Origin: an uncultured archaeon
Lineage (GTDB): Archaea > Altiarchaeota > Altiarchaeia > IMC4 > QMZM01
Length of the DNA stretch: 64,000 nucleotides
Direction of reading: 5' to 3'
Assembly (NCBI GenBank): GCA_964549685.1
Contig: CAZJVE010000001.1
Span: 107,906-171,905, forward strand
Positions 1 to 64,000 of this stretch are shown piece after piece. The translations under genes and the position numbers were made by a program. The notes below the pieces were generated by a model. That model was not told where the DNA came from and ran no database searches. It saw nothing but the letters and a program-made list of their open reading frames with translations. Each line of letters opens with the position of its first letter. The first letter of the stretch is position 1.

Positions 1-1
1 A

Positions 2-409
2 CTTCAGGAAAACTCAAGAGAAAGTTATAGAGATATTGCAAACAAGCTCAAGGTTGCTGAAGGGACGGTCTATAACAGAGTAAATAAGCTGAGGGAGGAT
101 GGCGTTATAAGACGATTTATGGTCGACGTGGATTTCTCGAAGGTTGGTTATGAACTGACGGTCCTGGTCGGCATCATAGTTGAGGGAGGGCATCTCCCGG
201 AGATTGAGAAGAAGATTTCCAAGGACGGGAATGTTTCAGCGGTGTATGATGTTACCGGGGATTACGATGCAATTGTGGTTGCAAAATTCAAGAGCCGGGA
301 TGATTTGAACAAATTCGTCAAAGGGCTGCTGGCCATGCCCCATGTGAAGAGGACCTATACCATGCTTGTCCTGAATGTTCTCAAGGAGGTTCACGGGGTT
401 GAGATTTGA
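2..409 (+). CDS. Lrp/AsnC family transcriptional regulator (5' partial; reading frame enters the window)
   Basis: Frame starting at nt 2 reads an HTH segment (...IANKLKVAEGTVYNRVNKLREDGVI...) followed by the RAM/AsnC C-terminal domain in ORF 119..409. Confidence 0.75.
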   Translation, partial: LQENSRESYRDIANKLKVAEGTVYNRVNKLREDGVIRRFMVDVDFSKVGYELTVLVGIIVEGGHLPEIEKKISKDGNVSAVYDVTGDYDAIVVAKFKSRDDLNKFVKGLLAMPHVKRTYTMLVLNVLKEVHGVEI

Positions 410-1256
410 GGCTCTCCAGAAATAGTTTGGTATAGTCCTTTCTTCCGGCTTTTTTTGCCTTCTCCTTGAAGCCGTTGTCCCTTGCCAGCCTCTGGATTGT
501 CTTCCATGAGCCGGAGCCGTACTGGGCCGCCTTCTTTCTTCTGTTTATGATTGGGCCTGGAACGCCGAGCTCCTTTGCGAGGAGCCGGAGGATGTATTTC
601 CGGATGAATTTTTCGTCATCGATGCATGTGAATTCACCGGAATTTTTTATTTCGTGGATTTTCAGGTCCATTGGAATGTTCATTGAATAATTTTTGAATC
701 CCTCGTCCAGGAACGGGGCCCTCAACTCGATGCCGTTCTCCTTACAAATTGCGATGTCGTTGTTGAGCTGCTCCGTATGGATATTTTCGATGTCTTTCTT
801 CATCATCTCCTCGACTTGGGTGTAGTCGGGGAGCGGCTCGAGGTAGCGGTTATAGCCGCCGAAGAGCTCGTCGGCGCCCTGGCCGCAGAGCATTGTGGTA
901 AGGCTGTCTTCCCTCGCCTCTTTGGAAGCAAAGTGGAAGGGGACTGCGACAGAGACCTTCACGGGGTTGATATCATTGATTGCGGATACAATATGGGATA
1001 GAGAATTCTCAATCTTCTCCGGAGTCAATTCTATATTTTTTACATTAAAGCCCAAATCCTTTGCGTCCCTTGCATATTCGAGGTCGTGGGAGCCCGGAAT
1101 TCCGCAGGAGTATGCAGTAACATTCGAGAACTCTGATGCCAGGATTGCAACTATAGTGGAATCAACTCCGCCGGAGAATACAATGCCTATATTGGAATCA
1201 CAATCCTTTTCTACAGCCAAAGTTAGCAGTTCCCTCAGTCTTTCTACGTGCTCCAT
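381..1256 (-). CDS. Asparagine synthase-related PP-loop ATPase (adenylating domain only)
   Basis: SGGVDS PP-loop and the GQGADELFGGY motif typical of the AsnB C-terminal domain; no glutamine amidotransferase domain. Confidence 0.6.
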   Translation of the reverse strand: MEHVERLRELLTLAVEKDCDSNIGIVFSGGVDSTIVAILASEFSNVTAYSCGIPGSHDLEYARDAKDLGFNVKNIELTPEKIENSLSHIVSAINDINPVKVSVAVPFHFASKEAREDSLTTMLCGQGADELFGGYNRYLEPLPDYTQVEEMMKKDIENIHTEQLNNDIAICKENGIELRAPFLDEGFKNYSMNIPMDLKIHEIKNSGEFTCIDDEKFIRKYILRLLAKELGVPGPIINRRKKAAQYGSGSWKTIQRLARDNGFKEKAKKAGRKDYTKLFLESLKSQPREPP

Positions 1257-1293
1257 ACCCTAATAATTAGGGAATTAAGAAAGAAGATTCCCT

Positions 1294-2898
1294 TTAACCG
1301 AGAATCTCCTCCATCACGCCCTGCTCGACCTCGTCGACCAGGGGGATTCCGGTAACCGTCTTTGCCCTGTCCGTCAGGGATGCGATGTCGTTCCTGTCAA
1401 GGAGCTCCAGATTCCACTTCCTGGCCCCTGCCATCATCTGCTTCATACCCACTCCAAGCCTGTCAACAAAGTAGGAGTAAAGGCCGACTGCGGGCCATGG
1501 GAGCTTCTTTGCGTCTTTGCCAAAGCTGTCCTCTAAGTCTATGGTTGCTATGAAGAACTGCTCCGGCCTGTTTCCGTATAATGAGACGAAATTCTTGGGT
1601 AGTTTATTCTCCTTTGCCAACTCGACATAGTTCTTTGACTTCATCACTGCCGTTAAAGGCGCTCTGGCCATTCCTATGGTCTTTACGTAGGGGCCGTCAC
1701 CGAAGTTGCTCAGGGCTATGGACTTGAACATCTGGGTCTCATTTACAAATGAGCCGGCCATGCATATGTCAGGGATGTGTTTGCCTTTTTTCTTAAGGAT
1801 TTCAAGGCCCTTGAGAACCTGCGCCTGCAGATATACGGTGGGGGTGGAGGCCTCGTTCATCATCGGAACGGGGGACATTCCGGTTCCTCCTCCTGCGCCG
1901 TCAAAGGTTAGTAAATCTATCTTGGCCTCGGATGCAAGCTTCAGCGTAAGGGCGACCACCGCAGGCCTGTAAGCCCCGGTCTTGAGGAAGACCTTCTTTG
2001 CTCCCTGCTCCCTGAGCCAGTCTATGTCCTCGAGGAAAGCCTGGGAGTCTACCATGCCAACCCGGGAGTGCCTCTCAAATGACTCGAATACCTTGTTCCT
2101 GAAGGCCTCCTGGACGTGGGGGTCCTCTGGGTCTGGATGGACAACGTAGCCTCTCTTCTTCAGGAGTATCGCCCTGTCCAGGTCGAATATCCTTACTTCT
2201 CCTCCTATGGCCTTGGCTCCCTGGCCCCACTTCCTCTCTATGACATTGACCTCAAGCTTTGAGAGCGCATAGACATCGACTCCTCCTCGTTGATCTTCGA
2301 CGTTCGTCTGTACAACGATATCTCCATGTTTACCGTCCCAGAATTCCCGGTACTTCTTGACCCGGTATTCCATGTCTGCTGATTTTATGACCTTGCCCTT
2401 GGAGTCGTACTCTGAGTCGGAGTCCATGCCGCAGACGTTCTCTCCTATGACCTGGATTGTTCCGGAGATTGCTGCTCCGACCGCAAGACCGTCCCAGTTT
2501 CTCTTCGCAACCTCTGTTGAGCCAAGTCCGGCTAGAATTACAGGCACCTTTAGAGGTATTCCTCCCGCGGAGGTATTAATATCCACGTTTGTGAAGAGCG
2601 CCTTGTCGGAATCCGGCTCGATTCCCGCCGTGCCTCTGACATCGACCATTATCTGGAAGTGCGACCAGTCAAGCCCGTAGTCCTTGTTTGAAGAAGCGGT
2701 GCTCTTTCCGAATTCGCCGGGGTCAGGGTATAGAACCTCTCTACCCCTGAAGGCTGACTTTCCTATTTCACAAAGAATCTGACAGTCCTCTGTGCATATG
2801 GGACACATCCCGCTCTGGGGGTTCATGTCCTTCTTTCTAAGATTCGTTCCGGTTGTAGACCTTGCATTTGCGTAAATATCTGCCATTTTCAAACCCAT
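1294..2898 (-). CDS. Archaeal glutamate synthase-like FMN-binding protein (GltB domain 2 family)
   Basis: FMN-site motif FDGAGGGTGMSPV, Cys cluster CPICTEDC, length and overall similarity to archaeal GltB-type proteins. Confidence 0.7.
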   Translation of the reverse strand: MGLKMADIYANARSTTGTNLRKKDMNPQSGMCPICTEDCQILCEIGKSAFRGREVLYPDPGEFGKSTASSNKDYGLDWSHFQIMVDVRGTAGIEPDSDKALFTNVDINTSAGGIPLKVPVILAGLGSTEVAKRNWDGLAVGAAISGTIQVIGENVCGMDSDSEYDSKGKVIKSADMEYRVKKYREFWDGKHGDIVVQTNVEDQRGGVDVYALSKLEVNVIERKWGQGAKAIGGEVRIFDLDRAILLKKRGYVVHPDPEDPHVQEAFRNKVFESFERHSRVGMVDSQAFLEDIDWLREQGAKKVFLKTGAYRPAVVALTLKLASEAKIDLLTFDGAGGGTGMSPVPMMNEASTPTVYLQAQVLKGLEILKKKGKHIPDICMAGSFVNETQMFKSIALSNFGDGPYVKTIGMARAPLTAVMKSKNYVELAKENKLPKNFVSLYGNRPEQFFIATIDLEDSFGKDAKKLPWPAVGLYSYFVDRLGVGMKQMMAGARKWNLELLDRNDIASLTDRAKTVTGIPLVDEVEQGVMEEILG

Positions 2899-2969
2899 AG
2901 CTATTTAAATCTCTTCTTTAAATAACGTTGGTTTTACTTTTAAACTAAAAATACAGTATATATTAAAAG

Positions 2970-3503
2970 ATGAAACTGACTAGGAACGAAAGGAGGGTTC
3001 TAAAGTTTCTGATAGAGAATGGAAGGACTCAGGACGCAGAAATTGCAAGGGAATTAAAGATAACGCCGCAGGCCGTTGGCAAGATTAGGAGGAAGCTTGA
3101 AGAAGCCGGTGCCATAAAGGGTTACTCGGCCGTTATAGACTACGGAAAAATGGGTATAAACGTGCTTGCAATAGTCCTTTTCAAGTTCAGACCGGGGGCA
3201 AGAAAGAATTTGAATGAAAATGACATAGCCGAGAGAATGAAGGGGGCCCACATTATCAATTTCTACAGGGTCCCTGAGGGCGATGTCACCCATATAGTGA
3301 CCTACGGCTTCAGAACCCTGGAGGAGCTGGATAATTATTTCCACGTCCTGCAGACGGAGAGAGGCCATATAAGCGATATAAGGAAGCTCTACATCCTCTC
3401 GTCAAAGAGCGTAAGGAAGAATTCCGACCAGGAGCTATTGAAAAAGGTCATAGACGAGGTGGGGCATGAGACGCTTGCGAGGCCCCTGTCACCCAAGGTA
3501 TAA
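2970..3503 (+). CDS. Lrp/AsnC family transcriptional regulator
   Basis: N-terminal HTH (RRVLKFLIENGRTQDAEIARELKITPQAV) plus C-terminal ligand-binding domain. Confidence 0.75.
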   Translation: MKLTRNERRVLKFLIENGRTQDAEIARELKITPQAVGKIRRKLEEAGAIKGYSAVIDYGKMGINVLAIVLFKFRPGARKNLNENDIAERMKGAHIINFYRVPEGDVTHIVTYGFRTLEELDNYFHVLQTERGHISDIRKLYILSSKSVRKNSDQELLKKVIDEVGHETLARPLSPKV

Positions 3504-3523
3504 TCATAGCGTACTGTCTAGAC

Positions 3524-3940
3524 CTAATGAAACACGCCAAAATCCAGCAGCAGCGCAATGGCTATCGCGACTATCGAGAATGCAGAGATTATCATGTAGT
3601 TCAACCGTTCCTTTGATATGCTCACGCTCCAGAGGACGTATTTCAGGGCTTTGAGTACTTCTGGGTCCATGGCTGTGCAGCAGTCAATCTGGTTGAGGAG
3701 GTCTAGCTTCTTTATTAACCTGTATCTTCTCTGTGCTATCTGGTATCTGTGCATGAAGAATATGAGATATCCAATAATGCCGAAATACCAGAAGAATTTA
3801 GCCAGAAGGGGATAGTAGTGGTTTGCAATGAGTATGGCACGCAGGGAAAAGGCGGATAGTATGCCCAGGAAGAAGTAGGCCTGAATCATGAAGCTGCTAG
3901 AGCCAACCGGAATCTCTATTTTTTGTTCCATCATTCCCAC
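3524..3940 (-). CDS. Hypothetical membrane protein
   Basis: Three to four hydrophobic helices; no recognisable motif. Confidence 0.4.
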   Translation of the reverse strand: MGMMEQKIEIPVGSSSFMIQAYFFLGILSAFSLRAILIANHYYPLLAKFFWYFGIIGYLIFFMHRYQIAQRRYRLIKKLDLLNQIDCCTAMDPEVLKALKYVLWSVSISKERLNYMIISAFSIVAIAIALLLDFGVFH

Positions 3941-5454
3941 TCAATGGTTCCGGGAGGCTTGTGCGTGAGGTCATAGACGACCCGGTTTACCTGGGGGATT
4001 TCGTTTGTGATTCTGGTTGAAATCTTCTCAAGGATGTCATAGGGAATCCTCGCGAAGTTTGCTGTCATTCCGTCCCTGCTCTGGACTATCCTGAGGGCTA
4101 TCGTATTCTTGTAGGTCCTGACGTCTCCCTGCACCCCTACGCTCTTTACAGGCAATAAAACAGCGAAGGACTGCCATAATTCCATATCGAGTTTTGCCCT
4201 CCTTATCTCATCGTTCGTTATTGCATCCGCTTCTCTTACGATTTCGGTTCTCTCTGGAGTTATGTCGCCTATAATCCTTATGGCAAGGGCGGGTCCCGGG
4301 AATGGCATTCTCTCCGCTATGTCGCTGGGGAGGCCGAGTTTTTTCGCCACGGCCCTGACCTCGTCCTTGTATAGGTCCATGAGGGGTTCGACTATGTCAA
4401 GGTTCAGTTTGCTTGGAAGCCCCCCAACGTTGTGGTGGCTCTTGATGGTGCATGCATGCTGGGTGCCTGACTCAATCCTGTCTGGATATATGGTGCCCTG
4501 GACAAGAACCTCGGCATTGATTTCCTTCGCTGCCTCCTCGAAGACCCTGATAAAGTTTTCGCCGATTATCTTTCTCTTCTTCTCGGGGTCTTCCACTCCC
4601 TTGAGGGCACTGAAGAACCTGTCACTTGCGTCGATAATCCTGAGGTTTAGGTTGAACTTATTGAATACCTTCTCAATCTGCTTGGCTTCGTTCTTTCTCA
4701 TTAAGCCAGTGTCAACGAAAACGGATATAAGGTTCTTTTGAATTGCCTTTGCTGTCAGGATTGCTGCGGCGCTTGAGTCTACACCGCCGCTCAGGGCTAT
4801 GACCGCCTTTCTGTTGCCTACCTTTTCCTTAATATCCCTGACGGAGGCTTCGATGAAGTCCTCCATCCTCCAGTTAGGCTTTGCACCGCAGATATCGATT
4901 ACAAAATTCTCAAGTATCTTCATTCCGTTTTCGGTATGAACGACTTCCGGGTGCCATTGAAGGCCGTAGGTGTTTTTTGTTTTGTGCTTGTAGGCAGCTA
5001 CTGGGGAATTCTGCGTGTGGGCAAGAATTTCATAGTCATCAGAGATTTGGGTTACGGTATCTGAATGGCTCATCCAGGCTTTCTCTTTTTTATTCAGGCC
5101 CTTGAGAATTCCCTCCGGCTTGTCGATGGTTGCCTGGGTAATTCCGAATTCCTTTTTTCCTGCTGATTCTACCTTGCCGCCCGTTGAGTGTGCTATGAGC
5201 TGGTGTCCATAGCAAATGCCGAGAATTCCCAGGTCCAGATTCAGGATGTCCTTGTCGAATTTTATCTTGTCAGAATAGACACTTTGGGGGCCTCCCGAGA
5301 TGATGATGCCCTTTACGTTGTCACGGTCCTTAATCTCCTTTGCCGTGATCTCGGGCGAGACGATTTCGGAATAGACATTGAGTTCCCTAATCCTTCTGGC
5401 GATTAGATGGCAGTACTGCCCCCCAAAGTCTAGGACTAGGATGCAGTCGGTCAT
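3931..5454 (-). CDS. guaA: GMP synthase (glutamine-hydrolysing)
   Basis: N-terminal class-I glutamine amidotransferase, SGGVDSS PP-loop, C-terminal dimerisation domain ending PPGTIEWE. Confidence 0.9.
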   Translation of the reverse strand: MTDCILVLDFGGQYCHLIARRIRELNVYSEIVSPEITAKEIKDRDNVKGIIISGGPQSVYSDKIKFDKDILNLDLGILGICYGHQLIAHSTGGKVESAGKKEFGITQATIDKPEGILKGLNKKEKAWMSHSDTVTQISDDYEILAHTQNSPVAAYKHKTKNTYGLQWHPEVVHTENGMKILENFVIDICGAKPNWRMEDFIEASVRDIKEKVGNRKAVIALSGGVDSSAAAILTAKAIQKNLISVFVDTGLMRKNEAKQIEKVFNKFNLNLRIIDASDRFFSALKGVEDPEKKRKIIGENFIRVFEEAAKEINAEVLVQGTIYPDRIESGTQHACTIKSHHNVGGLPSKLNLDIVEPLMDLYKDEVRAVAKKLGLPSDIAERMPFPGPALAIRIIGDITPERTEIVREADAITNDEIRRAKLDMELWQSFAVLLPVKSVGVQGDVRTYKNTIALRIVQSRDGMTANFARIPYDILEKISTRITNEIPQVNRVVYDLTHKPPGTIEWE

Positions 5455-6536
5455 TTCAAAATCTTGATGAATTCGTCGAATAGGTAGTAGCTGTCGTGAG
5501 GGCCTGGGTTTGCCTCGGGGTGGTACTGGACGGCCATTACCGGGAGTTCCTCGTGCATGACGCCCTCGACGCTCTGGTCGTTCAGGTTTATGTGAGATAT
5601 ATCGAGAGTGTCCTTTATTGATTCTGCATCAACGGCAAAGCCGTGGTTCTGCGCAGTTATGTATACTCTGCCAGTCTTCATGTCCTTGACCGGCTGGTTG
5701 GAGCCGCGATGGCCGAACTTCAGCTTGTACGTCTTGGCCCCGAAGGCAAGGGATATGAGCTGAACACCGAGGCAGATTCCAAATAGTGGGAGCCTCTCCT
5801 TGACTAGGTTCTCAATGGTCTTTATCACATAGTCATACCTCTCGGGGTCACCGGGTCCGTTCGTTACTACTATGCCGTCGGGCTCATGCTCCAGAATCTT
5901 TTCTGCCGGGGTTTTTGCAGGGAACTGGATGACATTAATCCCCCTCTCCAGGATATGCTTTATTATGCTGGACTTCGTCCCGCAGTCTATCATTGCCAGT
6001 GTCTTTTTGCCCTTGGCGTCGTGCTTCTTTGTCTTCTTTATCGAGACCAGGTCGACTAGGTCAAGGTCAGAGATGTTCTTCAGTTTCCCTGCCCTCTCCT
6101 TCAGTTCCTCGAGCTCCTTGTCTTCATATGGGTATTTGAGAATTCCGTTCATGACGCCGTGGATTCTGATTTTTCTTGTTAAGAAACGTGTGTCTACCCC
6201 GTGTATTCCGGGGACGTCGTACTCCTTCAGGAACGCATCCAGGTCAGATGTCAGCTTACCGTGGCTCGGTTTCTGTGTCAATTCCCTCACTATGAAACCC
6301 TCCGCCTTTATCCCGTCGGATTCAAAATCCTCCTTGTTTATGCCGTAGTTGCCAACAAGAGGATAGGTCATCATAAGAATCTGGTACTTGTAGGATGGGT
6401 CGGTCAATGCTTCCTGGTAGCCGGTCATGGATGTGTTGAAAACAACCTCCCCCTCTGCCGTGTCCTTGGCTCCGAAACCGGTTCCCTTCAGGACTGTACC
6501 GTCCTGTAAGACTATCGCAGCGTTATTTTTATCCAT
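5451..6536 (-). CDS. carA: Carbamoyl-phosphate synthase small subunit
   Basis: CarA N-terminal domain (LVLEDGTV..GYQE..TDPSY) plus GATase domain with catalytic Cys (GICLG) and His. Confidence 0.88.
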   Translation of the reverse strand: MDKNNAAIVLQDGTVLKGTGFGAKDTAEGEVVFNTSMTGYQEALTDPSYKYQILMMTYPLVGNYGINKEDFESDGIKAEGFIVRELTQKPSHGKLTSDLDAFLKEYDVPGIHGVDTRFLTRKIRIHGVMNGILKYPYEDKELEELKERAGKLKNISDLDLVDLVSIKKTKKHDAKGKKTLAMIDCGTKSSIIKHILERGINVIQFPAKTPAEKILEHEPDGIVVTNGPGDPERYDYVIKTIENLVKERLPLFGICLGVQLISLAFGAKTYKLKFGHRGSNQPVKDMKTGRVYITAQNHGFAVDAESIKDTLDISHINLNDQSVEGVMHEELPVMAVQYHPEANPGPHDSYYLFDEFIKILK

Positions 6537-6699
6537 TATTAAAACGATTATAGAATGAGATAATAAGATATGCGGTTACAGATAGAATCGGTCTATGCGC
6601 CAGCAGGGGCGTTGAAACATCTTCTGCCCCGCTATTTATATAGATTCCTCTTAAATTAGATAAATCCAAAATAGCCTATATAGCCTAAATAGATTTAAG

Positions 6700-7620
6700 A
6701 TGGAACTCAGGAAGATTCAGCTTACAGGAGAAACGACCTTTATTGTTTCGTTGCCCAAGAAATGGGTCACCAAGAACAATCTGGTAAAGGGAGATATTGT
6801 AGCAATCTTGGAAAAGGAGGACGAGCTGGTTATCAGGCCGAAGAGTGAGAAGGGTTATGTTACTGAGATAAAGATAAAGCCTGAAAGCGACCTGGAGCTG
6901 ATAAAGAGGCTCATTATCACAAGGTATATTCAGGGGTACGACGGAATCTTCGTTACATCAAAGAAGCACATATCGCAGGACTTCAGAAAGGGTCTGGAAG
7001 GGGTGCCCATGTTTCTTATAGGGCTTGAACCCTTTGGTGGAAGCTCCAACGAAATTACATTTAGAATGCTGACCAAGGAAAAGGCCGAAATCATTGAGTC
7101 TGTCAGCAGGATGCACGAGATATCAGTCACGTCATTGAATGAGCTGATGGATCAGATAGACCTTGGCAAATATGAGAAGGACGTGCTTAATGGAATAATA
7201 ATGAGAGATAATGATGTAGATAAATTCTACTTCCTTATCCTGAGACAGCTGTCCTCGAGGTCGGGAAGAGAGGTAATTCCATTGATACAGATTATAAAGA
7301 GTATAGAGAGGATTTCAGACCACGTAGAGAGGATAGCGCGGTTGATGATAGAGAGGGGGAGAATCAATAAGAAGGACGTCGTCCAGTATAAAAGGTTGAT
7401 TGAGCTATATAATGATGCCATGCTTGCCCTGAGGTCTGAAAACATACATATAGCAAATGAGGTCATAAAGGATGTCAGGAGGATGAGGGAGGACGATGAG
7501 ATTCTGCTGGACAAGCTCCTGCAGAAAAAGACCGGCGGCTCCCTCCTCATACTCGAGAGTTTCAAGAGGATTGGCGAATACATATCCGACATTGCGGAGG
7601 CGGTAATTAATCTATCATAG
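6700..7620 (+). CDS. PhoU-domain phosphate-uptake regulator homologue with N-terminal AbrB/SpoVT-like domain
   Basis: Archaeal PhoU-like architecture with two helical PhoU repeats. Confidence 0.6.
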   Translation: MELRKIQLTGETTFIVSLPKKWVTKNNLVKGDIVAILEKEDELVIRPKSEKGYVTEIKIKPESDLELIKRLIITRYIQGYDGIFVTSKKHISQDFRKGLEGVPMFLIGLEPFGGSSNEITFRMLTKEKAEIIESVSRMHEISVTSLNELMDQIDLGKYEKDVLNGIIMRDNDVDKFYFLILRQLSSRSGREVIPLIQIIKSIERISDHVERIARLMIERGRINKKDVVQYKRLIELYNDAMLALRSENIHIANEVIKDVRRMREDDEILLDKLLQKKTGGSLLILESFKRIGEYISDIAEAVINLS

Positions 7621-7622
7621 AA

Positions 7623-8522
7623 ATGTACGATTTGGTTATAATAGGCGCGGGCCCGGCAGGAATCTCTGCTGGAATCTATGCAGTAAGGCGCAACCTGAAG
7701 ACGGTAATTCTGGAAAAGGCCTCTGTCGGGGGGCAGATGCTTTTAACAAATGACATAGAGAACTGGCCCGGCTTTGAGATGATTTCGGGTTCCGACTTGG
7801 CCAAGAGGATGGAGTCCCATGCAAAAAAGCTTGGGGTTGAGATTAAGACGGGGGAGGTTATAGGCATGTCCCTGGACGGGGATGTGAAGAAGCTGACCAC
7901 AAGGGATGGAGAATACGAAACCAAAGCCATCATAATCGCAAGCGGCGGGCAGCACAGAAAGCTTGGAATCAAGGGCGAGGATGAATTCGCCGGGAAGGGA
8001 GTGAGTTACTGTGCCACCTGCGATGCCCCGTTCTTCAAGGGCAAGGCCGTTGCCGTTGTGGGGGGAGGAAATATTGCCGCAGAGGATGCGCTCTATCTGA
8101 GCGAGATTGCATCGAAGGTCTATCTGATTCACAGGAAGGAATCCCTCAGGGCGGAGGAGGCCATTCAAAAGAGGCTGAAGGAGAAGGGGGTTGAGTTTAT
8201 TCTCAATGCAGAGGTTGAGGAGATTTCAGGGGAGACCTTTGTGAATAGCATCAAGCTGAAGGATGGGAAAAGCATCGAGGTGAATGGGATCTTCATATCC
8301 ATTGGGATTGTCCCCAGCACGACCATGGCAAAGGCAGCAGGAGTCGAGCTGGATAAGAAGGGCTATGTGAAGGTCAACAGGGAGCAGGAAACTAATGTCC
8401 AGGGAGTCTTTGCAGCGGGGGATGTTACAGGGGGAGTGATGCAGATTTCAACAGCAGTTGGAGAGGGGTGCATCGCTGCCCTCTCAGCCTATAGGTATGT
8501 GAAGAAGCCGTACTGGGGTTAG
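7623..8522 (+). CDS. trxB: Thioredoxin-disulfide reductase
   Basis: GAGPAG FAD motif, CATC redox-active disulfide, GGGN NADPH-binding motif. Confidence 0.88.
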   Translation: MYDLVIIGAGPAGISAGIYAVRRNLKTVILEKASVGGQMLLTNDIENWPGFEMISGSDLAKRMESHAKKLGVEIKTGEVIGMSLDGDVKKLTTRDGEYETKAIIIASGGQHRKLGIKGEDEFAGKGVSYCATCDAPFFKGKAVAVVGGGNIAAEDALYLSEIASKVYLIHRKESLRAEEAIQKRLKEKGVEFILNAEVEEISGETFVNSIKLKDGKSIEVNGIFISIGIVPSTTMAKAAGVELDKKGYVKVNREQETNVQGVFAAGDVTGGVMQISTAVGEGCIAALSAYRYVKKPYWG

Positions 8523-8545
8523 AAAATTATTAGTATGCACCTCGC

Positions 8546-9589
8546 CTATTGTTGTATAACTCTGTAAATCCTCGATTCCGAATAGCTGGTAAGGGTGAAT
8601 GGAATCTCCGGGTCTACTACGATTATGTCGTTCTCCTTACACATGAGGGTTTTGTCACCGGCAGTTACCTTTAACTCACCATCCACCACATACATGTAGC
8701 GTGCTGACTCATCCAGGAAATCCACCTGGCCACCATTTTTTATCTTTAGTATCTCTAACTGGTAACTGTAGTGCTTGTCCTTTATGTTATGGATTTTAAC
8801 GCTATGATTTCTGTCCTTTTTTGTTTCATGGGCCTTAATGGAGCTACCGCTTCCTTCCCTGCTCTTTCCATCATAATAATCGGCTTTCCATTTCAGTATG
8901 GATGGCTTTGATTTTACGCTTATGTTTTTGTTAATAAACGCGTTAGGGTTTTCCAGTCTATGAATTGTTTCAGATTCGAAATATGCAATTTCTTCGCTTT
9001 TTATATTAAATTCGTTTCTCAAACCCTTATGTTTATACACTCCCTGGATTTCTGCACCAAGATTCAGGGAATATTCGCTTTGTGGATGGTGATGAAATAG
9101 CTGGACGTGATTGCGTGGCATGAAGGCTATAGTTACTGAGATGTCCATCTCACTCGATGGCTTTGTATGCAACCCCCAGCCCTTTCTCAGTTCTTTAACT
9201 CCATTCGCATTAATCGCATACCTGTTAGGTAGACTATCCCATCTGAGAACGTCTATTGGTGGCTTCGTCTGCATGATGGGATTTTCTCTCAGTATCTGCT
9301 CCCCAATACTCTGTATCTTAACCAGTTTATTCCGAGCACTATCTATTTTTTTATCTCTATCATACTTGAGTAACTCAGAAATCATAAGCTGGCAATTTTC
9401 CGTAAAGTGTCTTGCTATCCTTGCTCTTCGGTGGGTGTCCTCTTTCTTTACCTCACCTCTCCTAAGACCTTTAATCTCTCCTATTAATTTATCCATAACC
9501 CACTTTTCCTTCTCCAGTCTATCAAGAAATTTTGCTACATCCTCAAAGGACTTTATGTCCTTCTTTCTGTAAAGTTCGTCGTATCTCAT
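8546..9589 (-). CDS. Hypothetical protein with cupin-like domains, encoded in an AT-rich segment
   Basis: HHHPQSEY cupin-type metal motif; local GC is clearly below the window average. Confidence 0.4.
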   Translation of the reverse strand: MRYDELYRKKDIKSFEDVAKFLDRLEKEKWVMDKLIGEIKGLRRGEVKKEDTHRRARIARHFTENCQLMISELLKYDRDKKIDSARNKLVKIQSIGEQILRENPIMQTKPPIDVLRWDSLPNRYAINANGVKELRKGWGLHTKPSSEMDISVTIAFMPRNHVQLFHHHPQSEYSLNLGAEIQGVYKHKGLRNEFNIKSEEIAYFESETIHRLENPNAFINKNISVKSKPSILKWKADYYDGKSREGSGSSIKAHETKKDRNHSVKIHNIKDKHYSYQLEILKIKNGGQVDFLDESARYMYVVDGELKVTAGDKTLMCKENDIIVVDPEIPFTLTSYSESRIYRVIQQ

Positions 9590-9670
9590 CTTGGCAGTAT
9601 ATCTACATATGACTAGCTGAATAAGAAAGCATGCGTCTAAATGGGATTTAAACCCTTCGGTTAGCCAGCC

Positions 9671-10246
9671 CTACCCCTTCAGCGTCTCGCAGATTTTCAG
9701 TGCCAGGTTTTCTACCGTTTTCATGCCGGTTTCGTCCTGAAGGGCATCGCCGGGGTTTCTTCCGACTGCTATGCCACCGAAGTGGGCAGTTGTTTTGTCA
9801 GCAACGACAATCATCTCGTGGAGGAGCATCCAGTTTCGTATCTGGTTGGTGGTGAACTCCTGGCCTCCGTTTCTGCTGCCGCCGATTGCTATTGCGCCGC
9901 CAAGCTTTCCTGACAGTTGGTATTTGTTTCTCCGCAGTGGCAGGGTCCTGTCGAAGAGGGCCTTGAGTCTGCTGGAGACGGAAGCAAAGTAGGTGGGAGA
10001 GCCGATGATTACTGCATTGGAATTCTTCATTTTTTCTAGAATTTCAAAAACATCATCGTCGATGACGCATTTATGTGGTGGTTCTTTGCATGCATCACAA
10101 TGAGTACAGAATTCTATTTTTTTATTTGATAAGGATATGAATTCAGTCTCATGGCCGTTATCCTTGCAGACCTCCAGCGCCTTCTTTACAAGGAGGTCGG
10201 TATTTCCCTCGTTTCTGTGCGAGCCCGATATCCCGAGGATTTTCAT
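9671..10246 (-). CDS. Iron-sulfur flavoprotein / NADPH-dependent FMN reductase family
   Basis: Flavodoxin-like start MKILGISGSHRNEGNT and Cys cluster CTHCDACKEPPHKC typical of Isf. Confidence 0.75.
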   Translation of the reverse strand: MKILGISGSHRNEGNTDLLVKKALEVCKDNGHETEFISLSNKKIEFCTHCDACKEPPHKCVIDDDVFEILEKMKNSNAVIIGSPTYFASVSSRLKALFDRTLPLRRNKYQLSGKLGGAIAIGGSRNGGQEFTTNQIRNWMLLHEMIVVADKTTAHFGGIAVGRNPGDALQDETGMKTVENLALKICETLKG

Positions 10247-10275
10247 ATTAGAAAATTGGATTTCATAGATATATC

Positions 10276-12531
10276 ATGAGACTTCTCAACCTGGAGCTTG
10301 AGAACTGGGCGTGCCACGCAACACTTGATGTCGACCTATCGGCAGGGCTGCAGATAGAGGGCAGGAACGGCGTTGGAAAGAGCAGCATCCTAGAGGCGAT
10401 AAGGTTTGTATTTGCAAAGGATGCCAGAAGGTACAAGGGAAAGATTAAGAACGGTAAGAAGGCTGCAACGGTAAGACTGGAATTCAGAAGGGATGAAACC
10501 TCCTACCGGGTTGAGAAGAGTCTGCATCTGAATAAGAACTCTACAGCGAGCCTGGTCATGAACGGAAACCTTGTCGCTGATAATCCCACCTCCGTCTACA
10601 ATTCATTGCAGGACTGCCTGGACGAGAGGATTTTCGACAGGCTGCTTTATGTTGCGCAGGGCGGTCTGACGGAGCTGGTTGACACCCTGAGTCTGAAGGG
10701 GGGCAGGCAGGAGCTTGATTCTTTGCTGGGGCTGGACAAGTTCGACCTTGTTTATGATGGAGTCGGAAAGGAATTCATAGAGAGAAAGGCAAGATACGAA
10801 AACTATCATGAAGAATTCAGGAGGTATCCAGAGAGCCTGGAGGAAAGCTCCGGGAAGGAGATGAAGGTCCTGACTCTGGAGATGGATAGGATAAAGAGAA
10901 GGGGGGAGGATGAGGAAAGGCGGCTGAATGAACTGTCAGGAAAAATCCAGAAACTTGAGAGCGATATTGAGAATATGCAAAAGACAAGAAAGAATAGAGA
11001 GGAGCTGAACGAGGGGGTGAACGAACTGAGGGTTAAGATAACTGGACAGGAGAGCGAGATTTCCGGCCTGGAGAAGGACCTTGAGCGGATTGAAGAAAAG
11101 AGGAAAAAGACTGCTGTGCTTCTCGATAAAGAGAAGGGGCTTGAGAAATATGAGAGGATAAGGGAGCTTCTGTCGGAATTGAAGAGCAAAGAGGACGGGC
11201 TCGTTGACAGGAAGGGGATAGAAAAGGACAAGGATAAACTTGAGAACCTGAGGGAGACCCTGGTGAAGAAGAGGGAGATTCAGGAGAGGCTCAGGAATTC
11301 AGAGGAGCGGGTAATGGCGCTGGAGAGGGCCCTTGCAGCCTGCAGGCAGAAGGGGAAGGAGATTGGGGACTATCTCAAGGGCCTGGAGAGTCTGGACATG
11401 GCGGCGAAATGCCCCAGGTGTGGCAGGCCATTGACCGAGAAGCACCTTGCGATAGAGAAGAAGGTCGCCAGGGAGGAGGTTAGGAGGGCGTATATCGAAA
11501 TTAAAGCAGTTGAAAAGGAGCTTGAACGGGACTCCAAAACCAGAGACGAGGTGGAGAAAAGGTTCGAGCTCATGAAGAAGAATGATGTAGAGGCGGAGTG
11601 CCTTGACAAGGATTTGTCTGCCAGGGAGAGGGAGAACAGGGAGATTCTCGACAGGATTGATAAGCTAAAGAGGAAGCTGGAGGATTCCGGTTACTCGGGA
11701 GAGAGTCAGGGCGATGTTGAATCGAGGATTGCGGAACTGAACAGCATCAGGGGCGAGATAAAGGCCCTGAAGAAGGAGATTGAAAAGGGCAAGGGATACG
11801 GGAAGAAGCTGAAGGATATTGAGAGAGAGAATAAAAGGTTCAAGAACGACCTGGAAAAGGCGGAGAAGGAATTCACTGGCCTTATATTCAACAACGACGT
11901 TTTCAATTCAATGCAAAAGGATAGGAATTCCCTAAATGACGACAGGTATAAGCTGAAGGGTGAGATGGAAAGGGGCGGGTTCAGGATTAAGGAGATTGAA
12001 GGAAAGGTTGATGAGATAGATAAGGTAATGGGGAACTTCACCGGGCTCAAGGACAGGATGGGGAAGGCCGGGAGAGAGATGAATCTCTTCAGGCAGGCAA
12101 GGGACGAGGTCTTCCACCCGAACAAGGGCATAAGGAGGTACTACAGGGAGCTCTACATGAAGAGGCTGAGTAACCTCCTTACCTACTACTTCAGGCAGAT
12201 AAACCAGAACCCCAGGTACAGGGAGATTATGTTTGACAAGGATTATCGAATTTTGATAAGGAGCAACGAGGGGGAATTTGAGATAGAGCAGCTGTCCGGA
12301 GGGGAGAGGGTTCAGCTTGCCCTTGCCCTGCGGATTTCGCTGATAGAGCTGCTGTCGCCGGTAAGGATGATGGTTCTTGATGAGCCCTTCGGCAGCCTGG
12401 ACAGGGAGCACAGAGAGATTCTGGGTGAGGCCCTGAACAGGATAGCGAGTGACGGCCAGCTGATTCTGGTTACTCACGTTCATGTGGAATCTCTAAACCT
12501 ACCTAAGAAGCTGGAGCTGGGGGGGTATTAG
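10276..12531 (+). CDS. Rad50/SbcC-like SMC ATPase with zinc hook
   Basis: Walker A GRNGVGKSS, Q-loop, long E/K-rich coiled coil, central CPRC zinc hook, signature LSGGER, Walker B MMVLDEP and a D-loop; no Mre11 adjacent. Confidence 0.75.
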   Translation: MRLLNLELENWACHATLDVDLSAGLQIEGRNGVGKSSILEAIRFVFAKDARRYKGKIKNGKKAATVRLEFRRDETSYRVEKSLHLNKNSTASLVMNGNLVADNPTSVYNSLQDCLDERIFDRLLYVAQGGLTELVDTLSLKGGRQELDSLLGLDKFDLVYDGVGKEFIERKARYENYHEEFRRYPESLEESSGKEMKVLTLEMDRIKRRGEDEERRLNELSGKIQKLESDIENMQKTRKNREELNEGVNELRVKITGQESEISGLEKDLERIEEKRKKTAVLLDKEKGLEKYERIRELLSELKSKEDGLVDRKGIEKDKDKLENLRETLVKKREIQERLRNSEERVMALERALAACRQKGKEIGDYLKGLESLDMAAKCPRCGRPLTEKHLAIEKKVAREEVRRAYIEIKAVEKELERDSKTRDEVEKRFELMKKNDVEAECLDKDLSARERENREILDRIDKLKRKLEDSGYSGESQGDVESRIAELNSIRGEIKALKKEIEKGKGYGKKLKDIERENKRFKNDLEKAEKEFTGLIFNNDVFNSMQKDRNSLNDDRYKLKGEMERGGFRIKEIEGKVDEIDKVMGNFTGLKDRMGKAGREMNLFRQARDEVFHPNKGIRRYYRELYMKRLSNLLTYYFRQINQNPRYREIMFDKDYRILIRSNEGEFEIEQLSGGERVQLALALRISLIELLSPVRMMVLDEPFGSLDREHREILGEALNRIASDGQLILVTHVHVESLNLPKKLELGGY

Positions 12532-12554
12532 TGGTGGGGTCTTGGGAGGCATTA

Positions 12555-12827
12555 TTACCTTATCTCAAAGTTGGAGAATTCGCCGGTGGGTTCTTCCAGT
12601 TTGATATCGACTCCTGTTACGTCTGCAAAAGAGGGGCCCTTTCTGCACCACTCGATTGCTTCCCTGACCTTTGACTCGTCTCCCTCGAAGACCGCTTCGA
12701 CGTTTCCGTCGGGAGAATTCCTTACCCAGCCACCTAGGCCGAGCCCCGTTGCCATGTCCCTGGTGCTGGCTCTGAAGAAGACGCCTTGAACACTTCCTGA
12801 GATTCTGAGATGGGCTCGGGAGTTCAT
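12555..12827 (-). CDS. acyP: Acylphosphatase (the track ORF extends to 12893; the Met at MNSRAHL is the likely start)
   Basis: Motifs VQGVFFRASTR and GWVRNSPDGNVE. Confidence 0.75.
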   Translation of the reverse strand: MNSRAHLRISGSVQGVFFRASTRDMATGLGLGGWVRNSPDGNVEAVFEGDESKVREAIEWCRKGPSFADVTGVDIKLEEPTGEFSNFEIR

Positions 12828-13903
12828 TCTTTGATGATGTGCTGAGCATCTATATGGACCTTGTCGAGGTGTTTCTTTGCTGCCTGCAGGCATTTCTCTG
12901 CAAGCTCTTTTGAGGTTGGCGGCATGTCCTCCATGAAGAGGCCCGGCGTATATGCAAGAAGGGTGTAGGGAATGTCCGGGTTTATTTCTGCTATAAATTT
13001 CGCTATCCTCTCGACCTCTATGGCATCGATATAGCCCGAAATCAGAGGGGTTATTGCGGTCAGCACCGGCTCTTTTCTTTCGGTGAATAATTTGTCTGCA
13101 ACGAGTTTGAAGTTCGTGTAGGTTTGTTCGTCATATATGCCGCATAGGGCCTTGTTTATGTTTGGATTGAAGGCATTGAAGTCCATCTTCATGATTCCTC
13201 CGCTTTCAAGGGAGATTTTAGCCGCCTTCAGCATCAGGTCCTCGTCTCCGTTGCCGTTGGACTCCCAGCATATCCTTATGTCTTTTCTCTCCTTCATTAT
13301 CTCCTCCGATGCCTTGATGGCAAAGAGGAGCTGCGGCTCCGGGCTACCTCCGAAAAAGGAGATGCATCTGATTTCCTTGTTATTAACGACCTGGGACACA
13401 AAGTCGTCCAGCGTTATCTTCGGTGCCTTATCAATCTCCTTGTGGGCCTGGTTCTGGCAGAACAGACAGTCCAGGTTGCAGCCATACAGAAAAACCGCGA
13501 GATTCTTTCCCTGCTCCTTGTTTCCTGAACAGAACCAGGAGGCACAGCAGTTTGCAGGCAATGGGTTGAGGTAGAGCTGGGCCAGGGCGTACTCTGTGTC
13601 AGGGATAATGCTGCCTCCGGAATTCCTCCTTACGCCGCAGTAGCCGGTCTCTCCCTCGGACAGGACGCATTTGTTTGAGCATACCTTGCACCGGATTCCC
13701 CCCTCGCTCCTTGGCGGCTTCTCGGGGAGGTTGAATTCTGTCCTTGCTCTCCTGTGCGCCTCATCCATATAGGGGAATGTCTCGGTCGGAATTCCCCTGA
13801 GACAGCCTAGGCAGACTCCCAGTATCTTCGTTACCTCCTTTTCTTCCCCGCAGAGTTTACATCTCATTTTGGTGGTTGAATATAAGAACGCCCCGGAGGG
13901 CAA
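12824..13903 (-). CDS. Radical SAM enzyme, AmmeMemoRadiSam-system type
   Basis: N-terminal Cys-rich segment, CNLDCLFC radical SAM cluster, family-typical C-terminal region. Confidence 0.65.
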   Translation of the reverse strand: MPSGAFLYSTTKMRCKLCGEEKEVTKILGVCLGCLRGIPTETFPYMDEAHRRARTEFNLPEKPPRSEGGIRCKVCSNKCVLSEGETGYCGVRRNSGGSIIPDTEYALAQLYLNPLPANCCASWFCSGNKEQGKNLAVFLYGCNLDCLFCQNQAHKEIDKAPKITLDDFVSQVVNNKEIRCISFFGGSPEPQLLFAIKASEEIMKERKDIRICWESNGNGDEDLMLKAAKISLESGGIMKMDFNAFNPNINKALCGIYDEQTYTNFKLVADKLFTERKEPVLTAITPLISGYIDAIEVERIAKFIAEINPDIPYTLLAYTPGLFMEDMPPTSKELAEKCLQAAKKHLDKVHIDAQHIIKE

Positions 13904-13941
13904 GTATAATTATTGACAGTATTTATTAAAAGTCCAGATAT

Positions 13942-14358
13942 CTATCTCCTTCTGACGACCTCGAGCTCAAACCCTGCCTTCTTCGCCCCCTTCTGGAGAA
14001 ATTTGGACAGGTCCTTGGAATACAGCCCTGCAACCAGTATATTGTTGAAATACCTGAACTGGTACTTCTTCTGTTCTTCCGGCTTCGTGACCTCAAGAAT
14101 CTTGTGGACATAGAATGGGTGGGGGAATTCTACCCTGGCTGATTTACCGTATTCGCCCTCTCTGATGCTGATTGTTGCCCTGGGTTTTTTTGGGTCCCTG
14201 GGTTTTGCGGGCTTCTTGGCTGGTTTTGGTGCTGGCTTTGCTGCCGGCTTTTCTGTTTTCTTGGTTACCGTCTTTGCTGCCGGCTTTTTGGTTGGTTTTG
14301 GTGCTGGCTTTGCTGCATCCTTCGCCTTCCCGGCCGGTTTCTTTGCTTTTTCAGCCAT
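13942..14358 (-). CDS. Small basic protein with a Lys/Ala/Pro-rich histone-H1-like N-terminal tail and a ~75 aa C-terminal globular domain
   Basis: About 60 aa of KPAAK/KKPA repeats followed by ISIREGEYGKSARVEFPHPF...YQFRYFNN. Confidence 0.5.
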   Translation of the reverse strand: MAEKAKKPAGKAKDAAKPAPKPTKKPAAKTVTKKTEKPAAKPAPKPAKKPAKPRDPKKPRATISIREGEYGKSARVEFPHPFYVHKILEVTKPEEQKKYQFRYFNNILVAGLYSKDLSKFLQKGAKKAGFELEVVRRR

Positions 14359-15568
14359 TTTTATCCAGTAGCAGATTCATGAATTCCGTTCCGTTTCTGA
14401 GGCCATAGGAGCCCTTCTCAGCGGATTTTTCAGTAAAGCTCTCTACCGAATCCCCTTCCCTGGCCGTTGAATAGATTGCAAAGGGAACAGGGTCGGGGGT
14501 ATGAGTCTTTACACTCAGGGGAGTTGCATGGTCGGGGAGAATCCCGATTGTGAATTCCTTGCCCTTCATGCCATCGAGAATTCTCGCAAGGACTCTGATG
14601 TCGATGTTCTCAATCGCCTCTATCTTGTTGTCCAGCAAACCCTCATGGCCGGCTTCGTCGGGGGCTTCGATATGGATGCATACGAAGTCGTTCCTCTCCA
14701 GTGCCTCCATGGCATAGTCTGCCTTGCCCTCGTAGTTTGTGTCGAGGTATGCGGTCGCTCCGGGAACCTCAATGACCTCCATTCCGAGGGTTGCTGCAAT
14801 TCCCTTCAGGAGGTCAACCCCAGATATCAGGGCGCCCTTGAGGTTGAACATTTCATTGAAGGAGGGGACCTTCTTGTTCCTGCCCGCACCCCAGGGCCAT
14901 ATCAGGTTGGCAGGCAGTTTGCCGCCTCCCTCTCTCTTTTTGTTTATGGGATGATTCTGGAGAATTTCCCTGGATTTTTCAATTAGGCCATCTAGAATCC
15001 TTGCTGTGTCTTCTCCCTCGGCGGTCTTTGCCTTTGGAAGATTCTCACTAACAGAACAGTCATGGATGTCGTGGGGGGGTTTGCAGATTATCTCCTCAGA
15101 GTATTTCCCGGAGAGAACGATAATGTGCCTGTAGCCTCTGCCAGGGTAGAATTTTATGTCTGTAGTGCCTAACTCTTTGTCCAGCTCTTCTATCAGAACA
15201 CTCGCTTCCTCGTCACTTATGTGTCCGGCGCTGTAGTCCTTAATCATACCGTCAGTCTCATTAATCAGATTGAGCCTTATCGCTATCTCGCTGTTCTTCA
15301 GTTTGATTCCAAGGCTTCTGGCTTCCAGGGGGCCTCTTCCGCCGGGATAATAAACCTTTGGGTCATAGCCAAGGACTGCGAGGTTTGCAACGTCGCTCCC
15401 GGCTTCGAATCCTTCGGGTATTGTCTTCAGGAGGCCGCAGCGCCCGTTCTTTGCGATAAAATCCATTGCCTTGGTTTCTGCCTTCTCCAGAGGGGTTTTT
15501 CCTCCGAGCTGTTCCAGGGGATAGTCAGACATGCCATCCCCGACTACAATCATATATTTCATATCCAA
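14351..15568 (-). CDS. apgM: 2,3-bisphosphoglycerate-independent phosphoglycerate mutase, archaeal type
   Basis: N-terminal MIVVGDGMSDYP and overall ApgM-family similarity. Confidence 0.85.
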   Translation of the reverse strand: MDMKYMIVVGDGMSDYPLEQLGGKTPLEKAETKAMDFIAKNGRCGLLKTIPEGFEAGSDVANLAVLGYDPKVYYPGGRGPLEARSLGIKLKNSEIAIRLNLINETDGMIKDYSAGHISDEEASVLIEELDKELGTTDIKFYPGRGYRHIIVLSGKYSEEIICKPPHDIHDCSVSENLPKAKTAEGEDTARILDGLIEKSREILQNHPINKKREGGGKLPANLIWPWGAGRNKKVPSFNEMFNLKGALISGVDLLKGIAATLGMEVIEVPGATAYLDTNYEGKADYAMEALERNDFVCIHIEAPDEAGHEGLLDNKIEAIENIDIRVLARILDGMKGKEFTIGILPDHATPLSVKTHTPDPVPFAIYSTAREGDSVESFTEKSAEKGSYGLRNGTEFMNLLLDKNG

Positions 15569-15583
15569 TAGAATATATGATAT

Positions 15584-16045
15584 ATGCTTGAAAAATTAAC
15601 CGTCCGGGGCTTTGAGGAGGGGGACGAAAAAGGTATGGTGAAAATTCACAAGGACTCGGTTGAGAAGTTTGAGAACATGGACGTGGATGAGAACTTCATC
15701 ATGAGGCTCTTCCAGAGGTCTGACTTCCGGTTCTTCGTTGCAGATAATGGCGGGGGAATTGTCGGCTTTCTTGGAGCCGTCTTCTATAGCAGCGTGGGCA
15801 GAGCGGAGGTTGGCCCCGTATCAATTGCGGAGGGATATAGAAATTCAGGGGTTGGCTCAAGATTGCTCGATGACTGCGAGAATTTCCTCAGGACATTGAA
15901 CATAAGACGAATAACAGCCAAGGTCAAGTACGACAACAACGAGAGCATAAACTTCTTCAAGAAGCACGGCTTTGAGCAGGAGGCCGTTTTCAGAAGGTAC
16001 ACCAAAGACTGTAGGGACGTTGTTCAATTTGTGAAGTTTCTATAG
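15584..16045 (+). CDS. GNAT family N-acetyltransferase
   Basis: Acetyl-CoA-binding motif region RNSGVGSRLL. Confidence 0.65.
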   Translation: MLEKLTVRGFEEGDEKGMVKIHKDSVEKFENMDVDENFIMRLFQRSDFRFFVADNGGGIVGFLGAVFYSSVGRAEVGPVSIAEGYRNSGVGSRLLDDCENFLRTLNIRRITAKVKYDNNESINFFKKHGFEQEAVFRRYTKDCRDVVQFVKFL

Positions 16046-16100
16046 TATAATATTCATATTTTTATAAAAATTCTCGTATTTATCTATTTTTAACCCGTAA

Positions 16101-18131
16101 ATGGCATATTATAGTATGCAGACAAAGATGGGTGGAGGGCGCTATTTCGCGATTCTTCTGGCGCTTCTCCTTTTGGTTTCGGCTGTTGCCGGAGTGCGCA
16201 TCAGCGACATAGATGTGGAGCCGAACGATTATGAGATTGATAAGGATGATGAGATTTCTGTTGATGTGGAATTCTCCGGAACGCCCTGTAATTCAAAGGT
16301 TCTATTCTTCCTGGACGATGTTCTGTTCAGCTCAAAGAATCTCAGGTGCGACGCCGATGATATAGAGTCCGATTCATGGGACCTTAAGGAGAGGGAGGTT
16401 GAGTGTGGCATCCATGAGATAAGGGTTGAGTTATTCAAGAGCGATGAAAAGATTCAGGCCGTCAACCAGACGATAAGGATAGGCAGGGTTCCGGAAATAA
16501 CCATAAGTCCTGAGAGGCCCCTTGTTGATAAGCAGATGGTTATAGAGTTCATAGAAGAGGACGGAACTCCTGCAAGAAATCTGGTTGTTGACATATACTG
16601 GGTAAAGGATGGTATTGGCTCTGCCGATGATTACGACATTGGAAGCGACGGGAAATTAAAATTCACGCCAAAGGAAAGCGGGGAGTACAGATTTACCATA
16701 GACGATTCGAATTACTGCGGAAGCGAGAGCTTCTATGCAAAGAAAACGCTGATTGTTGACGGTCCCGATCCATCTGAGCCAAAGGTTGGCGACCCAGTTA
16801 CTTTTGCGCTTTCAGGCCCAGTCGGGGCAAAGCTTGTCAAGAGCGATGGAGAAACGACTCCTCTTTACACGACAATAAGCGGTGGGGTCAACTTTACTGT
16901 CGATGAAGGGGGCACCTATACATTGGTTCTGGGGGAACTGAGTACCACATACTGGGGCGTTAACAGAACCGTAGTGATAGAAGATAAGGCAGCCATCTCA
17001 TTATTGATTGAACCCGAAACTCCAGTCATCGGAAAGAGTATTTCAGTGAATACCAGAGTCAATGGAGAGGCGCTTTCCGGCGTTGACATAGAGATAGAGG
17101 ACCAGACGGGTGATATAAAGACATACACTACCGACCTGAACGGGGTTATGAATTTCATCCCAAGCTCGATGGGCCTTCACAGAGTATATGCGAAGAAAAA
17201 GAGCTATAAGGAATCCGAAAAGGATTTCCGTGTTTATAACTCCTTGCATGTATTCTTTGAGCCGGCCAGCCCATCCCCTGGCCAGGAGGTTGCCCTGATA
17301 GTCAAAAACCAGCTCGGCTATCTGATTGATGGAGTAAATGTCTTTATTCCTGAGATTCCGGCCGGTGGAAAGACAGATAATAACGGCATGTTCAAATTCA
17401 CTCCAGCCAAGGTTGGCAGATACACGGTAACCCTGAACAAGGAGAGTTATTGGGATGTTGAAAAGGAGTTAAATATTTCTGGATTACTGGAATTGAGACT
17501 GGACAAAAATGTGATTGAGATTGGAGAATCTGTAACAATCCTTACGCTGGATGAAAACGGCAATCAGGTCTCTACTAGCATTAAGGTAAGAAAGCCGGAC
17601 GGTTCTGAGGAAGGCTTGAGTGGTATGATTTACACCCCTGGAGATATTGGTAAGTATCAGGTTTCTGCAGGAGGAGACGGTTATGTAATCTCTACCAAAG
17701 AGCTCACCGTGAATGCTCATCCTCTCGAAGTGAATACTGCAGTCGAGGGTGATGAGCTGGTCATAAAAACTGAGAGTACCTACGGCCCCGTGGCTGGTAT
17801 TACGCTTCTGCTGAAAACAGCAACCAATGACAAAACCCTTGTGACAGACGAGAACGGAATATCAAGAACCGAGCTTGAGGAAGGGGAGGTAAGAATCATA
17901 GCAAACACCATGAATGTTAACAGAGAATATGGCATTCAGGACGTAACTCAGGAGATAAAAAGGGAGCACAACTACGGCATGCTGGCCTTGTTCCTCATAG
18001 GCATAGTTATATTCACAGTGGTAGCGATATTCGTCTCCGGTTCAAAGGGAGACAGGGGCACTGGAACAAGAAAAAAGAACTCAATGCTTGAAGGTAGGAG
18101 CAAAGGCAAGAATAGTCTTTCCAGTCTATAA
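16101..18131 (+). CDS. Large cell-surface protein with signal peptide, tandem Ig/CarD-like beta domains and C-terminal TM anchor plus basic tail
   Basis: N-terminal hydrophobic leader, repeated ~90 aa beta-rich modules, C-terminal helix LALFLIGIVIFTVVAIFV followed by KGDRGTGTRKK. Confidence 0.6.
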   Translation: MAYYSMQTKMGGGRYFAILLALLLLVSAVAGVRISDIDVEPNDYEIDKDDEISVDVEFSGTPCNSKVLFFLDDVLFSSKNLRCDADDIESDSWDLKEREVECGIHEIRVELFKSDEKIQAVNQTIRIGRVPEITISPERPLVDKQMVIEFIEEDGTPARNLVVDIYWVKDGIGSADDYDIGSDGKLKFTPKESGEYRFTIDDSNYCGSESFYAKKTLIVDGPDPSEPKVGDPVTFALSGPVGAKLVKSDGETTPLYTTISGGVNFTVDEGGTYTLVLGELSTTYWGVNRTVVIEDKAAISLLIEPETPVIGKSISVNTRVNGEALSGVDIEIEDQTGDIKTYTTDLNGVMNFIPSSMGLHRVYAKKKSYKESEKDFRVYNSLHVFFEPASPSPGQEVALIVKNQLGYLIDGVNVFIPEIPAGGKTDNNGMFKFTPAKVGRYTVTLNKESYWDVEKELNISGLLELRLDKNVIEIGESVTILTLDENGNQVSTSIKVRKPDGSEEGLSGMIYTPGDIGKYQVSAGGDGYVISTKELTVNAHPLEVNTAVEGDELVIKTESTYGPVAGITLLLKTATNDKTLVTDENGISRTELEEGEVRIIANTMNVNREYGIQDVTQEIKREHNYGMLALFLIGIVIFTVVAIFVSGSKGDRGTGTRKKNSMLEGRSKGKNSLSSL

Positions 18132-18202
18132 TCATTGCGTCCGCTTTATATATTACTAAATTTAATTCTATTAGTATTGTATTTTGAGGTGATGTTACTA
18201 AA

Positions 18203-20368
18203 ATGAGATCAAGAATATCCGCAATTATTATTGCTATGTTGTTGTTTGGAACTTTGTTTTTTACCGTTGGAATGGCTTTTGCAAAGACTGATGTTAAGGG
18301 AATTGATGTCACGTTATCTAAAAACTCAAGCTATAAGGGTGATGATGATCTTGACATTGATGTTGGTGATAAATTCTATGTCCATATACTGCTGGAGGAG
18401 CCGGAGGAGGATGAAAGCGATCTGGACATTGATGTCGAGATAGAAATAAATGGCGTCAAGGTCTACGATGATGATGAGAAGGGTGTTGACCTGATAGAGG
18501 GTGAAGAGTATTACATAGTCATAGGTTCAAATAGATTCGAGGACGAGTGGGAAGATAATCAGATGGATTACACGTGCGGTAAGGAAAATGTGGAGGTGAC
18601 AATCTCAGGTGATGTCAACAAGGAAACTGACGATGATGCGGAGATTGACATAGACGGCGAAGATTTGGATGTTGAGATTGGCCCGGATGATCCCACCGCA
18701 GAAGACAAGATTACCATTACTGTCACGGATGACGATGATGATGAGGTGGAGGATGTTAAGGTTAAATTCACCCATCTGGGAGACGATGATAAATGGGATA
18801 AGGATGATGAATCGTGGGAAGATGAAACCGATAATGATGGTGAGGTCGAGGTTGAGCTCTCGGAAGAGAGCGAATTTGATGACGATCCCTATGGAAAGTA
18901 CCAGATAGATGTCTGGGAGAAGAACGGCGATTTCTGCAAGGAAATCAGAACCATAGATTTAAAGCGCACCCTTACTATCAAGGAGATAACTCCCTCCAAG
19001 CCCGTTGCTGGCAGTGCTATAAGGGTTAAGATTACCGATGGGAGCGACGACGGGGTTTCCGGGGCTAGGGCAACTGTAAGCTCAAGTGGCTTCCATCAGA
19101 CCTATACTACGGATTCTGGCGGCTTTGTCTCTTTTACTCTAAACGATGAGGGCAACTATGTTTTGATTGCTTCAAAGAGCGGATACAGCAATAGCCAAAG
19201 CAGAACTCTGGCCGTTTCGTCTAAGGAGGGTATAAGGATAAACATAAATCCGAAGGAACAGGAGCTGAACAAGGCGGTTGAGATAACAGTTATGGACGAG
19301 AATGGCAAGGCGCTTACCAATGCAGAGGTCATAATAACAAAGCCCGACGGTACAATCGAGCCGGCAATGACGGTTCCGTCAAGCGGGAGGATAAGCTATG
19401 TGCCACGGCTCGTGGGAACCTACAGTATAAGGGCCGATGCAGATAAGTATGAAACAACGACCAGCAATTTCAAGGCGCAGAGGGCATTCAGCATAATCGT
19501 CCCGGACGTGCTTGAGGTCAACAAGGACATAACAGTAATACTCAGCGATTCTGCCGGTAATGCAGTCGAAGGCGCAGTAGTTTCTGTGGGTGGTACGAGC
19601 GTTTCTGGAAAGACCGACTCGGGAGGGAGATTTGCATTCAAGCTCTCTGAGCCGAAGGAGTATACGCTCACCATAAGCAAAGAGGGTTATGCCACTCTGA
19701 GCAGAAAGGTAAGTACTCTCGGGAGGTTAAAGATTACTCTTGATTCGAACGAGATAGGACTTGGAGATTCCGTAAGTATAAGCATAGTCGATGGGCAGGG
19801 CAATGTGGTATCTGCAGGTATAGAGATAACAAAGCCGGACGGGACAAAAGAGGTGATATCGGGTGATTCCTACACACCATCGGTTTCCGGAAATCACGGC
19901 GTAACCGCCATCAAGAATGACTATGAATCCGACACAGAAAATCTGATGGTAAGGCCTGCGCCACTGACACTGGAATCAAGAATAAGGGACAATACGCTGA
20001 TAGTCAGCGTTTCAAGTAAAGGAGATGCGCTTTCGAACATAAAAGTGGACGTTGGAACTCCCTCCTGGGTGAAGGAGATTGTAACAGATGCTACAGGAAC
20101 GGCCACTCTTTATCTAACGAATCTGGAGCTAAGCAGCGATATAACGGTAAGTGTGGACAAGGAAGGCTATGAGAGGAAAGAGGTAATCCAGGAGATTCCG
20201 AGGTTCGACCTTGCCAACTACTCGATACCAGTGATATTCGGCCTTATAATAGTGATAACTATAGTGATAATCCTGATTGCCAGCAGCAGTGTCGGAAAAG
20301 GGAAGAGAAAGAGGAAGAAGGATAGCCCAACAAAGACGAAGACAGGGTCCAGCCTTGACAAGGTCTGA
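18203..20368 (+). CDS. Large cell-surface protein, paralogous architecture to the preceding gene, with an extremely acidic N-terminal region
   Basis: Signal peptide, ~200 aa D/E-rich segment, Ig-like repeats shared with 16101..18131, C-terminal TM plus KGKRKRKK tail. Confidence 0.6.
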   Translation: MRSRISAIIIAMLLFGTLFFTVGMAFAKTDVKGIDVTLSKNSSYKGDDDLDIDVGDKFYVHILLEEPEEDESDLDIDVEIEINGVKVYDDDEKGVDLIEGEEYYIVIGSNRFEDEWEDNQMDYTCGKENVEVTISGDVNKETDDDAEIDIDGEDLDVEIGPDDPTAEDKITITVTDDDDDEVEDVKVKFTHLGDDDKWDKDDESWEDETDNDGEVEVELSEESEFDDDPYGKYQIDVWEKNGDFCKEIRTIDLKRTLTIKEITPSKPVAGSAIRVKITDGSDDGVSGARATVSSSGFHQTYTTDSGGFVSFTLNDEGNYVLIASKSGYSNSQSRTLAVSSKEGIRININPKEQELNKAVEITVMDENGKALTNAEVIITKPDGTIEPAMTVPSSGRISYVPRLVGTYSIRADADKYETTTSNFKAQRAFSIIVPDVLEVNKDITVILSDSAGNAVEGAVVSVGGTSVSGKTDSGGRFAFKLSEPKEYTLTISKEGYATLSRKVSTLGRLKITLDSNEIGLGDSVSISIVDGQGNVVSAGIEITKPDGTKEVISGDSYTPSVSGNHGVTAIKNDYESDTENLMVRPAPLTLESRIRDNTLIVSVSSKGDALSNIKVDVGTPSWVKEIVTDATGTATLYLTNLELSSDITVSVDKEGYERKEVIQEIPRFDLANYSIPVIFGLIIVITIVIILIASSSVGKGKRKRKKDSPTKTKTGSSLDKV

Positions 20369-20371
20369 TTC

Positions 20372-20400
20372 CCTATTCTTTTTTTTATCTTTTATCTTGT
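20372..20400 (+). terminator. Oligo-T tract downstream of the surface protein gene
   Basis: ttcttttttttatcttttatcttgtcttttt immediately after the stop codon. Confidence 0.4.
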
Positions 20401-20423
20401 CTTTTTCTTATCTTAATACTAGC

Positions 20424-21464
20424 ATGATTCAGTTAACCACAAACATTCTTGGAGTCTTTGCTGTCAGAAAGGGCAAAGTGATTGAGAAGGTTTTGTTTCC
20501 GGACGAGCCAGCAAAGATAGCCGACAGACTGGAGAGGATTCAGGGCTCCTTCTGCGACGAGGAGAAAGGGCTTATAGAGAAGCTGAAGAAGACCGGGATT
20601 AAGGACATTAAGGTAAATAACCCCCGAAGGTTTGAGGGGTCCAATCTGGGAATGGGGTTCAGGCTGGATAAGGGGTTTATGAATCCGCTGGATATTGCCT
20701 CCGAGATTGGAATTTCGGAGGAGGACTTCACCCATCTGCTTGCAGAGGTCAATCTTGAGCTGACAAAGAAAAAGCTCAAGGAGGCCGAGCGGGATCAACT
20801 GATAATTCAGGCCGTCTCCTGTATGGATGATTTGGAGGAGGTAAGCAACAGGCTGGTTGAGCGCCTGAGGGAATGGAACTCCCTGAATTTCCCGGAGCTA
20901 AATGTGCTGGTCAAGACCCATGAGCTCTATGCCGAGGTTGTTTCCGGGAAGGAGTTGGATTCCACGCTGGCTGAAAGGATTGAGAACGTGAAGAAGGAGA
21001 GCTACGGCTTTGATTTCCAGAAGAAGGACCTGGAGATTACAAAGATATTCTCGGATTCAATCCTTGCCTTATATTCAACAAAAGAAGAGACTGAAAAATA
21101 CATAGATGGTATGATGGCTGAGATAGCCCCGAACCTGGCTGCTCTGGCGGGCCCCTTGCTCGGTGCAAGGCTGATTGCCCTTGCAGGAAGCCTCAAGAGG
21201 CTGTCCATGTTTCCTGCCAGCACCATACAGGTCCTTGGAGCAGAGGATGCATTCTTTAGATTCCTAAAAACCAAGAAAAATCCACCCAAGCACGGAGTTA
21301 TATTCCAGCTGCCCGAGATAAGGTCGGCCCAGAAGAAGAACAGGGGTAAAATCTCCAGAACATTCGCAGCGAAGCTTGCAATTGCTGCAAGGGCGGACTA
21401 CTTCAAAGGTGAGTTTATTGGCGATAAACTAAGGAAGGATTTTTTAGGGAAGATAAAGAATTGA
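20424..21464 (+). CDS. nop5: Nop5 (Nop56/58) box C/D snoRNP protein
   Basis: Nop domain (AEIAPNLAALAGPLLGARLIALAGSLKRL...) and coiled-coil middle domain; start taken at ATG 20424 because the track ORF overlaps the upstream gene. Confidence 0.8.
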   Translation: MIQLTTNILGVFAVRKGKVIEKVLFPDEPAKIADRLERIQGSFCDEEKGLIEKLKKTGIKDIKVNNPRRFEGSNLGMGFRLDKGFMNPLDIASEIGISEEDFTHLLAEVNLELTKKKLKEAERDQLIIQAVSCMDDLEEVSNRLVERLREWNSLNFPELNVLVKTHELYAEVVSGKELDSTLAERIENVKKESYGFDFQKKDLEITKIFSDSILALYSTKEETEKYIDGMMAEIAPNLAALAGPLLGARLIALAGSLKRLSMFPASTIQVLGAEDAFFRFLKTKKNPPKHGVIFQLPEIRSAQKKNRGKISRTFAAKLAIAARADYFKGEFIGDKLRKDFLGKIKN

Positions 21465-21465
21465 A

Positions 21466-22602
21466 ATGAATTCATTAATAAAAAAAATTTTGATGCCCGG
21501 GATAATTCTCATATTTTTGATTTCTGCCTACTCACAAGAATATGAATGGGTCCCGGCGGGTGCATTCGGCGGCCAGGATTGTGACGGGGATTCTGCAGAG
21601 GATGGGAAATTCTGTGAACCAAGGAGTATAGATGTCGGCTTCAATGATACTATTTATGTTATCGACACTGAAAACGATAGGTTTCAGGTATTTGATTCTA
21701 ATTTCACGCATATGGAGACAGATGGCGAGCTGGATCCAGATGGAGTAGAGCTTGGAAAGTTCCAGGACCCTGAGGGAATAGCCGTCAGGTTTATTGACGT
21801 CAACATAAGCTACGTGTATATAACAGATACGAGGAACTACAGGGTTGAGATTAGGTATCAGAACTCTACATTCAACAACGAGACCAATGAAACCACAGTG
21901 AATAATTCCTGGGTCGACTTTGGTCGAAGATGCTATAGCGAATGTAACTATGACGATTACATCTACTTTGACAGACCGAAGGATATTGAGGTCGATGCTG
22001 ATGGGACGGTCTATGTTGCCGATACAGAGGAGGATAGAATCCATATAATAGAGGATGGTTTTGATGCCCCTTCCCTCATGTTTGACGGTTCGGACTCCGC
22101 GGATGGTGATGTGAGTGTGCCTGAGGGGATAGCCATAGACTCCAATGGGAATATCTATGTTGCTGATACCGGCAATAACAAGGTGAGGATTTTCGACCCA
22201 AGCGGCGCGCAGCTGAGGTCCTTTGGTAGCTTTGGTTCAGGTCAGAAGGAATTCAACGAACCCTCGGGGATAGAGGTCGACGATGAAGGACATATATTTG
22301 TTGCCGACCGTGGCAATCACAGGATTCAAATATTCGGCGTTTCAGGCAATTATATAACTGAATTTGGAAACGAGACGTGCTCCGCCTATATCTATGACGA
22401 AGAAGGAAACGTAAGCCTCCATATGGGGAGCTTCTGCTATCCGAACGATATCGACTTAAATAACGATAAGCTCTATGTAGCTGACTCTGAAAACCACAGG
22501 ATACAGGTCTTCCACGTACCGGCGCTTCCATCAGCGAATGTTACCGTGGATATAGGACTGAAGTATGGCTGGAACCTCATCTCCATTCCCTTCGAACCCT
22601 AA
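21466..22602 (+). CDS. Secreted NHL-repeat beta-propeller protein
   Basis: Signal peptide plus six NHL-like blades (IYVADTGNNKVRIF, HIFVADRGNHRIQIF, LYVADSENHRIQVF). Confidence 0.7.
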   Translation: MNSLIKKILMPGIILIFLISAYSQEYEWVPAGAFGGQDCDGDSAEDGKFCEPRSIDVGFNDTIYVIDTENDRFQVFDSNFTHMETDGELDPDGVELGKFQDPEGIAVRFIDVNISYVYITDTRNYRVEIRYQNSTFNNETNETTVNNSWVDFGRRCYSECNYDDYIYFDRPKDIEVDADGTVYVADTEEDRIHIIEDGFDAPSLMFDGSDSADGDVSVPEGIAIDSNGNIYVADTGNNKVRIFDPSGAQLRSFGSFGSGQKEFNEPSGIEVDDEGHIFVADRGNHRIQIFGVSGNYITEFGNETCSAYIYDEEGNVSLHMGSFCYPNDIDLNNDKLYVADSENHRIQVFHVPALPSANVTVDIGLKYGWNLISIPFEP

Positions 22603-22603
22603 G

Positions 22604-23506
22604 ATGGATGTCACATCTATCGGCGACATAAATCTCGATGCCATAACGTCAAAACTCAAAGAGCTGCCGGAAAAGGACTCGCAGAGGGTTGTATCGGACA
22701 TGTCCCTGAGCTCTGGGGGCTGTGCCGCAAACTTTGCGAAGGCGATAAGCGGGTTGGGGCTTGAGACAAGGTTTATTGGAAAGATTGGCGATGATATAAT
22801 TGGAGAATTTCTAAGGGATTCCATGGGTAATGTTGAGATTGTTCTTTCAAAAGGTAAGAAAACGGGAATTACCTTTGCGATGGTCTTTGAGGACAATACG
22901 AGGTCATTTGTAACATATCCCGGCTCGAACGTTGAATTCAAAATTGATGATATAGATTTCGATTTGATAGAGGGCAAATACCTGCATGTTGGCTCGTTCT
23001 TTCTCCAGGGGTTGAGGAAGGATACAAAGAGAATTTTTGAATATGCTCATGGAAAGGGTATGACAGCGTCCCTCGATACGGGGTGGGATCCGGCGGGCTG
23101 GGGCAGGAAGGACGTACAACTTGTGAGGGAAATTCTTAAAGGTGTGGATATATTCTTCCCGAATCTGAAGGAGGGAGAGGCGATAACCGGCGCGAAGGGC
23201 AAGGAGGACGTGTGCGACGAACTGCTTCCTCTCGGTCCTCAGATAATTGCCCTGAAGCTTGGCTCTGAGGGGAGTTATATAGCAACCAAGGATGAGAGAA
23301 TTTCCATTCCCCCAATCAAGGTTGATGTCCTCGACACCACCGGGGCAGGGGATGTCTTTGGCGCGGCATTCATCTACGGGCATTCAAAGGGCTGGGATTT
23401 AGAGAAGTGTGGGAGGTTTGCTAATGCCGCTGCAGCGCTCTCGACGAGAGGTTACGGAAGTAGCAGCTATCCAGCCTCATCAGAAGTCGATAGTATCTTG
23501 CAATGA
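22604..23506 (+). CDS. PfkB-family carbohydrate kinase
   Basis: Ribokinase-like fold with DTTGAGDVFGAAF ATP-site motif. Confidence 0.75.
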   Translation: MDVTSIGDINLDAITSKLKELPEKDSQRVVSDMSLSSGGCAANFAKAISGLGLETRFIGKIGDDIIGEFLRDSMGNVEIVLSKGKKTGITFAMVFEDNTRSFVTYPGSNVEFKIDDIDFDLIEGKYLHVGSFFLQGLRKDTKRIFEYAHGKGMTASLDTGWDPAGWGRKDVQLVREILKGVDIFFPNLKEGEAITGAKGKEDVCDELLPLGPQIIALKLGSEGSYIATKDERISIPPIKVDVLDTTGAGDVFGAAFIYGHSKGWDLEKCGRFANAAAALSTRGYGSSSYPASSEVDSILQ

Positions 23507-24552
23507 CCCTCTCATTCAAACCTGTCTGGTCCGACTCCATGGGTGCAAAGTCTTCATGCACGCTCGTTGAGACTCCTGACGTTAGAATTCTTATAGACCC
23601 CGGCGTCTCAATCATGCAAAAAAGTTTCCCTGCCTCCATGAACAAAAAGATGGGGTGGCTGAAGCAGGGTGAGAAGGCGGTTCTGGATGCCAGTAAGGAA
23701 GCCGACATCGTCGTTATATCCCATTACCACTATGACCATTTTACAGACTTCGATGCGCGGCTCTATGAGGGAAAGAGGCTGTTTTTAAAGAACCCGAACG
23801 AATTCATAAATTATTCTCAACGAGGGAGGGCAGAGAATTTCCTGGGGAACGTGTGTGAGGAATTCGGGGGGGTTAAATTCAAATCCATTTTAGAAAAAAA
23901 TAAGAAAAAGAAATACCCCGACCCGATGGCGAAGATGCCGCTTGCGGCTGAACGGGATTTTGGAGACTATAACAAGAGAAGGGGAGAGTTGCTCGGTAAT
24001 GGCAGGGAGAGGTTCTCCAAGAGGGTAAAGTCATGGAACAAGAACATGAAGATTCCTGAAATAAAATTTGAAGATATTAAAATTGAGTTTCCTGAGGGAA
24101 AAAAGTTTAAGTTTGGAAAAACGAAACTGGAATTCTCGCAGCCCTTGTTTCATGGTATAGAATACACCAACCTCGGCTGGGTCTTTGCAACACTGGTTGA
24201 GTCCGGGGGGAAACGGCTGATGCACTCCTCGGACCTGTGCGGCGTCTATATCGAGGACTATGCTGAGATGGTTGTGAAGGAGAACCCCGACATCCTTATT
24301 CTTGATGGGCCCCCTACATATCTGCTGCCCTACATGATGAATTCTATAAATCTTAGTAGATGCATCAGGAATATCTGTAATATCATCAAGAACGTAGATT
24401 CTGAATTAATCCTTCTTGACCATCATCTTCCAAGGGATGCTAAGTACCGGGAAAGGTTGAAGGAGGTCTATGACCTCGCGGCAAGGGAGAATAAAACAGT
24501 CACGACCGCTGCGGAATGCCTTGGGCAGGAGGTTGCTGCTCTCTCCCCATGA
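23503..24552 (+). CDS. MBL-fold metallo-hydrolase (archaeal UPF0282-like)
   Basis: HYHYDH metal-binding motif and MBL fold. Confidence 0.6.
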   Translation: MTLSFKPVWSDSMGAKSSCTLVETPDVRILIDPGVSIMQKSFPASMNKKMGWLKQGEKAVLDASKEADIVVISHYHYDHFTDFDARLYEGKRLFLKNPNEFINYSQRGRAENFLGNVCEEFGGVKFKSILEKNKKKKYPDPMAKMPLAAERDFGDYNKRRGELLGNGRERFSKRVKSWNKNMKIPEIKFEDIKIEFPEGKKFKFGKTKLEFSQPLFHGIEYTNLGWVFATLVESGGKRLMHSSDLCGVYIEDYAEMVVKENPDILILDGPPTYLLPYMMNSINLSRCIRNICNIIKNVDSELILLDHHLPRDAKYRERLKEVYDLAARENKTVTTAAECLGQEVAALSP

Positions 24553-26338
24553 CGTCCTCGAAATAGGCCCTTGTCAGCTCTGCTACGGCCGGGGCATGGG
24601 ATATGTTTCCTACGGATTTGAGGTTCTCTCCTGAAAAGAACTCCGATATCGTTCCGATTCCTGCTTCCCTTGTATGATTCTCGAAGATGTTTTCCAGAAC
24701 CCCCTTGGCATGGAGCCTCCTGTCGGAGACCCTCATCAGGAGCTGGGTGTAGGGTCCAAGCAACCATGTAAATGCCGCCCCGTTGAACCGGTCATCGGGA
24801 TTGTAGTTCTCGCTCTTCGGGTCAAGGGTCCTGATACCGACCACCGTAACCAATTCCTCAAGTGAATTCAGAACCTTTTTCTGCAAAGTTTCATTAAGTG
24901 GAGAGAATTCCAATGTTAGTGTGATAATCTGGTTGGGCCTTATGGATTCGTCATCTATCGTATCCTTTAGATAGCTCCCATTCCAGAATTCCTCCAGGAA
25001 ATTCTCCTCGAATGCAAGGTAAATTCCCCGGAAGTCGGTCTCATCGTCATCCATGAGTTCCGATAGCTTTTCCATTATTTTCAGTGAATTGTACCATAGC
25101 CCCTGCACCTCAACGGCATTGTCCCTGTCCGGCATCCACGTCCCGCCCTTGTGCATGAGGAGACCGTCCTTCTCCATGTCGATGTATCCCTTTACCATGT
25201 CCTTCATGTCCCACCAGTAGGTATGCAGCAGTCCCTTGAGCCTTTCCATGCCTGCCGCTTTCCCGTATTTGTAGAGGCGGTCAATCAGCCAGAGGGTTGT
25301 GTCGATGCTGTCGTGAATCGGCTCTCCGTCGATGATGCTGCCTGGGACTCCGTTCCTTGAAGAGTTGTTGAGAATCCTCTCAAAGACCTGCTCGGCGTCG
25401 TCGAATCTCTGGTTGAATAGAGTTAATCCGGGCAGCGCTATCATCGCCTCCCTTACATTCTCCCCGGAAAACGGATAGGAGATGATGCTTTTCTTTGAGT
25501 CAATATCAACTATGAATGTTTCGGCTATTTTCAGGATGGCGAAAATCGAGGAGCCCATGTCCGATGAGAGGATTCTGCTCTTCTTCTCCCTCGGCTGTGA
25601 CAAATCCTTGAAAGCAGCAGCAGTTTTTTCCTCTGTTTCATAGGCAAGGGCCGAGATGGTGAAGTCCTGGGTTGAGTTTCCATCAACAGAGAATTCAAAG
25701 AATGCAGGAATATTATGGAAATTCCTTTCATCGTTATTGGAATAAATAAAAGAATTCCACCTCTCGCCTTCGTTCTCTTTGCAGATTGCCTTGTCGGAGT
25801 AGATTGTCAGGTAGCCGAGTTTGGAGTCAAGTCCCAGGATTTTGTCCGTGAAGAGTTTTGGCTGGAAGTGGTTTTCCGCCGTGCCCAAATCCTCAACGCC
25901 TCTTGAATTCGCAAGGACTTTAACCCTGATTTTGAGGGGGGCGGGGGTTTTGTTCTCAATAGTATAGAGAACGGCCACGCCGTTCTTGTCCTGCAGGGGG
26001 TTTATGGTCTTGGCAAGGGAGAATTCATCAAAATAATGGTAATATGAAACCGAATTATGATTGAAATCGAATTTACCAGGGCCGCTATATTGGGAATTCC
26101 CCAGACCTATAACCCTTTCCGGCAGATGAATCTCCTCCTCCAGGCCCTCGAGATATACCATTCTTTTCAGATTATCACAAGCAGATACAAGCAGTGCATG
26201 ATGGCTGTTTGCAGGCAAACCAAGAATGGTCGATGCAGAGTAGCCGCCGATTTTGTTGGGAATCAGCCACTCAAGCCCTCTGGACTTTTCCAAATCCATT
26301 GCGTTTGGATTGAATGTGGCGAAGGGAGTTTCACTCAT
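24500..26338 (-). CDS. Archaeal glycogen-debranching enzyme family protein (GDE N-terminal domain plus amylo-alpha-1,6-glucosidase domain)
   Basis: N-terminal GDE_N-like region and C-terminal (alpha/alpha)6 GDE_C-like region. Confidence 0.65.
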   Translation of the reverse strand: MSETPFATFNPNAMDLEKSRGLEWLIPNKIGGYSASTILGLPANSHHALLVSACDNLKRMVYLEGLEEEIHLPERVIGLGNSQYSGPGKFDFNHNSVSYYHYFDEFSLAKTINPLQDKNGVAVLYTIENKTPAPLKIRVKVLANSRGVEDLGTAENHFQPKLFTDKILGLDSKLGYLTIYSDKAICKENEGERWNSFIYSNNDERNFHNIPAFFEFSVDGNSTQDFTISALAYETEEKTAAAFKDLSQPREKKSRILSSDMGSSIFAILKIAETFIVDIDSKKSIISYPFSGENVREAMIALPGLTLFNQRFDDAEQVFERILNNSSRNGVPGSIIDGEPIHDSIDTTLWLIDRLYKYGKAAGMERLKGLLHTYWWDMKDMVKGYIDMEKDGLLMHKGGTWMPDRDNAVEVQGLWYNSLKIMEKLSELMDDDETDFRGIYLAFEENFLEEFWNGSYLKDTIDDESIRPNQIITLTLEFSPLNETLQKKVLNSLEELVTVVGIRTLDPKSENYNPDDRFNGAAFTWLLGPYTQLLMRVSDRRLHAKGVLENIFENHTREAGIGTISEFFSGENLKSVGNISHAPAVAELTRAYFEDVMGREQQPPAQGIPQRS

Positions 26339-26342
26339 CTTG

Positions 26343-26828
26343 CTATCTGAATACCTCGTTGTCTAGGATTAGGTGGCTGAAAAAGCCGATAAGAGCAAAC
26401 CCAACGTAGTGGAGGTCTATTAGATATAAGGGAAGCGAGAGTAAAATTCCAACGACGGGTGTATGAAAGAGCCCCCTGTGCCTTGAAAACCACAGCAGGT
26501 AGAGGAACAGAATTAAGAGCAGCGGGATGTAGATTAGCTCCATCCTCCTCAGGAATATGAACGCCATGAGACAGACAATGGATACGGCAAGAAAGAGCCT
26601 GCCAAGAATCTTTCGCATCTTCGAGGAGGGAGTATCCATGTCCGGCAAAATTGAATAGAGAATTCCGATTATATTTCCAAAGATGAGCATATGTAGGGAT
26701 ATATTAAAATTCAGAATTCTATTCATCAACAATAGGATAATCCCCATCATCATCAGATAGCCGAATATGTGGGTCTTGTAACTGGGCATTATAGATAATA
26801 TTTTACCCCTGAACATAAAATCTATCAT
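26343..26828 (-). CDS. Membrane-bound metal-dependent hydrolase (DUF457/YdjM-like)
   Basis: Polytopic membrane protein with conserved His/Asp positions (HLILD). Confidence 0.5.
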   Translation of the reverse strand: MIDFMFRGKILSIMPSYKTHIFGYLMMMGIILLLMNRILNFNISLHMLIFGNIIGILYSILPDMDTPSSKMRKILGRLFLAVSIVCLMAFIFLRRMELIYIPLLLILFLYLLWFSRHRGLFHTPVVGILLSLPLYLIDLHYVGFALIGFFSHLILDNEVFR

Positions 26829-28763
26829 ATGGCACTTGTTGAATTCGTTACTCCCTTGGCTCTGGCAGGCCTCATTCTCCTGGTTCCAATCATAATCCTC
26901 TATCTCCTGAAGCCAAAGCCGAAACAGATAAAGCTGCCGACCCTGATGTTCGTAATTTCAAAGAAGAGAAGAAAGAGGTTTGCATCCTTCTTCAACAGGT
27001 TCATCCGGGACCCGTTGCTTCTTCTGCAGCTCCTGATAATACTGCTCCTTGTCCTTGCAGTAGCGAATCCCTTCATGATTTTGTTTGAGGAAAGGGGTGA
27101 AAAGGAGGCCGTAGTATTTGTCATTGATGCCTCGGCAAGCATGCAATCAACAGACGTAAGCCCAAACAGATTTGAAAAGGCTAAGGAGCTTGCGATGCAG
27201 GTTCTGGACTACCAGAATCCAGGAAGCCCAATAAGTCTTGTTCTGGCTGAAAACGTTCCGATACTCCTTCTGAGGGATGGAAGAAAGGATGATGTAGAGG
27301 GGATTCTATCCGTCATTGGCGCTGCAGACACCGGCTCCAACATAGGCGATTCGGTTCTCTTCGGAAAGGACCTTCTATCCGGTTCCAGTATGAATAAGAG
27401 AATCTATGTGTTTTCTGATTTCTCGAAGAGCCAGGAATCCGGGCTGGAATTCTCAAGGAAGATTGCGTCAATGGGCAACGTTGCCGTGGAATTCATAAGA
27501 GTCTCAGGCGAGGGGGAGAATTTCGGCGTAATAGACATGGACGCGAGGCGCTTTATCACAGAGCCTGAAAAATGCTCGATAACATTCACTGTAAAGAATT
27601 TCGGCCGGGCGGAGCAGGGGCCGTCCGTGGATGTCCTTGTTGATGGCGGGAGTGTGGAGACAATAACAAACTACATCAAAGGCGGGGAGCAGTTCCTGTA
27701 CCACCTCGAGCCGGACATTACGGAAGAGGAACACATAATAAAGGTCATGATAAATGGAAACGACGCCCTGGCCGTGGATAATGCGGCCTTTGCCTTCCTT
27801 CCCAGGGTAAGGAAATACAGGGTTTTGCTGGTTACAGAAGAGGGCTCAGGCAACTATCTGAGGTATGCCCTTGAAGCATCATCGAATGTTGAGCTTGAGG
27901 TTTCCATCCTTCCAGTCGTTCCAGAATTTCATGGTTTTGATACAGTAATATTCGGGGACCTGAATCCGGAACTTGTTCTCCCCGGAACGTTTAAGAAGCT
28001 TGATGAATATGTCAGGGGTGGGAAGAGCGTTGTATTCCTGGCCTCGACAGGCCTGGGGGGGATAGACAATGAAAATCTGGGGTCCCTTCTTCCAGTCATG
28101 CTTATCGGTCTCAGGGAGGGGGATGAAAAGATAGTAGTGGAGCAGAACCATGAAATCATATCCAGTGTAACGCTTCAGAATCTAATCACAAAGAGACATA
28201 TGCGGTGTGTGGCAAAAAACCAGAGCAGTGTAATAGCAACCATAGATGAGAGCCCCGCACTTGCCTATCATAGCTATGGGGATGGAAAGGTTGCCTTTGT
28301 TGGAATAAATCCTGATGAAGAATGGAGTAACTTCTACTACAGCTCTTCTCACCCCATATTCTGGTTCCAGTTATTGCAATGGATAAACAGGATGGAAAAC
28401 TCGCTGGTTATCAATAACTTCAAGACGGGAGAGTCGCTGCCTGTAAAAGGCAGAGTTGATGTTACAACCCCTTCAGGAAAGTCCCTCCATACAGGAAACA
28501 TAATACTGGACGAGGTTGGAATCTATGGTATAAGACTCGATGATTTGGACGATAAGATAACCGTTTCCCTTCTCGATGAGTCAGAATCTGCAATCTCCGA
28601 ATCCATTCCTGGCCTGGATACAATAAATGATGAAAATTTTGTAATCTCTGGGGAGAAGGTTCAGACAAGGAGGGAGTTCTGGTTCTATATCCTCGCTCTA
28701 GGGGTACTCTTCCTTTTTATTGAGATTCTGGTTTACAAAAGGAGGGGGCTTCTTGAGGAGTGA
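26829..28763 (+). CDS. BatA-like von Willebrand factor A domain membrane protein
   Basis: BatA N-terminal TM segment, vWA MIDAS (VVFVIDASASM), C-terminal TM. Confidence 0.65.
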   Translation: MALVEFVTPLALAGLILLVPIIILYLLKPKPKQIKLPTLMFVISKKRRKRFASFFNRFIRDPLLLLQLLIILLLVLAVANPFMILFEERGEKEAVVFVIDASASMQSTDVSPNRFEKAKELAMQVLDYQNPGSPISLVLAENVPILLLRDGRKDDVEGILSVIGAADTGSNIGDSVLFGKDLLSGSSMNKRIYVFSDFSKSQESGLEFSRKIASMGNVAVEFIRVSGEGENFGVIDMDARRFITEPEKCSITFTVKNFGRAEQGPSVDVLVDGGSVETITNYIKGGEQFLYHLEPDITEEEHIIKVMINGNDALAVDNAAFAFLPRVRKYRVLLVTEEGSGNYLRYALEASSNVELEVSILPVVPEFHGFDTVIFGDLNPELVLPGTFKKLDEYVRGGKSVVFLASTGLGGIDNENLGSLLPVMLIGLREGDEKIVVEQNHEIISSVTLQNLITKRHMRCVAKNQSSVIATIDESPALAYHSYGDGKVAFVGINPDEEWSNFYYSSSHPIFWFQLLQWINRMENSLVINNFKTGESLPVKGRVDVTTPSGKSLHTGNIILDEVGIYGIRLDDLDDKITVSLLDESESAISESIPGLDTINDENFVISGEKVQTRREFWFYILALGVLFLFIEILVYKRRGLLEE

Positions 28764-28802
28764 TATTTATAACTCTCTTACCCAATAAAAGACACCCAGA
28801 GA

Positions 28803-29723
28803 ATGAAAACCAAGTGGAAGGTCCTTATCCTGGTATCTTTGCTTATCTTTGTTACTCTCGGCATCATTGGAATTATAGCTCTTGTTGGAGAGTTCAACAA
28901 GAACGAGATGCCCTTTTTCGGGAACAAGATTGCCATAATTCCGGTAAAGGGATATATAACAACAGAGAGCTGCGGACCCAGTATGATTGGTGGGGCGCAG
29001 TGTGCTGAAGTGGCAGTAATAAAGAGTAGGATACAGGGTGCTGAAAGCGACCCCTCGATAAGGGCCATAGTCCTTGACATAAATTCCGGTGGCGGCAGTG
29101 TCGTTGCCACAGGCGAGATTGAGGAGGCGATTAGGAACAGTGACAAGCCGGTGGTTGCATGGATTGAAGAGGTCGGTGCATCTGGGGCGTACTACATTGC
29201 ATCAGCAGCTGATGTTATTGTAGCAGATAAAAATTCGATTACGGGAAGCATAGGCGTTATAATGACGGTCCCTCACTATTATGGGCTACTGGGAATGATT
29301 GGCGTTAACATGACAGTAATCAAGGCAGGGAACAGCAAGGATATAGGGAGCCCCTACAGGGAGATGACCAACGAGGAAGAAGGCGACCTTCAGGGGATGG
29401 TGGATAAGATCTACTACGATTTTGTCTCAGGGGTGGCAGAAAACAGGGGCCTTTCAGTGGAGTATGTAGAAAACATATCCGATGGTAGCATATATCTCGG
29501 CAGTGAGGCGCAGGAGCTCGGCCTGGTGGATGTCCTTGGAGGAAGGTCAGCCGCCATAGAGATTGCAGCAGAGCTCGGAGGGATTGAAGGGACTCCAGGC
29601 ATAGTCGAAACAAGGCCAAAGAAAAACCTGGTTGATTTGCTGTCAGAGATGTCAACACACGTGGGCTATGGAATAGGTAAGGGTATAATAAGCGAATACG
29701 GAGACCAAAGATGGGCAGAATAA
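28803..29723 (+). CDS. sppA: Signal peptide peptidase SppA (36K type)
   Basis: TM anchor and ClpP/crotonase fold with the Ser motif region GASGAYY. Confidence 0.75.
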   Translation: MKTKWKVLILVSLLIFVTLGIIGIIALVGEFNKNEMPFFGNKIAIIPVKGYITTESCGPSMIGGAQCAEVAVIKSRIQGAESDPSIRAIVLDINSGGGSVVATGEIEEAIRNSDKPVVAWIEEVGASGAYYIASAADVIVADKNSITGSIGVIMTVPHYYGLLGMIGVNMTVIKAGNSKDIGSPYREMTNEEEGDLQGMVDKIYYDFVSGVAENRGLSVEYVENISDGSIYLGSEAQELGLVDVLGGRSAAIEIAAELGGIEGTPGIVETRPKKNLVDLLSEMSTHVGYGIGKGIISEYGDQRWAE

Positions 29724-29911
29724 AGCAGACGTATCTGAAGAGGATTGCCAACGAGCTCCTTGAGAAATACAGGGGGGAGTTCGGCAAGGACTTTCAGAAG
29801 AATAAGGAGAAGGTGCATGAGCTAAGCACTGTAGAGAGCAAGGCCATAAGGAACAAGATTGCAGGCTACATAACGAAGGTTATGAAGAGGGAAGCGGTAG
29901 AGGCAAGCTAG
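29711..29911 (+). CDS. rps17e: 30S ribosomal protein S17e
   Basis: MGRIKQTYLKRIANELLEKY is a canonical S17e N-terminus. Confidence 0.88.
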   Translation: MGRIKQTYLKRIANELLEKYRGEFGKDFQKNKEKVHELSTVESKAIRNKIAGYITKVMKREAVEAS

Positions 29912-30699
29912 ATTTCATAGCACTTTTTCTTATAGCCGCATGCTTCGCATTTCTTTTCTGAGCCGTGGGAGCAGATTTCAGGGATTTTCCCCTGAAGGAT
30001 TTCTATTATCTCATCTCTTGTATTGATTACCTCCCTTCTCAGTTTCTCCGTTGTCATGACGGGCCTTCTCTCCTGGATTCTGGTATATTCGACAAAGCCG
30101 TGGGTTATTGGCTCCTTCAGCTTGAATTTGTCCTCAAGGAGCATTGCATAGGCACACGTCTGGAGGCGGTCGCCCTCCCATACTCCGTCTGACGGCTGGC
30201 CCGTCTTTATCTCTACCGGAACGTAGGTTTCATCGAGCATTATCTTGTCAACTCTCCCTGTAATTCCAATGCTGTCTGACTTTATGTAGTATTCTACCTT
30301 CCACGGAGTCACCATCTGCAGGGCCCGGTCGATTCCAAGCTCCTCGACAATAATTCCCAGCTTGGTGCTTATGGTTCCGATTTCTTTCAGCAGCTCCGAC
30401 CTTATGGCAGGGATGAAACTCTCATAGCGGGCATCCTTTAGCATTCCCTTGTAGATGGAGGGAAAGTCCTGCATTATCTGCTCCAGCTCCTGCAGCAGGA
30501 GAATTTCCAGCTCGTCAGGATGTTGAATCTTACCTAGTAACTTCGCCTGCCTCATGCTGAGTTCTTTTCTTACTGCATGTCCTAACAGTCCCTTGGTCTG
30601 CCCTTCTGTGGGTTTGGTCTTTATCTTCAATACCTTAGAAAGATAGATGTTCCTGGGGCAGAAGGTGTACTGGTTCAAGGTAGAGGCATTGACATTCAT
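29908..30699 (-). CDS. Cas4-like PD-(D/E)xK nuclease with 4-Cys Fe-S cluster (DUF83 family), not CRISPR-linked
   Basis: N-terminal Cys (YTFCPR), D (GRVDKI), ExK (VEIKTG), QxxxY (QTCAYAML), C-terminal CX8CX2CX5C. Confidence 0.7.
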   Translation of the reverse strand: MNVNASTLNQYTFCPRNIYLSKVLKIKTKPTEGQTKGLLGHAVRKELSMRQAKLLGKIQHPDELEILLLQELEQIMQDFPSIYKGMLKDARYESFIPAIRSELLKEIGTISTKLGIIVEELGIDRALQMVTPWKVEYYIKSDSIGITGRVDKIMLDETYVPVEIKTGQPSDGVWEGDRLQTCAYAMLLEDKFKLKEPITHGFVEYTRIQERRPVMTTEKLRREVINTRDEIIEILQGKIPEICSHGSEKKCEACGYKKKCYEI

Positions 30700-30746
30700 C
30701 TTACAAATACTGATATTCTTAGAAGTAGGTTAAGATAAACCTGTTT

Positions 30747-30905
30747 TTAGACCGATGCCTTGGCAGCCATCTTCTTGTTCTTTCTCCTTATCTTCCCTGT
30801 CTTCCCGCATTTCCTGCACTTTGTTGACCCAAGTGGGTTCTTTGCGTTGCATTCCATGCAGATTCCCTTGAAGATTCTGATCTCTGCCTCCTTGAATCGT
30901 GCCAT
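30747..30905 (-). CDS. rpl40e: 50S ribosomal protein L40e
   Basis: [23 protein letters not shown]...CRKCG zinc-ribbon L40e; the track ORF has a spurious N-terminal extension. Confidence 0.8.
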
Positions 30906-30976
30906 TTCAGGTATAATTACTATAAAGGCAAGGCATAAAAATGCGGAATTTAAGCCCTCCATCTTAATTTCTTAGG

Positions 30977-32392
30977 ATGGAGAAGCTGGATAAAATACTT
31001 ATCATAGGCTCCGGCCCCATACAGATTGGGCAGGCTGCGGAATTCGACTATAGTGGGAGCCAGGCCTGCCTCTCGCTGAGGGAGGAAGGGAAGACGGTGG
31101 TTCTTGTGAATTCTAACCCGGCTACAATAATGACGGAGCCGGACATTGCGGACATAATCTACATCGAGCCCCTGGTTCCGGAGGTTGTTGCAAAGATTAT
31201 AGAGAAGGAGAAGCCAGACGGGATTCTGCCCACGATGGGGGGACAGACCGGCCTGAACCTTGCTTCTGCCCTGGCAGTTATGGGTGTCTTTGAAGAACAT
31301 AACGTAAAGATACTTGGAACGCCGATAGAGACGATAAAGAACGGCGAGGACAGGGACTCGTTTGCTAACCTTATGAGAGAGATTAACGAGCCAGTGCCCC
31401 CAAGCAAGGCGGTAAATTCGTTCATTGAGGCAAAGGAGGCTGCGGATGAGATTGGCTATCCAGTCATTGTCAGGCCTGCCTACACTCTTGGCGGAGGAGG
31501 GGGCGGAATTGCAGAGAACGAGGAGGAGCTCGAGAGGATAGCAAGGCACGGCCTGCAGCTGAGTATGATAAACCAGGTTCTGATTGAACAGTCGCTCATT
31601 GGCTGGTATGAGTTCGAGTATGAGGTGATGAGAGACTCCGCGGATAACTGTATAACTATATGCTCGATGGAGAATTTCGACCCGATGGGGATTCATACCG
31701 GCGAGAGCATAGTCGTTGCCCCTGCCCAGACTCTGAGTGACGTGGATAACCAGATGCTCAGGAGCGCTTCGTTAAAGATTATAAGGGCTCTGGGCGTTGA
31801 AGGAGGGTGCAACATACAGTTTGCTTTGCATCCCGAAACCAGGGAGTATATGGTGATAGAGGTCAATCCCCGAGTTTCAAGGTCGTCAGCACTGGCTTCC
31901 AAGGCAACCGGCTATCCGATAGCAAGAGTTGCAGCAAAGGTCGCGATAGGAAAAACCCTGGACGAGATTCCGAACGAGGTTACCAAGAAAACACCATCTT
32001 CTTTCGAGCCGTCAATAGACTATATCGTGCTGAAGATCCCGAGATGGCCCTTTGACAAGTTCAGGGACATTGACAGGACCATAGAAACGCAGATGAAGGC
32101 AACGGGAGAGGTCATGTCCATAGGCAGAACATTCGAGGAGGCGCTGCAGAAGGCGATAAATTCCCTGGACGTTGGGAAGGTGGGAATCAGCGGCATGGGC
32201 GAAACGGACATTGACAAGATTAAGGCAAAAATTGAAACCCCGAACGACGAGAGGATGTTCTATATTGTCGATGGGTTCAAGGCAGGCATGTCTGTCGATG
32301 AGATTAATGAGATTTCCCACATCTGCCCCTGGTTCCTGGAGAAGATTAAGGGGCTGGTTGATACAGCAGAGAAGTTTAAGATTGCTATTTAA
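30977..32392 (+). CDS. carB: Carbamoyl-phosphate synthase large subunit, N-terminal half (split gene)
   Basis: Complete first ATP-grasp domain and the start of the oligomerisation domain; stop after ~471 aa, as in split carB of some methanogens; C-half not in the window. Confidence 0.8.
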
Positions 32393-32450
32393 TTTCTGGA
32401 TTGGAGTGCTAAAATATCCCATATTTATCCGTGTAATCTAAGTTAGTTAT

Positions 32451-33155
32451 ATGAGATTTCCGGCGCTTGGTCCTGATCTTGCAGAGTTCGTAGGTGTGCT
32501 CCTAGGTGACGGTTCAATAGGCAGATATGAGTGTCGTGCAGGAGATAAAATCAAAATCCAACATAGAGTAAAAGTAACCGGTGATGGGGAAGAGGACCTG
32601 CCATATTTCAAGGAGTTTTTGTCCCCATTAATGACAAACCTCTTTGGTAAAGGGCCGTTGCTTCGTTTCAAAAGAAACGAAAGGACTGCAGAACTCGCAT
32701 ATTTTGGTAAGGAGTTATATGAATTCTTAATTGGATTAGGTATGGTTTCCGCCCCAAAGAGAAATAGAGCAATAATTCCTCCTTTTGTATTTGAGAAAAA
32801 TCTTGAATTGCATTTCCTGAGGGGTTTGTTTGACACAGATGGGTGTTTAGTATTTGACAAACAGCACAAGGATATTCATTACTACCCCAGAATAGAGATA
32901 AAGATGTTGTCGTGTCCTATGAGGGAGCAATTGTTGAGTATACTGTCAGATAGAGGGTTCAGATATATAACTTCACCCCAACCTAATGAGGGCTTGAGGA
33001 TACAGATGAATGGTAAGAAAATATTTGAGAGGTGGATGAAGGATATTGGGTTCAATAACCAGAAACACGTAAGCAAGTATGATGTATGGAGTAAGTTTGG
33101 ATATTACACACCAAATACCACACTGAAGGAAAGAATCGATATTCTAGCGCAGTGA
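32451..33155 (+). CDS. Free-standing double-motif LAGLIDADG homing endonuclease
   Basis: Two LAGLIDADG motifs (VLLGDGSIG and LRGLFDTDGCL) about 100 aa apart; AT-rich compared with its neighbours. Confidence 0.75.
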   Translation: MRFPALGPDLAEFVGVLLGDGSIGRYECRAGDKIKIQHRVKVTGDGEEDLPYFKEFLSPLMTNLFGKGPLLRFKRNERTAELAYFGKELYEFLIGLGMVSAPKRNRAIIPPFVFEKNLELHFLRGLFDTDGCLVFDKQHKDIHYYPRIEIKMLSCPMREQLLSILSDRGFRYITSPQPNEGLRIQMNGKKIFERWMKDIGFNNQKHVSKYDVWSKFGYYTPNTTLKERIDILAQ

Positions 33156-33228
33156 TTGCTATTTAACGCCTTATTCTGAAAGTATTAAACGCGAGGTTGC
33201 TGTTCACCGTAGCGAAATAGTACCCTAT

Positions 33229-33381
33229 AGCGGGATTGAGCAGCCAGGAGTGCTCGTCGGACGTATGGAGGTGTTATACATGCTCGTGCGGGCGAAGCTC
33301 ATATGAGGGTTTTTAACCAATCGTGAGAAAAAGTGCTTCTGAGAGACCCGAAGGTCGGTGGTTCAAATCCACCTCCCGCTA
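33229..33381 (+). tRNA. Initiator-type tRNA-Met(CAT) with two predicted introns (exons 33229..33260, 33297..33303, 33346..33381)
   Basis: A1:U72 acceptor AGCGGGA/TCCCGCT, D-loop AGCCAGGAG, T-arm GGTGG-TTCAAAT-CCACC, variable AGGTC. Joining the three exons gives anticodon arm UCGGG-CUCAUAA-CCCGA, an initiator signature. Confidence 0.55.
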
Positions 33382-33412
33382 TATTTTCTTTTAAAATTAT
33401 GGTGGTTGGTAA

Positions 33413-33772
33413 ATGGATATAACAACGAATACAGTTCAGGTTCTCACAGGCTCAACAATAGCTATACTTGCAACTTTTGTATATTCGGCACTCACTCGTG
33501 CTTTTTTGAGTGGGGGGTCATTCCGTAAAAAATGGGAGGCTGTGTTTATCACATTAGGAACAGCCTTTGCATTAGGCATGTTAACACCAAGCATAAACGA
33601 ATTCTGGCGGGAAGTAATCCCTCAAATTACTTATCTTCAATTGGTTGGTGTTTTGATAATGGTCGGAACATTCAGCGTAAATCAAATGGTGCATAATTGG
33701 CGACATAGCACCGGAACATCAATCATTCTCTACGGTGCCGGGTTGATACTCTTTGGTTATCGATACATATAA
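33413..33772 (+). CDS. Hypothetical membrane protein
   Basis: Four predicted TM helices. Confidence 0.4.
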   Translation: MDITTNTVQVLTGSTIAILATFVYSALTRAFLSGGSFRKKWEAVFITLGTAFALGMLTPSINEFWREVIPQITYLQLVGVLIMVGTFSVNQMVHNWRHSTGTSIILYGAGLILFGYRYI

Positions 33773-33779
33773 GAACCGG

Positions 33780-34574
33780 TCATAAAACCATCAAACTAAC
33801 CCCAAATCCAACAATCAGCCCCGCACAAATCGGGGGCAGTGCTGGAAGTGCGACTTTTTCTTGGTTCAGAATGTAGACAAAGAGTAGGGTTATGCCGATT
33901 AATCCCCCGGCTGCTGTGATGGCCGCGTTCGTGAAGGAATAATCCCTCATCACAGAGACCGAGAAGATAAGGGGAACTGCCAGGTCTCCCGTTCCGAGGC
34001 CAAGGAACCTGTCGCCGAAGGGGATTGTGAACATCAGCGGGATTTTGCCTTCGGCTCCCTTTGCGAGGGTTATCATGTGTTTTGTGCCGAAGACTGCAAC
34101 AAGGTCGTAGGCCGAGAGGATTAGGATGAGTATGAGGGCTGGGATGAATGCTATTGAGGAACCAAACAGCGCCCCGATGCCAGGAATCGTGAAGAGAAGG
34201 ACTATGTTCATGACTGCCGGGTTCCTGCTCTTCAGGATTGAGAGGATAAATAGAGCCGCTGCCAGAAGCAGGCCGATGAAATCGAAGAGAACCCAGAGGG
34301 TGAATGAAAGGCCGACTACTAGGAAGAAAAAGGACATAATTTTTATAATAAAATATAGCCCGAATTTCAGTAGCAGGAGCAGTATTCCCGTCCCGATGAG
34401 AATGTAAACGAAAATTATCAATGAGGTGAGGGGGTTATCCGGCTCCTCTATTACCGGGGCAATCTCCCCTGATTCTATCGCCCCTATCAGCTCGGAACCA
34501 ATATGCAGGCCCATCAGCTGAATGGAAACGTAAAGAAGGATTATCAGTATCAGGGGCTCGTATTTCATTCTCAT
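33780..34574 (-). CDS. Presenilin/signal-peptide-peptidase homologue (intramembrane aspartyl protease, A22 family)
   Basis: YD motif (SAYDLVAV), GxGD motif (GLGTGD), PAL motif (LPALPP) in a polytopic membrane protein. Confidence 0.7.
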   Translation of the reverse strand: MRMKYEPLILIILLYVSIQLMGLHIGSELIGAIESGEIAPVIEEPDNPLTSLIIFVYILIGTGILLLLLKFGLYFIIKIMSFFFLVVGLSFTLWVLFDFIGLLLAAALFILSILKSRNPAVMNIVLLFTIPGIGALFGSSIAFIPALILILILSAYDLVAVFGTKHMITLAKGAEGKIPLMFTIPFGDRFLGLGTGDLAVPLIFSVSVMRDYSFTNAAITAAGGLIGITLLFVYILNQEKVALPALPPICAGLIVGFGVSLMVL

Positions 34575-36595
34575 CTATGTTCTGTGAACATGAATTTCCC
34601 GTGCCTGGGCTCGTAGATTATTCCCTTTGTCTTTAATTCGGTTATTATCTTCTCTGCCTTGAACTTGTCTATCTCCTTGCCTTCTGCCTCTCTAATAATG
34701 TCCTCCATGTGAGCGGAGCCGTCGCCGCTTTCGGCAAGAAGCCCCCTTATGATGTCCTCCATCAGCTTTATCTTGTCCCTGTCCGATTTTGGATATTCCG
34801 CACCGATTCTGTCGATGTCTATCTCTCCTGTTGCGGCGTCATAGGCGACCTCCCTAAGCACGAAGTTTGTGAGTCTTATTGCTCTGTCTGCATCGCTGAC
34901 TGTTACCGCGTCGCTCAGCCTTATCTTTGCCGATGCCTCGGCCAGCCTTACTAACGCCTCTAGCTGTCTTGGGGTTGCCCTTACTGTTTCCTGGCTCCCG
35001 CCCCTCAAATCCACGTAGTACGCCTTTATCTTCTCCGCCGCATCGTCCGTCATGACGGGACGCATGTTCTTGCGCGAATATGCTATGTACTTCCTGAACA
35101 ATTCCGCATTAATTACCGGCTGGATTTCTTCGGCTTCCTCCGGCGTCTTGTGCATCTTGAGCATGTGGTCTGCTATTTCCGCGTCCTTCTCCTTGTCCAG
35201 GATGTCTCTGATAGGGAAAATGAGGTCAAATCTGCTTAGTAGGGTTGGGGGTATATCGAACTGCTCGCCCAGCGGCTTGTAGCTGTCGAACCTGCTGAAT
35301 TTTGGATTAGATGCTGCGAGGACCGCAGTATTTGCAATGAACCTTGTTACCATCCCAGCCTTCGCCACGCTAATGGTTTGCTGCTCCATCGCCTCGTGCA
35401 TGGCACTTCTGTCTTCCTTGTCCATCTTGTCGAACTCGTCAATGCAGACGACTCCGCCTCCTGCAAGAACCAGTGCTCCTGCCTTCAGGGTCCATCCACC
35501 CTCACCGAAGTCGTCCTTCTCTGCCGTGGCTGTAAGGCCCGCCCCGGTTGTGCCTTTGCCGGTAACATAGATGCTTTTTGGTGCTATCTGGTTAACGTAC
35601 TGAAGAATTCTCGATTTAGCGACACCGGGGTCTCCGACGAGAAGAAGATGTATATCCGGTCTGAGGGGGGTTCCGTCAGGAAGCCTCTTCCTTCCCCTTC
35701 CGCCAAAGAGCTGTAATGCGATGGCTTCCTTGACCTCGTTGTAGCCCCAAATTCCGGGGGCGATTGATGCTATTACATGGTCATGAATCTTGGGGTTCTT
35801 GGCAAACTTCTTAATCTCCCTCTCTTCTTTCTTGCTAATTTCGATGTCCTCGAACTCCCTGGCTATTCCCTCAATGTTGTTGCCTTCAATATATTTGAGG
35901 TAGACCGAGCCGCCTTTCTTCGGGGGGAGGAGTCTCATTATGCCCGTGATTACAACACGGTCTCCTGCATAGACCGCATCGGTCAAATCATCCTCCACCC
36001 ACACCTCTATCCTTCTCGCTTCCGCACCTCCCTTGAGCATCTCCAGCGGCTCCTGAATCTCCAGCTTCTGGATGTCTGTCAGTTTTGATTCCTCGGGTAC
36101 AAAGCGAAATTCCCGTCTCTTGCAGTTATTGCAGAACGGGGGCTGCTGCAGAAATCTTGTCGCCTGCGGCTCATCGTGCGATTCATTGCATTTATTGCAG
36201 TAGAATCTGCCGGTTTCAATCTTCGGGAAGATGTCAGTAATCTTGTTAACAAGGCCCTCAAGGGCCATCATCCCCCCTACATTTTTGGATCTGAGTTCTC
36301 TAACGAGAATAGTATAGCCCTTCTCCTTGGGGATGTTATAGAAACGGACGTTTATCCTGAGGTCGTCCATTAGTTCTGGCGCAACCGAGATTTTTTCCTT
36401 CAGAAGAGTCTGGAGGATTTCCAGTATATCGTCGGGATTCGCAATTAACTCCTCAGCAAGCCCGTGGTCAAATTTCTCAAGCTCTTCATAATTGATGAGG
36501 AGGCTTTTTACCTCGGGATAGAGCTCAGCAACCTTGTTTATGTCATTGGACTTCTTGTTTAGAAACCCCTCAAGCTTATCGTTGACTTTTTCCAT
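34571..36595 (-). CDS. mcm: MCM replicative helicase
   Basis: N-terminal Zn finger (CNKCN...CNNCK), Walker A GDPGVAKS, Walker B IDEFDKM, arginine finger, winged-helix C-terminus; size shows no intein. Confidence 0.9.
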   Translation of the reverse strand: MEKVNDKLEGFLNKKSNDINKVAELYPEVKSLLINYEELEKFDHGLAEELIANPDDILEILQTLLKEKISVAPELMDDLRINVRFYNIPKEKGYTILVRELRSKNVGGMMALEGLVNKITDIFPKIETGRFYCNKCNESHDEPQATRFLQQPPFCNNCKRREFRFVPEESKLTDIQKLEIQEPLEMLKGGAEARRIEVWVEDDLTDAVYAGDRVVITGIMRLLPPKKGGSVYLKYIEGNNIEGIAREFEDIEISKKEEREIKKFAKNPKIHDHVIASIAPGIWGYNEVKEAIALQLFGGRGRKRLPDGTPLRPDIHLLLVGDPGVAKSRILQYVNQIAPKSIYVTGKGTTGAGLTATAEKDDFGEGGWTLKAGALVLAGGGVVCIDEFDKMDKEDRSAMHEAMEQQTISVAKAGMVTRFIANTAVLAASNPKFSRFDSYKPLGEQFDIPPTLLSRFDLIFPIRDILDKEKDAEIADHMLKMHKTPEEAEEIQPVINAELFRKYIAYSRKNMRPVMTDDAAEKIKAYYVDLRGGSQETVRATPRQLEALVRLAEASAKIRLSDAVTVSDADRAIRLTNFVLREVAYDAATGEIDIDRIGAEYPKSDRDKIKLMEDIIRGLLAESGDGSAHMEDIIREAEGKEIDKFKAEKIITELKTKGIIYEPRHGKFMFTEHR

Positions 36596-36741
36596 CTTGC
36601 TGAAATTTCGGGAGGATTAATATAATAGGGGCACTTGGTAAAAAGGCAGTTTGGAATTTCTTGTGTTTTCAGCCTTATAGACAATTGTCGATTTTTATTC
36701 GCCTATGTATTTATACATATACGGATAAGTAATGGTATGAA

Positions 36742-37437
36742 TTGGACTCTGAAAGCGAGATCACACGGAGGATTGCAGGGGAAATCGTGCTGGCAGAGAA
36801 ACCAGGAAAGTCGATGAGGAAGTGGCGCGAGATCTTCGGCATTAAACAGAAGAGGCTTGCGCAAAAGCTTGGGATTTCGGCCTCGGTGATTTCGGATTAC
36901 GAGTCCGGAAGGAGGAAATCTCCAGGCATTGGGTTCGTGAGGAGATTCATAAAGGCTTTGGTTCGGGAGGACATCAAGGGCAGGCGTGAGTTGACGAAGA
37001 TGCTCTCCCCCGCCAGGAAACCGGATGCGATTCTCGGCATCAGGGAATTCCTGACACCGCTGCCTATCAAAAAGCTTGTGAAGGCGGTAAATGGCAGGGT
37101 TGTCGTAAGGGGGGGTATGAAGGACAAGGCGGTGTGGGGATATACCGTCATCGATTCGATAAAGGCAATCCTTGAGCTTTCCGAGACGGAGTTCATGAGC
37201 CTCTATGGAGCAAACGCCAAGAGGGCATTGATATTCACAAAGGTTCAAACGGGTCGGTCACCGATGATAGCGATAAAGGTGACCTCACCCAAACCGTCGG
37301 TAGTAATACTTCACGGCCTGAAGGCCGGGAAGGTGGACAAGCTAGCGGCAAGCATTGCGAAGAACGAGGGCATACCGCTCGTCGTTTCGGAGATGAGCGA
37401 TGAGGAGTTGACTAATAAGCTAAGGAAGCTCGCATAA
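36742..37437 (+). CDS. XRE-family HTH transcriptional regulator (TTG start)
   Basis: [21 protein letters not shown]; conserved position upstream of the HMGCS/thiolase/DUF35 operon. Confidence 0.6.
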
Positions 37438-37438
37438 A

Positions 37439-38491
37439 ATGGCTGTTGGAATTGTCGGCTATGGAACATATCTCCCGAAGTACAGGATAAAGGCTGAGGA
37501 GATTGCAAGGGTATGGGGCAAAGACCCGGAAGCTATGAAGAAGGGTCTTGGAGTTTATGAGAAGACAATCCCCAACCTGGATGAGGATGCTGCGACCATT
37601 GCTGTTGAAGCAGCCAGAAGTGCACTGAGGCATTCCGGAATTAACCCGGCAGATATAGGGGCAATCTACGTGGGCTCTGAGTCACATCCCTATGCCGTAA
37701 AGCCAACTGCGACTATTGTGAGCGCCGCAATAGAGGCAACTCCCGATTTAACTGCAGCAGACCTTGAATTCGCATGCAAGGCAGGGACTGCAGCAATTCA
37801 GTGCTGCATGGGTCTGGTCGAGGCAGGGAGGATTAAATATGGATTAGCAATCGGTTCTGATACATCTCAGGGGATGCCAGGAGATGCACTAGAGTATACC
37901 GCATCAGCAGGGGGTGCTGCCTTCATCATAGGGAATAACAAGCTGATTGCAGAGATTAAAGATACCTATTCCTTTACCACAGACACGCCGGACTTCTGGA
38001 GGAGGGAGGGTCAAGAATTCCCAAAGCACGGGGCAAGGTTTACCGGAGAGCCCGCTTATTTTAAACACGTAATTAATTGCTCGAAAAAGATAATGGAGAG
38101 AAACAAGCTGAGTCCAAAAGACTTCCAGTATGCTGTGTTTCATCAGCCCAACGGCAGATTCCCGGCGAAGGCTGCGAAGATACTCGGCTTCGACCAGGAG
38201 CAGATAAAACTGGGATTGCTGACGCCATGGATTGGCAATACCTATTCGGGGTCCACTCCACTGGGCCTTGCGAGAATTCTCGACGAGGCGAAGGGGGGCG
38301 ATTTGATTCTTGCAACGTCCTATGGCTCTGGTGCCGGTTCCGACTCGTTTATAATCGAGGTAACAAAGGAGAATGAGAAGAGGAGGAATGCAAAACCGCT
38401 CCAGTGTTTCATCGACAGGAAGGAGTACGTTGATTATGCCATATATGCAAAGCTGAAGGGTAAGATTAAGGGGGTTGTCCTGGAGAAATGA
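37439..38491 (+). CDS. Hydroxymethylglutaryl-CoA synthase
   Basis: Archaeal HMGCS start [17 protein letters not shown] and catalytic Cys region. Confidence 0.85.
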
Positions 38492-39654
38492 GTTCAAAGG
38501 TCGGGATTATAGGCGTCGGTATGACAAAGTTCGGCGAGCACTGGGATAGAAGATATAGGGATTTGATTGTCGATGCGGGTGTTGAAGCAATTAAAGATGC
38601 AGGGATTGAAGGAAATCAGATTGGGGGTATGTATGTGGGCTCCATGTCACCCGGCCTTTTTGCCGAGCAGGAGCACGTCTCAGCACTGGTTGCCGACTAT
38701 TCGGGGCTTGCTGGAATTCCCGCCACCAGAGTAGAGGCTGCATGTGCCTCTGGAGGCGTTGCATTAAGAGAGGCCTATCTTGCAGTGAAATCCGGCGAGA
38801 TGGATATCGTTGTTGCAGGAGGAGTCGAAAAGATGACCGACGTTCCAACTGGCTCTGCTGCCGTCGCTCTTATGGGAGCAGGCGACCAGGAGTGGGAGGC
38901 ATTCAAGGGAGCGACCTTCCCGAGTTTGTATGCATTAATGGCAAGGAGGCATATGGTTGAATATGGAACTACTATTGAACAGATTTCCCAGGTGGCTGTT
39001 AAGAGCCACGACAATGCCTCGCATAACGAGGATGCCCACTACGGCTTCAAGGTCACTTTAGAGCAGGTCATGAATTCAAGTCCGGTTGCCGACCCATTGA
39101 GAATTCTCCATTGTTCTGGAATTACTGATGGAGCAGCGACGGTAATTCTTGCCTCGGAGGAAAAGGCCAAGGAGCTGGTTGATGACCCGGTATGGATTAA
39201 AGCATCGGCTCTGGCTACTGACACCATAGCGCTGCATGACAGGAAATCCCTATCAAAAACCGAAGCCACCGTTCTTGCTGCAAGGAAGGCCTATAAGGCC
39301 GCAGAAATCAAACCGGAAGACGTTGATTTTGCAGAGGTCCATGACGCCTTTTCAATTGCCGAGATTCTAGCAATAGAGGCATTGGATTTCTGTGATTTTG
39401 GAGAAGGTGGGAAGCTGACACACAATGGGGAGACTGCGCTTAAGGGCAGAATTCCCGTCAACCCCTCGGGCGGGCTGAAAGGAAAGGGCCATCCCGTCGG
39501 AGCGACAGGAATCGCCCAGGCAATCGAGGCCGTGCTGCAGATAAGGGGTAAGGCCGGGGAGCGGCAGGTCAAGGGTGCTGAGACGGGTTTGATTCATAAT
39601 GTCGGCGGGTCGGGAGCCACCTGTGTTATCCATATATTGAGCGGAGAAAAATGA
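38488..39654 (+). CDS. Acetyl-CoA C-acetyltransferase (archaeal thiolase)
   Basis: Thiolase fold with the active-site Cys region (AACASGG). Confidence 0.85.
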
Positions 39655-40052
39655 CAAAGGGTTTGGCAACTCACTGGAGATTGGTTCCACAGAGGTACAA
39701 TCTGATTGGAACTCATTGCAAGAATTGCAACAGTAGGTTCTTCCCGCAGAGGAAGATTTGTCCCAAGTGCAGGAGAACCGGAAGCATCGAGGATTTCAAG
39801 TTCTCTGGGAAGGGGGAGATTTACAGCTATACCGTTGTTTGCGCAGCGCCGCAGGGCTTTGAGTACCAGGCGCCCTATGTTCTAGCAATAGTGAAGATGA
39901 AGGAGGGGCCGTTCATTACAGCGCAGATTGTCGACTGCAAACCGGAAGAGATTGAGATTGGTAAGAAGGTCGAGACCGTGTTCAGGAGGGTAATTGCCGA
40001 TGGGAGCTCAGGAATAATAAGGTATGGGTATAAGTTCAGGCTGAGGGATTGA
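39651..40052 (+). CDS. DUF35 OB-fold / Zn-ribbon protein (thiolase-HMGCS scaffold)
   Basis: CKNCNSRFFPQRKICPKCRR zinc ribbon; conserved third gene of this operon. Confidence 0.8.
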   Translation: MTKGLATHWRLVPQRYNLIGTHCKNCNSRFFPQRKICPKCRRTGSIEDFKFSGKGEIYSYTVVCAAPQGFEYQAPYVLAIVKMKEGPFITAQIVDCKPEEIEIGKKVETVFRRVIADGSSGIIRYGYKFRLRD

Positions 40053-40079
40053 GATTTAACAGATAACGTTAATAGGAAT

Positions 40080-40328
40080 ATGGAGATGAAAAAATATATT
40101 TTGGTTTTGCTGGTTGTTGTTGCCGTAATTGTTATTGGTTATTTTGTTTCTCAAGGCCAGGAGAGCGGTATGGGGGAATCAATGACAGAAAAACTTTGCG
40201 AAGAGCAGGGCGGGGCTTGGAGTGAAATGGAAATTCTGCGTGAGGAAGGGCATGATTTGTTTTACCAGTGTGAATGCCCAGACAACGGACCATGGATAAG
40301 GGAGGGTACGGTAGAAAGTTGTAAATAG
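40080..40328 (+). CDS. Small secreted or membrane-anchored Cys-containing protein
   Basis: N-terminal hydrophobic helix and four Cys. Confidence 0.35.
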   Translation: MEMKKYILVLLVVVAVIVIGYFVSQGQESGMGESMTEKLCEEQGGAWSEMEILREEGHDLFYQCECPDNGPWIREGTVESCK

Positions 40329-40344
40329 CTCCTTCTGGGGTTAA

Positions 40345-41520
40345 TCAAAAAGTACACACAACCCCATCCAGGCACATCTGCGTGACGTCAGTGACCTTCT
40401 CGAGCCACCTGTCAGTGACTTCTCTCGCCTTATTCTCTATGCCCTTGTCCCCTATAACCTGAACCGATGCCAAGAGGGGCTGGTCAATGGGCTTTCCAAT
40501 CTGGCTCATTATTCTGACGTAGACCTGCTCGGCTCCCTCTTCGGCAATTTCCTCTGCAATCTTGTTTGAGAGGATGTTGTAGAGCTTGCCCACGTGGTTT
40601 ACCGGGTTCTTTCCTGCCGTTGCCTCCATGGACATGGGCCGGTATGGGGTGATGAGGCCGTTGGCCCTGTTTCCTCTGCCGACGGAACCGTCGTCGCCGT
40701 GCTCAGCAGATGTTCCTGTCACCGTCAGGAAAAGCGAGCCCTTCTCGTAATCGTCTCCTGTGTTTATATGAACCTCAACGTCCTTGTCTGTAATTCCTGC
40801 GATGAAGTCCTTGAGCTTTGAGTTCATGTCCCCGATTGCTGACTTGTAGTGATCCAGGTCCTCCAGATATTTTGAAACCATTGCGGCAGCAATAGTGAGA
40901 GTGATTTTGTCGTTGTTCCTGACGCCCATCACCTTGATGTCCTCTCCCACCTCTTTCATTCCCATCTTTCCAGTGATGTACTTTTCGCTTTCCAGAACAA
41001 GCTTTTCTGTCAGGGACAGGGGAGCGAAGCTCACTCCAAAGGAGGTGTCGTTGGAATTTGGAACCCCCTTCTGCGCAAAGACGTGCCTGAGGTCCGAAGA
41101 GCCGTGGCCCAGCTTCTCCTCAATCTCGACGTGGGAGTTAATGTCAATGTTTGGGAAATTCTCACTGATGTATTTTTTGGCTGCTTCTATTGCTATGGTT
41201 CCAACAGGAATCTCTTCGCCCTCAACAACGGTGGTTGCCCGCCCGCTTAATAGTATGTATATGGGCCGTGTTATTTCTCCGGCGCCGAACTCGGGCTTTG
41301 CGCCGCCGCCAACAAGCTCCACCTGGTCGGTGTTGTGGTGAAGAATCTCGCCGTGCCTTTGCATATACTCCTTGGAAAGGGCCCTTGAGATTGACTCTGC
41401 AATTCCGTCGCAGATGGAGTCCGGGTGCCCTATACCCTTCCTCTCCACGAGCTCTACGGGTTGTTTCTCCAGTGGAATCTCGTCAGGGAATTCAAGAACA
41501 ATGTTTCTCATTTTAATCAA
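40345..41520 (-). CDS. S-adenosylmethionine synthetase, archaeal type
   Basis: Archaeal MAT N-terminus ([13 protein letters not shown]) and overall family match. Confidence 0.88.
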
Positions 41521-41553
41521 GAGATAAATAATAGGATTGCTTAATAAAAAAGG

Positions 41554-42198
41554 TCAGATTATGCTCGCCTTCAGTACGTTTGGGTGGGGGAGGTCCATGG
41601 TTCCGGCACCGTGGCCGCTTCTTCCCTCAGGTGGGGCGTTGGTGAATTCATCAACGGCTGCTGCGAGAATCGCCATTCCTGTGGGGGTTGCAATCTCTTT
41701 GTCGATTAGAAATTCTGTAGGGAATGAATTGTTTTTTATTATCTCCTGGGTTGCCGGGGCGATGGTGCCTGTTGATATCATGGAGCAGGATATGGTTGAA
41801 TGAATAAGGCCGAGGTTCTCCAGTGCCAGAGAGAATGCTACTGCATCAACTATGCTGTCCCTTGCTTCATGGAGGTGAACCTGTTCGAGTGGGGTTTTGT
41901 GAACCCTGGATTCAGCCATTGCAAGATTGTGGAGGATTCCGGTGGAGAGGGTTTTTGCCTGCTCAGAGATTCTGAGAGCGTCTATATCAGCAAGCAGTTC
42001 TGTGTATCTTCTGGAGTCGGAAACAAATTTTACGTCGAATTTCTTTGCCGGGATTCCTGCCTTTGTTACATCCCTGAGAGAGAGCTCGGCTATGCCTGAG
42101 AGGGTTTCCTTCATGGGTTTGAAATCTGCTCCCAGGTCTATAAGGGCGCCGACCAGCATGTCTCCGCTGACTCCATGGGAACAGTCTAAGTGGAGCAT
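41554..42198 (-). CDS. larC: LarC N-terminal domain protein (nickel-pincer cofactor nickel insertion; DUF111), C-terminal domain missing
   Basis: [25 protein letters not shown] is a typical LarC start; only ~214 aa is present. Confidence 0.6.
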
Positions 42199-42848
42199 TT
42201 TAGAATCTTGCAGGCAAGGACTGCGGCTCCATAGCCGTTGTCTATGTTCACCACAGCGACCGGGGAGCATGAATTCAGCATTGCGTTCAGGGCTGCCTGT
42301 CCCTTGGCGCCGGTGCCATAGCCGACCGATGTCGGGACGCCTATCACTGGGGCAGAAACCAGACCGGAGACTATGGACGGGAGTGCGCCCTCCATCCCTG
42401 CGATTACTATCAGGGCTCTTGCGTCCTTCATCTTATCGAGGGCTGGAAAAAGGCGGTGGATTCCTGCAATGCCAACATCGTAGGAAGTAATTACCTTGCC
42501 ACCAAGCTCCTCGGCGACCGCCTTTGCCTCCTCGGCTACAGGAATGTCGGATGTTCCAGCAGTGACGATTCCTATGGTTCCAAGGGGCTTTGTCCTGAAA
42601 TTCTTTTTCTTGATTACAAGGACGCTGCCCTTTTTGTTATGGTTGATGGTTAAATTCTTTATTTTTAATTTTTTTAGAATCTCCTTTGTCTTCTCTTCAT
42701 CAATTTTTGTGATAATAATTCTCCCGGACGTGCTGAGGAATTCATCCGTGATTTCTATCAGGTCATCAGCTGTTTTTCCGAGGCCGAAAACAACCTCTGG
42801 AATTCCGCAGCGCTTCTCCCTCCCCGTGTCGTGATTCAGGATTTCCAT
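42186..42848 (-). CDS. larB: LarB (PurE-like pyridinium-3,5-biscarboxylic acid mononucleotide synthase)
   Basis: PurE-like core [16 protein letters not shown]...AGMEGALPS. Confidence 0.7.
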
Positions 42849-42849
42849 T

Positions 42850-43509
42850 CTATCCGATGATATTGAGTATCCCCCTTAGCTCCTCCACCGTTAGCTGCCC
42901 GGGAGCAGACTCCTTCCCCTGGGTGGGGGAGGCGTAGGTGAGGTAAGCGCCCAGAGCCGGTCCCAAAACCCGAGATACCTTCCCCAACTCGCCCATTGCT
43001 ATTGCGATTACAGGAATCTTGGTGGGGTTTTCTGTTATTGCCGCAAGGGTGTTGAGAACATCGGCTTGTTTTTTTGGCATGAGCGCCACCTTTGCTATGT
43101 CTGCCCCGGCCTCTTCTTCCTGTTTCAGTAGGGAGAGGATTTCCTCTTTGCCCGGAGTAGAGTTGAAGTCATGGTGGGAAAGAATAGCCTTGACTCCTTT
43201 CTCCTTGGCTTCCCTGACGAGAGAATCTCTGAGCTTGGTTTCTGTTTTTAGTTCTATTGTTAAATGGCTCGAGAATTCACTTGCCTTTCTCAGGATGTCG
43301 ATTCTTTCCGTTTCTGTTCCTGCAAAATTCCCGCCCTCGAATTCCGGCATACATGTTGCAATTATCGGCTTCTGGATTTCACTTAGTTCATCAATACTGG
43401 AAAATTCCGTCAGATAATCAAGTCTCAGCTCTATCGAATCCGCGTTTGTCGAATTTGCAGCTTCTATCATTGAATCCAATTCTTTTTCGATTATTGGGGC
43501 GCAAATCAT
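42850..43509 (-). CDS. aroD: 3-dehydroquinate dehydratase type I
   Basis: Type I DHQase TIM barrel with the catalytic Lys region. Confidence 0.8.
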
Positions 43510-43552
43510 TTTTGTAGGGAGATATTTATATATTGAAGATATTATAATTACT

Positions 43553-44314
43553 ATGGCTAGGGTAATCGGTGTTCTTTCGGGGAAGGGTGGTGTTGGAAAG
43601 ACTACTCTCGTTTCTAATCTTGGTGTGTCTTTGGCTCAGGAGGGTAAGAACGTCGCCATTGTTGATGCAAACCTTACCGGCGCTAATCTGGGACTTCACT
43701 TCGGCTTGCTAAGCTATCCGGTTTCCATTCACGACGTCATGAGTGATGAGGCGCTGATAACGGATGCCATGTACAAGCACCCATCTGGAGTAGACATAGT
43801 TCCCGCGTCCCTCTCTATCGAGCATATAGATACCGAGCCAAGGAACCTGAGGAGCTCGATTGACGAATTTCTTGGCGATAAGGATTTCGTTCTGATTGAT
43901 GCCGCAACCGGTCTGGACAGGGAGACATTAAATGCGATAGACATGTCTGATGAGGTTCTTATTGTCACGCATCCGGAGCTTCCTACGATTTCAGATGCAT
44001 TAAGAACAAAGACCATAGCAGAGAAGTACGGTAAGGATGTCATAGGTATCGTCCTTAACAGAGTGAACAGGAAGGACGAGCTGAATAAGGATAACGTGTC
44101 ATCATTCTTTGAGCTTCCTGTTATCGGCGCTATTCCTGACGACCCCGTGGTTAGGAAATCCATCGAAGCCAAGAATCCGGTAGTTTTGAGTCACCCGAAC
44201 CACAGGGTAAGCAACGAGGTAAGGAGGGTGTCAAGCCATGTATTGGGCAAGAAATACAAACCAGTAAGCAACGGCGGCTTCCTGGACAGGCTTCTGGCTA
44301 TGTTTAAATGGTGA
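43553..44314 (+). CDS. minD: MinD/ParA-family ATPase
   Basis: Deviant Walker A GKGGVGKTT. Confidence 0.8.
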   Translation: MARVIGVLSGKGGVGKTTLVSNLGVSLAQEGKNVAIVDANLTGANLGLHFGLLSYPVSIHDVMSDEALITDAMYKHPSGVDIVPASLSIEHIDTEPRNLRSSIDEFLGDKDFVLIDAATGLDRETLNAIDMSDEVLIVTHPELPTISDALRTKTIAEKYGKDVIGIVLNRVNRKDELNKDNVSSFFELPVIGAIPDDPVVRKSIEAKNPVVLSHPNHRVSNEVRRVSSHVLGKKYKPVSNGGFLDRLLAMFKW

Positions 44315-44697
44315 TTCAGGTTCTCAACAAGAGCAGGGGTTTTGTTATAAGCGAATCCTGTGGTGTAGCTGATTCTTTCTTCTCCAGGTTCAGGGGGCTG
44401 ATGCTTTCAAAGCCAAGGGACCTGGTTCTTGTTTCTCCGAGGGAGGACATAAAGTCCTCGGCGATTCACATGCTGTTTATGAGGTTTCCCATAGATGCTG
44501 TGTGGGTAGATTCAAAAATGATTGTTGTTGATATTAAAAAAAATATTAAACCTAATTCCCTAGGGATTTTCAGGCCGGGGAAGCCGGCTAAGTTTGTTGT
44601 GGAGCTGGGGGTGGGGAAGTTAGGCACTACAGAAGTTGGTGACATAATTGAGTTCTCACATCCCGGCCCCGCCGAGCCGCTTCATCAGCCGCTTTAG
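44308..44697 (+). CDS. DUF192 family protein; carries an in-frame copy of the recurrent 15-mer
   Basis: COG1430-like pattern; KLGTT is encoded by AAGTTAGGCACTACA at 44617..44631. Confidence 0.55.
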   Translation: MVIQVLNKSRGFVISESCGVADSFFSRFRGLMLSKPRDLVLVSPREDIKSSAIHMLFMRFPIDAVWVDSKMIVVDIKKNIKPNSLGIFRPGKPAKFVVELGVGKLGTTEVGDIIEFSHPGPAEPLHQPL

Positions 44698-45972
44698 CTT
44701 TCTTTCATCTCCGAACATGCGCATCATCTTCTTCATCTTCTTGTGATAGTTGAGGAGTTCGCGAACCTCCTCCGGCTTGGTTCCTGAGCCGGATGAGATT
44801 CTGCTGATTCGTTCTCTTTTGATTAGGGTGGGGTCCTCCCTTTCTTGGGCAGTCATCGAGTCCATTATGTAGATGAACTTGTCCAGCTTTTCTTCCTGCA
44901 TATCCAGCATGTCCTTGGGTATCTTTGCCCCAAAGGGGAGCATGCCCGCAACCTGTTTCATTGGGCCCATCTTCTTCATCTGCTGGATTTGAGAATAAAT
45001 GTCGTTCATGTTGAATTTCCCAGACATCATCCTTTCGGCGGCCTTTTCGTCAAAGTCTACCTCCTTTGCCTTCTCGAGCAGGCCCTCCAGGTCGCCGAAG
45101 CCGATGAGTCTTGATACAAACCCTTCTGGGTTGAATTCCTCGAAGTCGTTGATGTGCTCTCCTGTCCCTATGAAATTCACCCCGGAGCCGGTTGCGGAGC
45201 AGGCAGAGATTGCGCCCCCGCCCTTTGCCGTGCCGTCGAGCTTCGTGAGGATTATGCCATCTACTCTTGATGAGTTCTTGAATGCCTCGGCCTCCTTCCC
45301 TGCCTGCTGGCCCGTGGTTCCGTCGAGGATTAGAAGAACCCTCTCGGGCTTTATCTCCTTGTAGATTTTGTTGATGTCCTTCATCAGCTCCTTGTCCAGT
45401 TTGTGCCTGCCTTCAGAGTCTATTAGAATCAGGCCCTCGTTCTTGAACTCCTTGATTCCTTCCTTTATTGTGTTGAGGGCGTTCTTCTCTTCCGGGTTTC
45501 CGTAGAAGGGCAGCTTAATCTCTTCGGAGAGCTGCTTCAGCTGTTCATAGGCCGCGGGCCTGAATGTATCCGCGCAGATGAGTTTTGGATGGAGGCCCTT
45601 TTTCTTAAAGTACCTGGCAAGTTTTGCTACCGTGGTTGTTTTGCCGCTCCCTTGCGTTCCAACGAGAAGGAGTTTTTGTCCGTCCTGTATCTCGACCGGT
45701 TCCCCCTTCCCAAGTAAATTCACCAGCTCCTCGTATGTTATCCTTATAAGGTTCTCCTTTCTGGAGAGCATCCCGGGGGGCTTCTCAAGAAGACCCCTAT
45801 CCTCAATTCTCTTGGACAGCTCAAAAACCTGCTCTATCTGAACATCCGCTGAAAGAAGGGTCTTCTGAATCTCCTTGGTGTAATTCTTTACAGTCTTCTT
45901 ATCGACCACTACCGCTTTCCTCAGGTTCGTGATGGAGCTCTGCAGGCCCTCCGATAACTTTTCGAATACCAT
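44656..45972 (-). CDS. srp54: Signal recognition particle protein SRP54
   Basis: N domain, G domain (GTQGSGKTT, DTFRPAA) and Met-rich M domain. Confidence 0.9.
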   Translation of the reverse strand: MVFEKLSEGLQSSITNLRKAVVVDKKTVKNYTKEIQKTLLSADVQIEQVFELSKRIEDRGLLEKPPGMLSRKENLIRITYEELVNLLGKGEPVEIQDGQKLLLVGTQGSGKTTTVAKLARYFKKKGLHPKLICADTFRPAAYEQLKQLSEEIKLPFYGNPEEKNALNTIKEGIKEFKNEGLILIDSEGRHKLDKELMKDINKIYKEIKPERVLLILDGTTGQQAGKEAEAFKNSSRVDGIILTKLDGTAKGGGAISACSATGSGVNFIGTGEHINDFEEFNPEGFVSRLIGFGDLEGLLEKAKEVDFDEKAAERMMSGKFNMNDIYSQIQQMKKMGPMKQVAGMLPFGAKIPKDMLDMQEEKLDKFIYIMDSMTAQEREDPTLIKRERISRISSGSGTKPEEVRELLNYHKKMKKMMRMFGDERKLKRLMKRLGGAGM

Positions 45973-45973
45973 T

Positions 45974-46657
45974 CTATTGAATCTCCTCTGAGATTATCCT
46001 CGTGAGGTTATCTTCTGGGATTAAGCCCTTGTAAGTCCGGTCACCTATGACCACCGCGGGGGTTTCAGTCACATTGTGGCTCCTTTTCAGGAGGTTGACT
46101 ATGGGCTCGTCGAGGTCGGAATTGAGGACAAACACTATTATTCTGTCCTTGAATTCCCCATCATATAGGTTGTCGAGTATGTGGCCCTGCTCAACGCATT
46201 CCTGGCACGGAACGGAATAGAAATAGAGGATTACCGCAACCTCGCGGTTGCATCTTTCCTTCACGTAGTTGTTGAGAATCCATGCTTTTGTGGATAAAAG
46301 AGCATAGTCTCTCCTGAGCGAGTCGAACTCCTTTCCCTTGGCATTTTCGAGGTCCTCTCCAAGCCCCCTTACCTTCTTTGTCGTATCATCGACTAGTGCC
46401 GAGAGGGAGTCACATGAGAGGTTATTGCCTATAATGCTGAGATATGCGTACTCCAGCTGAAGGTTTTCGGTCCTTCTCTGCAGCGATGCATACTCCTCTT
46501 CGGATGGAAGGCGGTCTATTCTGCTCTGTAGTATGCTTATCTTGCCCTCAGTATAATCAATCAGCGTGCCCTCTATGAAAAGCCCGGACATCACGCCAAT
46601 CAGGTAAAAGAAGATGGAAAGAACTGCTGCTGCCAGGTATACTCTCTTGTTTTGCAT
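45974..46657 (-). CDS. Membrane-anchored thioredoxin-fold protein with coiled-coil
   Basis: N-terminal TM, coiled-coil, CQEC redox motif. Confidence 0.45.
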   Translation of the reverse strand: MQNKRVYLAAAVLSIFFYLIGVMSGLFIEGTLIDYTEGKISILQSRIDRLPSEEEYASLQRRTENLQLEYAYLSIIGNNLSCDSLSALVDDTTKKVRGLGEDLENAKGKEFDSLRRDYALLSTKAWILNNYVKERCNREVAVILYFYSVPCQECVEQGHILDNLYDGEFKDRIIVFVLNSDLDEPIVNLLKRSHNVTETPAVVIGDRTYKGLIPEDNLTRIISEEIQ

Positions 46658-46701
46658 ATTTTAACGTATTTACGAAATATTAATAAAAAGCAGAGTATAC
46701 A

Positions 46702-47979
46702 ATGGATTTTGTCCACTCTACGAGTTTGATGTTGTATAATGCCTTTTTAATCCCGGTGGCTTTCTTTTCGTTCGTGTATTATATCGTGGCGCTGAGAACC
46801 ATACTGGTTAGGGAGGAGGAGAATGAAACCGACATGACAGAGATAGATTGGCCCAGAGTAACCGTTCAGATTCCCACATTTAATGAGCCCGTTGCCATAA
46901 GGTGCGCGAGAAGCTGCTTGAATTTCGACTATCCGAAAGATAGGTTTGAGGTAATAATTGGCGATGATAGCACCAACCCCGATGTGTCAAAGGCCATTGA
47001 TGAGTTTGTAGATGAGAACAGCGGGTTAGTAAGAGTGACAAGAAGGGGACACAATAGAGGATTCAAAGCGGGTAATCTAAATCACATGTTGAGGTTCTCA
47101 GATGGGGACATTGTCGTAATATTCGATTCCGACTTCACGGCCAAGAAGGATTTTCTGAAGAGGGTTGTGATGCCATTTATTAAAGACGATAAGGTTGGTT
47201 GTGTCCAAGCGGAGTGGGATTTTCTGAATTCAGGAAAGAATTATATCTCAAAGCTCTCGACGACGCTTTTGATGTTTTATTATTCCCTCATAGTCCCCAT
47301 AAACAAAATGCTTGGCGTGCCTTTCCTCTTCGGTTCCGGAGAGGCAATAAGAAAGGCCCTGTTGCTGGAGATGGGTGGCTGGCACGAGGGTAGCCTTACA
47401 GAGGATACAGAATTCTCGCTCAGGTTGTTCAAAGAGGGCTACAGAATAGTCTATCTGGATGATGTCAAGGCCACGGGGGAGGTGCCTTACACATTGAAGG
47501 GGCTTCTAAGCCAGCAGAGGAGGTGGGCCTATGGAAATACAAAGGCGTTTCTGGGCCATGCAAGGTCAATCCTCTTCGGTCCGTTTTCGTTTTTGCAGAA
47601 AACGATGATGACTTATACCACCTCCATAGGTTATCTGTCAAATCTGTTTCTTCTGCTGTTCCTGTTTGCGGGAATGGCCTCATTTTTTTCACAGCCGGCC
47701 GCCCCGATAGATATACCAAGGTTCGTAAACCAGACAGTGAGCGTGTTTTTAATTACCTCCGGTTTCCTTTTGGGAGGAATTGCCGCACTCTATAAGAAGA
47801 GTAAGCTCAGGATATTGCTTCCTTCAATCGTCTCGGTCTTAACGGTTGGTTTTTTGGTTTCCTTCAATGTTTGCGTTGGCTTTTTCAAGGCCGTTTCTGG
47901 TAAGGAGATGGTCTGGTCCGCGATAAACAAAGAGGGTAATTTCGATATCATTCCCCAAGAACGGCTGGGGGAGACGTAA
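46702..47979 (+). CDS. Processive family-2 glycosyltransferase (membrane synthase)
   Basis: GT-A fold with DxD and the QQRRW motif; multiple C-terminal TM helices. Confidence 0.75.
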   Translation: MDFVHSTSLMLYNAFLIPVAFFSFVYYIVALRTILVREEENETDMTEIDWPRVTVQIPTFNEPVAIRCARSCLNFDYPKDRFEVIIGDDSTNPDVSKAIDEFVDENSGLVRVTRRGHNRGFKAGNLNHMLRFSDGDIVVIFDSDFTAKKDFLKRVVMPFIKDDKVGCVQAEWDFLNSGKNYISKLSTTLLMFYYSLIVPINKMLGVPFLFGSGEAIRKALLLEMGGWHEGSLTEDTEFSLRLFKEGYRIVYLDDVKATGEVPYTLKGLLSQQRRWAYGNTKAFLGHARSILFGPFSFLQKTMMTYTTSIGYLSNLFLLLFLFAGMASFFSQPAAPIDIPRFVNQTVSVFLITSGFLLGGIAALYKKSKLRILLPSIVSVLTVGFLVSFNVCVGFFKAVSGKEMVWSAINKEGNFDIIPQERLGET

Positions 47980-49242
47980 ATGATTGACCTAATTCTCATA
48001 GTAATATTTTCGGTACTGATTGTTCTTCACGGCTCCTGGGTTTTTCTTCTCCTTTACCCTGAAAGAAAGAGATATGATGAGATTTCGCCGGATATCTCCA
48101 TAATCATGCCCGCCCACAACGAGGAGGCGATAATAGAATCTACAGTAAAGAGCGTTCTTGAAGCAGAATACTCCGGAGGTAGGGAGATTATTGTAGTAAA
48201 TGACGGTTCAACTGATAGGACCGCAGAAATAGTCAGAGGCCTGGCAGAAAAAGACGAGAGAATTCACCTGTATGAGACAGAGCATGTAGGAAAGGCGAAG
48301 GCAATAAACCGGGGCGTTGAAAATGCAATCAACGAGATAGTCGTGGTGCTTGATGCGGACTCCAGGTTGGATTCCAAGGCACTGGTCAAGATTGTGAAGC
48401 CCTTCTCCGACGAGAAGGTGGGGGGTGTTTCAGGGATAATAAGGGCAATCCAGACAAATAATCCCTTAACCTGGTTTCAGGACCTGGAGTATATAATAAC
48501 GTCCGGGTGGAGATACACCTGCAACAGGCTGAATAGCACATACATTTTTCCTGGGTTTGCAGCATTCAGGAAAGGTGCCCTTTTGAAGACGGGCGGATTT
48601 TCAAGCGATACGCTCTCCGAGGACTTTGAGATTGGTTTGAGGTTGAGAAAGGAGGGTCATGGGTTGGTTATGTCGTGGGCGACAATCTATACGAAGGTTC
48701 CTGAGACGTTTTCCGGCCTAATGAAACAGAGAATCCGCTGGGGCAGGGGCACCATCCAGGTGATAAGGAAGCATTTTGATGTGCCGTTCAACAAGAAGTA
48801 CGGCGCCATTGGATTCTATGGGATTCCGACGCAGATGTACTGGTTCATTCACGGCCTGACCTATCTGCCTGTCGTTTTTTACCAGATATTGAGCGGCTAT
48901 TTGAAGTATTTTGTCGCATCCGACAATTCCCTCTCCCTGGAGGCAGCGGCGTACTTCTTCCGGTGGTTCTCGTTTTATGGGATGGTTGATTTCACCTACA
49001 GGACCTTCATTGGAGAATATGAGATGTCCCTGGTCTTTGTTCTGACCCTTGTGATGTTCTGCCTCTACATTCTATATGATGCCCTCGTGATAATGAAGAT
49101 AGGGAAGCCGTCGATTCGCTTCCTCTTTGTTATTTTTTTCCTCTTTCCATATTCTTTATTCGCTCTGTCGCTTCATGTGGTCCCGCTCTTTTATGAGCTG
49201 TTAAAACCAGGAAGCGCCAACGTCTGGGAAAAGAATAGATAA
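47980..49242 (+). CDS. Processive family-2 glycosyltransferase (second copy)
   Basis: GT-A fold with QRIRW; start overlaps the stop of the upstream GT2. Confidence 0.75.
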   Translation: MIDLILIVIFSVLIVLHGSWVFLLLYPERKRYDEISPDISIIMPAHNEEAIIESTVKSVLEAEYSGGREIIVVNDGSTDRTAEIVRGLAEKDERIHLYETEHVGKAKAINRGVENAINEIVVVLDADSRLDSKALVKIVKPFSDEKVGGVSGIIRAIQTNNPLTWFQDLEYIITSGWRYTCNRLNSTYIFPGFAAFRKGALLKTGGFSSDTLSEDFEIGLRLRKEGHGLVMSWATIYTKVPETFSGLMKQRIRWGRGTIQVIRKHFDVPFNKKYGAIGFYGIPTQMYWFIHGLTYLPVVFYQILSGYLKYFVASDNSLSLEAAAYFFRWFSFYGMVDFTYRTFIGEYEMSLVFVLTLVMFCLYILYDALVIMKIGKPSIRFLFVIFFLFPYSLFALSLHVVPLFYELLKPGSANVWEKNR

Positions 49243-49243
49243 A

Positions 49244-49849
49244 ATGACAAAAAAGGAACATCCGGAGTTTTTGCTGGAGCTGAAGAGGCAGCTGGTGCAT
49301 TTGTTCATGGGCATAGTGATTTCTCTCTCAGTCTACTTCGTGTATCCGTTTATGGGCCGGTTTGTCCTTCTGCCATTGATTGTTATACTGTTATTCATCT
49401 TTACCCTCCCGCGGCTGATAACGGACATATGGCTGTTCAACCATCTCTTCCTGCACTTCGAGAGGGAAGACGACATAATGAATTTTCCGTTCAGGGGCGC
49501 GTTCTGGTACGGGGTGGGGATAATCCCCCCGATTCTGTTCCTGCCGCTGAATCCCGCCTGCGCAGTGATTGCTGTTCTGTCTGCGGGGGATTCCATGTCA
49601 ACCATAGTCGGGAAATTCCTTGGTAAGAGAAGATACGGCCATAAGAGCGCCGAGGGTTTTCTGTCCTTTTTCGTCTTCGGCTTCCTTGCCGCCTCGGTGT
49701 TTGTAAGCCCAGGGCTGGCCATTATGTTTGCCTTTCTAGGAGCAGTGATGGAGTTCCTCACGTTTATAGACGATAACCTTTTAATCCCCCTGGGCCTGAG
49801 CGTTTTTTATGTCCTGGCTTCGAACATAATTAGGTTGAATCTAATGTGA
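49244..49849 (+). CDS. CTP-dependent polyprenol/dolichol kinase-like membrane protein (Sec59/CdsA superfamily)
   Basis: GDSMSTIVGKFLGKRRYGHKSAEG motif in a polytopic membrane protein. Confidence 0.5.
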   Translation: MTKKEHPEFLLELKRQLVHLFMGIVISLSVYFVYPFMGRFVLLPLIVILLFIFTLPRLITDIWLFNHLFLHFEREDDIMNFPFRGAFWYGVGIIPPILFLPLNPACAVIAVLSAGDSMSTIVGKFLGKRRYGHKSAEGFLSFFVFGFLAASVFVSPGLAIMFAFLGAVMEFLTFIDDNLLIPLGLSVFYVLASNIIRLNLM

Positions 49850-49866
49850 TTATCCAATCATTCGTT

Positions 49867-49941
49867 GGGCCCGTAGCCTAGCCTGGATAGGGCACCGGAC
49901 TTCTAATCCGGAGATCACGGGTTCGAATCCCGTCGGGTCCG
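49867..49941 (+). tRNA. tRNA-Arg (anticodon TCT)
   Basis: Cloverleaf: acceptor GGGCCCG/CGGGTCC, D-arm GCCT..GGGC, anticodon arm CCGGA-CTTCTAA-TCCGG, T-arm ACGGG-TTCGAAT-CCCGT. Confidence 0.85.
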
Positions 49942-50125
49942 TTGAACTGGCGTCAGTGTGGCGGAGCGACTTCGTCGCTCCGACATATGTCCGAGAGGCT
50001 GCGCCTCTCGGCCACATTCACACCGGAGCGAGTTTGTGGGTTCTTTGAACCCACATAACGCACTGTGAATTCCCCTGCGGTTCAGGGGGGAATTCTGCCA
50101 GTCACGTGTGGGTTTTTCTTTTAGA
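49942..50125 (+). other. Compact multi-hairpin structured element immediately downstream of tRNA-Arg, ending in an oligo-T tract (candidate ncRNA or DNA palindrome cluster)
   Basis: Four near-perfect stem-loops: 49963..49981, 49991..50011, 50036..50054 and 50067..50095. Flanking imperfect direct repeats GGCGTCAGTGTGG / GCCAGTCACGTGTGG. T-run at 50111..50125. Confidence 0.5.
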
Positions 50126-50143
50126 AAAACCAAAAGATTAAAA

Positions 50144-50392
50144 ATGGCGAGCAAATCTGAGGAGGGAAGGGTCAGCATCAGACTTGATGTGATAAAGGAC
50201 GTCATAGAAGACATTGACAGGAACCACGAGCTGCAGAAAATCTTTGGTTCCCCGGTCTCTGAGTCCCTGGTTATTGTTGCGGACAACAACGACATCAGGG
50301 TAGAAGAGGGCGGGGCAATAAAGCTGACAAAGGCCGAGTGTAAGCGGTTTGCTGATGTCCTTAATGGGATTATAGAAAACAGCACGCTTTAA
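50144..50392 (+). CDS. Hypothetical small protein
   Basis: ORF with plausible start MASKSEEGRV; no recognisable motif. Confidence 0.35.
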   Translation: MASKSEEGRVSIRLDVIKDVIEDIDRNHELQKIFGSPVSESLVIVADNNDIRVEEGGAIKLTKAECKRFADVLNGIIENSTL

Positions 50393-50393
50393 G

Positions 50394-50684
50394 ATGTTCG
50401 AGTGCATGAGAGAGACCAAAGAGGGAGTCATTATAGAAATCTATGTGGTTCCCGGTTCTAAGAACGGTGGGTTTTCCTATGAATCCTGGGAAAAACGACT
50501 GAAGGTAAGGGTTTCTTCCCCCGCCGTTAAGGGAAAGGCAAACAGAGAGGTTGTTGCTATTTTCTCCGAGCTGTTCGGTAATTGTGAACTCGTTTCGGGA
50601 CCGGGCTCGAGAAAGAAGAGTTTGTTGGTTGAGGGTAAGAATATGAAGGAGGTAAGTGAAATTCTGGGTTCTCTGGTGAATTAG
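50394..50684 (+). CDS. DUF167 (YggU-like) protein
   Basis: Family-typical segment VKVRVSSPAVKGKANREV. Confidence 0.6.
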   Translation: MFECMRETKEGVIIEIYVVPGSKNGGFSYESWEKRLKVRVSSPAVKGKANREVVAIFSELFGNCELVSGPGSRKKSLLVEGKNMKEVSEILGSLVN

Positions 50685-50856
50685 GCATATTTATTGATTG
50701 AATTCCAAGGAATATGAGAATTGTTTCAGATTCACTCGTCAAGAATATAACGCGTTCACGCTCATAGTTGTTTGCCTTAATGAGAAGGATACCGGGGGTT
50801 AGCACTATTTCTTGGCTGTGATGCCTGAATAATTCCAAACACGTTTAAATTTTGAG

Positions 50857-52008
50857 GTGATTGATATGGCAAAAGCGCCAGCAGATACGGTAAAATACAA
50901 CATATACGCGGACATTATCATAGACGGCGTGGTTGAGAAACCAGACGTCGTCGGAGCGATTTTCGGGCAGTCGGAAGGCCTGCTCGGAGAAGAGCTTGAA
51001 CTGAGAGACTTGCAGAAGACCGGAAGAATAGGTCGGATAGAGGTTGATGTTTCAACAAAGGCAGGAAAGTCGACGGGAAAAGTTACGGTACCCTCCAGCC
51101 TGGATATGGTCGAGACGTCAATTATCGCTGCTGCGATAGAAGGAGTCGATAGGGTGGGTCCCTGTAACGCGAAAATAACGGTAAAAGACGTTGAAGATGC
51201 AAGAACTGCAAAGAGGAAGTCTGTGATTGATAGAGCAAAAGAGCTCCTGAAGAAGTTGATGGATGAGGAGATACCTGAAAGCGGTGAGCTAACTGAAGAG
51301 GTCAAGAAGGCGGTTCAGTTGAGTGAAATTGGTGATTATAGAGGGCTTCCTGCGGGACCTACGATAAGCGGTGCTGAGAGCGTCATTCTTGTCGAGGGCA
51401 GAGCAGACGTGATAACTCTGTTAAAGGCAGGGATAAAGAATGCCGTTGCTGTTGGTGGTACAAACATTCCAAAGGCCATTGTGGACCTAAGCAAGGAAAA
51501 AACGACCATTGCCTTTCTGGACGGTGACCGCGGCGGTGAGATGATACTGAAGGAATTATCACAGGTTTCTGAGATTGATTTTGTAGCTAGGGCGCCGAGA
51601 GGGAAAGAGGTGGAGGAGTTGGGCAAGAAAGAAATAATAATGGCTCTGAGAAGGAAGGCCCCCCTAAGCCAGGTAAAGGGAAACAATAATAGAGCACCCG
51701 AAAAGGCCCACCCAAAATCGAAAGAGAGTAAAGACACGCGGCTCCTGTCTCTTTTGGGGGACGTAAAGGGAAAATTAACCGCAAGGCTATATGACAGCAA
51801 CCTGAACCAGATTACGGAGATTGAGATTAAGGACCTTATAGACTCCCTTGGTGGGGTGCAGCCATACTGTGTCGTTTTTGATGGCATCGTTACCCAGAGG
51901 CTGATAGATGCTGCTGCATCAAGTAAGGTTAAGTGTGTTGTGGGCATAAACAAGTCATCAATCTCTAACACACGAGGAGTTCAGATTGTTACTGAGAGGG
52001 ATAAATAA
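50857..52008 (+). CDS. dnaG: Archaeal DnaG primase (Toprim; exosome-associated)
   Basis: Archaeal DnaG N-terminus (KYNIYADIIIDGVVEKPDVVGAIFGQSEGLLG) and Toprim acidic motifs. Confidence 0.85.
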   Translation: MIDMAKAPADTVKYNIYADIIIDGVVEKPDVVGAIFGQSEGLLGEELELRDLQKTGRIGRIEVDVSTKAGKSTGKVTVPSSLDMVETSIIAAAIEGVDRVGPCNAKITVKDVEDARTAKRKSVIDRAKELLKKLMDEEIPESGELTEEVKKAVQLSEIGDYRGLPAGPTISGAESVILVEGRADVITLLKAGIKNAVAVGGTNIPKAIVDLSKEKTTIAFLDGDRGGEMILKELSQVSEIDFVARAPRGKEVEELGKKEIIMALRRKAPLSQVKGNNNRAPEKAHPKSKESKDTRLLSLLGDVKGKLTARLYDSNLNQITEIEIKDLIDSLGGVQPYCVVFDGIVTQRLIDAAASSKVKCVVGINKSSISNTRGVQIVTERDK

Positions 52009-52011
52009 TCC

Positions 52012-52032
52012 CTCTTCTTTTTTTCTATTTTT
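52012..52032 (+). terminator. Oligo-T tract downstream of dnaG
   Basis: cctcttctttttttctatttttatcc. Confidence 0.35.
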
Positions 52033-52067
52033 ATCCGTCTGAATCTAACTTAATAGTGGGTTCAAAC

Positions 52068-53531
52068 ATGCGCCTTGAGAGCATAGATAGCACCAGAGAC
52101 GTTGAAATTGTAAGAGACCCAATGGCCAGGATTGTTGGGCAGAGTGGTGCTATAGAACGAGTCAAGGTCGCCATAAAACAGAGAAGACACCTGCTTCTTG
52201 TTGGTCCCCCCGGAATCGGGAAGTCTATGATTGCTCAGGCGATTGCCCTTTCCCTTCCAAAGCCAGAAGAGGAGATTCGTATTCTTCATAACCCAGAGAA
52301 TCTGGAGAGGCCAGTTCTCAAGGTTGTATCTGGAGGGGAGGCCAGGGAGGAAGAAGCGCCACCGTCTGCTGATGAGCGGACCGTTAGCCCGCAGTCTGTT
52401 CCGTCCTTTGTTGCGGAGCGCCTTGGCTTCCGATGCTTTGTTTGTGGAGCAATAAGCGGCGCACGGGAGCGGACGTGTCCCTCCTGCGGAGCAAACAAAT
52501 ATAAGAAATTCGCATGGAACCAGCAGAGCTCGCCCCTTGGGGAGATAATAACTGAGGTCTTTGAGATTGAGGGGGAGGGTCCCGAACTGGAGGTGAAAAC
52601 AGTAACTGCCGGGCCCTCTGGAAAGGAACGCGTTGTGGTCTACCGCAGGACAGATGAGGGGAGGATTATGGTTCTGCAGGGGGGGGAGTTAGAGGGGCCG
52701 GCTCAAGAAAATGCTCCCCCGGCAACGAAGGTTCTGGTTCCACTTGGTAGGGCCCCGTTCGTTCGTGCTACTGGCGCCTCAGAGACCGAGCTTTTGGGCG
52801 ATGTAAGGCACGATCCGTATGGTGGCCACCCAGAGATTGGGGCCCCCGCGTATCAAAGGGTTGTTCCTGGTGCGATACATGAGGCTCATGAGGGCGTTCT
52901 CTTCATAGACGAGCTGCCTTCCATGGAGCATTTGCAGGGCTTCATCCTGACCGCGATGCAGGAAAAGAAATTTCCAATTATTGGCAGAAATCCGCACTCC
53001 TCCGGGGCTTCGGTAAAGGTCGAGGCCGTGCCCTGCGACTTTGTTTTTGTGGGCGCGTGTAACACGCGGGAGCTTGCCGGGATGCTTCCTGCCCTGCGCT
53101 CCAGAATTGTTGGTTCGGGTTATGAAATATTGCTGGAGACTACGATGCCTGATTGTGAGGAGAACAAAATGGCTTTGGTCAGGTTTATTGCACAGGAGAT
53201 TGAATTGGACGGCAGAATCCCCCACGCCAGTAGGGGGGCCGTTGAGGAGATAATAAAGGTTGCCAGAAAGCGGGCATTAGAGATAGATGGTGTGAGAAAC
53301 GCCCTCTCCCTTCGCCTTAGAGAGCTCGGGGGCCTGATACGGCTTGCGGGGGACATTGCCGTGTCTGAGGGCACGGAATTTATAGAAGGAAAGCACGTTA
53401 AGGAGGGCATCACGGAAACAAAGCCCATAGAACACCAGTTAAGGGAAAAATACGGCTCTGTTTGGAAGGGGCTGGAGCGCGATAGTTATATTGATTCTAC
53501 CCAGGACCCCCGGCTTGAGGGTTATGGGTGA
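52068..53531 (+). CDS. LonB-like AAA+ ATPase lacking a protease domain, with Zn-ribbon insertion
   Basis: LonB-type N-terminus, Walker A GPPGIGKS, CxxC...CxxC insert, Walker B FIDELP, no S16 Ser-Lys domain; the track ORF starts at GTG 52056. Confidence 0.55.
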   Translation: MRLESIDSTRDVEIVRDPMARIVGQSGAIERVKVAIKQRRHLLLVGPPGIGKSMIAQAIALSLPKPEEEIRILHNPENLERPVLKVVSGGEAREEEAPPSADERTVSPQSVPSFVAERLGFRCFVCGAISGARERTCPSCGANKYKKFAWNQQSSPLGEIITEVFEIEGEGPELEVKTVTAGPSGKERVVVYRRTDEGRIMVLQGGELEGPAQENAPPATKVLVPLGRAPFVRATGASETELLGDVRHDPYGGHPEIGAPAYQRVVPGAIHEAHEGVLFIDELPSMEHLQGFILTAMQEKKFPIIGRNPHSSGASVKVEAVPCDFVFVGACNTRELAGMLPALRSRIVGSGYEILLETTMPDCEENKMALVRFIAQEIELDGRIPHASRGAVEEIIKVARKRALEIDGVRNALSLRLRELGGLIRLAGDIAVSEGTEFIEGKHVKEGITETKPIEHQLREKYGSVWKGLERDSYIDSTQDPRLEGYG

Positions 53532-53577
53532 GGGGGGACATTTCCGGTATTCTGGCGTGTCTTTGTTTTGGGTAGGA

Positions 53578-53680
53578 GTTAGGCACTACGTTCTGATTTC
53601 GGGGGCCCGAGTTAGGCACTACACTAAGGCATCAAAACTTAGGCACTACAAAACCAAAAGTAGAATAAGTTAGGCACTAC
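53578..53680 (+). repeat. Array of four direct copies of 12-mer GTTAGGCACTAC (15-mer consensus RAGTTAGGCACTACA), with 16-21 nt spacers, in a convergent intergenic region
   Basis: Exact copies at 53578, 53611, 53638 (first base C) and 53669; first unit followed by a GGGGG run. Confidence 0.85.
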
Positions 53681-53749
53681 ATAAAAATAGAATTGGTTGG
53701 GTGTCCTCTCAGATCAACGAATATTTAGACGCTGCGCGTTTCGGCTTAA

Positions 53750-54061
53750 CTATTCCTCGGCCGCTGCTTCCTCAGCACCGGCCACTACCAATTTACCGAA
53801 TTTCCCTGTGCTTACTTGGATTTCGCCGCGATACTCTTTCGCCCATCCATTCTCTATAACTATCTTGTCGTTTGCCTTTACTTGGTCCGCCTGTTCGTTC
53901 CAGAGGGTTAGGTTTATCTCGCCGGTTTCGTCCTTCGCCTTGGCGTTTGCCACTCGACCGGTGCCTCTAAAATTGGTAAACTCCCGTGGTTCCTCAACCT
54001 CAACTACCTCCACCTCAAGCACGTCAACGGGCTTGTTTGGCTGAACATCCTTTATCTGCAT
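53750..54061 (-). CDS. OB-fold nucleic-acid-binding protein (short RPA/SSB-like)
   Basis: Single OB-fold pattern and acidic C-terminal tail (AEEAAAEE). Confidence 0.55.
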   Translation of the reverse strand: MQIKDVQPNKPVDVLEVEVVEVEEPREFTNFRGTGRVANAKAKDETGEINLTLWNEQADQVKANDKIVIENGWAKEYRGEIQVSTGKFGKLVVAGAEEAAAEE

Positions 54062-54129
54062 TTTATATACCTCATGAAATAATAGATTTATGATTTAGAT
54101 GAGGAACTATATAAATGAGCCATTGGTTA

Positions 54130-54939
54130 CTATACTCCTATTTTAATCCTATTATTAATCTCTTTTAGAATAGCGATAGTAGATAGTGCTGCGAGATAGC
54201 TTGTTTTTGGGTTGTTAGGAGAGGGTAGGTTTTCCATCCTGACTTTGAATTCCCCAAACTCTCCTTTAACACGAATTTCATGAATGTTCCTCTCCACACC
54301 CGGGTCCGCTATTATTCTTAGTTTCGTTTTATCAAACCCTATGCCTGCCAAAGAGAGGGTGGCAGCAACATTAACGTTTTTTGGGAATTTTTTGATTCCC
54401 TCTCTTGCAGAACCATCATAGAGCACGGTTTCTTTGTCGGTTGTAGTGCCTAACTCTGCCGGGGGCTTCCGCGTTGTCAATTCAACCGAGTCGATTCCCT
54501 TGGCTTTGGCTGCCTTTATCCCATCCAAACCAGCAACCGCCCCGGAGGGAAGATAGACCGTGCTTTTGTTTTTATTGCTGCTCTCCACCAGCCCGTTAAA
54601 CACCGTTTCATCAGCAAGGGCACCGACACTCATTATAATCAAGCCCCGGCCGGAATTCAGAACCCCCACCCCATATTCCTTCACCGCGTCCTGCGACGCC
54701 GCCTCAACTATCAAATCAGTGCCCTGGAGCAGGCCCTCGAAGGAGCCTGCAACGCTTGGTTTCCTACTCAACGACTCTGCTAATCCTCTGGCTCGCTCGG
54801 CGTCCTGGTCAAAGACGGCAACCAGGCTGCAATTAACCTCTCCGTTATCAATTGCCTCGGCCAGAATTCTGCCGATGTTCCCGCAACCAAGGAGGCCGAT
54901 TCTCATCTTCTTCCCTTCCCTACTTATCTCCTTATCCAT
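54130..54939 (-). CDS. nadX: L-aspartate dehydrogenase
   Basis: Rossmann start MRIGLLGCGNIG and the NadX-family C-terminal domain. Confidence 0.75.
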   Translation of the reverse strand: MDKEISREGKKMRIGLLGCGNIGRILAEAIDNGEVNCSLVAVFDQDAERARGLAESLSRKPSVAGSFEGLLQGTDLIVEAASQDAVKEYGVGVLNSGRGLIIMSVGALADETVFNGLVESSNKNKSTVYLPSGAVAGLDGIKAAKAKGIDSVELTTRKPPAELGTTTDKETVLYDGSAREGIKKFPKNVNVAATLSLAGIGFDKTKLRIIADPGVERNIHEIRVKGEFGEFKVRMENLPSPNNPKTSYLAALSTIAILKEINNRIKIGV

Positions 54940-55739
54940 AACTGCACCCTGATTAGAATATACAAGAGGAAAAAGATAAAAGAGAGCACCAGGACGCGTA
55001 GTTTTGACACCGGCCGCGCCTGAGTCAAACCACCGGCATCAAAAAACTTCCCCCGTTCAATATCCTCGACATACTTGAGAATTCCCCTCTTATGTCCTGC
55101 ACCAACAATGGCCAGGATTTTCTTATCCGGGTTATTTGCCTGGAGCTGGTGGAGCGACAGGGCCATGTACCTGTCTCTTTCATCAACCAGAGCACCGTAA
55201 AGGCGGGGCAGCCGGCGTCTGACAACACCCATAACCTTTTCAATATTCTCCTCCTCAAGGATGCTGCTCAAATCGTTCCCGAACAGGTCCCCAAAGACCA
55301 ACGCCTCCTCCTTACCGAGACGCGCCATCCTTAGAATCTCCCTGAACGGAATATTGACAAGCCTGCTGACGGTAACCTCAATATCCCTGTCAATCAGCGC
55401 TGTTCCTGCACCGATTTCATTGGAGAACTGAATAGCAGCGAACATATCTGAGCCCGGCGGAAGCCCATACCTCTTTCCAATATCCTGCTGAATCAAAGCG
55501 AGAATTCCACCCAGGAATACAAGAAACGACCCCCCTCTCACCACATCGGCTATTATGCTGCCCGCGCTTTTCTGTGCCCCGCCCTGGTAGAAACCAGCAC
55601 CTTGCGATTCTATTACCCGGAATCTCTTTTCACACAGCTCAAGAGCAACGATGTCCGGTCTCTCATCAAAGACGGCCTCCCTGACGCCCTCAACACTCCT
55701 CTCCAGAATGTGCCCCGTCCCGACGATTTTTATATTCAT
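54924..55739 (-). CDS. TraB/GumN family protein
   Basis: Conserved start MNIKIVGTGHILERS; family-typical length. Confidence 0.6.
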   Translation of the reverse strand: MNIKIVGTGHILERSVEGVREAVFDERPDIVALELCEKRFRVIESQGAGFYQGGAQKSAGSIIADVVRGGSFLVFLGGILALIQQDIGKRYGLPPGSDMFAAIQFSNEIGAGTALIDRDIEVTVSRLVNIPFREILRMARLGKEEALVFGDLFGNDLSSILEEENIEKVMGVVRRRLPRLYGALVDERDRYMALSLHQLQANNPDKKILAIVGAGHKRGILKYVEDIERGKFFDAGGLTQARPVSKLRVLVLSFIFFLLYILIRVQLWIRR

Positions 55740-55803
55740 CCTTACATAATTAAATACACGAAATTTAAATGGTTGGACAAAATCAACTAATTGGAGGGAT
55801 AAA

Positions 55804-56097
55804 ATGAGCAGGAGACTATCACAATTCTATGGGATGGACATATATACGGAACAGGCAGAGTACGTGGGTAAGGTGGAGGACGTTATTCTAAATCTGGACA
55901 AGGGCGAGATTATGCGTCTCACGCTCCGGTCATTCAAGACCAGAAGGATACCAAGCGAGGACGTGAGGAAGATTCTCCAGGAAGAGAGCATTGGATACCC
56001 CGATATAGAGCGGGTCGCTGACATAATAATATGCAAAAAAGACCCCCGGAAGTCAAAGAAGCGGGAGAAGATTCCAACCCTAGAGGCGGCAGAATAA
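55804..56097 (+). CDS. PRC-barrel domain protein
   Basis: YGMDIYTEQAEYVGKVEDVILNLDKGEI PRC-barrel pattern. Confidence 0.6.
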   Translation: MSRRLSQFYGMDIYTEQAEYVGKVEDVILNLDKGEIMRLTLRSFKTRRIPSEDVRKILQEESIGYPDIERVADIIICKKDPRKSKKREKIPTLEAAE

Positions 56098-56112
56098 TCC
56101 CGCCAAATCAGG

Positions 56113-56661
56113 ATGGATATGATTCAATTGAGAGAAAACCTTCTAGAGCTGATTAAAACAGAGGCACTCTCTAATCAACCAGTCAAACTTTCTTCTGGGA
56201 AAGAGAGCAGCTACTATATCGACTGTCGGCTCGTTACTTTGAACCCGGCGGGCTCGCTGGCGATTGCCGAGATTCTCTTCGATATGTTAGCCGACGACGA
56301 GATTGATGCATTCGGTGGTCCGACGCTTGGAGCTGACCCCATATGTGGTTCTCTGGCAGCACTAAGCCAGCAGAAAGGAAAACCACTCCCATCATTCATT
56401 ATACGGAAAGAGCCCAAGGCCCACGGCAAGGGCAAATGGATTGAGGGCCCGCTGAAAACCGACTCTAGAGTCGCAATCTTCGATGACGTTGCAACAAGCG
56501 GCGGCTCCCTACTGAAGGCCATAAAGGCAGTAGAAGAGATGGGCTGCAAGGTGGCGAGAGTCATTGTTCTGGTGGACCGGGGGGAGGGGGCGAAAGAGAA
56601 GCTGGCCGAAGAAGGCCACAGCCTTGAGGCAATATTCACAAAAGAAGACCTCGGGGTCTGA
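56113..56661 (+). CDS. pyrE: Orotate phosphoribosyltransferase
   Basis: PRPP-binding motif VAIFDDVATSGGS. Confidence 0.85.
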   Translation: MDMIQLRENLLELIKTEALSNQPVKLSSGKESSYYIDCRLVTLNPAGSLAIAEILFDMLADDEIDAFGGPTLGADPICGSLAALSQQKGKPLPSFIIRKEPKAHGKGKWIEGPLKTDSRVAIFDDVATSGGSLLKAIKAVEEMGCKVARVIVLVDRGEGAKEKLAEEGHSLEAIFTKEDLGV

Positions 56662-56663
56662 AA

Positions 56664-57503
56664 ATGAACCATGCTGCTCTGAAGAAACGACTTCGGGAGA
56701 TGGTCCACGAGGACGCTGGGGCCGGGGACATAACAACGGCGCTCGTTCCAAACAAGAAAGCCAGGGCAGAGATTGTGGCGAAGGAGCCATGCATCGTTGC
56801 AGGAACCAAAGAACTGAATTCATTATTTTCTTTATTTAATATAAAAATTACGAAGTCTACCAAAGACGGAGCAAGGGTGAGAAAGGGCCAGCGAATTCTT
56901 TCTCTTTCTGGGAATTCCCACGACATTCTTGTTGTTGAGAGAACGGCGCTCAATATTCTATCAAGAATGAGCGGAATTGCCTCATTGACAGCAGAGGTTC
57001 TGAAAGAGGCAAGGAAGGGCAGCCCCAAAATAAGGATTGCGGCAACAAGAAAGACAACCCCCCTCTTCGGATATTTCGAGAAGAAGGCAATAAAGGCCGC
57101 CGGGGGAGAAACACACCGCATGGGTCTGTGGGACATGGTTCTTATCAAGGACAACCACCTTGGGTTCTTTGGGGGCATAACTGAGGCAGTACGGGCAGCA
57201 AAGCGAGGCAGGCCCCGCAACGACAGGATTGAGATTGAGGCCTCAAACCCGAAAGAGGCGTTGGAAGCGGCAAAGGCCGGGGCGGACATAATTATGCTCG
57301 ACAACTTCACGCCGAGGGCGATAGGGAAAACGATATCGCTGCTGAAGGAGAATAAACTAAGGAAGGGAACCGTCCTTGAGGCCTCCGGCGGCATAACGAA
57401 GAAAAGCATCAGGGCTTACGCAAAGACAGGCGTTGATGTAATCTCGCTCGGGATGCTCACGCACTCGGCAAAGGCGAAGGACTTCTCGCTGAGAATAATA
57501 TAA
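56664..57503 (+). CDS. nadC: Nicotinate-nucleotide pyrophosphorylase (carboxylating)
   Basis: QPRTase N-terminal and TIM-barrel domains (IMLDNF, ASGGI). Confidence 0.85.
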   Translation: MNHAALKKRLREMVHEDAGAGDITTALVPNKKARAEIVAKEPCIVAGTKELNSLFSLFNIKITKSTKDGARVRKGQRILSLSGNSHDILVVERTALNILSRMSGIASLTAEVLKEARKGSPKIRIAATRKTTPLFGYFEKKAIKAAGGETHRMGLWDMVLIKDNHLGFFGGITEAVRAAKRGRPRNDRIEIEASNPKEALEAAKAGADIIMLDNFTPRAIGKTISLLKENKLRKGTVLEASGGITKKSIRAYAKTGVDVISLGMLTHSAKAKDFSLRII

Positions 57504-57504
57504 A

Positions 57505-57813
57505 ATGTTCCGTCTTGTGTACATAACCTGCGGCGGCAATGAGGAAGCGGAAAGGATTTCCGACGCTCTCGTTAAGGAGAAGCTTGCAGCATGCGTGAAT
57601 TTCTTCCCAATAAACTCCGTATTTGAATGGGAAGGGGAAATAAAACAGGAAAAGGAGTTCGCCATGCTCTGCAAAACGACGCAGGACAAAATCCCCCAAC
57701 TAAAGAAAAGGGTGAAGGAGATTCACAGCTATGAGATTCCCGCAATCCTCATTATAGAAATAAAAGAGGGAAACGAGGAATTCCTTAGGTGGGTTGATAA
57801 GTGCCTGGAATAG
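57505..57813 (+). CDS. cutA: Divalent-cation tolerance protein CutA
   Basis: CutA1 family: LAACVNF, WKGEI-like region, 100 aa. Confidence 0.75.
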   Translation: MFRLVYITCGGNEEAERISDALVKEKLAACVNFFPINSVFEWEGEIKQEKEFAMLCKTTQDKIPQLKKRVKEIHSYEIPAILIIEIKEGNEEFLRWVDKCLE

Positions 57814-57816
57814 TTT

Positions 57817-57906
57817 GTAGTGCCTAACTCTGCAGTGGTGTGGTGCTTAACCTTTGGTGCTGTTTTGTAGTGCCTAACTTTATTATGCCGTGTTGTAGTG
57901 CCTAAC
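57817..57906 (-). repeat. Array of three exact and one degenerate copy of the same 12-mer in reverse orientation (GTAGTGCCTAAC), in a convergent intergenic region
   Basis: Exact copies at 57817, 57867 and 57895; degenerate GTGGTGCTTAAC at 57840. Confidence 0.85.
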
Positions 57907-57928
57907 TTTCTAGAACCGCAACACACAA

Positions 57929-58507
57929 CTACTCTCTGAGAACCTTCCCGGACCGCAAATCAATAACCTTCGACGGCTTCCCCACCCTGCACGGCCCGGA
58001 GTCGATAACGAGATCTGCTCCATCCTTTATCCTATCAGAAATCTCCTCGACGCTGGTGGGGGGCGCCTCACCAGAGGCATTCGCTGAGGTGGTTATTATT
58101 GGAACCCCCGCGGCATCGACGACTCTCCTCAATGCTGCGTGGTTGGGAATCCTCACCCCAACCGTGTCCTTACCAGCAGTAACGGCATCGGGAATTCTAG
58201 ATTTTTTCTTTAAAATGAACGTGTATGGTTTACCAATATTATCAAGTATGAATTTTCTCTCCCCCACACCGACAACTGCGTACTCCTCAACCATCTCGAT
58301 GCTGGAGAAGGCAACGGACAGCGGCATGTCTCTACTCCTCTTCTTAATCTCAAAAACCCTCTCTACGCCGGGGGATTCTATGGAGCAACCGAGTCCATAG
58401 ACGGTATCTGTCGGATATACAATAAGCTTACCCGCCCTCAAAAACTCCGCAGCGCATAGAATCTTATCCTCTTCAGGGTTATCTGGAGAAATTCTTAGAA
58501 TCTTCAT
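57929..58507 (-). CDS. YrdC/Sua5-family L-threonylcarbamoyladenylate synthase
   Basis: YrdC domain motifs (VYPTDTVYGL, SANASGE). Confidence 0.8.
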   Translation of the reverse strand: MKILRISPDNPEEDKILCAAEFLRAGKLIVYPTDTVYGLGCSIESPGVERVFEIKKRSRDMPLSVAFSSIEMVEEYAVVGVGERKFILDNIGKPYTFILKKKSRIPDAVTAGKDTVGVRIPNHAALRRVVDAAGVPIITTSANASGEAPPTSVEEISDRIKDGADLVIDSGPCRVGKPSKVIDLRSGKVLRE

Positions 58508-58530
58508 GTTGACTGTGGCAGACCAAGGGT

Positions 58531-58689
58531 CTACGGTCCTTTAAAGCCGCACTTTTCACACACATACGGTGTACCAAGCCCTCTGCATGACTTGCACCGT
58601 ATCATCTCGGTCTCGCCGCACTGGGGGCACTTAAATTCAACAAACTTCTGCCTTACCTCTGTTCCGCAACTGCTACATAATTTGACCAT
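58531..58689 (-). CDS. Small Zn-ribbon protein (2x CxxC pairs; COG2888-like)
   Basis: MVKLCSSCGTEVRQKFVEFKCPQCGETEMIRCKSCRGLGTPYVCEKCGF; the longer track ORF has a low-complexity upstream extension. Confidence 0.55.
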   Translation of the reverse strand: MVKLCSSCGTEVRQKFVEFKCPQCGETEMIRCKSCRGLGTPYVCEKCGFKGP

Positions 58690-58737
58690 CGTTTTGTGGA
58701 TATTTGTATTCGATTGAATATTAATATAATATAGAGA

Positions 58738-60012
58738 ATGCGAAAACCCATCCCAAAACCAGGAACCCCGGTAGAGATAAAAACCAAGGAGAAGACATAC
58801 GAGGGGATTCTTATGGAGCGGCCCGCCTTGGCCAAGGACAAGTTCGTGGTAATAAAGCTGGAGAGCGGCTACAATGTCGGCATAAAGGAGAAGAAAATCG
58901 ATAGCATCAAACCCATCAAGAAGAAGATAAAAAAGGACGCCTTCAAACCCGCCAGGCACAGAAGGGACCCGAAAAAACCCGACATATCAATCCTTGCAAC
59001 CGGCGGAACAATAGCCAGCAGGGTTGACTATCTTACTGGGGGTGTACATTCAGCCTTTTCAGCAGAGGAACTAATCTCTGCTGTGCCTGAGCTGGAGGAG
59101 ATTGCAAACCTCTCCGGAAGGCAGCTCTTCAACAAGTTCTCGGAGAACATGCAGCCAGAGGACTGGGTTAAAACCGCAAAGGAGACCGCAAAGGAGATAA
59201 AGAAGAAATCCGCTGGAGTGGTCATCACCCACGGAACAGACACGATGCACTATACCTCAGCAGCATTAGCTTTCATGCTGAAAACCCCGGTTCCTGTCGT
59301 CATCACTGGTGCACAGAGGAGCTCCGACAGGGGCTCAAGCGACGCTGCCTTTAATCTGATAAATTCTGCAAGGGTCGCAGCCAACGGAGAATTCGCAGAG
59401 GTGTGCGTTGTCATGCATGCAGAACCCTCAGATTCACACTGCCTAATCCATCCCGCAACAAAGGCAAGAAAGCTGCACTCCAGCAGGAGGGATGCATTCA
59501 GGAGTGTGAATTCACAGCCCCTTGGAAGGATTTCAGAAGAAGGAATAGAATTCTTCCAGGAGATGAATAAAGGAAATAAACTGGAACTGGACACGAAACT
59601 GGAGGAGAAGGTGTCCTTACTAAAATACCACCCAGGAATGGATTCTAAAATAATTGATAATTTAATAAAGGAAAATTACAAGGGAATTCTCATTGAGGGC
59701 ACTGGCCTTGGCCACACCAGTGAGGCCCTTTTCGATTCGATAGAGAACGCAATAAACTCTGGAGTTGCTGTTGCAATGACATCCCAGACGATATTCGGCA
59801 CCGTAAACATGAACGTCTACTCCACCGGCAGGAAGCTCCTCGACATGGGAGTAATTGCGTGTGGGGACATGCTCAGCGAAACAGCCTACGTAAAGCTGAT
59901 GTTCGTCCTAGGGCATACAAAGAAACAGGACAAGGCTAGGGAGATGATGCTAGCGAATTACGCGAGGGAGCTCACAGAGGGATGTGGGGTCGACCCCCCG
60001 GACCTATACTAA
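58738..60012 (+). CDS. gatD: Glutamyl-tRNA(Gln) amidotransferase subunit D
   Basis: Archaeal GatD N-terminal domain plus asparaginase-like domain (ILATGGTIAS, HGTDTM). Confidence 0.85.
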   Translation: MRKPIPKPGTPVEIKTKEKTYEGILMERPALAKDKFVVIKLESGYNVGIKEKKIDSIKPIKKKIKKDAFKPARHRRDPKKPDISILATGGTIASRVDYLTGGVHSAFSAEELISAVPELEEIANLSGRQLFNKFSENMQPEDWVKTAKETAKEIKKKSAGVVITHGTDTMHYTSAALAFMLKTPVPVVITGAQRSSDRGSSDAAFNLINSARVAANGEFAEVCVVMHAEPSDSHCLIHPATKARKLHSSRRDAFRSVNSQPLGRISEEGIEFFQEMNKGNKLELDTKLEEKVSLLKYHPGMDSKIIDNLIKENYKGILIEGTGLGHTSEALFDSIENAINSGVAVAMTSQTIFGTVNMNVYSTGRKLLDMGVIACGDMLSETAYVKLMFVLGHTKKQDKAREMMLANYARELTEGCGVDPPDLY

Positions 60013-60216
60013 CTCTTTTATCACGACATCGCACGCTGCAAGAATCGTTAGACCGATAATTGCCGAGATCAGAAAACGCAGACCCGGGTCATTTGGAAAT
60101 AAATAGACGTCCAGCAGGCCCCAGATTCCGTGCCAGAACATAATCACTGCAACACCGATTATAAGGGCAAATAGCTTTTGATGATTTACCTCTAACTTTT
60201 TAAACGCCTTTAGCAT
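60004..60216 (-). CDS. Hypothetical small membrane protein
   Basis: Two TM helices. Confidence 0.35.
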   Translation of the reverse strand: MLKAFKKLEVNHQKLFALIIGVAVIMFWHGIWGLLDVYLFPNDPGLRFLISAIIGLTILAACDVVIKELV

Positions 60217-60243
60217 ATTTATCTATTACTCTTTTATTAAAAA

Positions 60244-61476
60244 ATGTTTATCGGTTTGGATGATACGGACTCCCTGAAGGGGGGATGCACCACTTACCTA
60301 GCAGCGCTGCTGTGTAGGGAGCTAGGCACTACAACACGCCCCCGACTCATCCGGCTCAACCCGAACATCCCCTACAAGACAAGAGGCAACGGCGCAGTCG
60401 CAATTGAGGTGGATGGAAACCCTGCTAGAATAAAGGAAACGGCCCTGAAACTGGTCAAGAAACGCGCCCACACCCAGGACAAGAGAACAAACCCCGGTGT
60501 GGCATTCATTGATAATCTAAATTCAAAAAATAAAGACATTTTAAATGAATTCTACCAGAGAGCGGTCTCAGAACTCGTAACGATAGAGGAAGCCGATGAA
60601 ACCGCAGCAAGGGCTGTGGCCGAAACCCACAAATTCAACAACGGCAGGGGCATCATCGGCGCACTGGCAGCAATCGGTGCAGAACTTGATGACAGGACCT
60701 ATGAGCTAATTGCCTACAGGACGAAGGAGAACTGCGGCAAGCCGAAGAAGATAGACGAGGATTCCGTATTCTTGATGCATGAACAATTCCACCCCAAGGT
60801 ATTCAACTCCATTGACCCAGAGACGAATCAAATCCTTATAACCCCACACGGCTACGACCCGGTCTTCTGTGGCATCCGGGGAGAATCTCCCGGCGCAGTT
60901 TTGAAAGCATGGAAGGCCATAAAACCCCTGGAAGAGATAGAACTCACCCAAATATTTGAGACAAACCAAGCTACAGATGCTCATTTGAGAAATAGAAAAA
61001 TCTCTGAATTAAAGCCCCATGACTGCGCAATTCTGGAAGGCGCCGTTGCCAAAGACCCAAGAACAATCGAGGGCGGCCACGTGCTCTTCTCAATTGCTGA
61101 CAGCACGGCAGAGATTGATTGCGCGGCCTACGAGCCAACAGGAGGATTCAGAGAAATAGCAAGGAAACTGCTGCCCGGGGACAGGATTCGTGCCTACGGC
61201 GGGATTGGAAAATATATTAATACTCTAAACCTTGAGAAAATTGAAATTTTAGAATTGGTTAAGGCCTACAAGAAGGAATCTCCTGCCTGTTGCGGCCGGA
61301 GGATGACCTCAGCAGGAAAAGACAAGGGCTTCAAGTGCAGGAAGTGCGGCAAGAGAAAGGACTCGAACTCTGCAGCAACCCAGGAAATTCCCCGGGGACT
61401 TAAAGAAGGATTCTACGAGGCACCACCCAGGGCGATGAGGCACCTGAGCAAGCCGATAATAAGGGCGCAGCAGTGA
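60244..61476 (+). CDS. tiaS: tRNA(Ile2) 2-agmatinylcytidine synthetase
   Basis: MFIGLDDTDS N-terminus and C-terminal Zn ribbon (CRKCGKRK); carries an in-frame 15-mer copy (ELGTT). Confidence 0.8.
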   Translation: MFIGLDDTDSLKGGCTTYLAALLCRELGTTTRPRLIRLNPNIPYKTRGNGAVAIEVDGNPARIKETALKLVKKRAHTQDKRTNPGVAFIDNLNSKNKDILNEFYQRAVSELVTIEEADETAARAVAETHKFNNGRGIIGALAAIGAELDDRTYELIAYRTKENCGKPKKIDEDSVFLMHEQFHPKVFNSIDPETNQILITPHGYDPVFCGIRGESPGAVLKAWKAIKPLEEIELTQIFETNQATDAHLRNRKISELKPHDCAILEGAVAKDPRTIEGGHVLFSIADSTAEIDCAAYEPTGGFREIARKLLPGDRIRAYGGIGKYINTLNLEKIEILELVKAYKKESPACCGRRMTSAGKDKGFKCRKCGKRKDSNSAATQEIPRGLKEGFYEAPPRAMRHLSKPIIRAQQ

Positions 61477-61563
61477 ATTTCAACAGACAAAACCGATATG
61501 TAGTGCCTAACTTTTCTCCAACCTATTTAATCCTCCACTCCTAATTCTATTACACTCCCAGAG

Positions 61564-63705
61564 ATGGAAAACAACTACAAATCCAAGGTCAAGGTAAGGA
61601 CGTCCAAGACAACTTTTGAGAGATTTGACAGCGAAAAGATAACGAAATCCCTGGTGCGGGAGACCGGCCTTGACGAGAAGAAATCAAGAGAGGTAGCGGA
61701 GGCAGTCGAGGCGGAACTTCAGGGACTTAAGCTCGAATACGTCACTGCTCCATTAATCAGAGAGATAGCAAACGTAAAGCTGCTTGAGCACGGCCTTGAG
61801 GACGTAAGGGCCAAATATACCCGTCTCGGAATGCCAGTCTATGACGTAAAAAACCTGATAGAGCTCCCCTCAAAGGAGAACGCAAACCTGCAATATAATC
61901 CTGAATCCATTCATAAGCTTCTTGCAGACCAGGTCTCTAAGGAATATACTCTGATAAACGTGCTTCCTCTGGAGCTGGCAGACGCTCACATGGCGGGCGA
62001 AATCCATATTCACGACCTGGACTACTTCATAAGGCCCTTCTGTTTCAGCCATGATATAAGATTCTTCCTAAAGAACGGCTTCAAGGCCGATGGGATTGGC
62101 AACCACACAGCAATTGCGGGGCCCGCAAAGCGCCCCGAGGTAGCCTTCCTCCATGCAGCAAAGGTCCTTGCAGCATCGCAGACAAACTGTGCGGGAGGAC
62201 AGGGCTTCAGCTTTTTCAATACATTTCTTGCGCCCTTCATAGCAGGCCTTGACTACAAGAAGATAAAACAGCTGGCCCAGATGTTCATCTACGAGCTGTC
62301 GCAGATGTACGTTGCAAGGGGCGGCCAGGTTGTTTTCAGCTCAATAGACTGCGACATGTCGGTTCCAAAGCAGTTCAGGGACATCCCCGCAATCCTGCCC
62401 GGCGGGGACGTCAAGGAATCTGTAACATACGCGGACTTTGAGGACGAAACAAGAAGTTTATTTAATGCAATCCTTGATGTCTATCTCGAGGGGGACTGCA
62501 TAGGAAAGCCCTTTAATTTCCCCAAATTCGAGGTACAGGTTCACCCTAAGGATCTAAAAAACGGCAAGAACGATGAAGAATTGATGAGGGTATCGGAGCT
62601 GGCTGCAAAATTCGGAACCCCATATTACATAATAAACCAGCCATACATGCCGGAATTTGCTTGCTACCAATGTTGTTCGTTCCTTATGCCGTTAGACGAA
62701 TCATCAACAGATGATGACGTAAGGGACGGAACCATAAGGGGTGGCGGTCTGCAGGTTATAACAACAAACCTGCCGCAGATTGCTTATGAAGCAAATGGCA
62801 ACGACGACAAATTCTTCGAGCTCCTTCAAGACAGGATGGAGAAGGCAAAGAAGACGCTCCTGCTGAAAAGGCAGACCATAACGAGAAACCTTAACAACAA
62901 CCTGCTTCCATTCATGGGCCAGCCGGTAAACGACAAGGAGAGATACCTTGAGGTTGACAAGCAAAGCTACATAATCGGGCTAGTTGGCATGAACGAAGCC
63001 GTAAAGGCACACACAGGGGAGGAGCTACACGAGTCGGATAACGCATGGAAATTCGGTCTTAAGGTAATGAAGGCGATGAAGGACACGGTAGCACAGTTCA
63101 GAGACGAAACGAAGCTCAACTTCACTCTTGCTAGAACCCCTGCAGAATCATCTGCTTACAGGCTCGCTCAGATAGACCTTAAGAAATACGGCGACAAGGC
63201 AGTAGTGAACGGCGAAAATGATTCGGCCTACTACACCAACTCATTCCACACAAGGCCCTCGGCAGAAATTCCCCTATGGAAGAAGCTCACAGTAGAAGGG
63301 GCCTTCCATCCCCTAACAGACGGGGGGGCGCTGAGTCACGTATATCTTTCGGAAAAGAACCCGAGCCCCGAGGGCATATATGAACTGACAAAGAAGATTG
63401 CAACAAAGACAGCCATACAGTATTTCGCCTTTACTAAGGACCTCTCAGTATGCAGCAAATGCAACTTCACCTCCGGCGGGCTTGTTAATGAGTGCCCGAA
63501 CTGCAACTCCAAGAACATTGACTGGTGGTCCAGAATCACGGGATACTATCAGAACGTTGCAGGCTGGAACAAAGGCAAACTGGCAGAGCTTAGCGAAAGG
63601 AGAAGGTACGGTCTTTCCGACGACTCAGGGGAACTCTCATTAAACGTAAAGAAGAAACTCAGCAAGGAAGGCAAAGCCAACTGGAATGGGAACTTTGACT
63701 TTTAA
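61564..63705 (+). CDS. nrdD: Anaerobic ribonucleoside-triphosphate reductase (class III)
   Basis: N-terminal ATP-cone, C-terminal Zn site CSKCN...CPNCN, glycyl-radical loop RITGYY. Confidence 0.85.
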   Translation: MENNYKSKVKVRTSKTTFERFDSEKITKSLVRETGLDEKKSREVAEAVEAELQGLKLEYVTAPLIREIANVKLLEHGLEDVRAKYTRLGMPVYDVKNLIELPSKENANLQYNPESIHKLLADQVSKEYTLINVLPLELADAHMAGEIHIHDLDYFIRPFCFSHDIRFFLKNGFKADGIGNHTAIAGPAKRPEVAFLHAAKVLAASQTNCAGGQGFSFFNTFLAPFIAGLDYKKIKQLAQMFIYELSQMYVARGGQVVFSSIDCDMSVPKQFRDIPAILPGGDVKESVTYADFEDETRSLFNAILDVYLEGDCIGKPFNFPKFEVQVHPKDLKNGKNDEELMRVSELAAKFGTPYYIINQPYMPEFACYQCCSFLMPLDESSTDDDVRDGTIRGGGLQVITTNLPQIAYEANGNDDKFFELLQDRMEKAKKTLLLKRQTITRNLNNNLLPFMGQPVNDKERYLEVDKQSYIIGLVGMNEAVKAHTGEELHESDNAWKFGLKVMKAMKDTVAQFRDETKLNFTLARTPAESSAYRLAQIDLKKYGDKAVVNGENDSAYYTNSFHTRPSAEIPLWKKLTVEGAFHPLTDGGALSHVYLSEKNPSPEGIYELTKKIATKTAIQYFAFTKDLSVCSKCNFTSGGLVNECPNCNSKNIDWWSRITGYYQNVAGWNKGKLAELSERRRYGLSDDSGELSLNVKKKLSKEGKANWNGNFDF

Positions 63706-63706
63706 A

Positions 63707-63955
63707 ATGGCCAGGCTAAAACTCTTCACAGCGACCAAATGCCCCAAATGCCCAGAGGCAAAGAGGGTCGTTGAGGAAGTAGCAAAGGATTTAAACCTAG
63801 AGTATGAAATTGTTAACATAGACGAGGGAGATAACCTCATCAACGCATTGCAATATCAGATTGCCTCCACCCCCTCAATAGTGATAGATGAGCAGGCGGA
63901 ATTCATAGGAGCTGTTCCAACCAAGGAGGAACTGGTACAAAAACTAAACAAATAG
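63707..63955 (+). CDS. Glutaredoxin/NrdH-like small redoxin
   Basis: CPKC active site in a thioredoxin fold, directly downstream of nrdD. Confidence 0.7.
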   Translation: MARLKLFTATKCPKCPEAKRVVEEVAKDLNLEYEIVNIDEGDNLINALQYQIASTPSIVIDEQAEFIGAVPTKEELVQKLNK

Positions 63956-64000
63956 CAGAATGTATCATATAGCTGCTTACTCCCAGAACGATTCTGAAAT

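Follow-up and report, generated by a model that had tools for sequence, protein, structure and literature searches.

The window analyzed here is a 64-kb stretch of DNA that matches Logan metagenome contigs. Within it, an AAA+ ATPase gene of the Mg-chelatase/'Lon-like' family (52068-53531, forward strand, 487 aa) and an OB-fold (OB_Ssb-like) gene (53750-54061, reverse strand) converge on a 218-bp gap that contains four head-to-tail copies of a 12-nt motif on the forward strand (array A, 53578-53680). The window is part of a Ca. Altiarchaeota genome, and the closest homologs of its ATPase are named Altiarchaeota or Altiarchaeales; here and below, taxon names on contigs are the labels given by their depositors. 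Three copies are exact GTTAGGCACTAC (53578-53589, 53611-53622 and 53669-53680), while the third in order (53638-53649) reads CTTAGGCACTAC, with a C at position 1; the spacers are 21, 15 and 19 nt long, in order. In sequence, coordinates and position between the 3' ends of the two genes, the array agrees with a preliminary description of this DNA, which had also reported a pattern AAAA..TAGAAT shared by the spacers and a run of five G residues after the first unit. The spacer pattern holds for the last two spacers but not for the first, and the G5 run is present 11 nt past copy 1, the other three copies being without one. Several replication genes lie in the same region: DnaG is encoded next door, MCM at 34571-36595, and the OB-fold gene is SSB-like.

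A T-rich tract, TCTTTGTTTT (53560-53569, forward strand), follows the stop codon of the ATPase gene and precedes the first copy of array A, and a TATTTTTAT tract (53681-53689, reverse strand) lies 61 nt past the stop codon of the OB-fold gene. Oligo-T is a known termination signal in archaea. By analogy, the TCTTTGTTTT tract is likely the intrinsic terminator of the ATPase gene, and the TATTTTTAT tract, on the other side of the array, is likely the terminator of the OB-fold gene. Array A is thus placed between two probable terminators.

A second array (array B, 57817-57906, reverse strand) occupies the convergent gap between the CutA gene (57505-57813, forward strand) and the Sua5/YrdC gene (57929-58507, reverse strand). 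It consists of three exact copies (57817, 57867 and 57895) and one decayed copy, GGTTAAGCACCACA, at 57839-57852. A single intergenic copy (61500-61511, reverse strand) is found between the TiaS (60244-61476) and NrdD (61564-63705) genes, both of which are on the forward strand, so that the copy is antisense to both neighbors. Three further exact copies are located inside genes, in sense orientation and in the frame that encodes L-G-T-T: in the phosphoglycerate mutase (apgM) gene (copy 15162-15173, reverse strand; gene 14351-15568), in a DUF192 gene (copy 44619-44630, forward strand; gene 44308-44697) and in the aspartate dehydrogenase gene (copy 54443-54454, reverse strand; gene 54130-54939). 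A one-mismatch copy, GCTAGGCACTAC (60321-60332, forward strand), near the start of the TiaS gene has the same orientation and the same frame. The window therefore holds 10 exact copies of the 12-mer, 11 exact copies of an 11-mer core and the one-mismatch copy at 60321; the figure of at least 12 copies given earlier stands if near-copies are counted, but not for exact ones. Of the 14 convergent junctions in the window, only 2 have an array, so the arrays cannot function as a general terminator. The unit of 12 nt and the spacers of 11 to 21 nt also bear out the earlier view that the arrays are not CRISPR, whose repeats measure about 23 to 50 nt. A Cas4-like gene is present 23 kb away, with no CRISPR array there.

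The over-representation of the word noted in the preliminary description proved robust. The 10 exact copies in the window compare with an expectation of 0, and no 12-mer match occurred in 100 dinucleotide-preserving shuffles of the window. In 148.6 kb of DNA that had not been selected for the motif (the window together with loci L124 to L126 and L368), 32 exact, 6 one-mismatch and 4 two-mismatch copies were counted, against expectations of 0.018, 0.64 and 10.5, respectively; in DNA fetched by protein homology, the density is about one copy per 2 to 7 kb. The extended form of the motif is rrRAG-TTAGGCACTAC-Aww, that is, the conserved unit comprises the 12-mer, a purine-rich 5' flank and, on the 3' side, an A plus an A/T-rich flank, and nothing beyond these flanks is conserved at a fixed distance from the 12-mer. 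Exact copies that far outnumber near-copies would suit a DNA-uptake or 'self-identity' sequence, for which a surface receptor or a self/non-self system prefers DNA with the word, and biased uptake or recombination, or selection, accumulates exact copies throughout the genome. We regard this explanation as unlikely, and one observation against it is that a stretch of 29 kb in the window holds no copy.

A second argument against uptake comes from the distribution of the word across lineages. A scan for AGTTAGGCACTACA in one genome per species (596 Gb) returned at least 120 matches. Of the 120 matches listed, 54 came from archaeal groups (Altiarchaeota, Micrarchaeota, Iainarchaeota, Pacearchaeota and unnamed archaeal metagenome-assembled genomes (MAGs)), while the remaining ones were single hits in unrelated bacteria, at the level expected by chance for 596 Gb. 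These archaeal matches, which extend beyond Altiarchaeota to several phyla of very small, DPANN-type archaea, include at least 10 Altiarchaeota MAGs, and a single MAG often has several contigs with the 12-mer. A metagenome scan for two copies 8 to 38 nt apart yielded 117 loci, 115 of them credible, with GC contents from 26% to 65%. Two long satellites, L164 with a 15-bp unit and L215 with a 29-bp unit, were considered as giant arrays and set aside as probably unrelated because their neighbors are eukaryote-like (cyclophilin and reverse transcriptase-like ORFs). The DUS and USS dialects of bacteria diverge within families; here, in contrast, the identical 12-mer recurs in several phyla over this whole range of GC content, instead of the lineage-specific dialects expected of an uptake sequence.

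The placement of the motif was analyzed for 235 non-redundant sites, which were classified with a gene caller based on a codon model, whose output for the window matches the gene calls of the collection. Although 85% of the DNA is coding, 72% of the sites are intergenic. When loci holding the motif-associated protein family (see below) are left out, convergent gaps hold 2.1 copies per kb of intergenic DNA, tandem gaps 0.82 and divergent gaps 0.20, a roughly 10-fold excess of convergent over divergent. The mapping of copies relative to gene ends, a check proposed in the preliminary description, showed that they cluster past 3' ends: where a site faces the 3' end of a gene, the two are separated by a median of 33 nt, compared with 110 nt where it faces a 5' end. 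Enrichment past gene 3' ends is a further trait in favor of uptake, as is the use of both orientations with no bias relative to transcription. The head-to-tail order of arrays (123 of 125) is strict, however, and the inverted terminator pairs of uptake sequences are nearly absent, only 3 of 170 neighboring pairs being inverted and the other 167 direct. Motif spacings peak at 22, 33 and 44-45 bp; a helical phasing of the sites was considered and dropped, since the spacing classes are in part homologous array families.

These data also bear on a reading at the RNA level, according to which transcripts would be bound at the motif, within 3' untranslated regions, by a small RNA or an RNA-binding protein, or the arrays would be tandem small-RNA genes. 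Both arrays and all four genic copies of the window are sense to an adjacent or enclosing gene, and 21 of the 146 sites that face a gene 3' end overlap the stop codon. However, a copy in a convergent gap is trivially sense to one of the two genes, and the apparent 'always sense' orientation of the window arrays is lost once many loci are considered: of the copies in tandem gaps, 41 run in the sense and 36 in the antisense direction, and close to 3' ends 48 are forward and 56 reverse. The sense excess of genic copies follows from the frames that the word leaves open (three of the six contain a stop codon) and from the encoded peptide. Moreover, array A lies beyond the T-tracts on both sides, has no predicted fold (z = +0.6) and belongs to no known RNA family, an Rfam search at gathering and permissive thresholds having returned tRNAs only and no match to the motif. 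An RNA element is thus highly improbable. The lack of strand preference, fold and Rfam match, together with the head-to-tail arrays, argues instead that the motif is a site in double-stranded DNA.

Comparison with relatives, also suggested in the preliminary description, supports conservation of the motif at a syntenic position. In three genomes whose ATPase is 89%, 64% and 62% identical to that of the window, the motif directly follows the ATPase gene, with 3, 1 and 2 copies, respectively, and this post-ATPase site is therefore kept in four genomes at 62% to 100% protein identity. Copy number and spacing differ among these orthologous arrays, their spacers cannot be aligned, and the G-run is absent from them; slippage could account for the variation in copy number. 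In four relatives (L125, L126, L233 and L058), the motif is instead found upstream of the OB-fold gene. The OB-fold protein was considered as a binder of the motif and rejected, its association with the motif being confined to this one syntenic region. Array B has six exact copies and one near-copy in L124, the 89%-identity relative, and no copy in the 62%-identity relative. The single intergenic copy at 61500 is also conserved in L124.

The preliminary description had further named ORB-like replication elements as a candidate role. On this view, the arrays would be origin-recognition boxes of the archaeal type (ORB or mini-ORB) at a site where replication starts. The G5 run 11 nt past the first copy of array A, the DnaG, MCM and SSB-like OB-fold genes nearby and the cumulative GC skew, which flattens near 54 kb, are the points in favor. 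The G-run follows only one of the four copies, though, and is missing from the orthologous arrays; dyad symmetry is absent, as is an AT-rich unwinding element between inverted boxes; and Orc1/Cdc6 is not among the called genes. In addition, there are two arrays 4 kb apart, copies are dispersed inside genes and over many contigs per genome, and the promoters of unrelated genes use the same word. The origin proposal is thus largely refuted and scarcely credible.

Copies inside genes indicate how the word arises. The DUF192 copy is kept in L124 and L090 while its flanks have diverged. In L126, the DUF192 ortholog has KAGKT where the window has KLGTT, and orthologs of the aspartate dehydrogenase have ALNLPD or SLGLSV at the columns of ELGTTT, in each case with no indel. 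As orthologs differ by substitution and not by indels, the genic copies were not inserted; the word was maintained or re-created. A tailed-virus contig, which encodes a major head protein, carries seven copies, four of which form in-frame doublets that encode KLGTTELGTT in one protein. Origin by substitution at tolerant positions in one favored frame is again a trait that suits uptake, and the viral copies with their KLGTTELGTT doublets suggest a genome-wide pressure over a function at each site. The presence of copies in a virus was unexpected.

A search for a cognate protein pointed to one family. When all ORFs whose start lies no more than 80 nt from a copy were clustered without bias, the top family comprised 28 loci and the next one 4; a separate clustering of array neighbors singled out the same family. 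Its hallmark is a domain of about 45 aa at the N-terminus, with the consensus MAFIRxKxIKGxxYYYLVExxRxxGKVxQKVLxYLG. The domain occurs in stand-alone basic proteins of 45 to 110 aa, which have no catalytic domain, in two-domain proteins, and in fusions to a C2H2 zinc finger and to the N-terminus of glycyl-tRNA synthetase (GlyRS), the last of these being unexpected. The family comprises 3,835 representative clusters (E <= 1e-3), and the domain is nearly always located at residue 1. In the AF2 model (pLDDT 96.6), it adopts a beta-beta-beta-alpha-alpha topology. No match to the domain was found among Pfam, NCBIfam and PDB sequence families, and fold searches of the PDB, in which a fold of the AP2 or integrase arm-binding type was considered, returned nothing significant; the case for DNA binding by the domain thus comes from homology to a transposase and from operator geometry.

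The geometry is that of the family's own promoters. Stand-alone genes have two copies near -50 and -20 with a TATA-like box between them, and GlyRS-fusion genes have copies at -79, -47 and -14 relative to the ATG, TTTAAATA being placed exactly between the second and the third. In about 30 family genes from other lineages, two or three motif copies overlap or bracket the gene's own TATA box and transcription start. Four family members were also chosen irrespective of the motif. One of these, P0174 (locus L368), has exact copies at -58 and -19 and two more within 20 kb; P0163 and P0237 have the variant words GTAGTTCCTAAA and GTAGTGTTAATA at the same position; and the fourth, which lies within an operon, has no site. 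This promoter layout matches that of an autoregulated operator in archaea. It is also the strongest tie of the motif to any gene, and it weighs against uptake, as the small N-terminal-domain protein looks cytoplasmic and its sites look like operators. No gene of the window encodes a family member, and a profile search of about 330 kb of Altiarchaeota DNA detected no stand-alone member. The only member seen in Altiarchaeota is the N-terminus of a transposase, which has a variant word at its own sites. When the domain of this Altiarchaeota insertion sequence (IS) was used as the seed, short ORFs were retrieved; the one that was traced belongs to a bacterial IS in which the N-terminal part forms an ORF of its own.

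The transposase belongs to the IS1634 family and, in an Altiarchaeota relative, is inserted between the DnaG and ATPase genes; it matches NF033559 at 1.5e-50. Its N-terminus is recovered by the profile of the motif-associated domain (HMM E = 1.8e-9), and the two align with 97.4% probability in hhalign (E = 1.3e-11). Judged from these sequence comparisons, the domain of about 45 aa is homologous to the N-terminus of this IS1634-family transposase. The Altiarchaeota IS1634 element has CACTACA-containing words at its start codon and 3' end. In a related bacterial IS, the N-terminal domain is a separate ORF of 43 aa, and CACTACA-type words are found at the promoter and the ends. In one Altiarchaeota MAG, three different TnpB genes are each preceded by a conserved element that includes a motif pair and, after it, TATAAT.

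Such findings raise the question of whether the copies derive from mobile elements, as remnants or miniature forms (solo ends, MITEs or REP-like sequences) spread by a transposase whose N-terminal domain recognizes the word. Besides the homology of the domain, the CACTACA-type words at IS ends and promoters, the repeated element upstream of the TnpB genes and the variable copy number of arrays between close relatives are consistent with this explanation. The inverted-repeat geometry of such elements is nevertheless absent (3 of 170 pairs), and there is no palindromic hairpin. The conserved unit measures just 12 to 18 nt between unrelated spacers, genic copies show no indel relative to orthologs, the stand-alone proteins have no catalytic domain, and the Altiarchaeota IS1634 uses a different word at its own sites. 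Mobile-element remnants are, on this evidence, very unlikely. Membership in a known repeat family such as a MITE, which the preliminary description had named as a finding that would count against its interpretation, was likewise not borne out, there being no inverted repeats and, for the genic copies, no indels.

With moderate confidence, we interpret the window arrays as multi-site platforms for a predicted small, sequence-specific DNA-binding protein with a transposase-related N-terminal domain. Of the three candidate roles named in the preliminary description, a site for a DNA-binding protein is the best supported, by the DNA-level behavior of the motif, its head-to-tail arrays and its link to promoters; the uptake or identity role retains several population-level traits, but the identical word across phyla, the near-absence of inverted pairs and the cytoplasmic-looking protein with operator-type sites speak against it. 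In the proposed mechanism, GTTAGGCACTAC would be a recognition site in double-stranded DNA that is read by a protein built around the three-stranded beta-sheet domain of about 45 residues at its N-terminus, a binding that the association of gene and site suggests. One domain would occupy one copy, two-domain proteins would engage pairs of copies, and the protein would presumably repress its own promoter. Arrays A and B, each in a presumably untranscribed gap between convergent terminators, would be occupied by several molecules of the protein next to one another, and the bound array may serve as a roadblock or boundary between converging genes, as an architectural anchor or as a titration sink. 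The binder gene is predicted to lie elsewhere in this genome. The position of the arrays suits a roadblock or boundary, but only 2 of the 14 convergent gaps in the window have one, and sites show no constant orientation toward the incoming gene (48 forward, 56 reverse); architecture or titration would account for the arrays just as well.

A plain regulator leaves unexplained the pressure that writes the word into host and virus genes, and a DUS-like sequence or 'self-mark' is therefore the main rival of the DNA-binding platform. A broader interpretation, which we put forward only tentatively, would join the two: in several DPANN-type phyla, a domesticated transposase domain might read an invariant 12-mer as genome 'punctuation' or as a self-mark, with cells and viruses both being pressed to carry the word. 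The arrays would then be roadblocks or boundaries, an archaeal counterpart of Reb1 or TTF-I, or else a 'self' mark for a defense or chromosome-handling machine.

If the proposed recognition holds, a word kept letter for letter across phyla with GC contents from 26% to 65% would be paired with a large domain family, and the two would constitute the first genome-wide cis/trans pair for DPANN and Altiarchaeota, one that is testable with a protein of 50 to 75 aa and a 12-mer. It would also mean that a transposase module has been recruited for host genome organization in archaea. The data point, moreover, to an unusual glycyl-tRNA synthetase fused to a putative DNA-binding domain and with operator-type sites on its own promoter, and the motif is of practical use in attributing metagenomic contigs and viruses to these lineages. 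In the open literature searched, the 11-mer appeared in one unrelated primer list only, and nothing relevant was found on DPANN or Altiarchaeota motifs, on uptake sequences or on the IS1634 N-terminal domain. The protein family thus appears to be previously undescribed, and neither the word nor the concept was encountered in that literature.

Several known systems share part of this picture. Like the 12-mer DUS of Neisseria and the USS of Pasteurellaceae, the motif is a short asymmetric word with exact copies in great excess and in both orientations, it is enriched after genes, and its genic copies arise by point substitution at tolerant codons. Unlike them, it is identical across phyla, forms head-to-tail arrays in place of inverted terminator pairs and is tied to the promoters of a family with a putative DNA-binding domain that looks cytoplasmic. 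REP/RAYT, CENP-B with the CENP-B box and InsA of IS1 offer the parallel of a DNA-binding module common to a transposase and to many sites outside transposons. REPs likewise prefer extragenic, 3'-end positions, and the separately expressed N-terminal ORF of the related bacterial IS recalls IS-encoded N-terminal repressors such as InsA. Unlike in these domesticated-transposase systems, there are no palindromic hairpins and no catalytic partner, the archaeal 12-mers stand in direct arrays, and the beta-sheet domain of about 45 aa matched no family in the libraries searched.

ParB-parS and DnaA with the DnaA box resemble the motif in having a site that is invariant over deep divergence, presumably because the protein that reads it is conserved, and that occurs both in clusters and as dispersed single copies, some of them genic; DnaA boxes are also asymmetric. 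The present motif differs in that it is connected neither with an origin nor with partition genes, is much denser (about one copy per 2 to 7 kb) and is strictly co-oriented within arrays. The Sal-box arrays bound by TTF-I past ribosomal DNA, and the sites of Reb1, are tandem asymmetric sites downstream of genes and between transcription units, as in arrays A and B, and in both cases promoters bear sites too. To our knowledge, roadblock terminators of this kind are not known in archaea. As far as the analogy extends, the motif departs from TTF-I and Reb1 in that its orientation relative to the polymerase is not fixed (48 versus 56) and that arrays occupy 2 of the 14 convergent gaps of the window. 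By analogy, then, the motif resembles in kind the high-copy cognate sites of DNA-binding modules that are conserved or domesticated, exemplified by DUS, REP/RAYT, the CENP-B box, parS and DnaA boxes.

The 12-mer is not evenly spread over the window. A 29-kb stretch (15174-44618) is devoid of any motif copy and 10 of the 11 copies of its 11-mer core fall within 44.6-61.5 kb; the distribution in this genome is therefore patchy. Other features of the window include a 36-nt tandem repeat of about three copies with 72% matches (14206-14316), which sits within a minus-strand ORF (13942-14358) that has no match in Pfam, and a gene encoding a Cas4/Csa1-like nuclease (29908-30699), which is flanked by ribosomal protein genes. 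Neither a CRISPR array nor any further cas gene is present in the window.

The same 12-mer is found in long satellites with units of 15 bp (L164, 7-438) and 29 bp (L215, 310-2060). Because their neighbours look eukaryotic (a cyclophilin gene and reverse transcriptase (RT)-like ORFs), these satellites are probably unrelated and contain the word by chance. A tailed-virus contig, L259 (IMGVR_UViG_3300009320_000030), which encodes a major head protein (phrog_544), carries seven motif copies in 10 kb. Four of the seven belong to in-frame doublets (for example, 8693-8719 and 9569-9595), such that KLGTTELGTT is encoded twice in one protein of 489 amino acids. In arrays with a period of 44-45 bp (L165, 858-1090; L193, 2775-2944; and L140, L142, L154, L180 and L135), every motif copy is followed approximately 7 nt 3' by a second conserved box, GCGGAGCA.

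Three different TnpB (IS605 OrfB) genes of the Altiarchaeota MAG JAHIKS01 are preceded by a conserved element of approximately 130 nt that contains a TATAAT box and two motif copies (L006, 400-700; L113, 1810-2100; L101, 4130-4420; L114, 1280-1580). In the 89%-identity relative L124 (6923-8113), a TnpB/IS605-OrfB gene separates the 201-aa gene from the PF1765-like gene; the corresponding stretch of the window (49866-49942) holds a tRNA-Arg(TCT) gene.

An IS1634-family transposase is inserted between the DnaG and AAA+ ATPase genes of an Altiarchaeota relative (L232, 5297-6688, equivalent to L219, 15-1406), a position at which the window has no insertion; the start codon of the L232 element falls within the palindrome TTGTAGTGTATATATTATACACTACAATG. 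In a multi-copy bacterial element of the IS1634 type (L371-L374, around 10001-11364), the N-terminal domain is encoded on its own, by a 43-aa ORF that precedes the DDE ORF, and the element ends are ACCTAAATTTT, with ACACTAC about 20 nt inward.

On low-GC DPANN contigs, the motif-associated domain of approximately 45 amino acids is fused to the N-terminus of glycyl-tRNA synthetase (L031, L136, L151, L157, L160, L162, L184, L186, L204 and L236; for example, L157, 1794-3449, minus strand). The TATA box of these fusion genes is itself bracketed by two to three motif copies. This arrangement looks like transcriptional autorepression by an aminoacyl-tRNA synthetase.

Follow-up and report, generated by a model that had tools for sequence, protein, structure and literature searches.

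A 12-nt word, GTAGTGCCTAAC, occurs in arrays and as single copies in a 64,000-nt stretch of DNA from an uncultured archaeon of the Altiarchaeota (the window). The word is shared lineage-wide by Altiarchaeota and by genomes labelled as DPANN, and it arises at the DNA level and not at the protein level. The arrays are read here as docking sites for a putative sequence-specific DNA-binding factor, sites that would mark a chromosomal neighbourhood, and we give this reading a probability of about 0.4. How the word is distributed, how exact it is, how its arrays turn over, its DNA-level origin, its regional clustering and the skew switch at the cluster are direct results; from these we infer that the reader of the word is a DNA-binding protein with a role at the level of the chromosome. 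A literature search found neither the 12-mer nor a relevant description, and the word appears to be undescribed.

With up to two mismatches allowed, GTAGTGCCTAAC has 13 matches in the window compared with 2.10 expected, and none of 100 shuffled sequences reaches 13. No 10- to 12-mers of the window are more over-represented than the word and the sub-words that overlap it. Alignment of all copies shows that the conserved unit is T-GTAGTGCCTAAC-T, which is followed by a pyrimidine-rich tail. The palindrome GAATTC is also abundant in the window, with 97 occurrences compared with 31.6 expected (0 of 100 shuffles reach 97), and 8-mers that contain it head the k-mer list.

The right array is on the + strand and occupies the 115-bp gap between cutA (positions 57505–57813, + strand, PF03091) and a YrdC/Sua5 gene (positions 57929–58507, - strand, PF01300); the two genes are convergent. 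Copy 1 (57817–57828) is 3 nt past the cutA stop codon and copy 4 (57895–57906) is 22 nt from the stop codon of the opposite-strand yrdC gene. These two copies and copy 3 (57867–57878) are exact. Copy 2 (57840–57851) is the degenerate sequence GTGGTGCTTAAC with two mismatches; its aligned counterpart in the congener L326 is exact. Successive copies are spaced by 23, 27 and 28 bp. The array is as the initial annotation had described it, i.e., three exact copies (57817, 57867 and 57895) and one degenerate copy (57840) in a convergent gap.

The left array is on the - strand at positions 53578–53680 and also has four copies, which are exact at 53578, 53611 and 53669 and have one mismatch at 53638. 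It lies 47 nt past the stop codon of a Lon-like AAA ATPase gene, between the 3' ends of this gene and an OB-fold (SSB-like) gene. The position of the ATPase-side array is kept in five Altiarchaeales genomes, down to about 62% protein identity. The two arrays are thus mutually inverted, with the left copies on the - strand and the right copies on the + strand, and the genes between them (OB-fold, nadX, TraB-family, PRC-barrel, pyrE, nadC and cutA) are those that had been named previously. A 115-aa ORF on the + strand (53697–54044) overlaps the true OB-fold gene on the - strand (53750–54061) and exceeds it in length; naive longest-ORF calling picks the wrong strand here.

A separate 20-nt element, GGGGGGACATTTCCGGTATT, is found directly past the ATPase stop codon (53532–53551, + strand) and is kept in five genomes. 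An inverted copy with two mismatches is inside the traB coding sequence (55516–55535, - strand), where it encodes GGSFLVF. The element, as GGGGGGWCAYTTCCNRTATT, is also present at position 3375 in L055, 11465 in L326, 11486 and 14882 in L329, and 11485 and 14558 in L331. Its substitutions look codon-like (GG[ST][FL]P[VI]F); its frame relative to the ATPase stop codon varies between genomes, and it has no start codon.

The word had been placed in the two arrays. Both arrays are present, but the word is not confined to them, as there are five more copies in the window. Three are single exact copies inside genes: in a phosphoglycerate mutase gene (15162–15173, + strand, ELGTT), in a DUF192 gene (44619–44630, - strand, KLGTT; kept in L326, absent in L329), and in nadX, hence within the block enclosed by the arrays (54443–54454, + strand, antisense, ELGTT; kept in L326). 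A decaying copy in tiaS (60321–60332, - strand, ELGTT) has one mismatch, and two in L326. The fifth is an exact single copy in the gap between tiaS and nrdD (61500–61511, + strand) and is kept in L326. The order of orientations along the window is +, -, ----, +, ++++, -, +. The density is uneven, with one copy in the first 44 kb versus about 12 toward the end of the window (53.5–61.5 kb).

The copies inside genes occupy all three stop-free reading frames in unrelated proteins, and encode (E/K)LGTT (14 copies), VRHY (12) and VVPN (10). The word encodes all four LGTT peptides of the window; three come from exact copies and the fourth from the tiaS copy with its one mismatch (CTA for Leu). The exact LGTT-encoding copies use the rare codon TTA, which represents 6% of the Leu codons. 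The copy in nadX covers an invariant Leu-Gly and the two variable residues after it, and there is no indel; it was therefore made by substitution. An antisense bias among coding copies was considered as a sign of function and rejected, as the ratio of 29:10 is that predicted by stop codons in the frames of the word (about 2:1).

A structured RNA is ruled out by fold z-scores close to 0 (0.06 and 0.53 for the two arrays) and by the lack of an Rfam match to the arrays. A ribosome-binding or promoter element was also rejected. Copies in a viral contig (described below) first seemed to be 0–8 nt upstream of ATG codons, but when frames are drawn from stop to stop nearly all of these copies are inside long ORFs. 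A TATA box at a fixed distance was not found, host genes carry ordinary TATA or GAGGTGA signals, and only 3 of 88 host copies adjoin a start codon.

Comparison with related genomes shows both conservation and turnover. In L326 (GCA_018895455), where the ATPase is 89% identical, the gene order is the same and the word is at the same places. The number of units differs: the left array has four copies in the window and three in L326, and the right array has three exact copies and one degenerate copy in the window compared with five exact and one degenerate in L326. The core is exact in both, while the spacers differ in sequence and the arrays have gained or lost units. In the more distant L329, L331 and L055 (about 62% protein identity), the ATPase-side array is present in unchanged orientation. 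Its inverted partner is found between the OB-fold gene and nadX, and yrdC is without an array. A two-gene segment, serB-OB, is inverted exactly between the inverted arrays when L055 (3438–5393) is compared with L329 (11612–13495) and L331 (11532–13174), and the arrays that bracket it keep their orientation. Word positions are common to congeners and are turned over at family distance, and the loci of relatives carry 0–11 copies per 20 kb. An IS605-type tnpB gene has the word (KLGTT) at the same internal position in two Altiarchaeota genomes (L326, 6923–8113; L111, 1569–2756). In L111, a two-copy word array is located 80–115 nt upstream of tnpB.

The distribution of the word among lineages was determined by a scan of one genome per species (596 Gb) for the 14-mer TGTAGTGCCTAACT, which gave at least 120 matches. 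Among the matches listed, about 54 are from Altiarchaeota, from Micrarchaeota- or Iainarchaeota-labelled MAGs or from unclassified archaeal MAGs; the remaining ones are single bacterial hits, at the level of chance for a 14-mer in 596 Gb. The archaeal loci have 88 exact copies compared with about 10 one-mismatch variants, and certain 'dialect' variants such as GTAGTACCTAAC are recurrent. Arrays are present in other archaea, with five exact copies and one degenerate copy in L104 and three copies each in L053 and L028. The flanks and neighbouring genes of the copies are unrelated across lineages, which rules out a tie to a particular neighbouring gene. As a negative control, loci of distant NadC homologues (no more than 50% identity) were taken from a metagenome scan, and 694 kb around the nadC homologues of these other archaea contained no exact copy. 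The word is also absent from 20 kb of an Altiarchaeales IMC4 genome (L338) and from 15 kb of a Woesearchaeote (L339).

The array in L104, a Micrarchaeota-labelled MAG, is at positions 147–430 and has a period of 45–66 bp and spacers that are partly similar. It is upstream of an archaeosortase/exosortase-like gene, and a crude ORF caller had merged it into an ORF. Locus L028 (JABHLR010000003.1, an unclassified archaeon) has an extreme third-position skew, with GC3 of +0.75 and AT3 of -0.67 on both gene strands. The skew in L091 is also strong (+0.29 and -0.58).

The word is also carried by a tailed virus. The 45-kb IMG/VR contig IMGVR_UViG_3300009320_000030 (loci L307, L221 and L253) encodes a portal protein, a terminase and a major capsid protein. 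In the approximately 25 kb examined there are 17 exact copies of the word, all on one strand, and the density is several-fold above that of the host. Nearly all are inside long ORFs and they are always in the frame that encodes (K/E/R)LGTT; two tandem pairs have copies 15 bp apart (LGTTELGTT). All genes of the virus are on one strand and the coding copies of Altiarchaeales likewise favour LGTT, so the uniform orientation may follow from peptide tolerance. A protein shared by virus and host was sought as a candidate reader, but a BLAST comparison of virus ORFs with host ORFs gave only a PP-loop fragment.

In the window, five of the seven word events are located within 53.5–61.5 kb (p about 5e-4 for a fixed 8-kb bin). 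The same neighbourhood, which includes the genes for DnaG, the ATPase, the OB-fold protein and nadX, is a hot spot in L326, L329 and L331. The third-codon-position AT and GC skews switch at positions 54000–54900 with the same sign for both gene strands. AT3, read on the + strand, has a mean of -0.13 over the 49 genes on the left side and +0.25 over the 9 genes on the right side (Mann-Whitney p = 6e-6), and GC3 is +0.12 to the left compared with -0.02 to the right (p = 0.014). Since genes on either strand have the same sign, the skew is associated with replication. The skew of L326 switches at the same place (about position 12000 of L326).

The leading strand is usually rich in G and T, a property established for bacteria and assumed here for archaea. 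Under this assumption forks would converge at about 54 kb, and the polarity of the switch at about 54–55 kb probably reflects a replication terminus; it would reflect an origin if the polarity in this clade is reversed. Read as GTTAGGCACTAC, five of the seven word events of the window point toward about 54.2 kb. A Pfam scan of the window ORFs, apart from those at 44.6–49.2 kb, which were named only by synteny with L326, and a 299-aa ORF (7623–8522), gave no orc1/cdc6 gene. A search near the switch for a dif-like site gave no convincing inverted repeat. L329 has arrays at the same genes but no skew switch there, and therefore the link to a terminus may be lineage-specific or coincidental. A comparison of word orientation with local skew at other loci gives about 10 events that agree and about 10 that disagree. 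A replication-polar word of the KOPS or Chi type was rejected, as it fits the five of seven window events but fails across other loci and in L329.

Several other explanations of the arrays can be compared with the docking-site reading. The direct repeats inside each array (four - strand copies near 53.6 kb and four + strand copies near 57.8 kb) and the inversion between arrays are what might be expected if the arrays were the termini of a mobile unit spanning 53.7–57.8 kb, such as a Tn7- or Mu-type transposon. The likeness is superficial. The 7–8 enclosed housekeeping genes include no transposase or integrase, and the outer flanks, which end in GGTAGGA on the left and begin with TTTCTAG on the right, have no direct repeat that would represent a target-site duplication. 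The word is present within and outside the block as well as at its ends, and it enters coding sequence by substitution. In addition, the 53.7–57.8 kb block is syntenic and is never missing or shifted as a unit in relatives, where the arrays pair differently. A mobile origin is thus hardly credible, and the initial annotation had also held it to be unsupported. However, its view of the arrays as a pair that brackets a 4.1-kb block has to be abandoned. The word is inside the block, elsewhere in the window and in dozens of genomes; the ATPase-side array has a different inverted partner in L329, L331 and L055, where the cutA/yrdC gap is without an array; and arrays occur independently of each other, with single copies at unrelated loci. 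Its comparison of the repeats with protein-binding units was right as to appearance, and its proposal of paired platforms or a domain boundary survives in a weaker form, i.e., as clusters of a genome-wide word at a replication skew switch, and not as a pair.

A role of inverted arrays as recombination sites would make them crossover points for segment inversion, in the manner of a shufflon, and the bracketed genes would be invertible. The serB-OB segment that flipped between arrays of fixed orientation (L055 compared with L329 and L331) is in keeping with this, as is the third-position AT skew of this segment in L329, which is opposite to that of its surroundings. The site itself is of the wrong type: it is 12 bp, asymmetric and in direct arrays with variable spacing, unlike the sites of tyrosine or serine recombinases. 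A recombinase gene was not found near the arrays, copies within essential genes would be hazardous, and L326, L329 and L331 all have the 4.1-kb block oriented as in the window. Recombination is thus a very improbable function of the arrays. The word could instead serve in uptake or self-recognition, similar to DUS/USS and loosely to Chi, if an import or surveillance machine prefers DNA that bears it. Biased transmission or selection would then sprinkle the word where it is tolerated, arrays would be tandem amplifications in neutral gaps, and the virus would mimic its host. Much of the distribution is compatible with such a word: it is exact, with few one-mismatch variants (in the archaeal loci, 88 exact copies compared with about 10), is created in situ by substitution, uses all open frames, follows no orientation rule across lineages and is enriched in intergenic DNA. 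Its T/C-rich 3' tail resembles the USS flank, congeners share positions that turn over at family distance, dialect variants recur, the word is patchy among lineages and absent in IMC4, and the virus is heavily loaded with copies. On the other hand, the density is low and very uneven along the window, arrays of direct copies are atypical of DUS/USS, and array positions are kept at about 62% protein identity. Neither natural competence nor a receptor is known in these archaea, and DUS dialects drift, whereas here all 12 letters are the same across phylum-level labels. On balance an uptake word is somewhat unlikely. A signal at the transcript level, read as GUUAGGCACUAC, has been considered as well; located just past stop codons, it would act in 3'-end formation, termination or mRNA stability, and in-gene copies would be masked during translation. 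Where genes have been called properly, all 6 coding copies and 6 of the 7 co-directional gaps have GUUAGGCACUAC in the sense direction, and in Altiarchaeales loci with good annotation the GTTAGGCACTAC strand is mostly the sense strand of the adjacent upstream gene (22 versus 9 intergenic events, p = 0.03). This bias is suggestive of a reading that is linked to transcription or made at the RNA level. Past the ATPase gene and past nadX, the arrays also stay oriented though the intervening genes flip (L055 compared with L329 and L331), copies often begin 0–50 nt past a stop codon, and 17 of 17 viral copies are in the sense orientation. However, coding copies from all lineages follow the 2:1 expectation from open frames (26:10), there are VVPN coding copies, and a copy in the opposite orientation is conserved (61500 and its L326 counterpart). 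The Micrarchaeota array in L104 is upstream of a gene, neither RNA structure nor a consistent T-run is seen, and 17 terminators within viral genes make little sense. A transcript signal is therefore quite unlikely.

Under the docking-site reading, the functional unit would be the single word T-GTAGTGCCTAAC-T and not the pair of arrays, and it may represent a lineage-specific recognition word. A conserved trans-acting factor, presumably a DNA-binding protein with one asymmetric site per protomer, would read it. Selection would hold the 12 letters exact while the surroundings drift. In free non-coding gaps, units of the word and a spacer of about 15 bp could be duplicated or lost, which would give arrays of 2–6 direct copies that may serve as high-occupancy multi-site platforms. 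Where no free DNA is available, the word would be written into genes by substitution in any stop-free frame. In the window and in relatives the copies are concentrated in a single neighbourhood, from DnaG, the Lon-like ATPase, the OB-fold/SSB-like gene and nadX to nrdD, which here lies on the skew switch. Because of this clustering on the switch, the arrays are read as possible landmarks of chromosome maintenance, with putative roles in replication termination, in segregation or organisation, or in the marking of self DNA. They would be neither operators of the flanking genes (cutA, yrdC) nor transposon ends. A purely regional landmark leaves the single in-gene copies far from the cluster unexplained. 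A search for the reader protein found none. The OB-fold/SSB-like protein, whose gene adjoins an array in five genomes, was rejected as the specific reader, as its family is also present in the word-free L338 (IMC4) and L339 (Woesearchaeote).

A more specific form of this proposal is tentative. The word could be a first archaeal 'identity word', an exact 12–14-bp sequence. Its reader would be a conserved machine that Altiarchaeales share with some DPANN and that marks either the terminus or segregation region or self DNA, e.g., for uptake or protection from nucleases. If so, it is important enough that the tailed virus of the clade has rewritten 17 in-gene sites in order to carry it. The word is letter-perfect across uncultivated Altiarchaeales and DPANN-labelled genomes, and its presence in genes restricts the choice of amino acids. 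It provides a concrete handle on its reader protein and on the chromosome biology of organisms that cannot be cultivated. In bacteria, the DUS/USS, Chi, KOPS, parS and Ter words opened the study of DNA uptake, recombination, segregation and termination. To our knowledge, no genome-wide recognition words have been established in archaea beyond the ORB boxes of origins and dif. There is also a caution for annotation, in that inverted repeat arrays that flank housekeeping genes in such genomes are not mobile-element ends.

Comparison with known systems separates the arrays from several classes of repeat. CRISPR loci have repeats of 23–50 bp, uniform spacers and cas genes with a leader, whereas these arrays have a 12-bp core, spacers of 11–21 bp and no cas genes; TRF found no regular array. 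REP and BIME elements differ in that the arrays have no stable hairpin or conserved secondary structure. In the ORB clusters of archaeal origins, inverted Orc1 repeats surround a short AT-rich element beside orc1/cdc6. Here the arrays are 4.1 kb apart with 7–8 genes between them, the word is also dispersed in genes, and the skew polarity fits converging forks.

The Chi and KOPS words are similar in being over-represented in genes and gaps, and the single orientation used by the virus is also comparable. They are 5–8-mers with replichore-wide orientation skew and even spacing, whereas the orientation of this word flips within a few kb and its copies are clustered. The Ter sites of E. coli (Tus) and B. 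subtilis (RTP) are asymmetric, of similar length and in some cases within genes. In addition, the window copies form two opposed groups about the skew switch (five of seven toward about 54.2 kb), and L326 fits this pattern too. Unlike Ter, there are many more copies, which are in arrays; L329 has arrays without a skew switch; and the orientation does not follow the skew elsewhere. We know of no Tus or RTP homologue in archaea. As in parS/ParB and the iteron centromeres (parC/ParR, tubC/TubR), there is an exact and deeply conserved site that is clustered in one neighbourhood, with some copies in genes. The arrays share with iteron centromeres their construction from direct repeats, and the scattered copies in the virus are similar to the sopC sites that are dispersed in phage N15. 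Unlike parS, the 12-mer is asymmetric and not palindromic; its copies are 15–73 bp apart and not contiguous as iterons are, and a gene for ParB, ParR, SegB or an RHH protein was not found beside the arrays. The word cluster also differs from centromere clusters in being at a skew switch with terminus-like rather than origin-like polarity.

DUS (a 12-mer in Neisseria) and USS (a 9-mer core with a T-rich flank in Haemophilus) differ from the word in density and arrangement. They are roughly even at about 1 per kb, whereas the word has a much lower density and is strongly clustered. The word forms direct arrays of 2–6 copies instead of inverted terminator pairs, and its 12 letters are identical across phylum-level labels. 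We know of no DUS/USS-type word described in archaea. Like DUS/USS, the word is short, exact, asymmetric and hugely over-represented. It is present in either orientation, both between genes and, in any frame that can be tolerated, within them, and it is created by substitution. It is also common to related species and is carried by their phages. In behaviour the word is closest to the bacterial recognition words DUS/USS, parS, Ter and Chi, although it lacks at least one defining feature of each.
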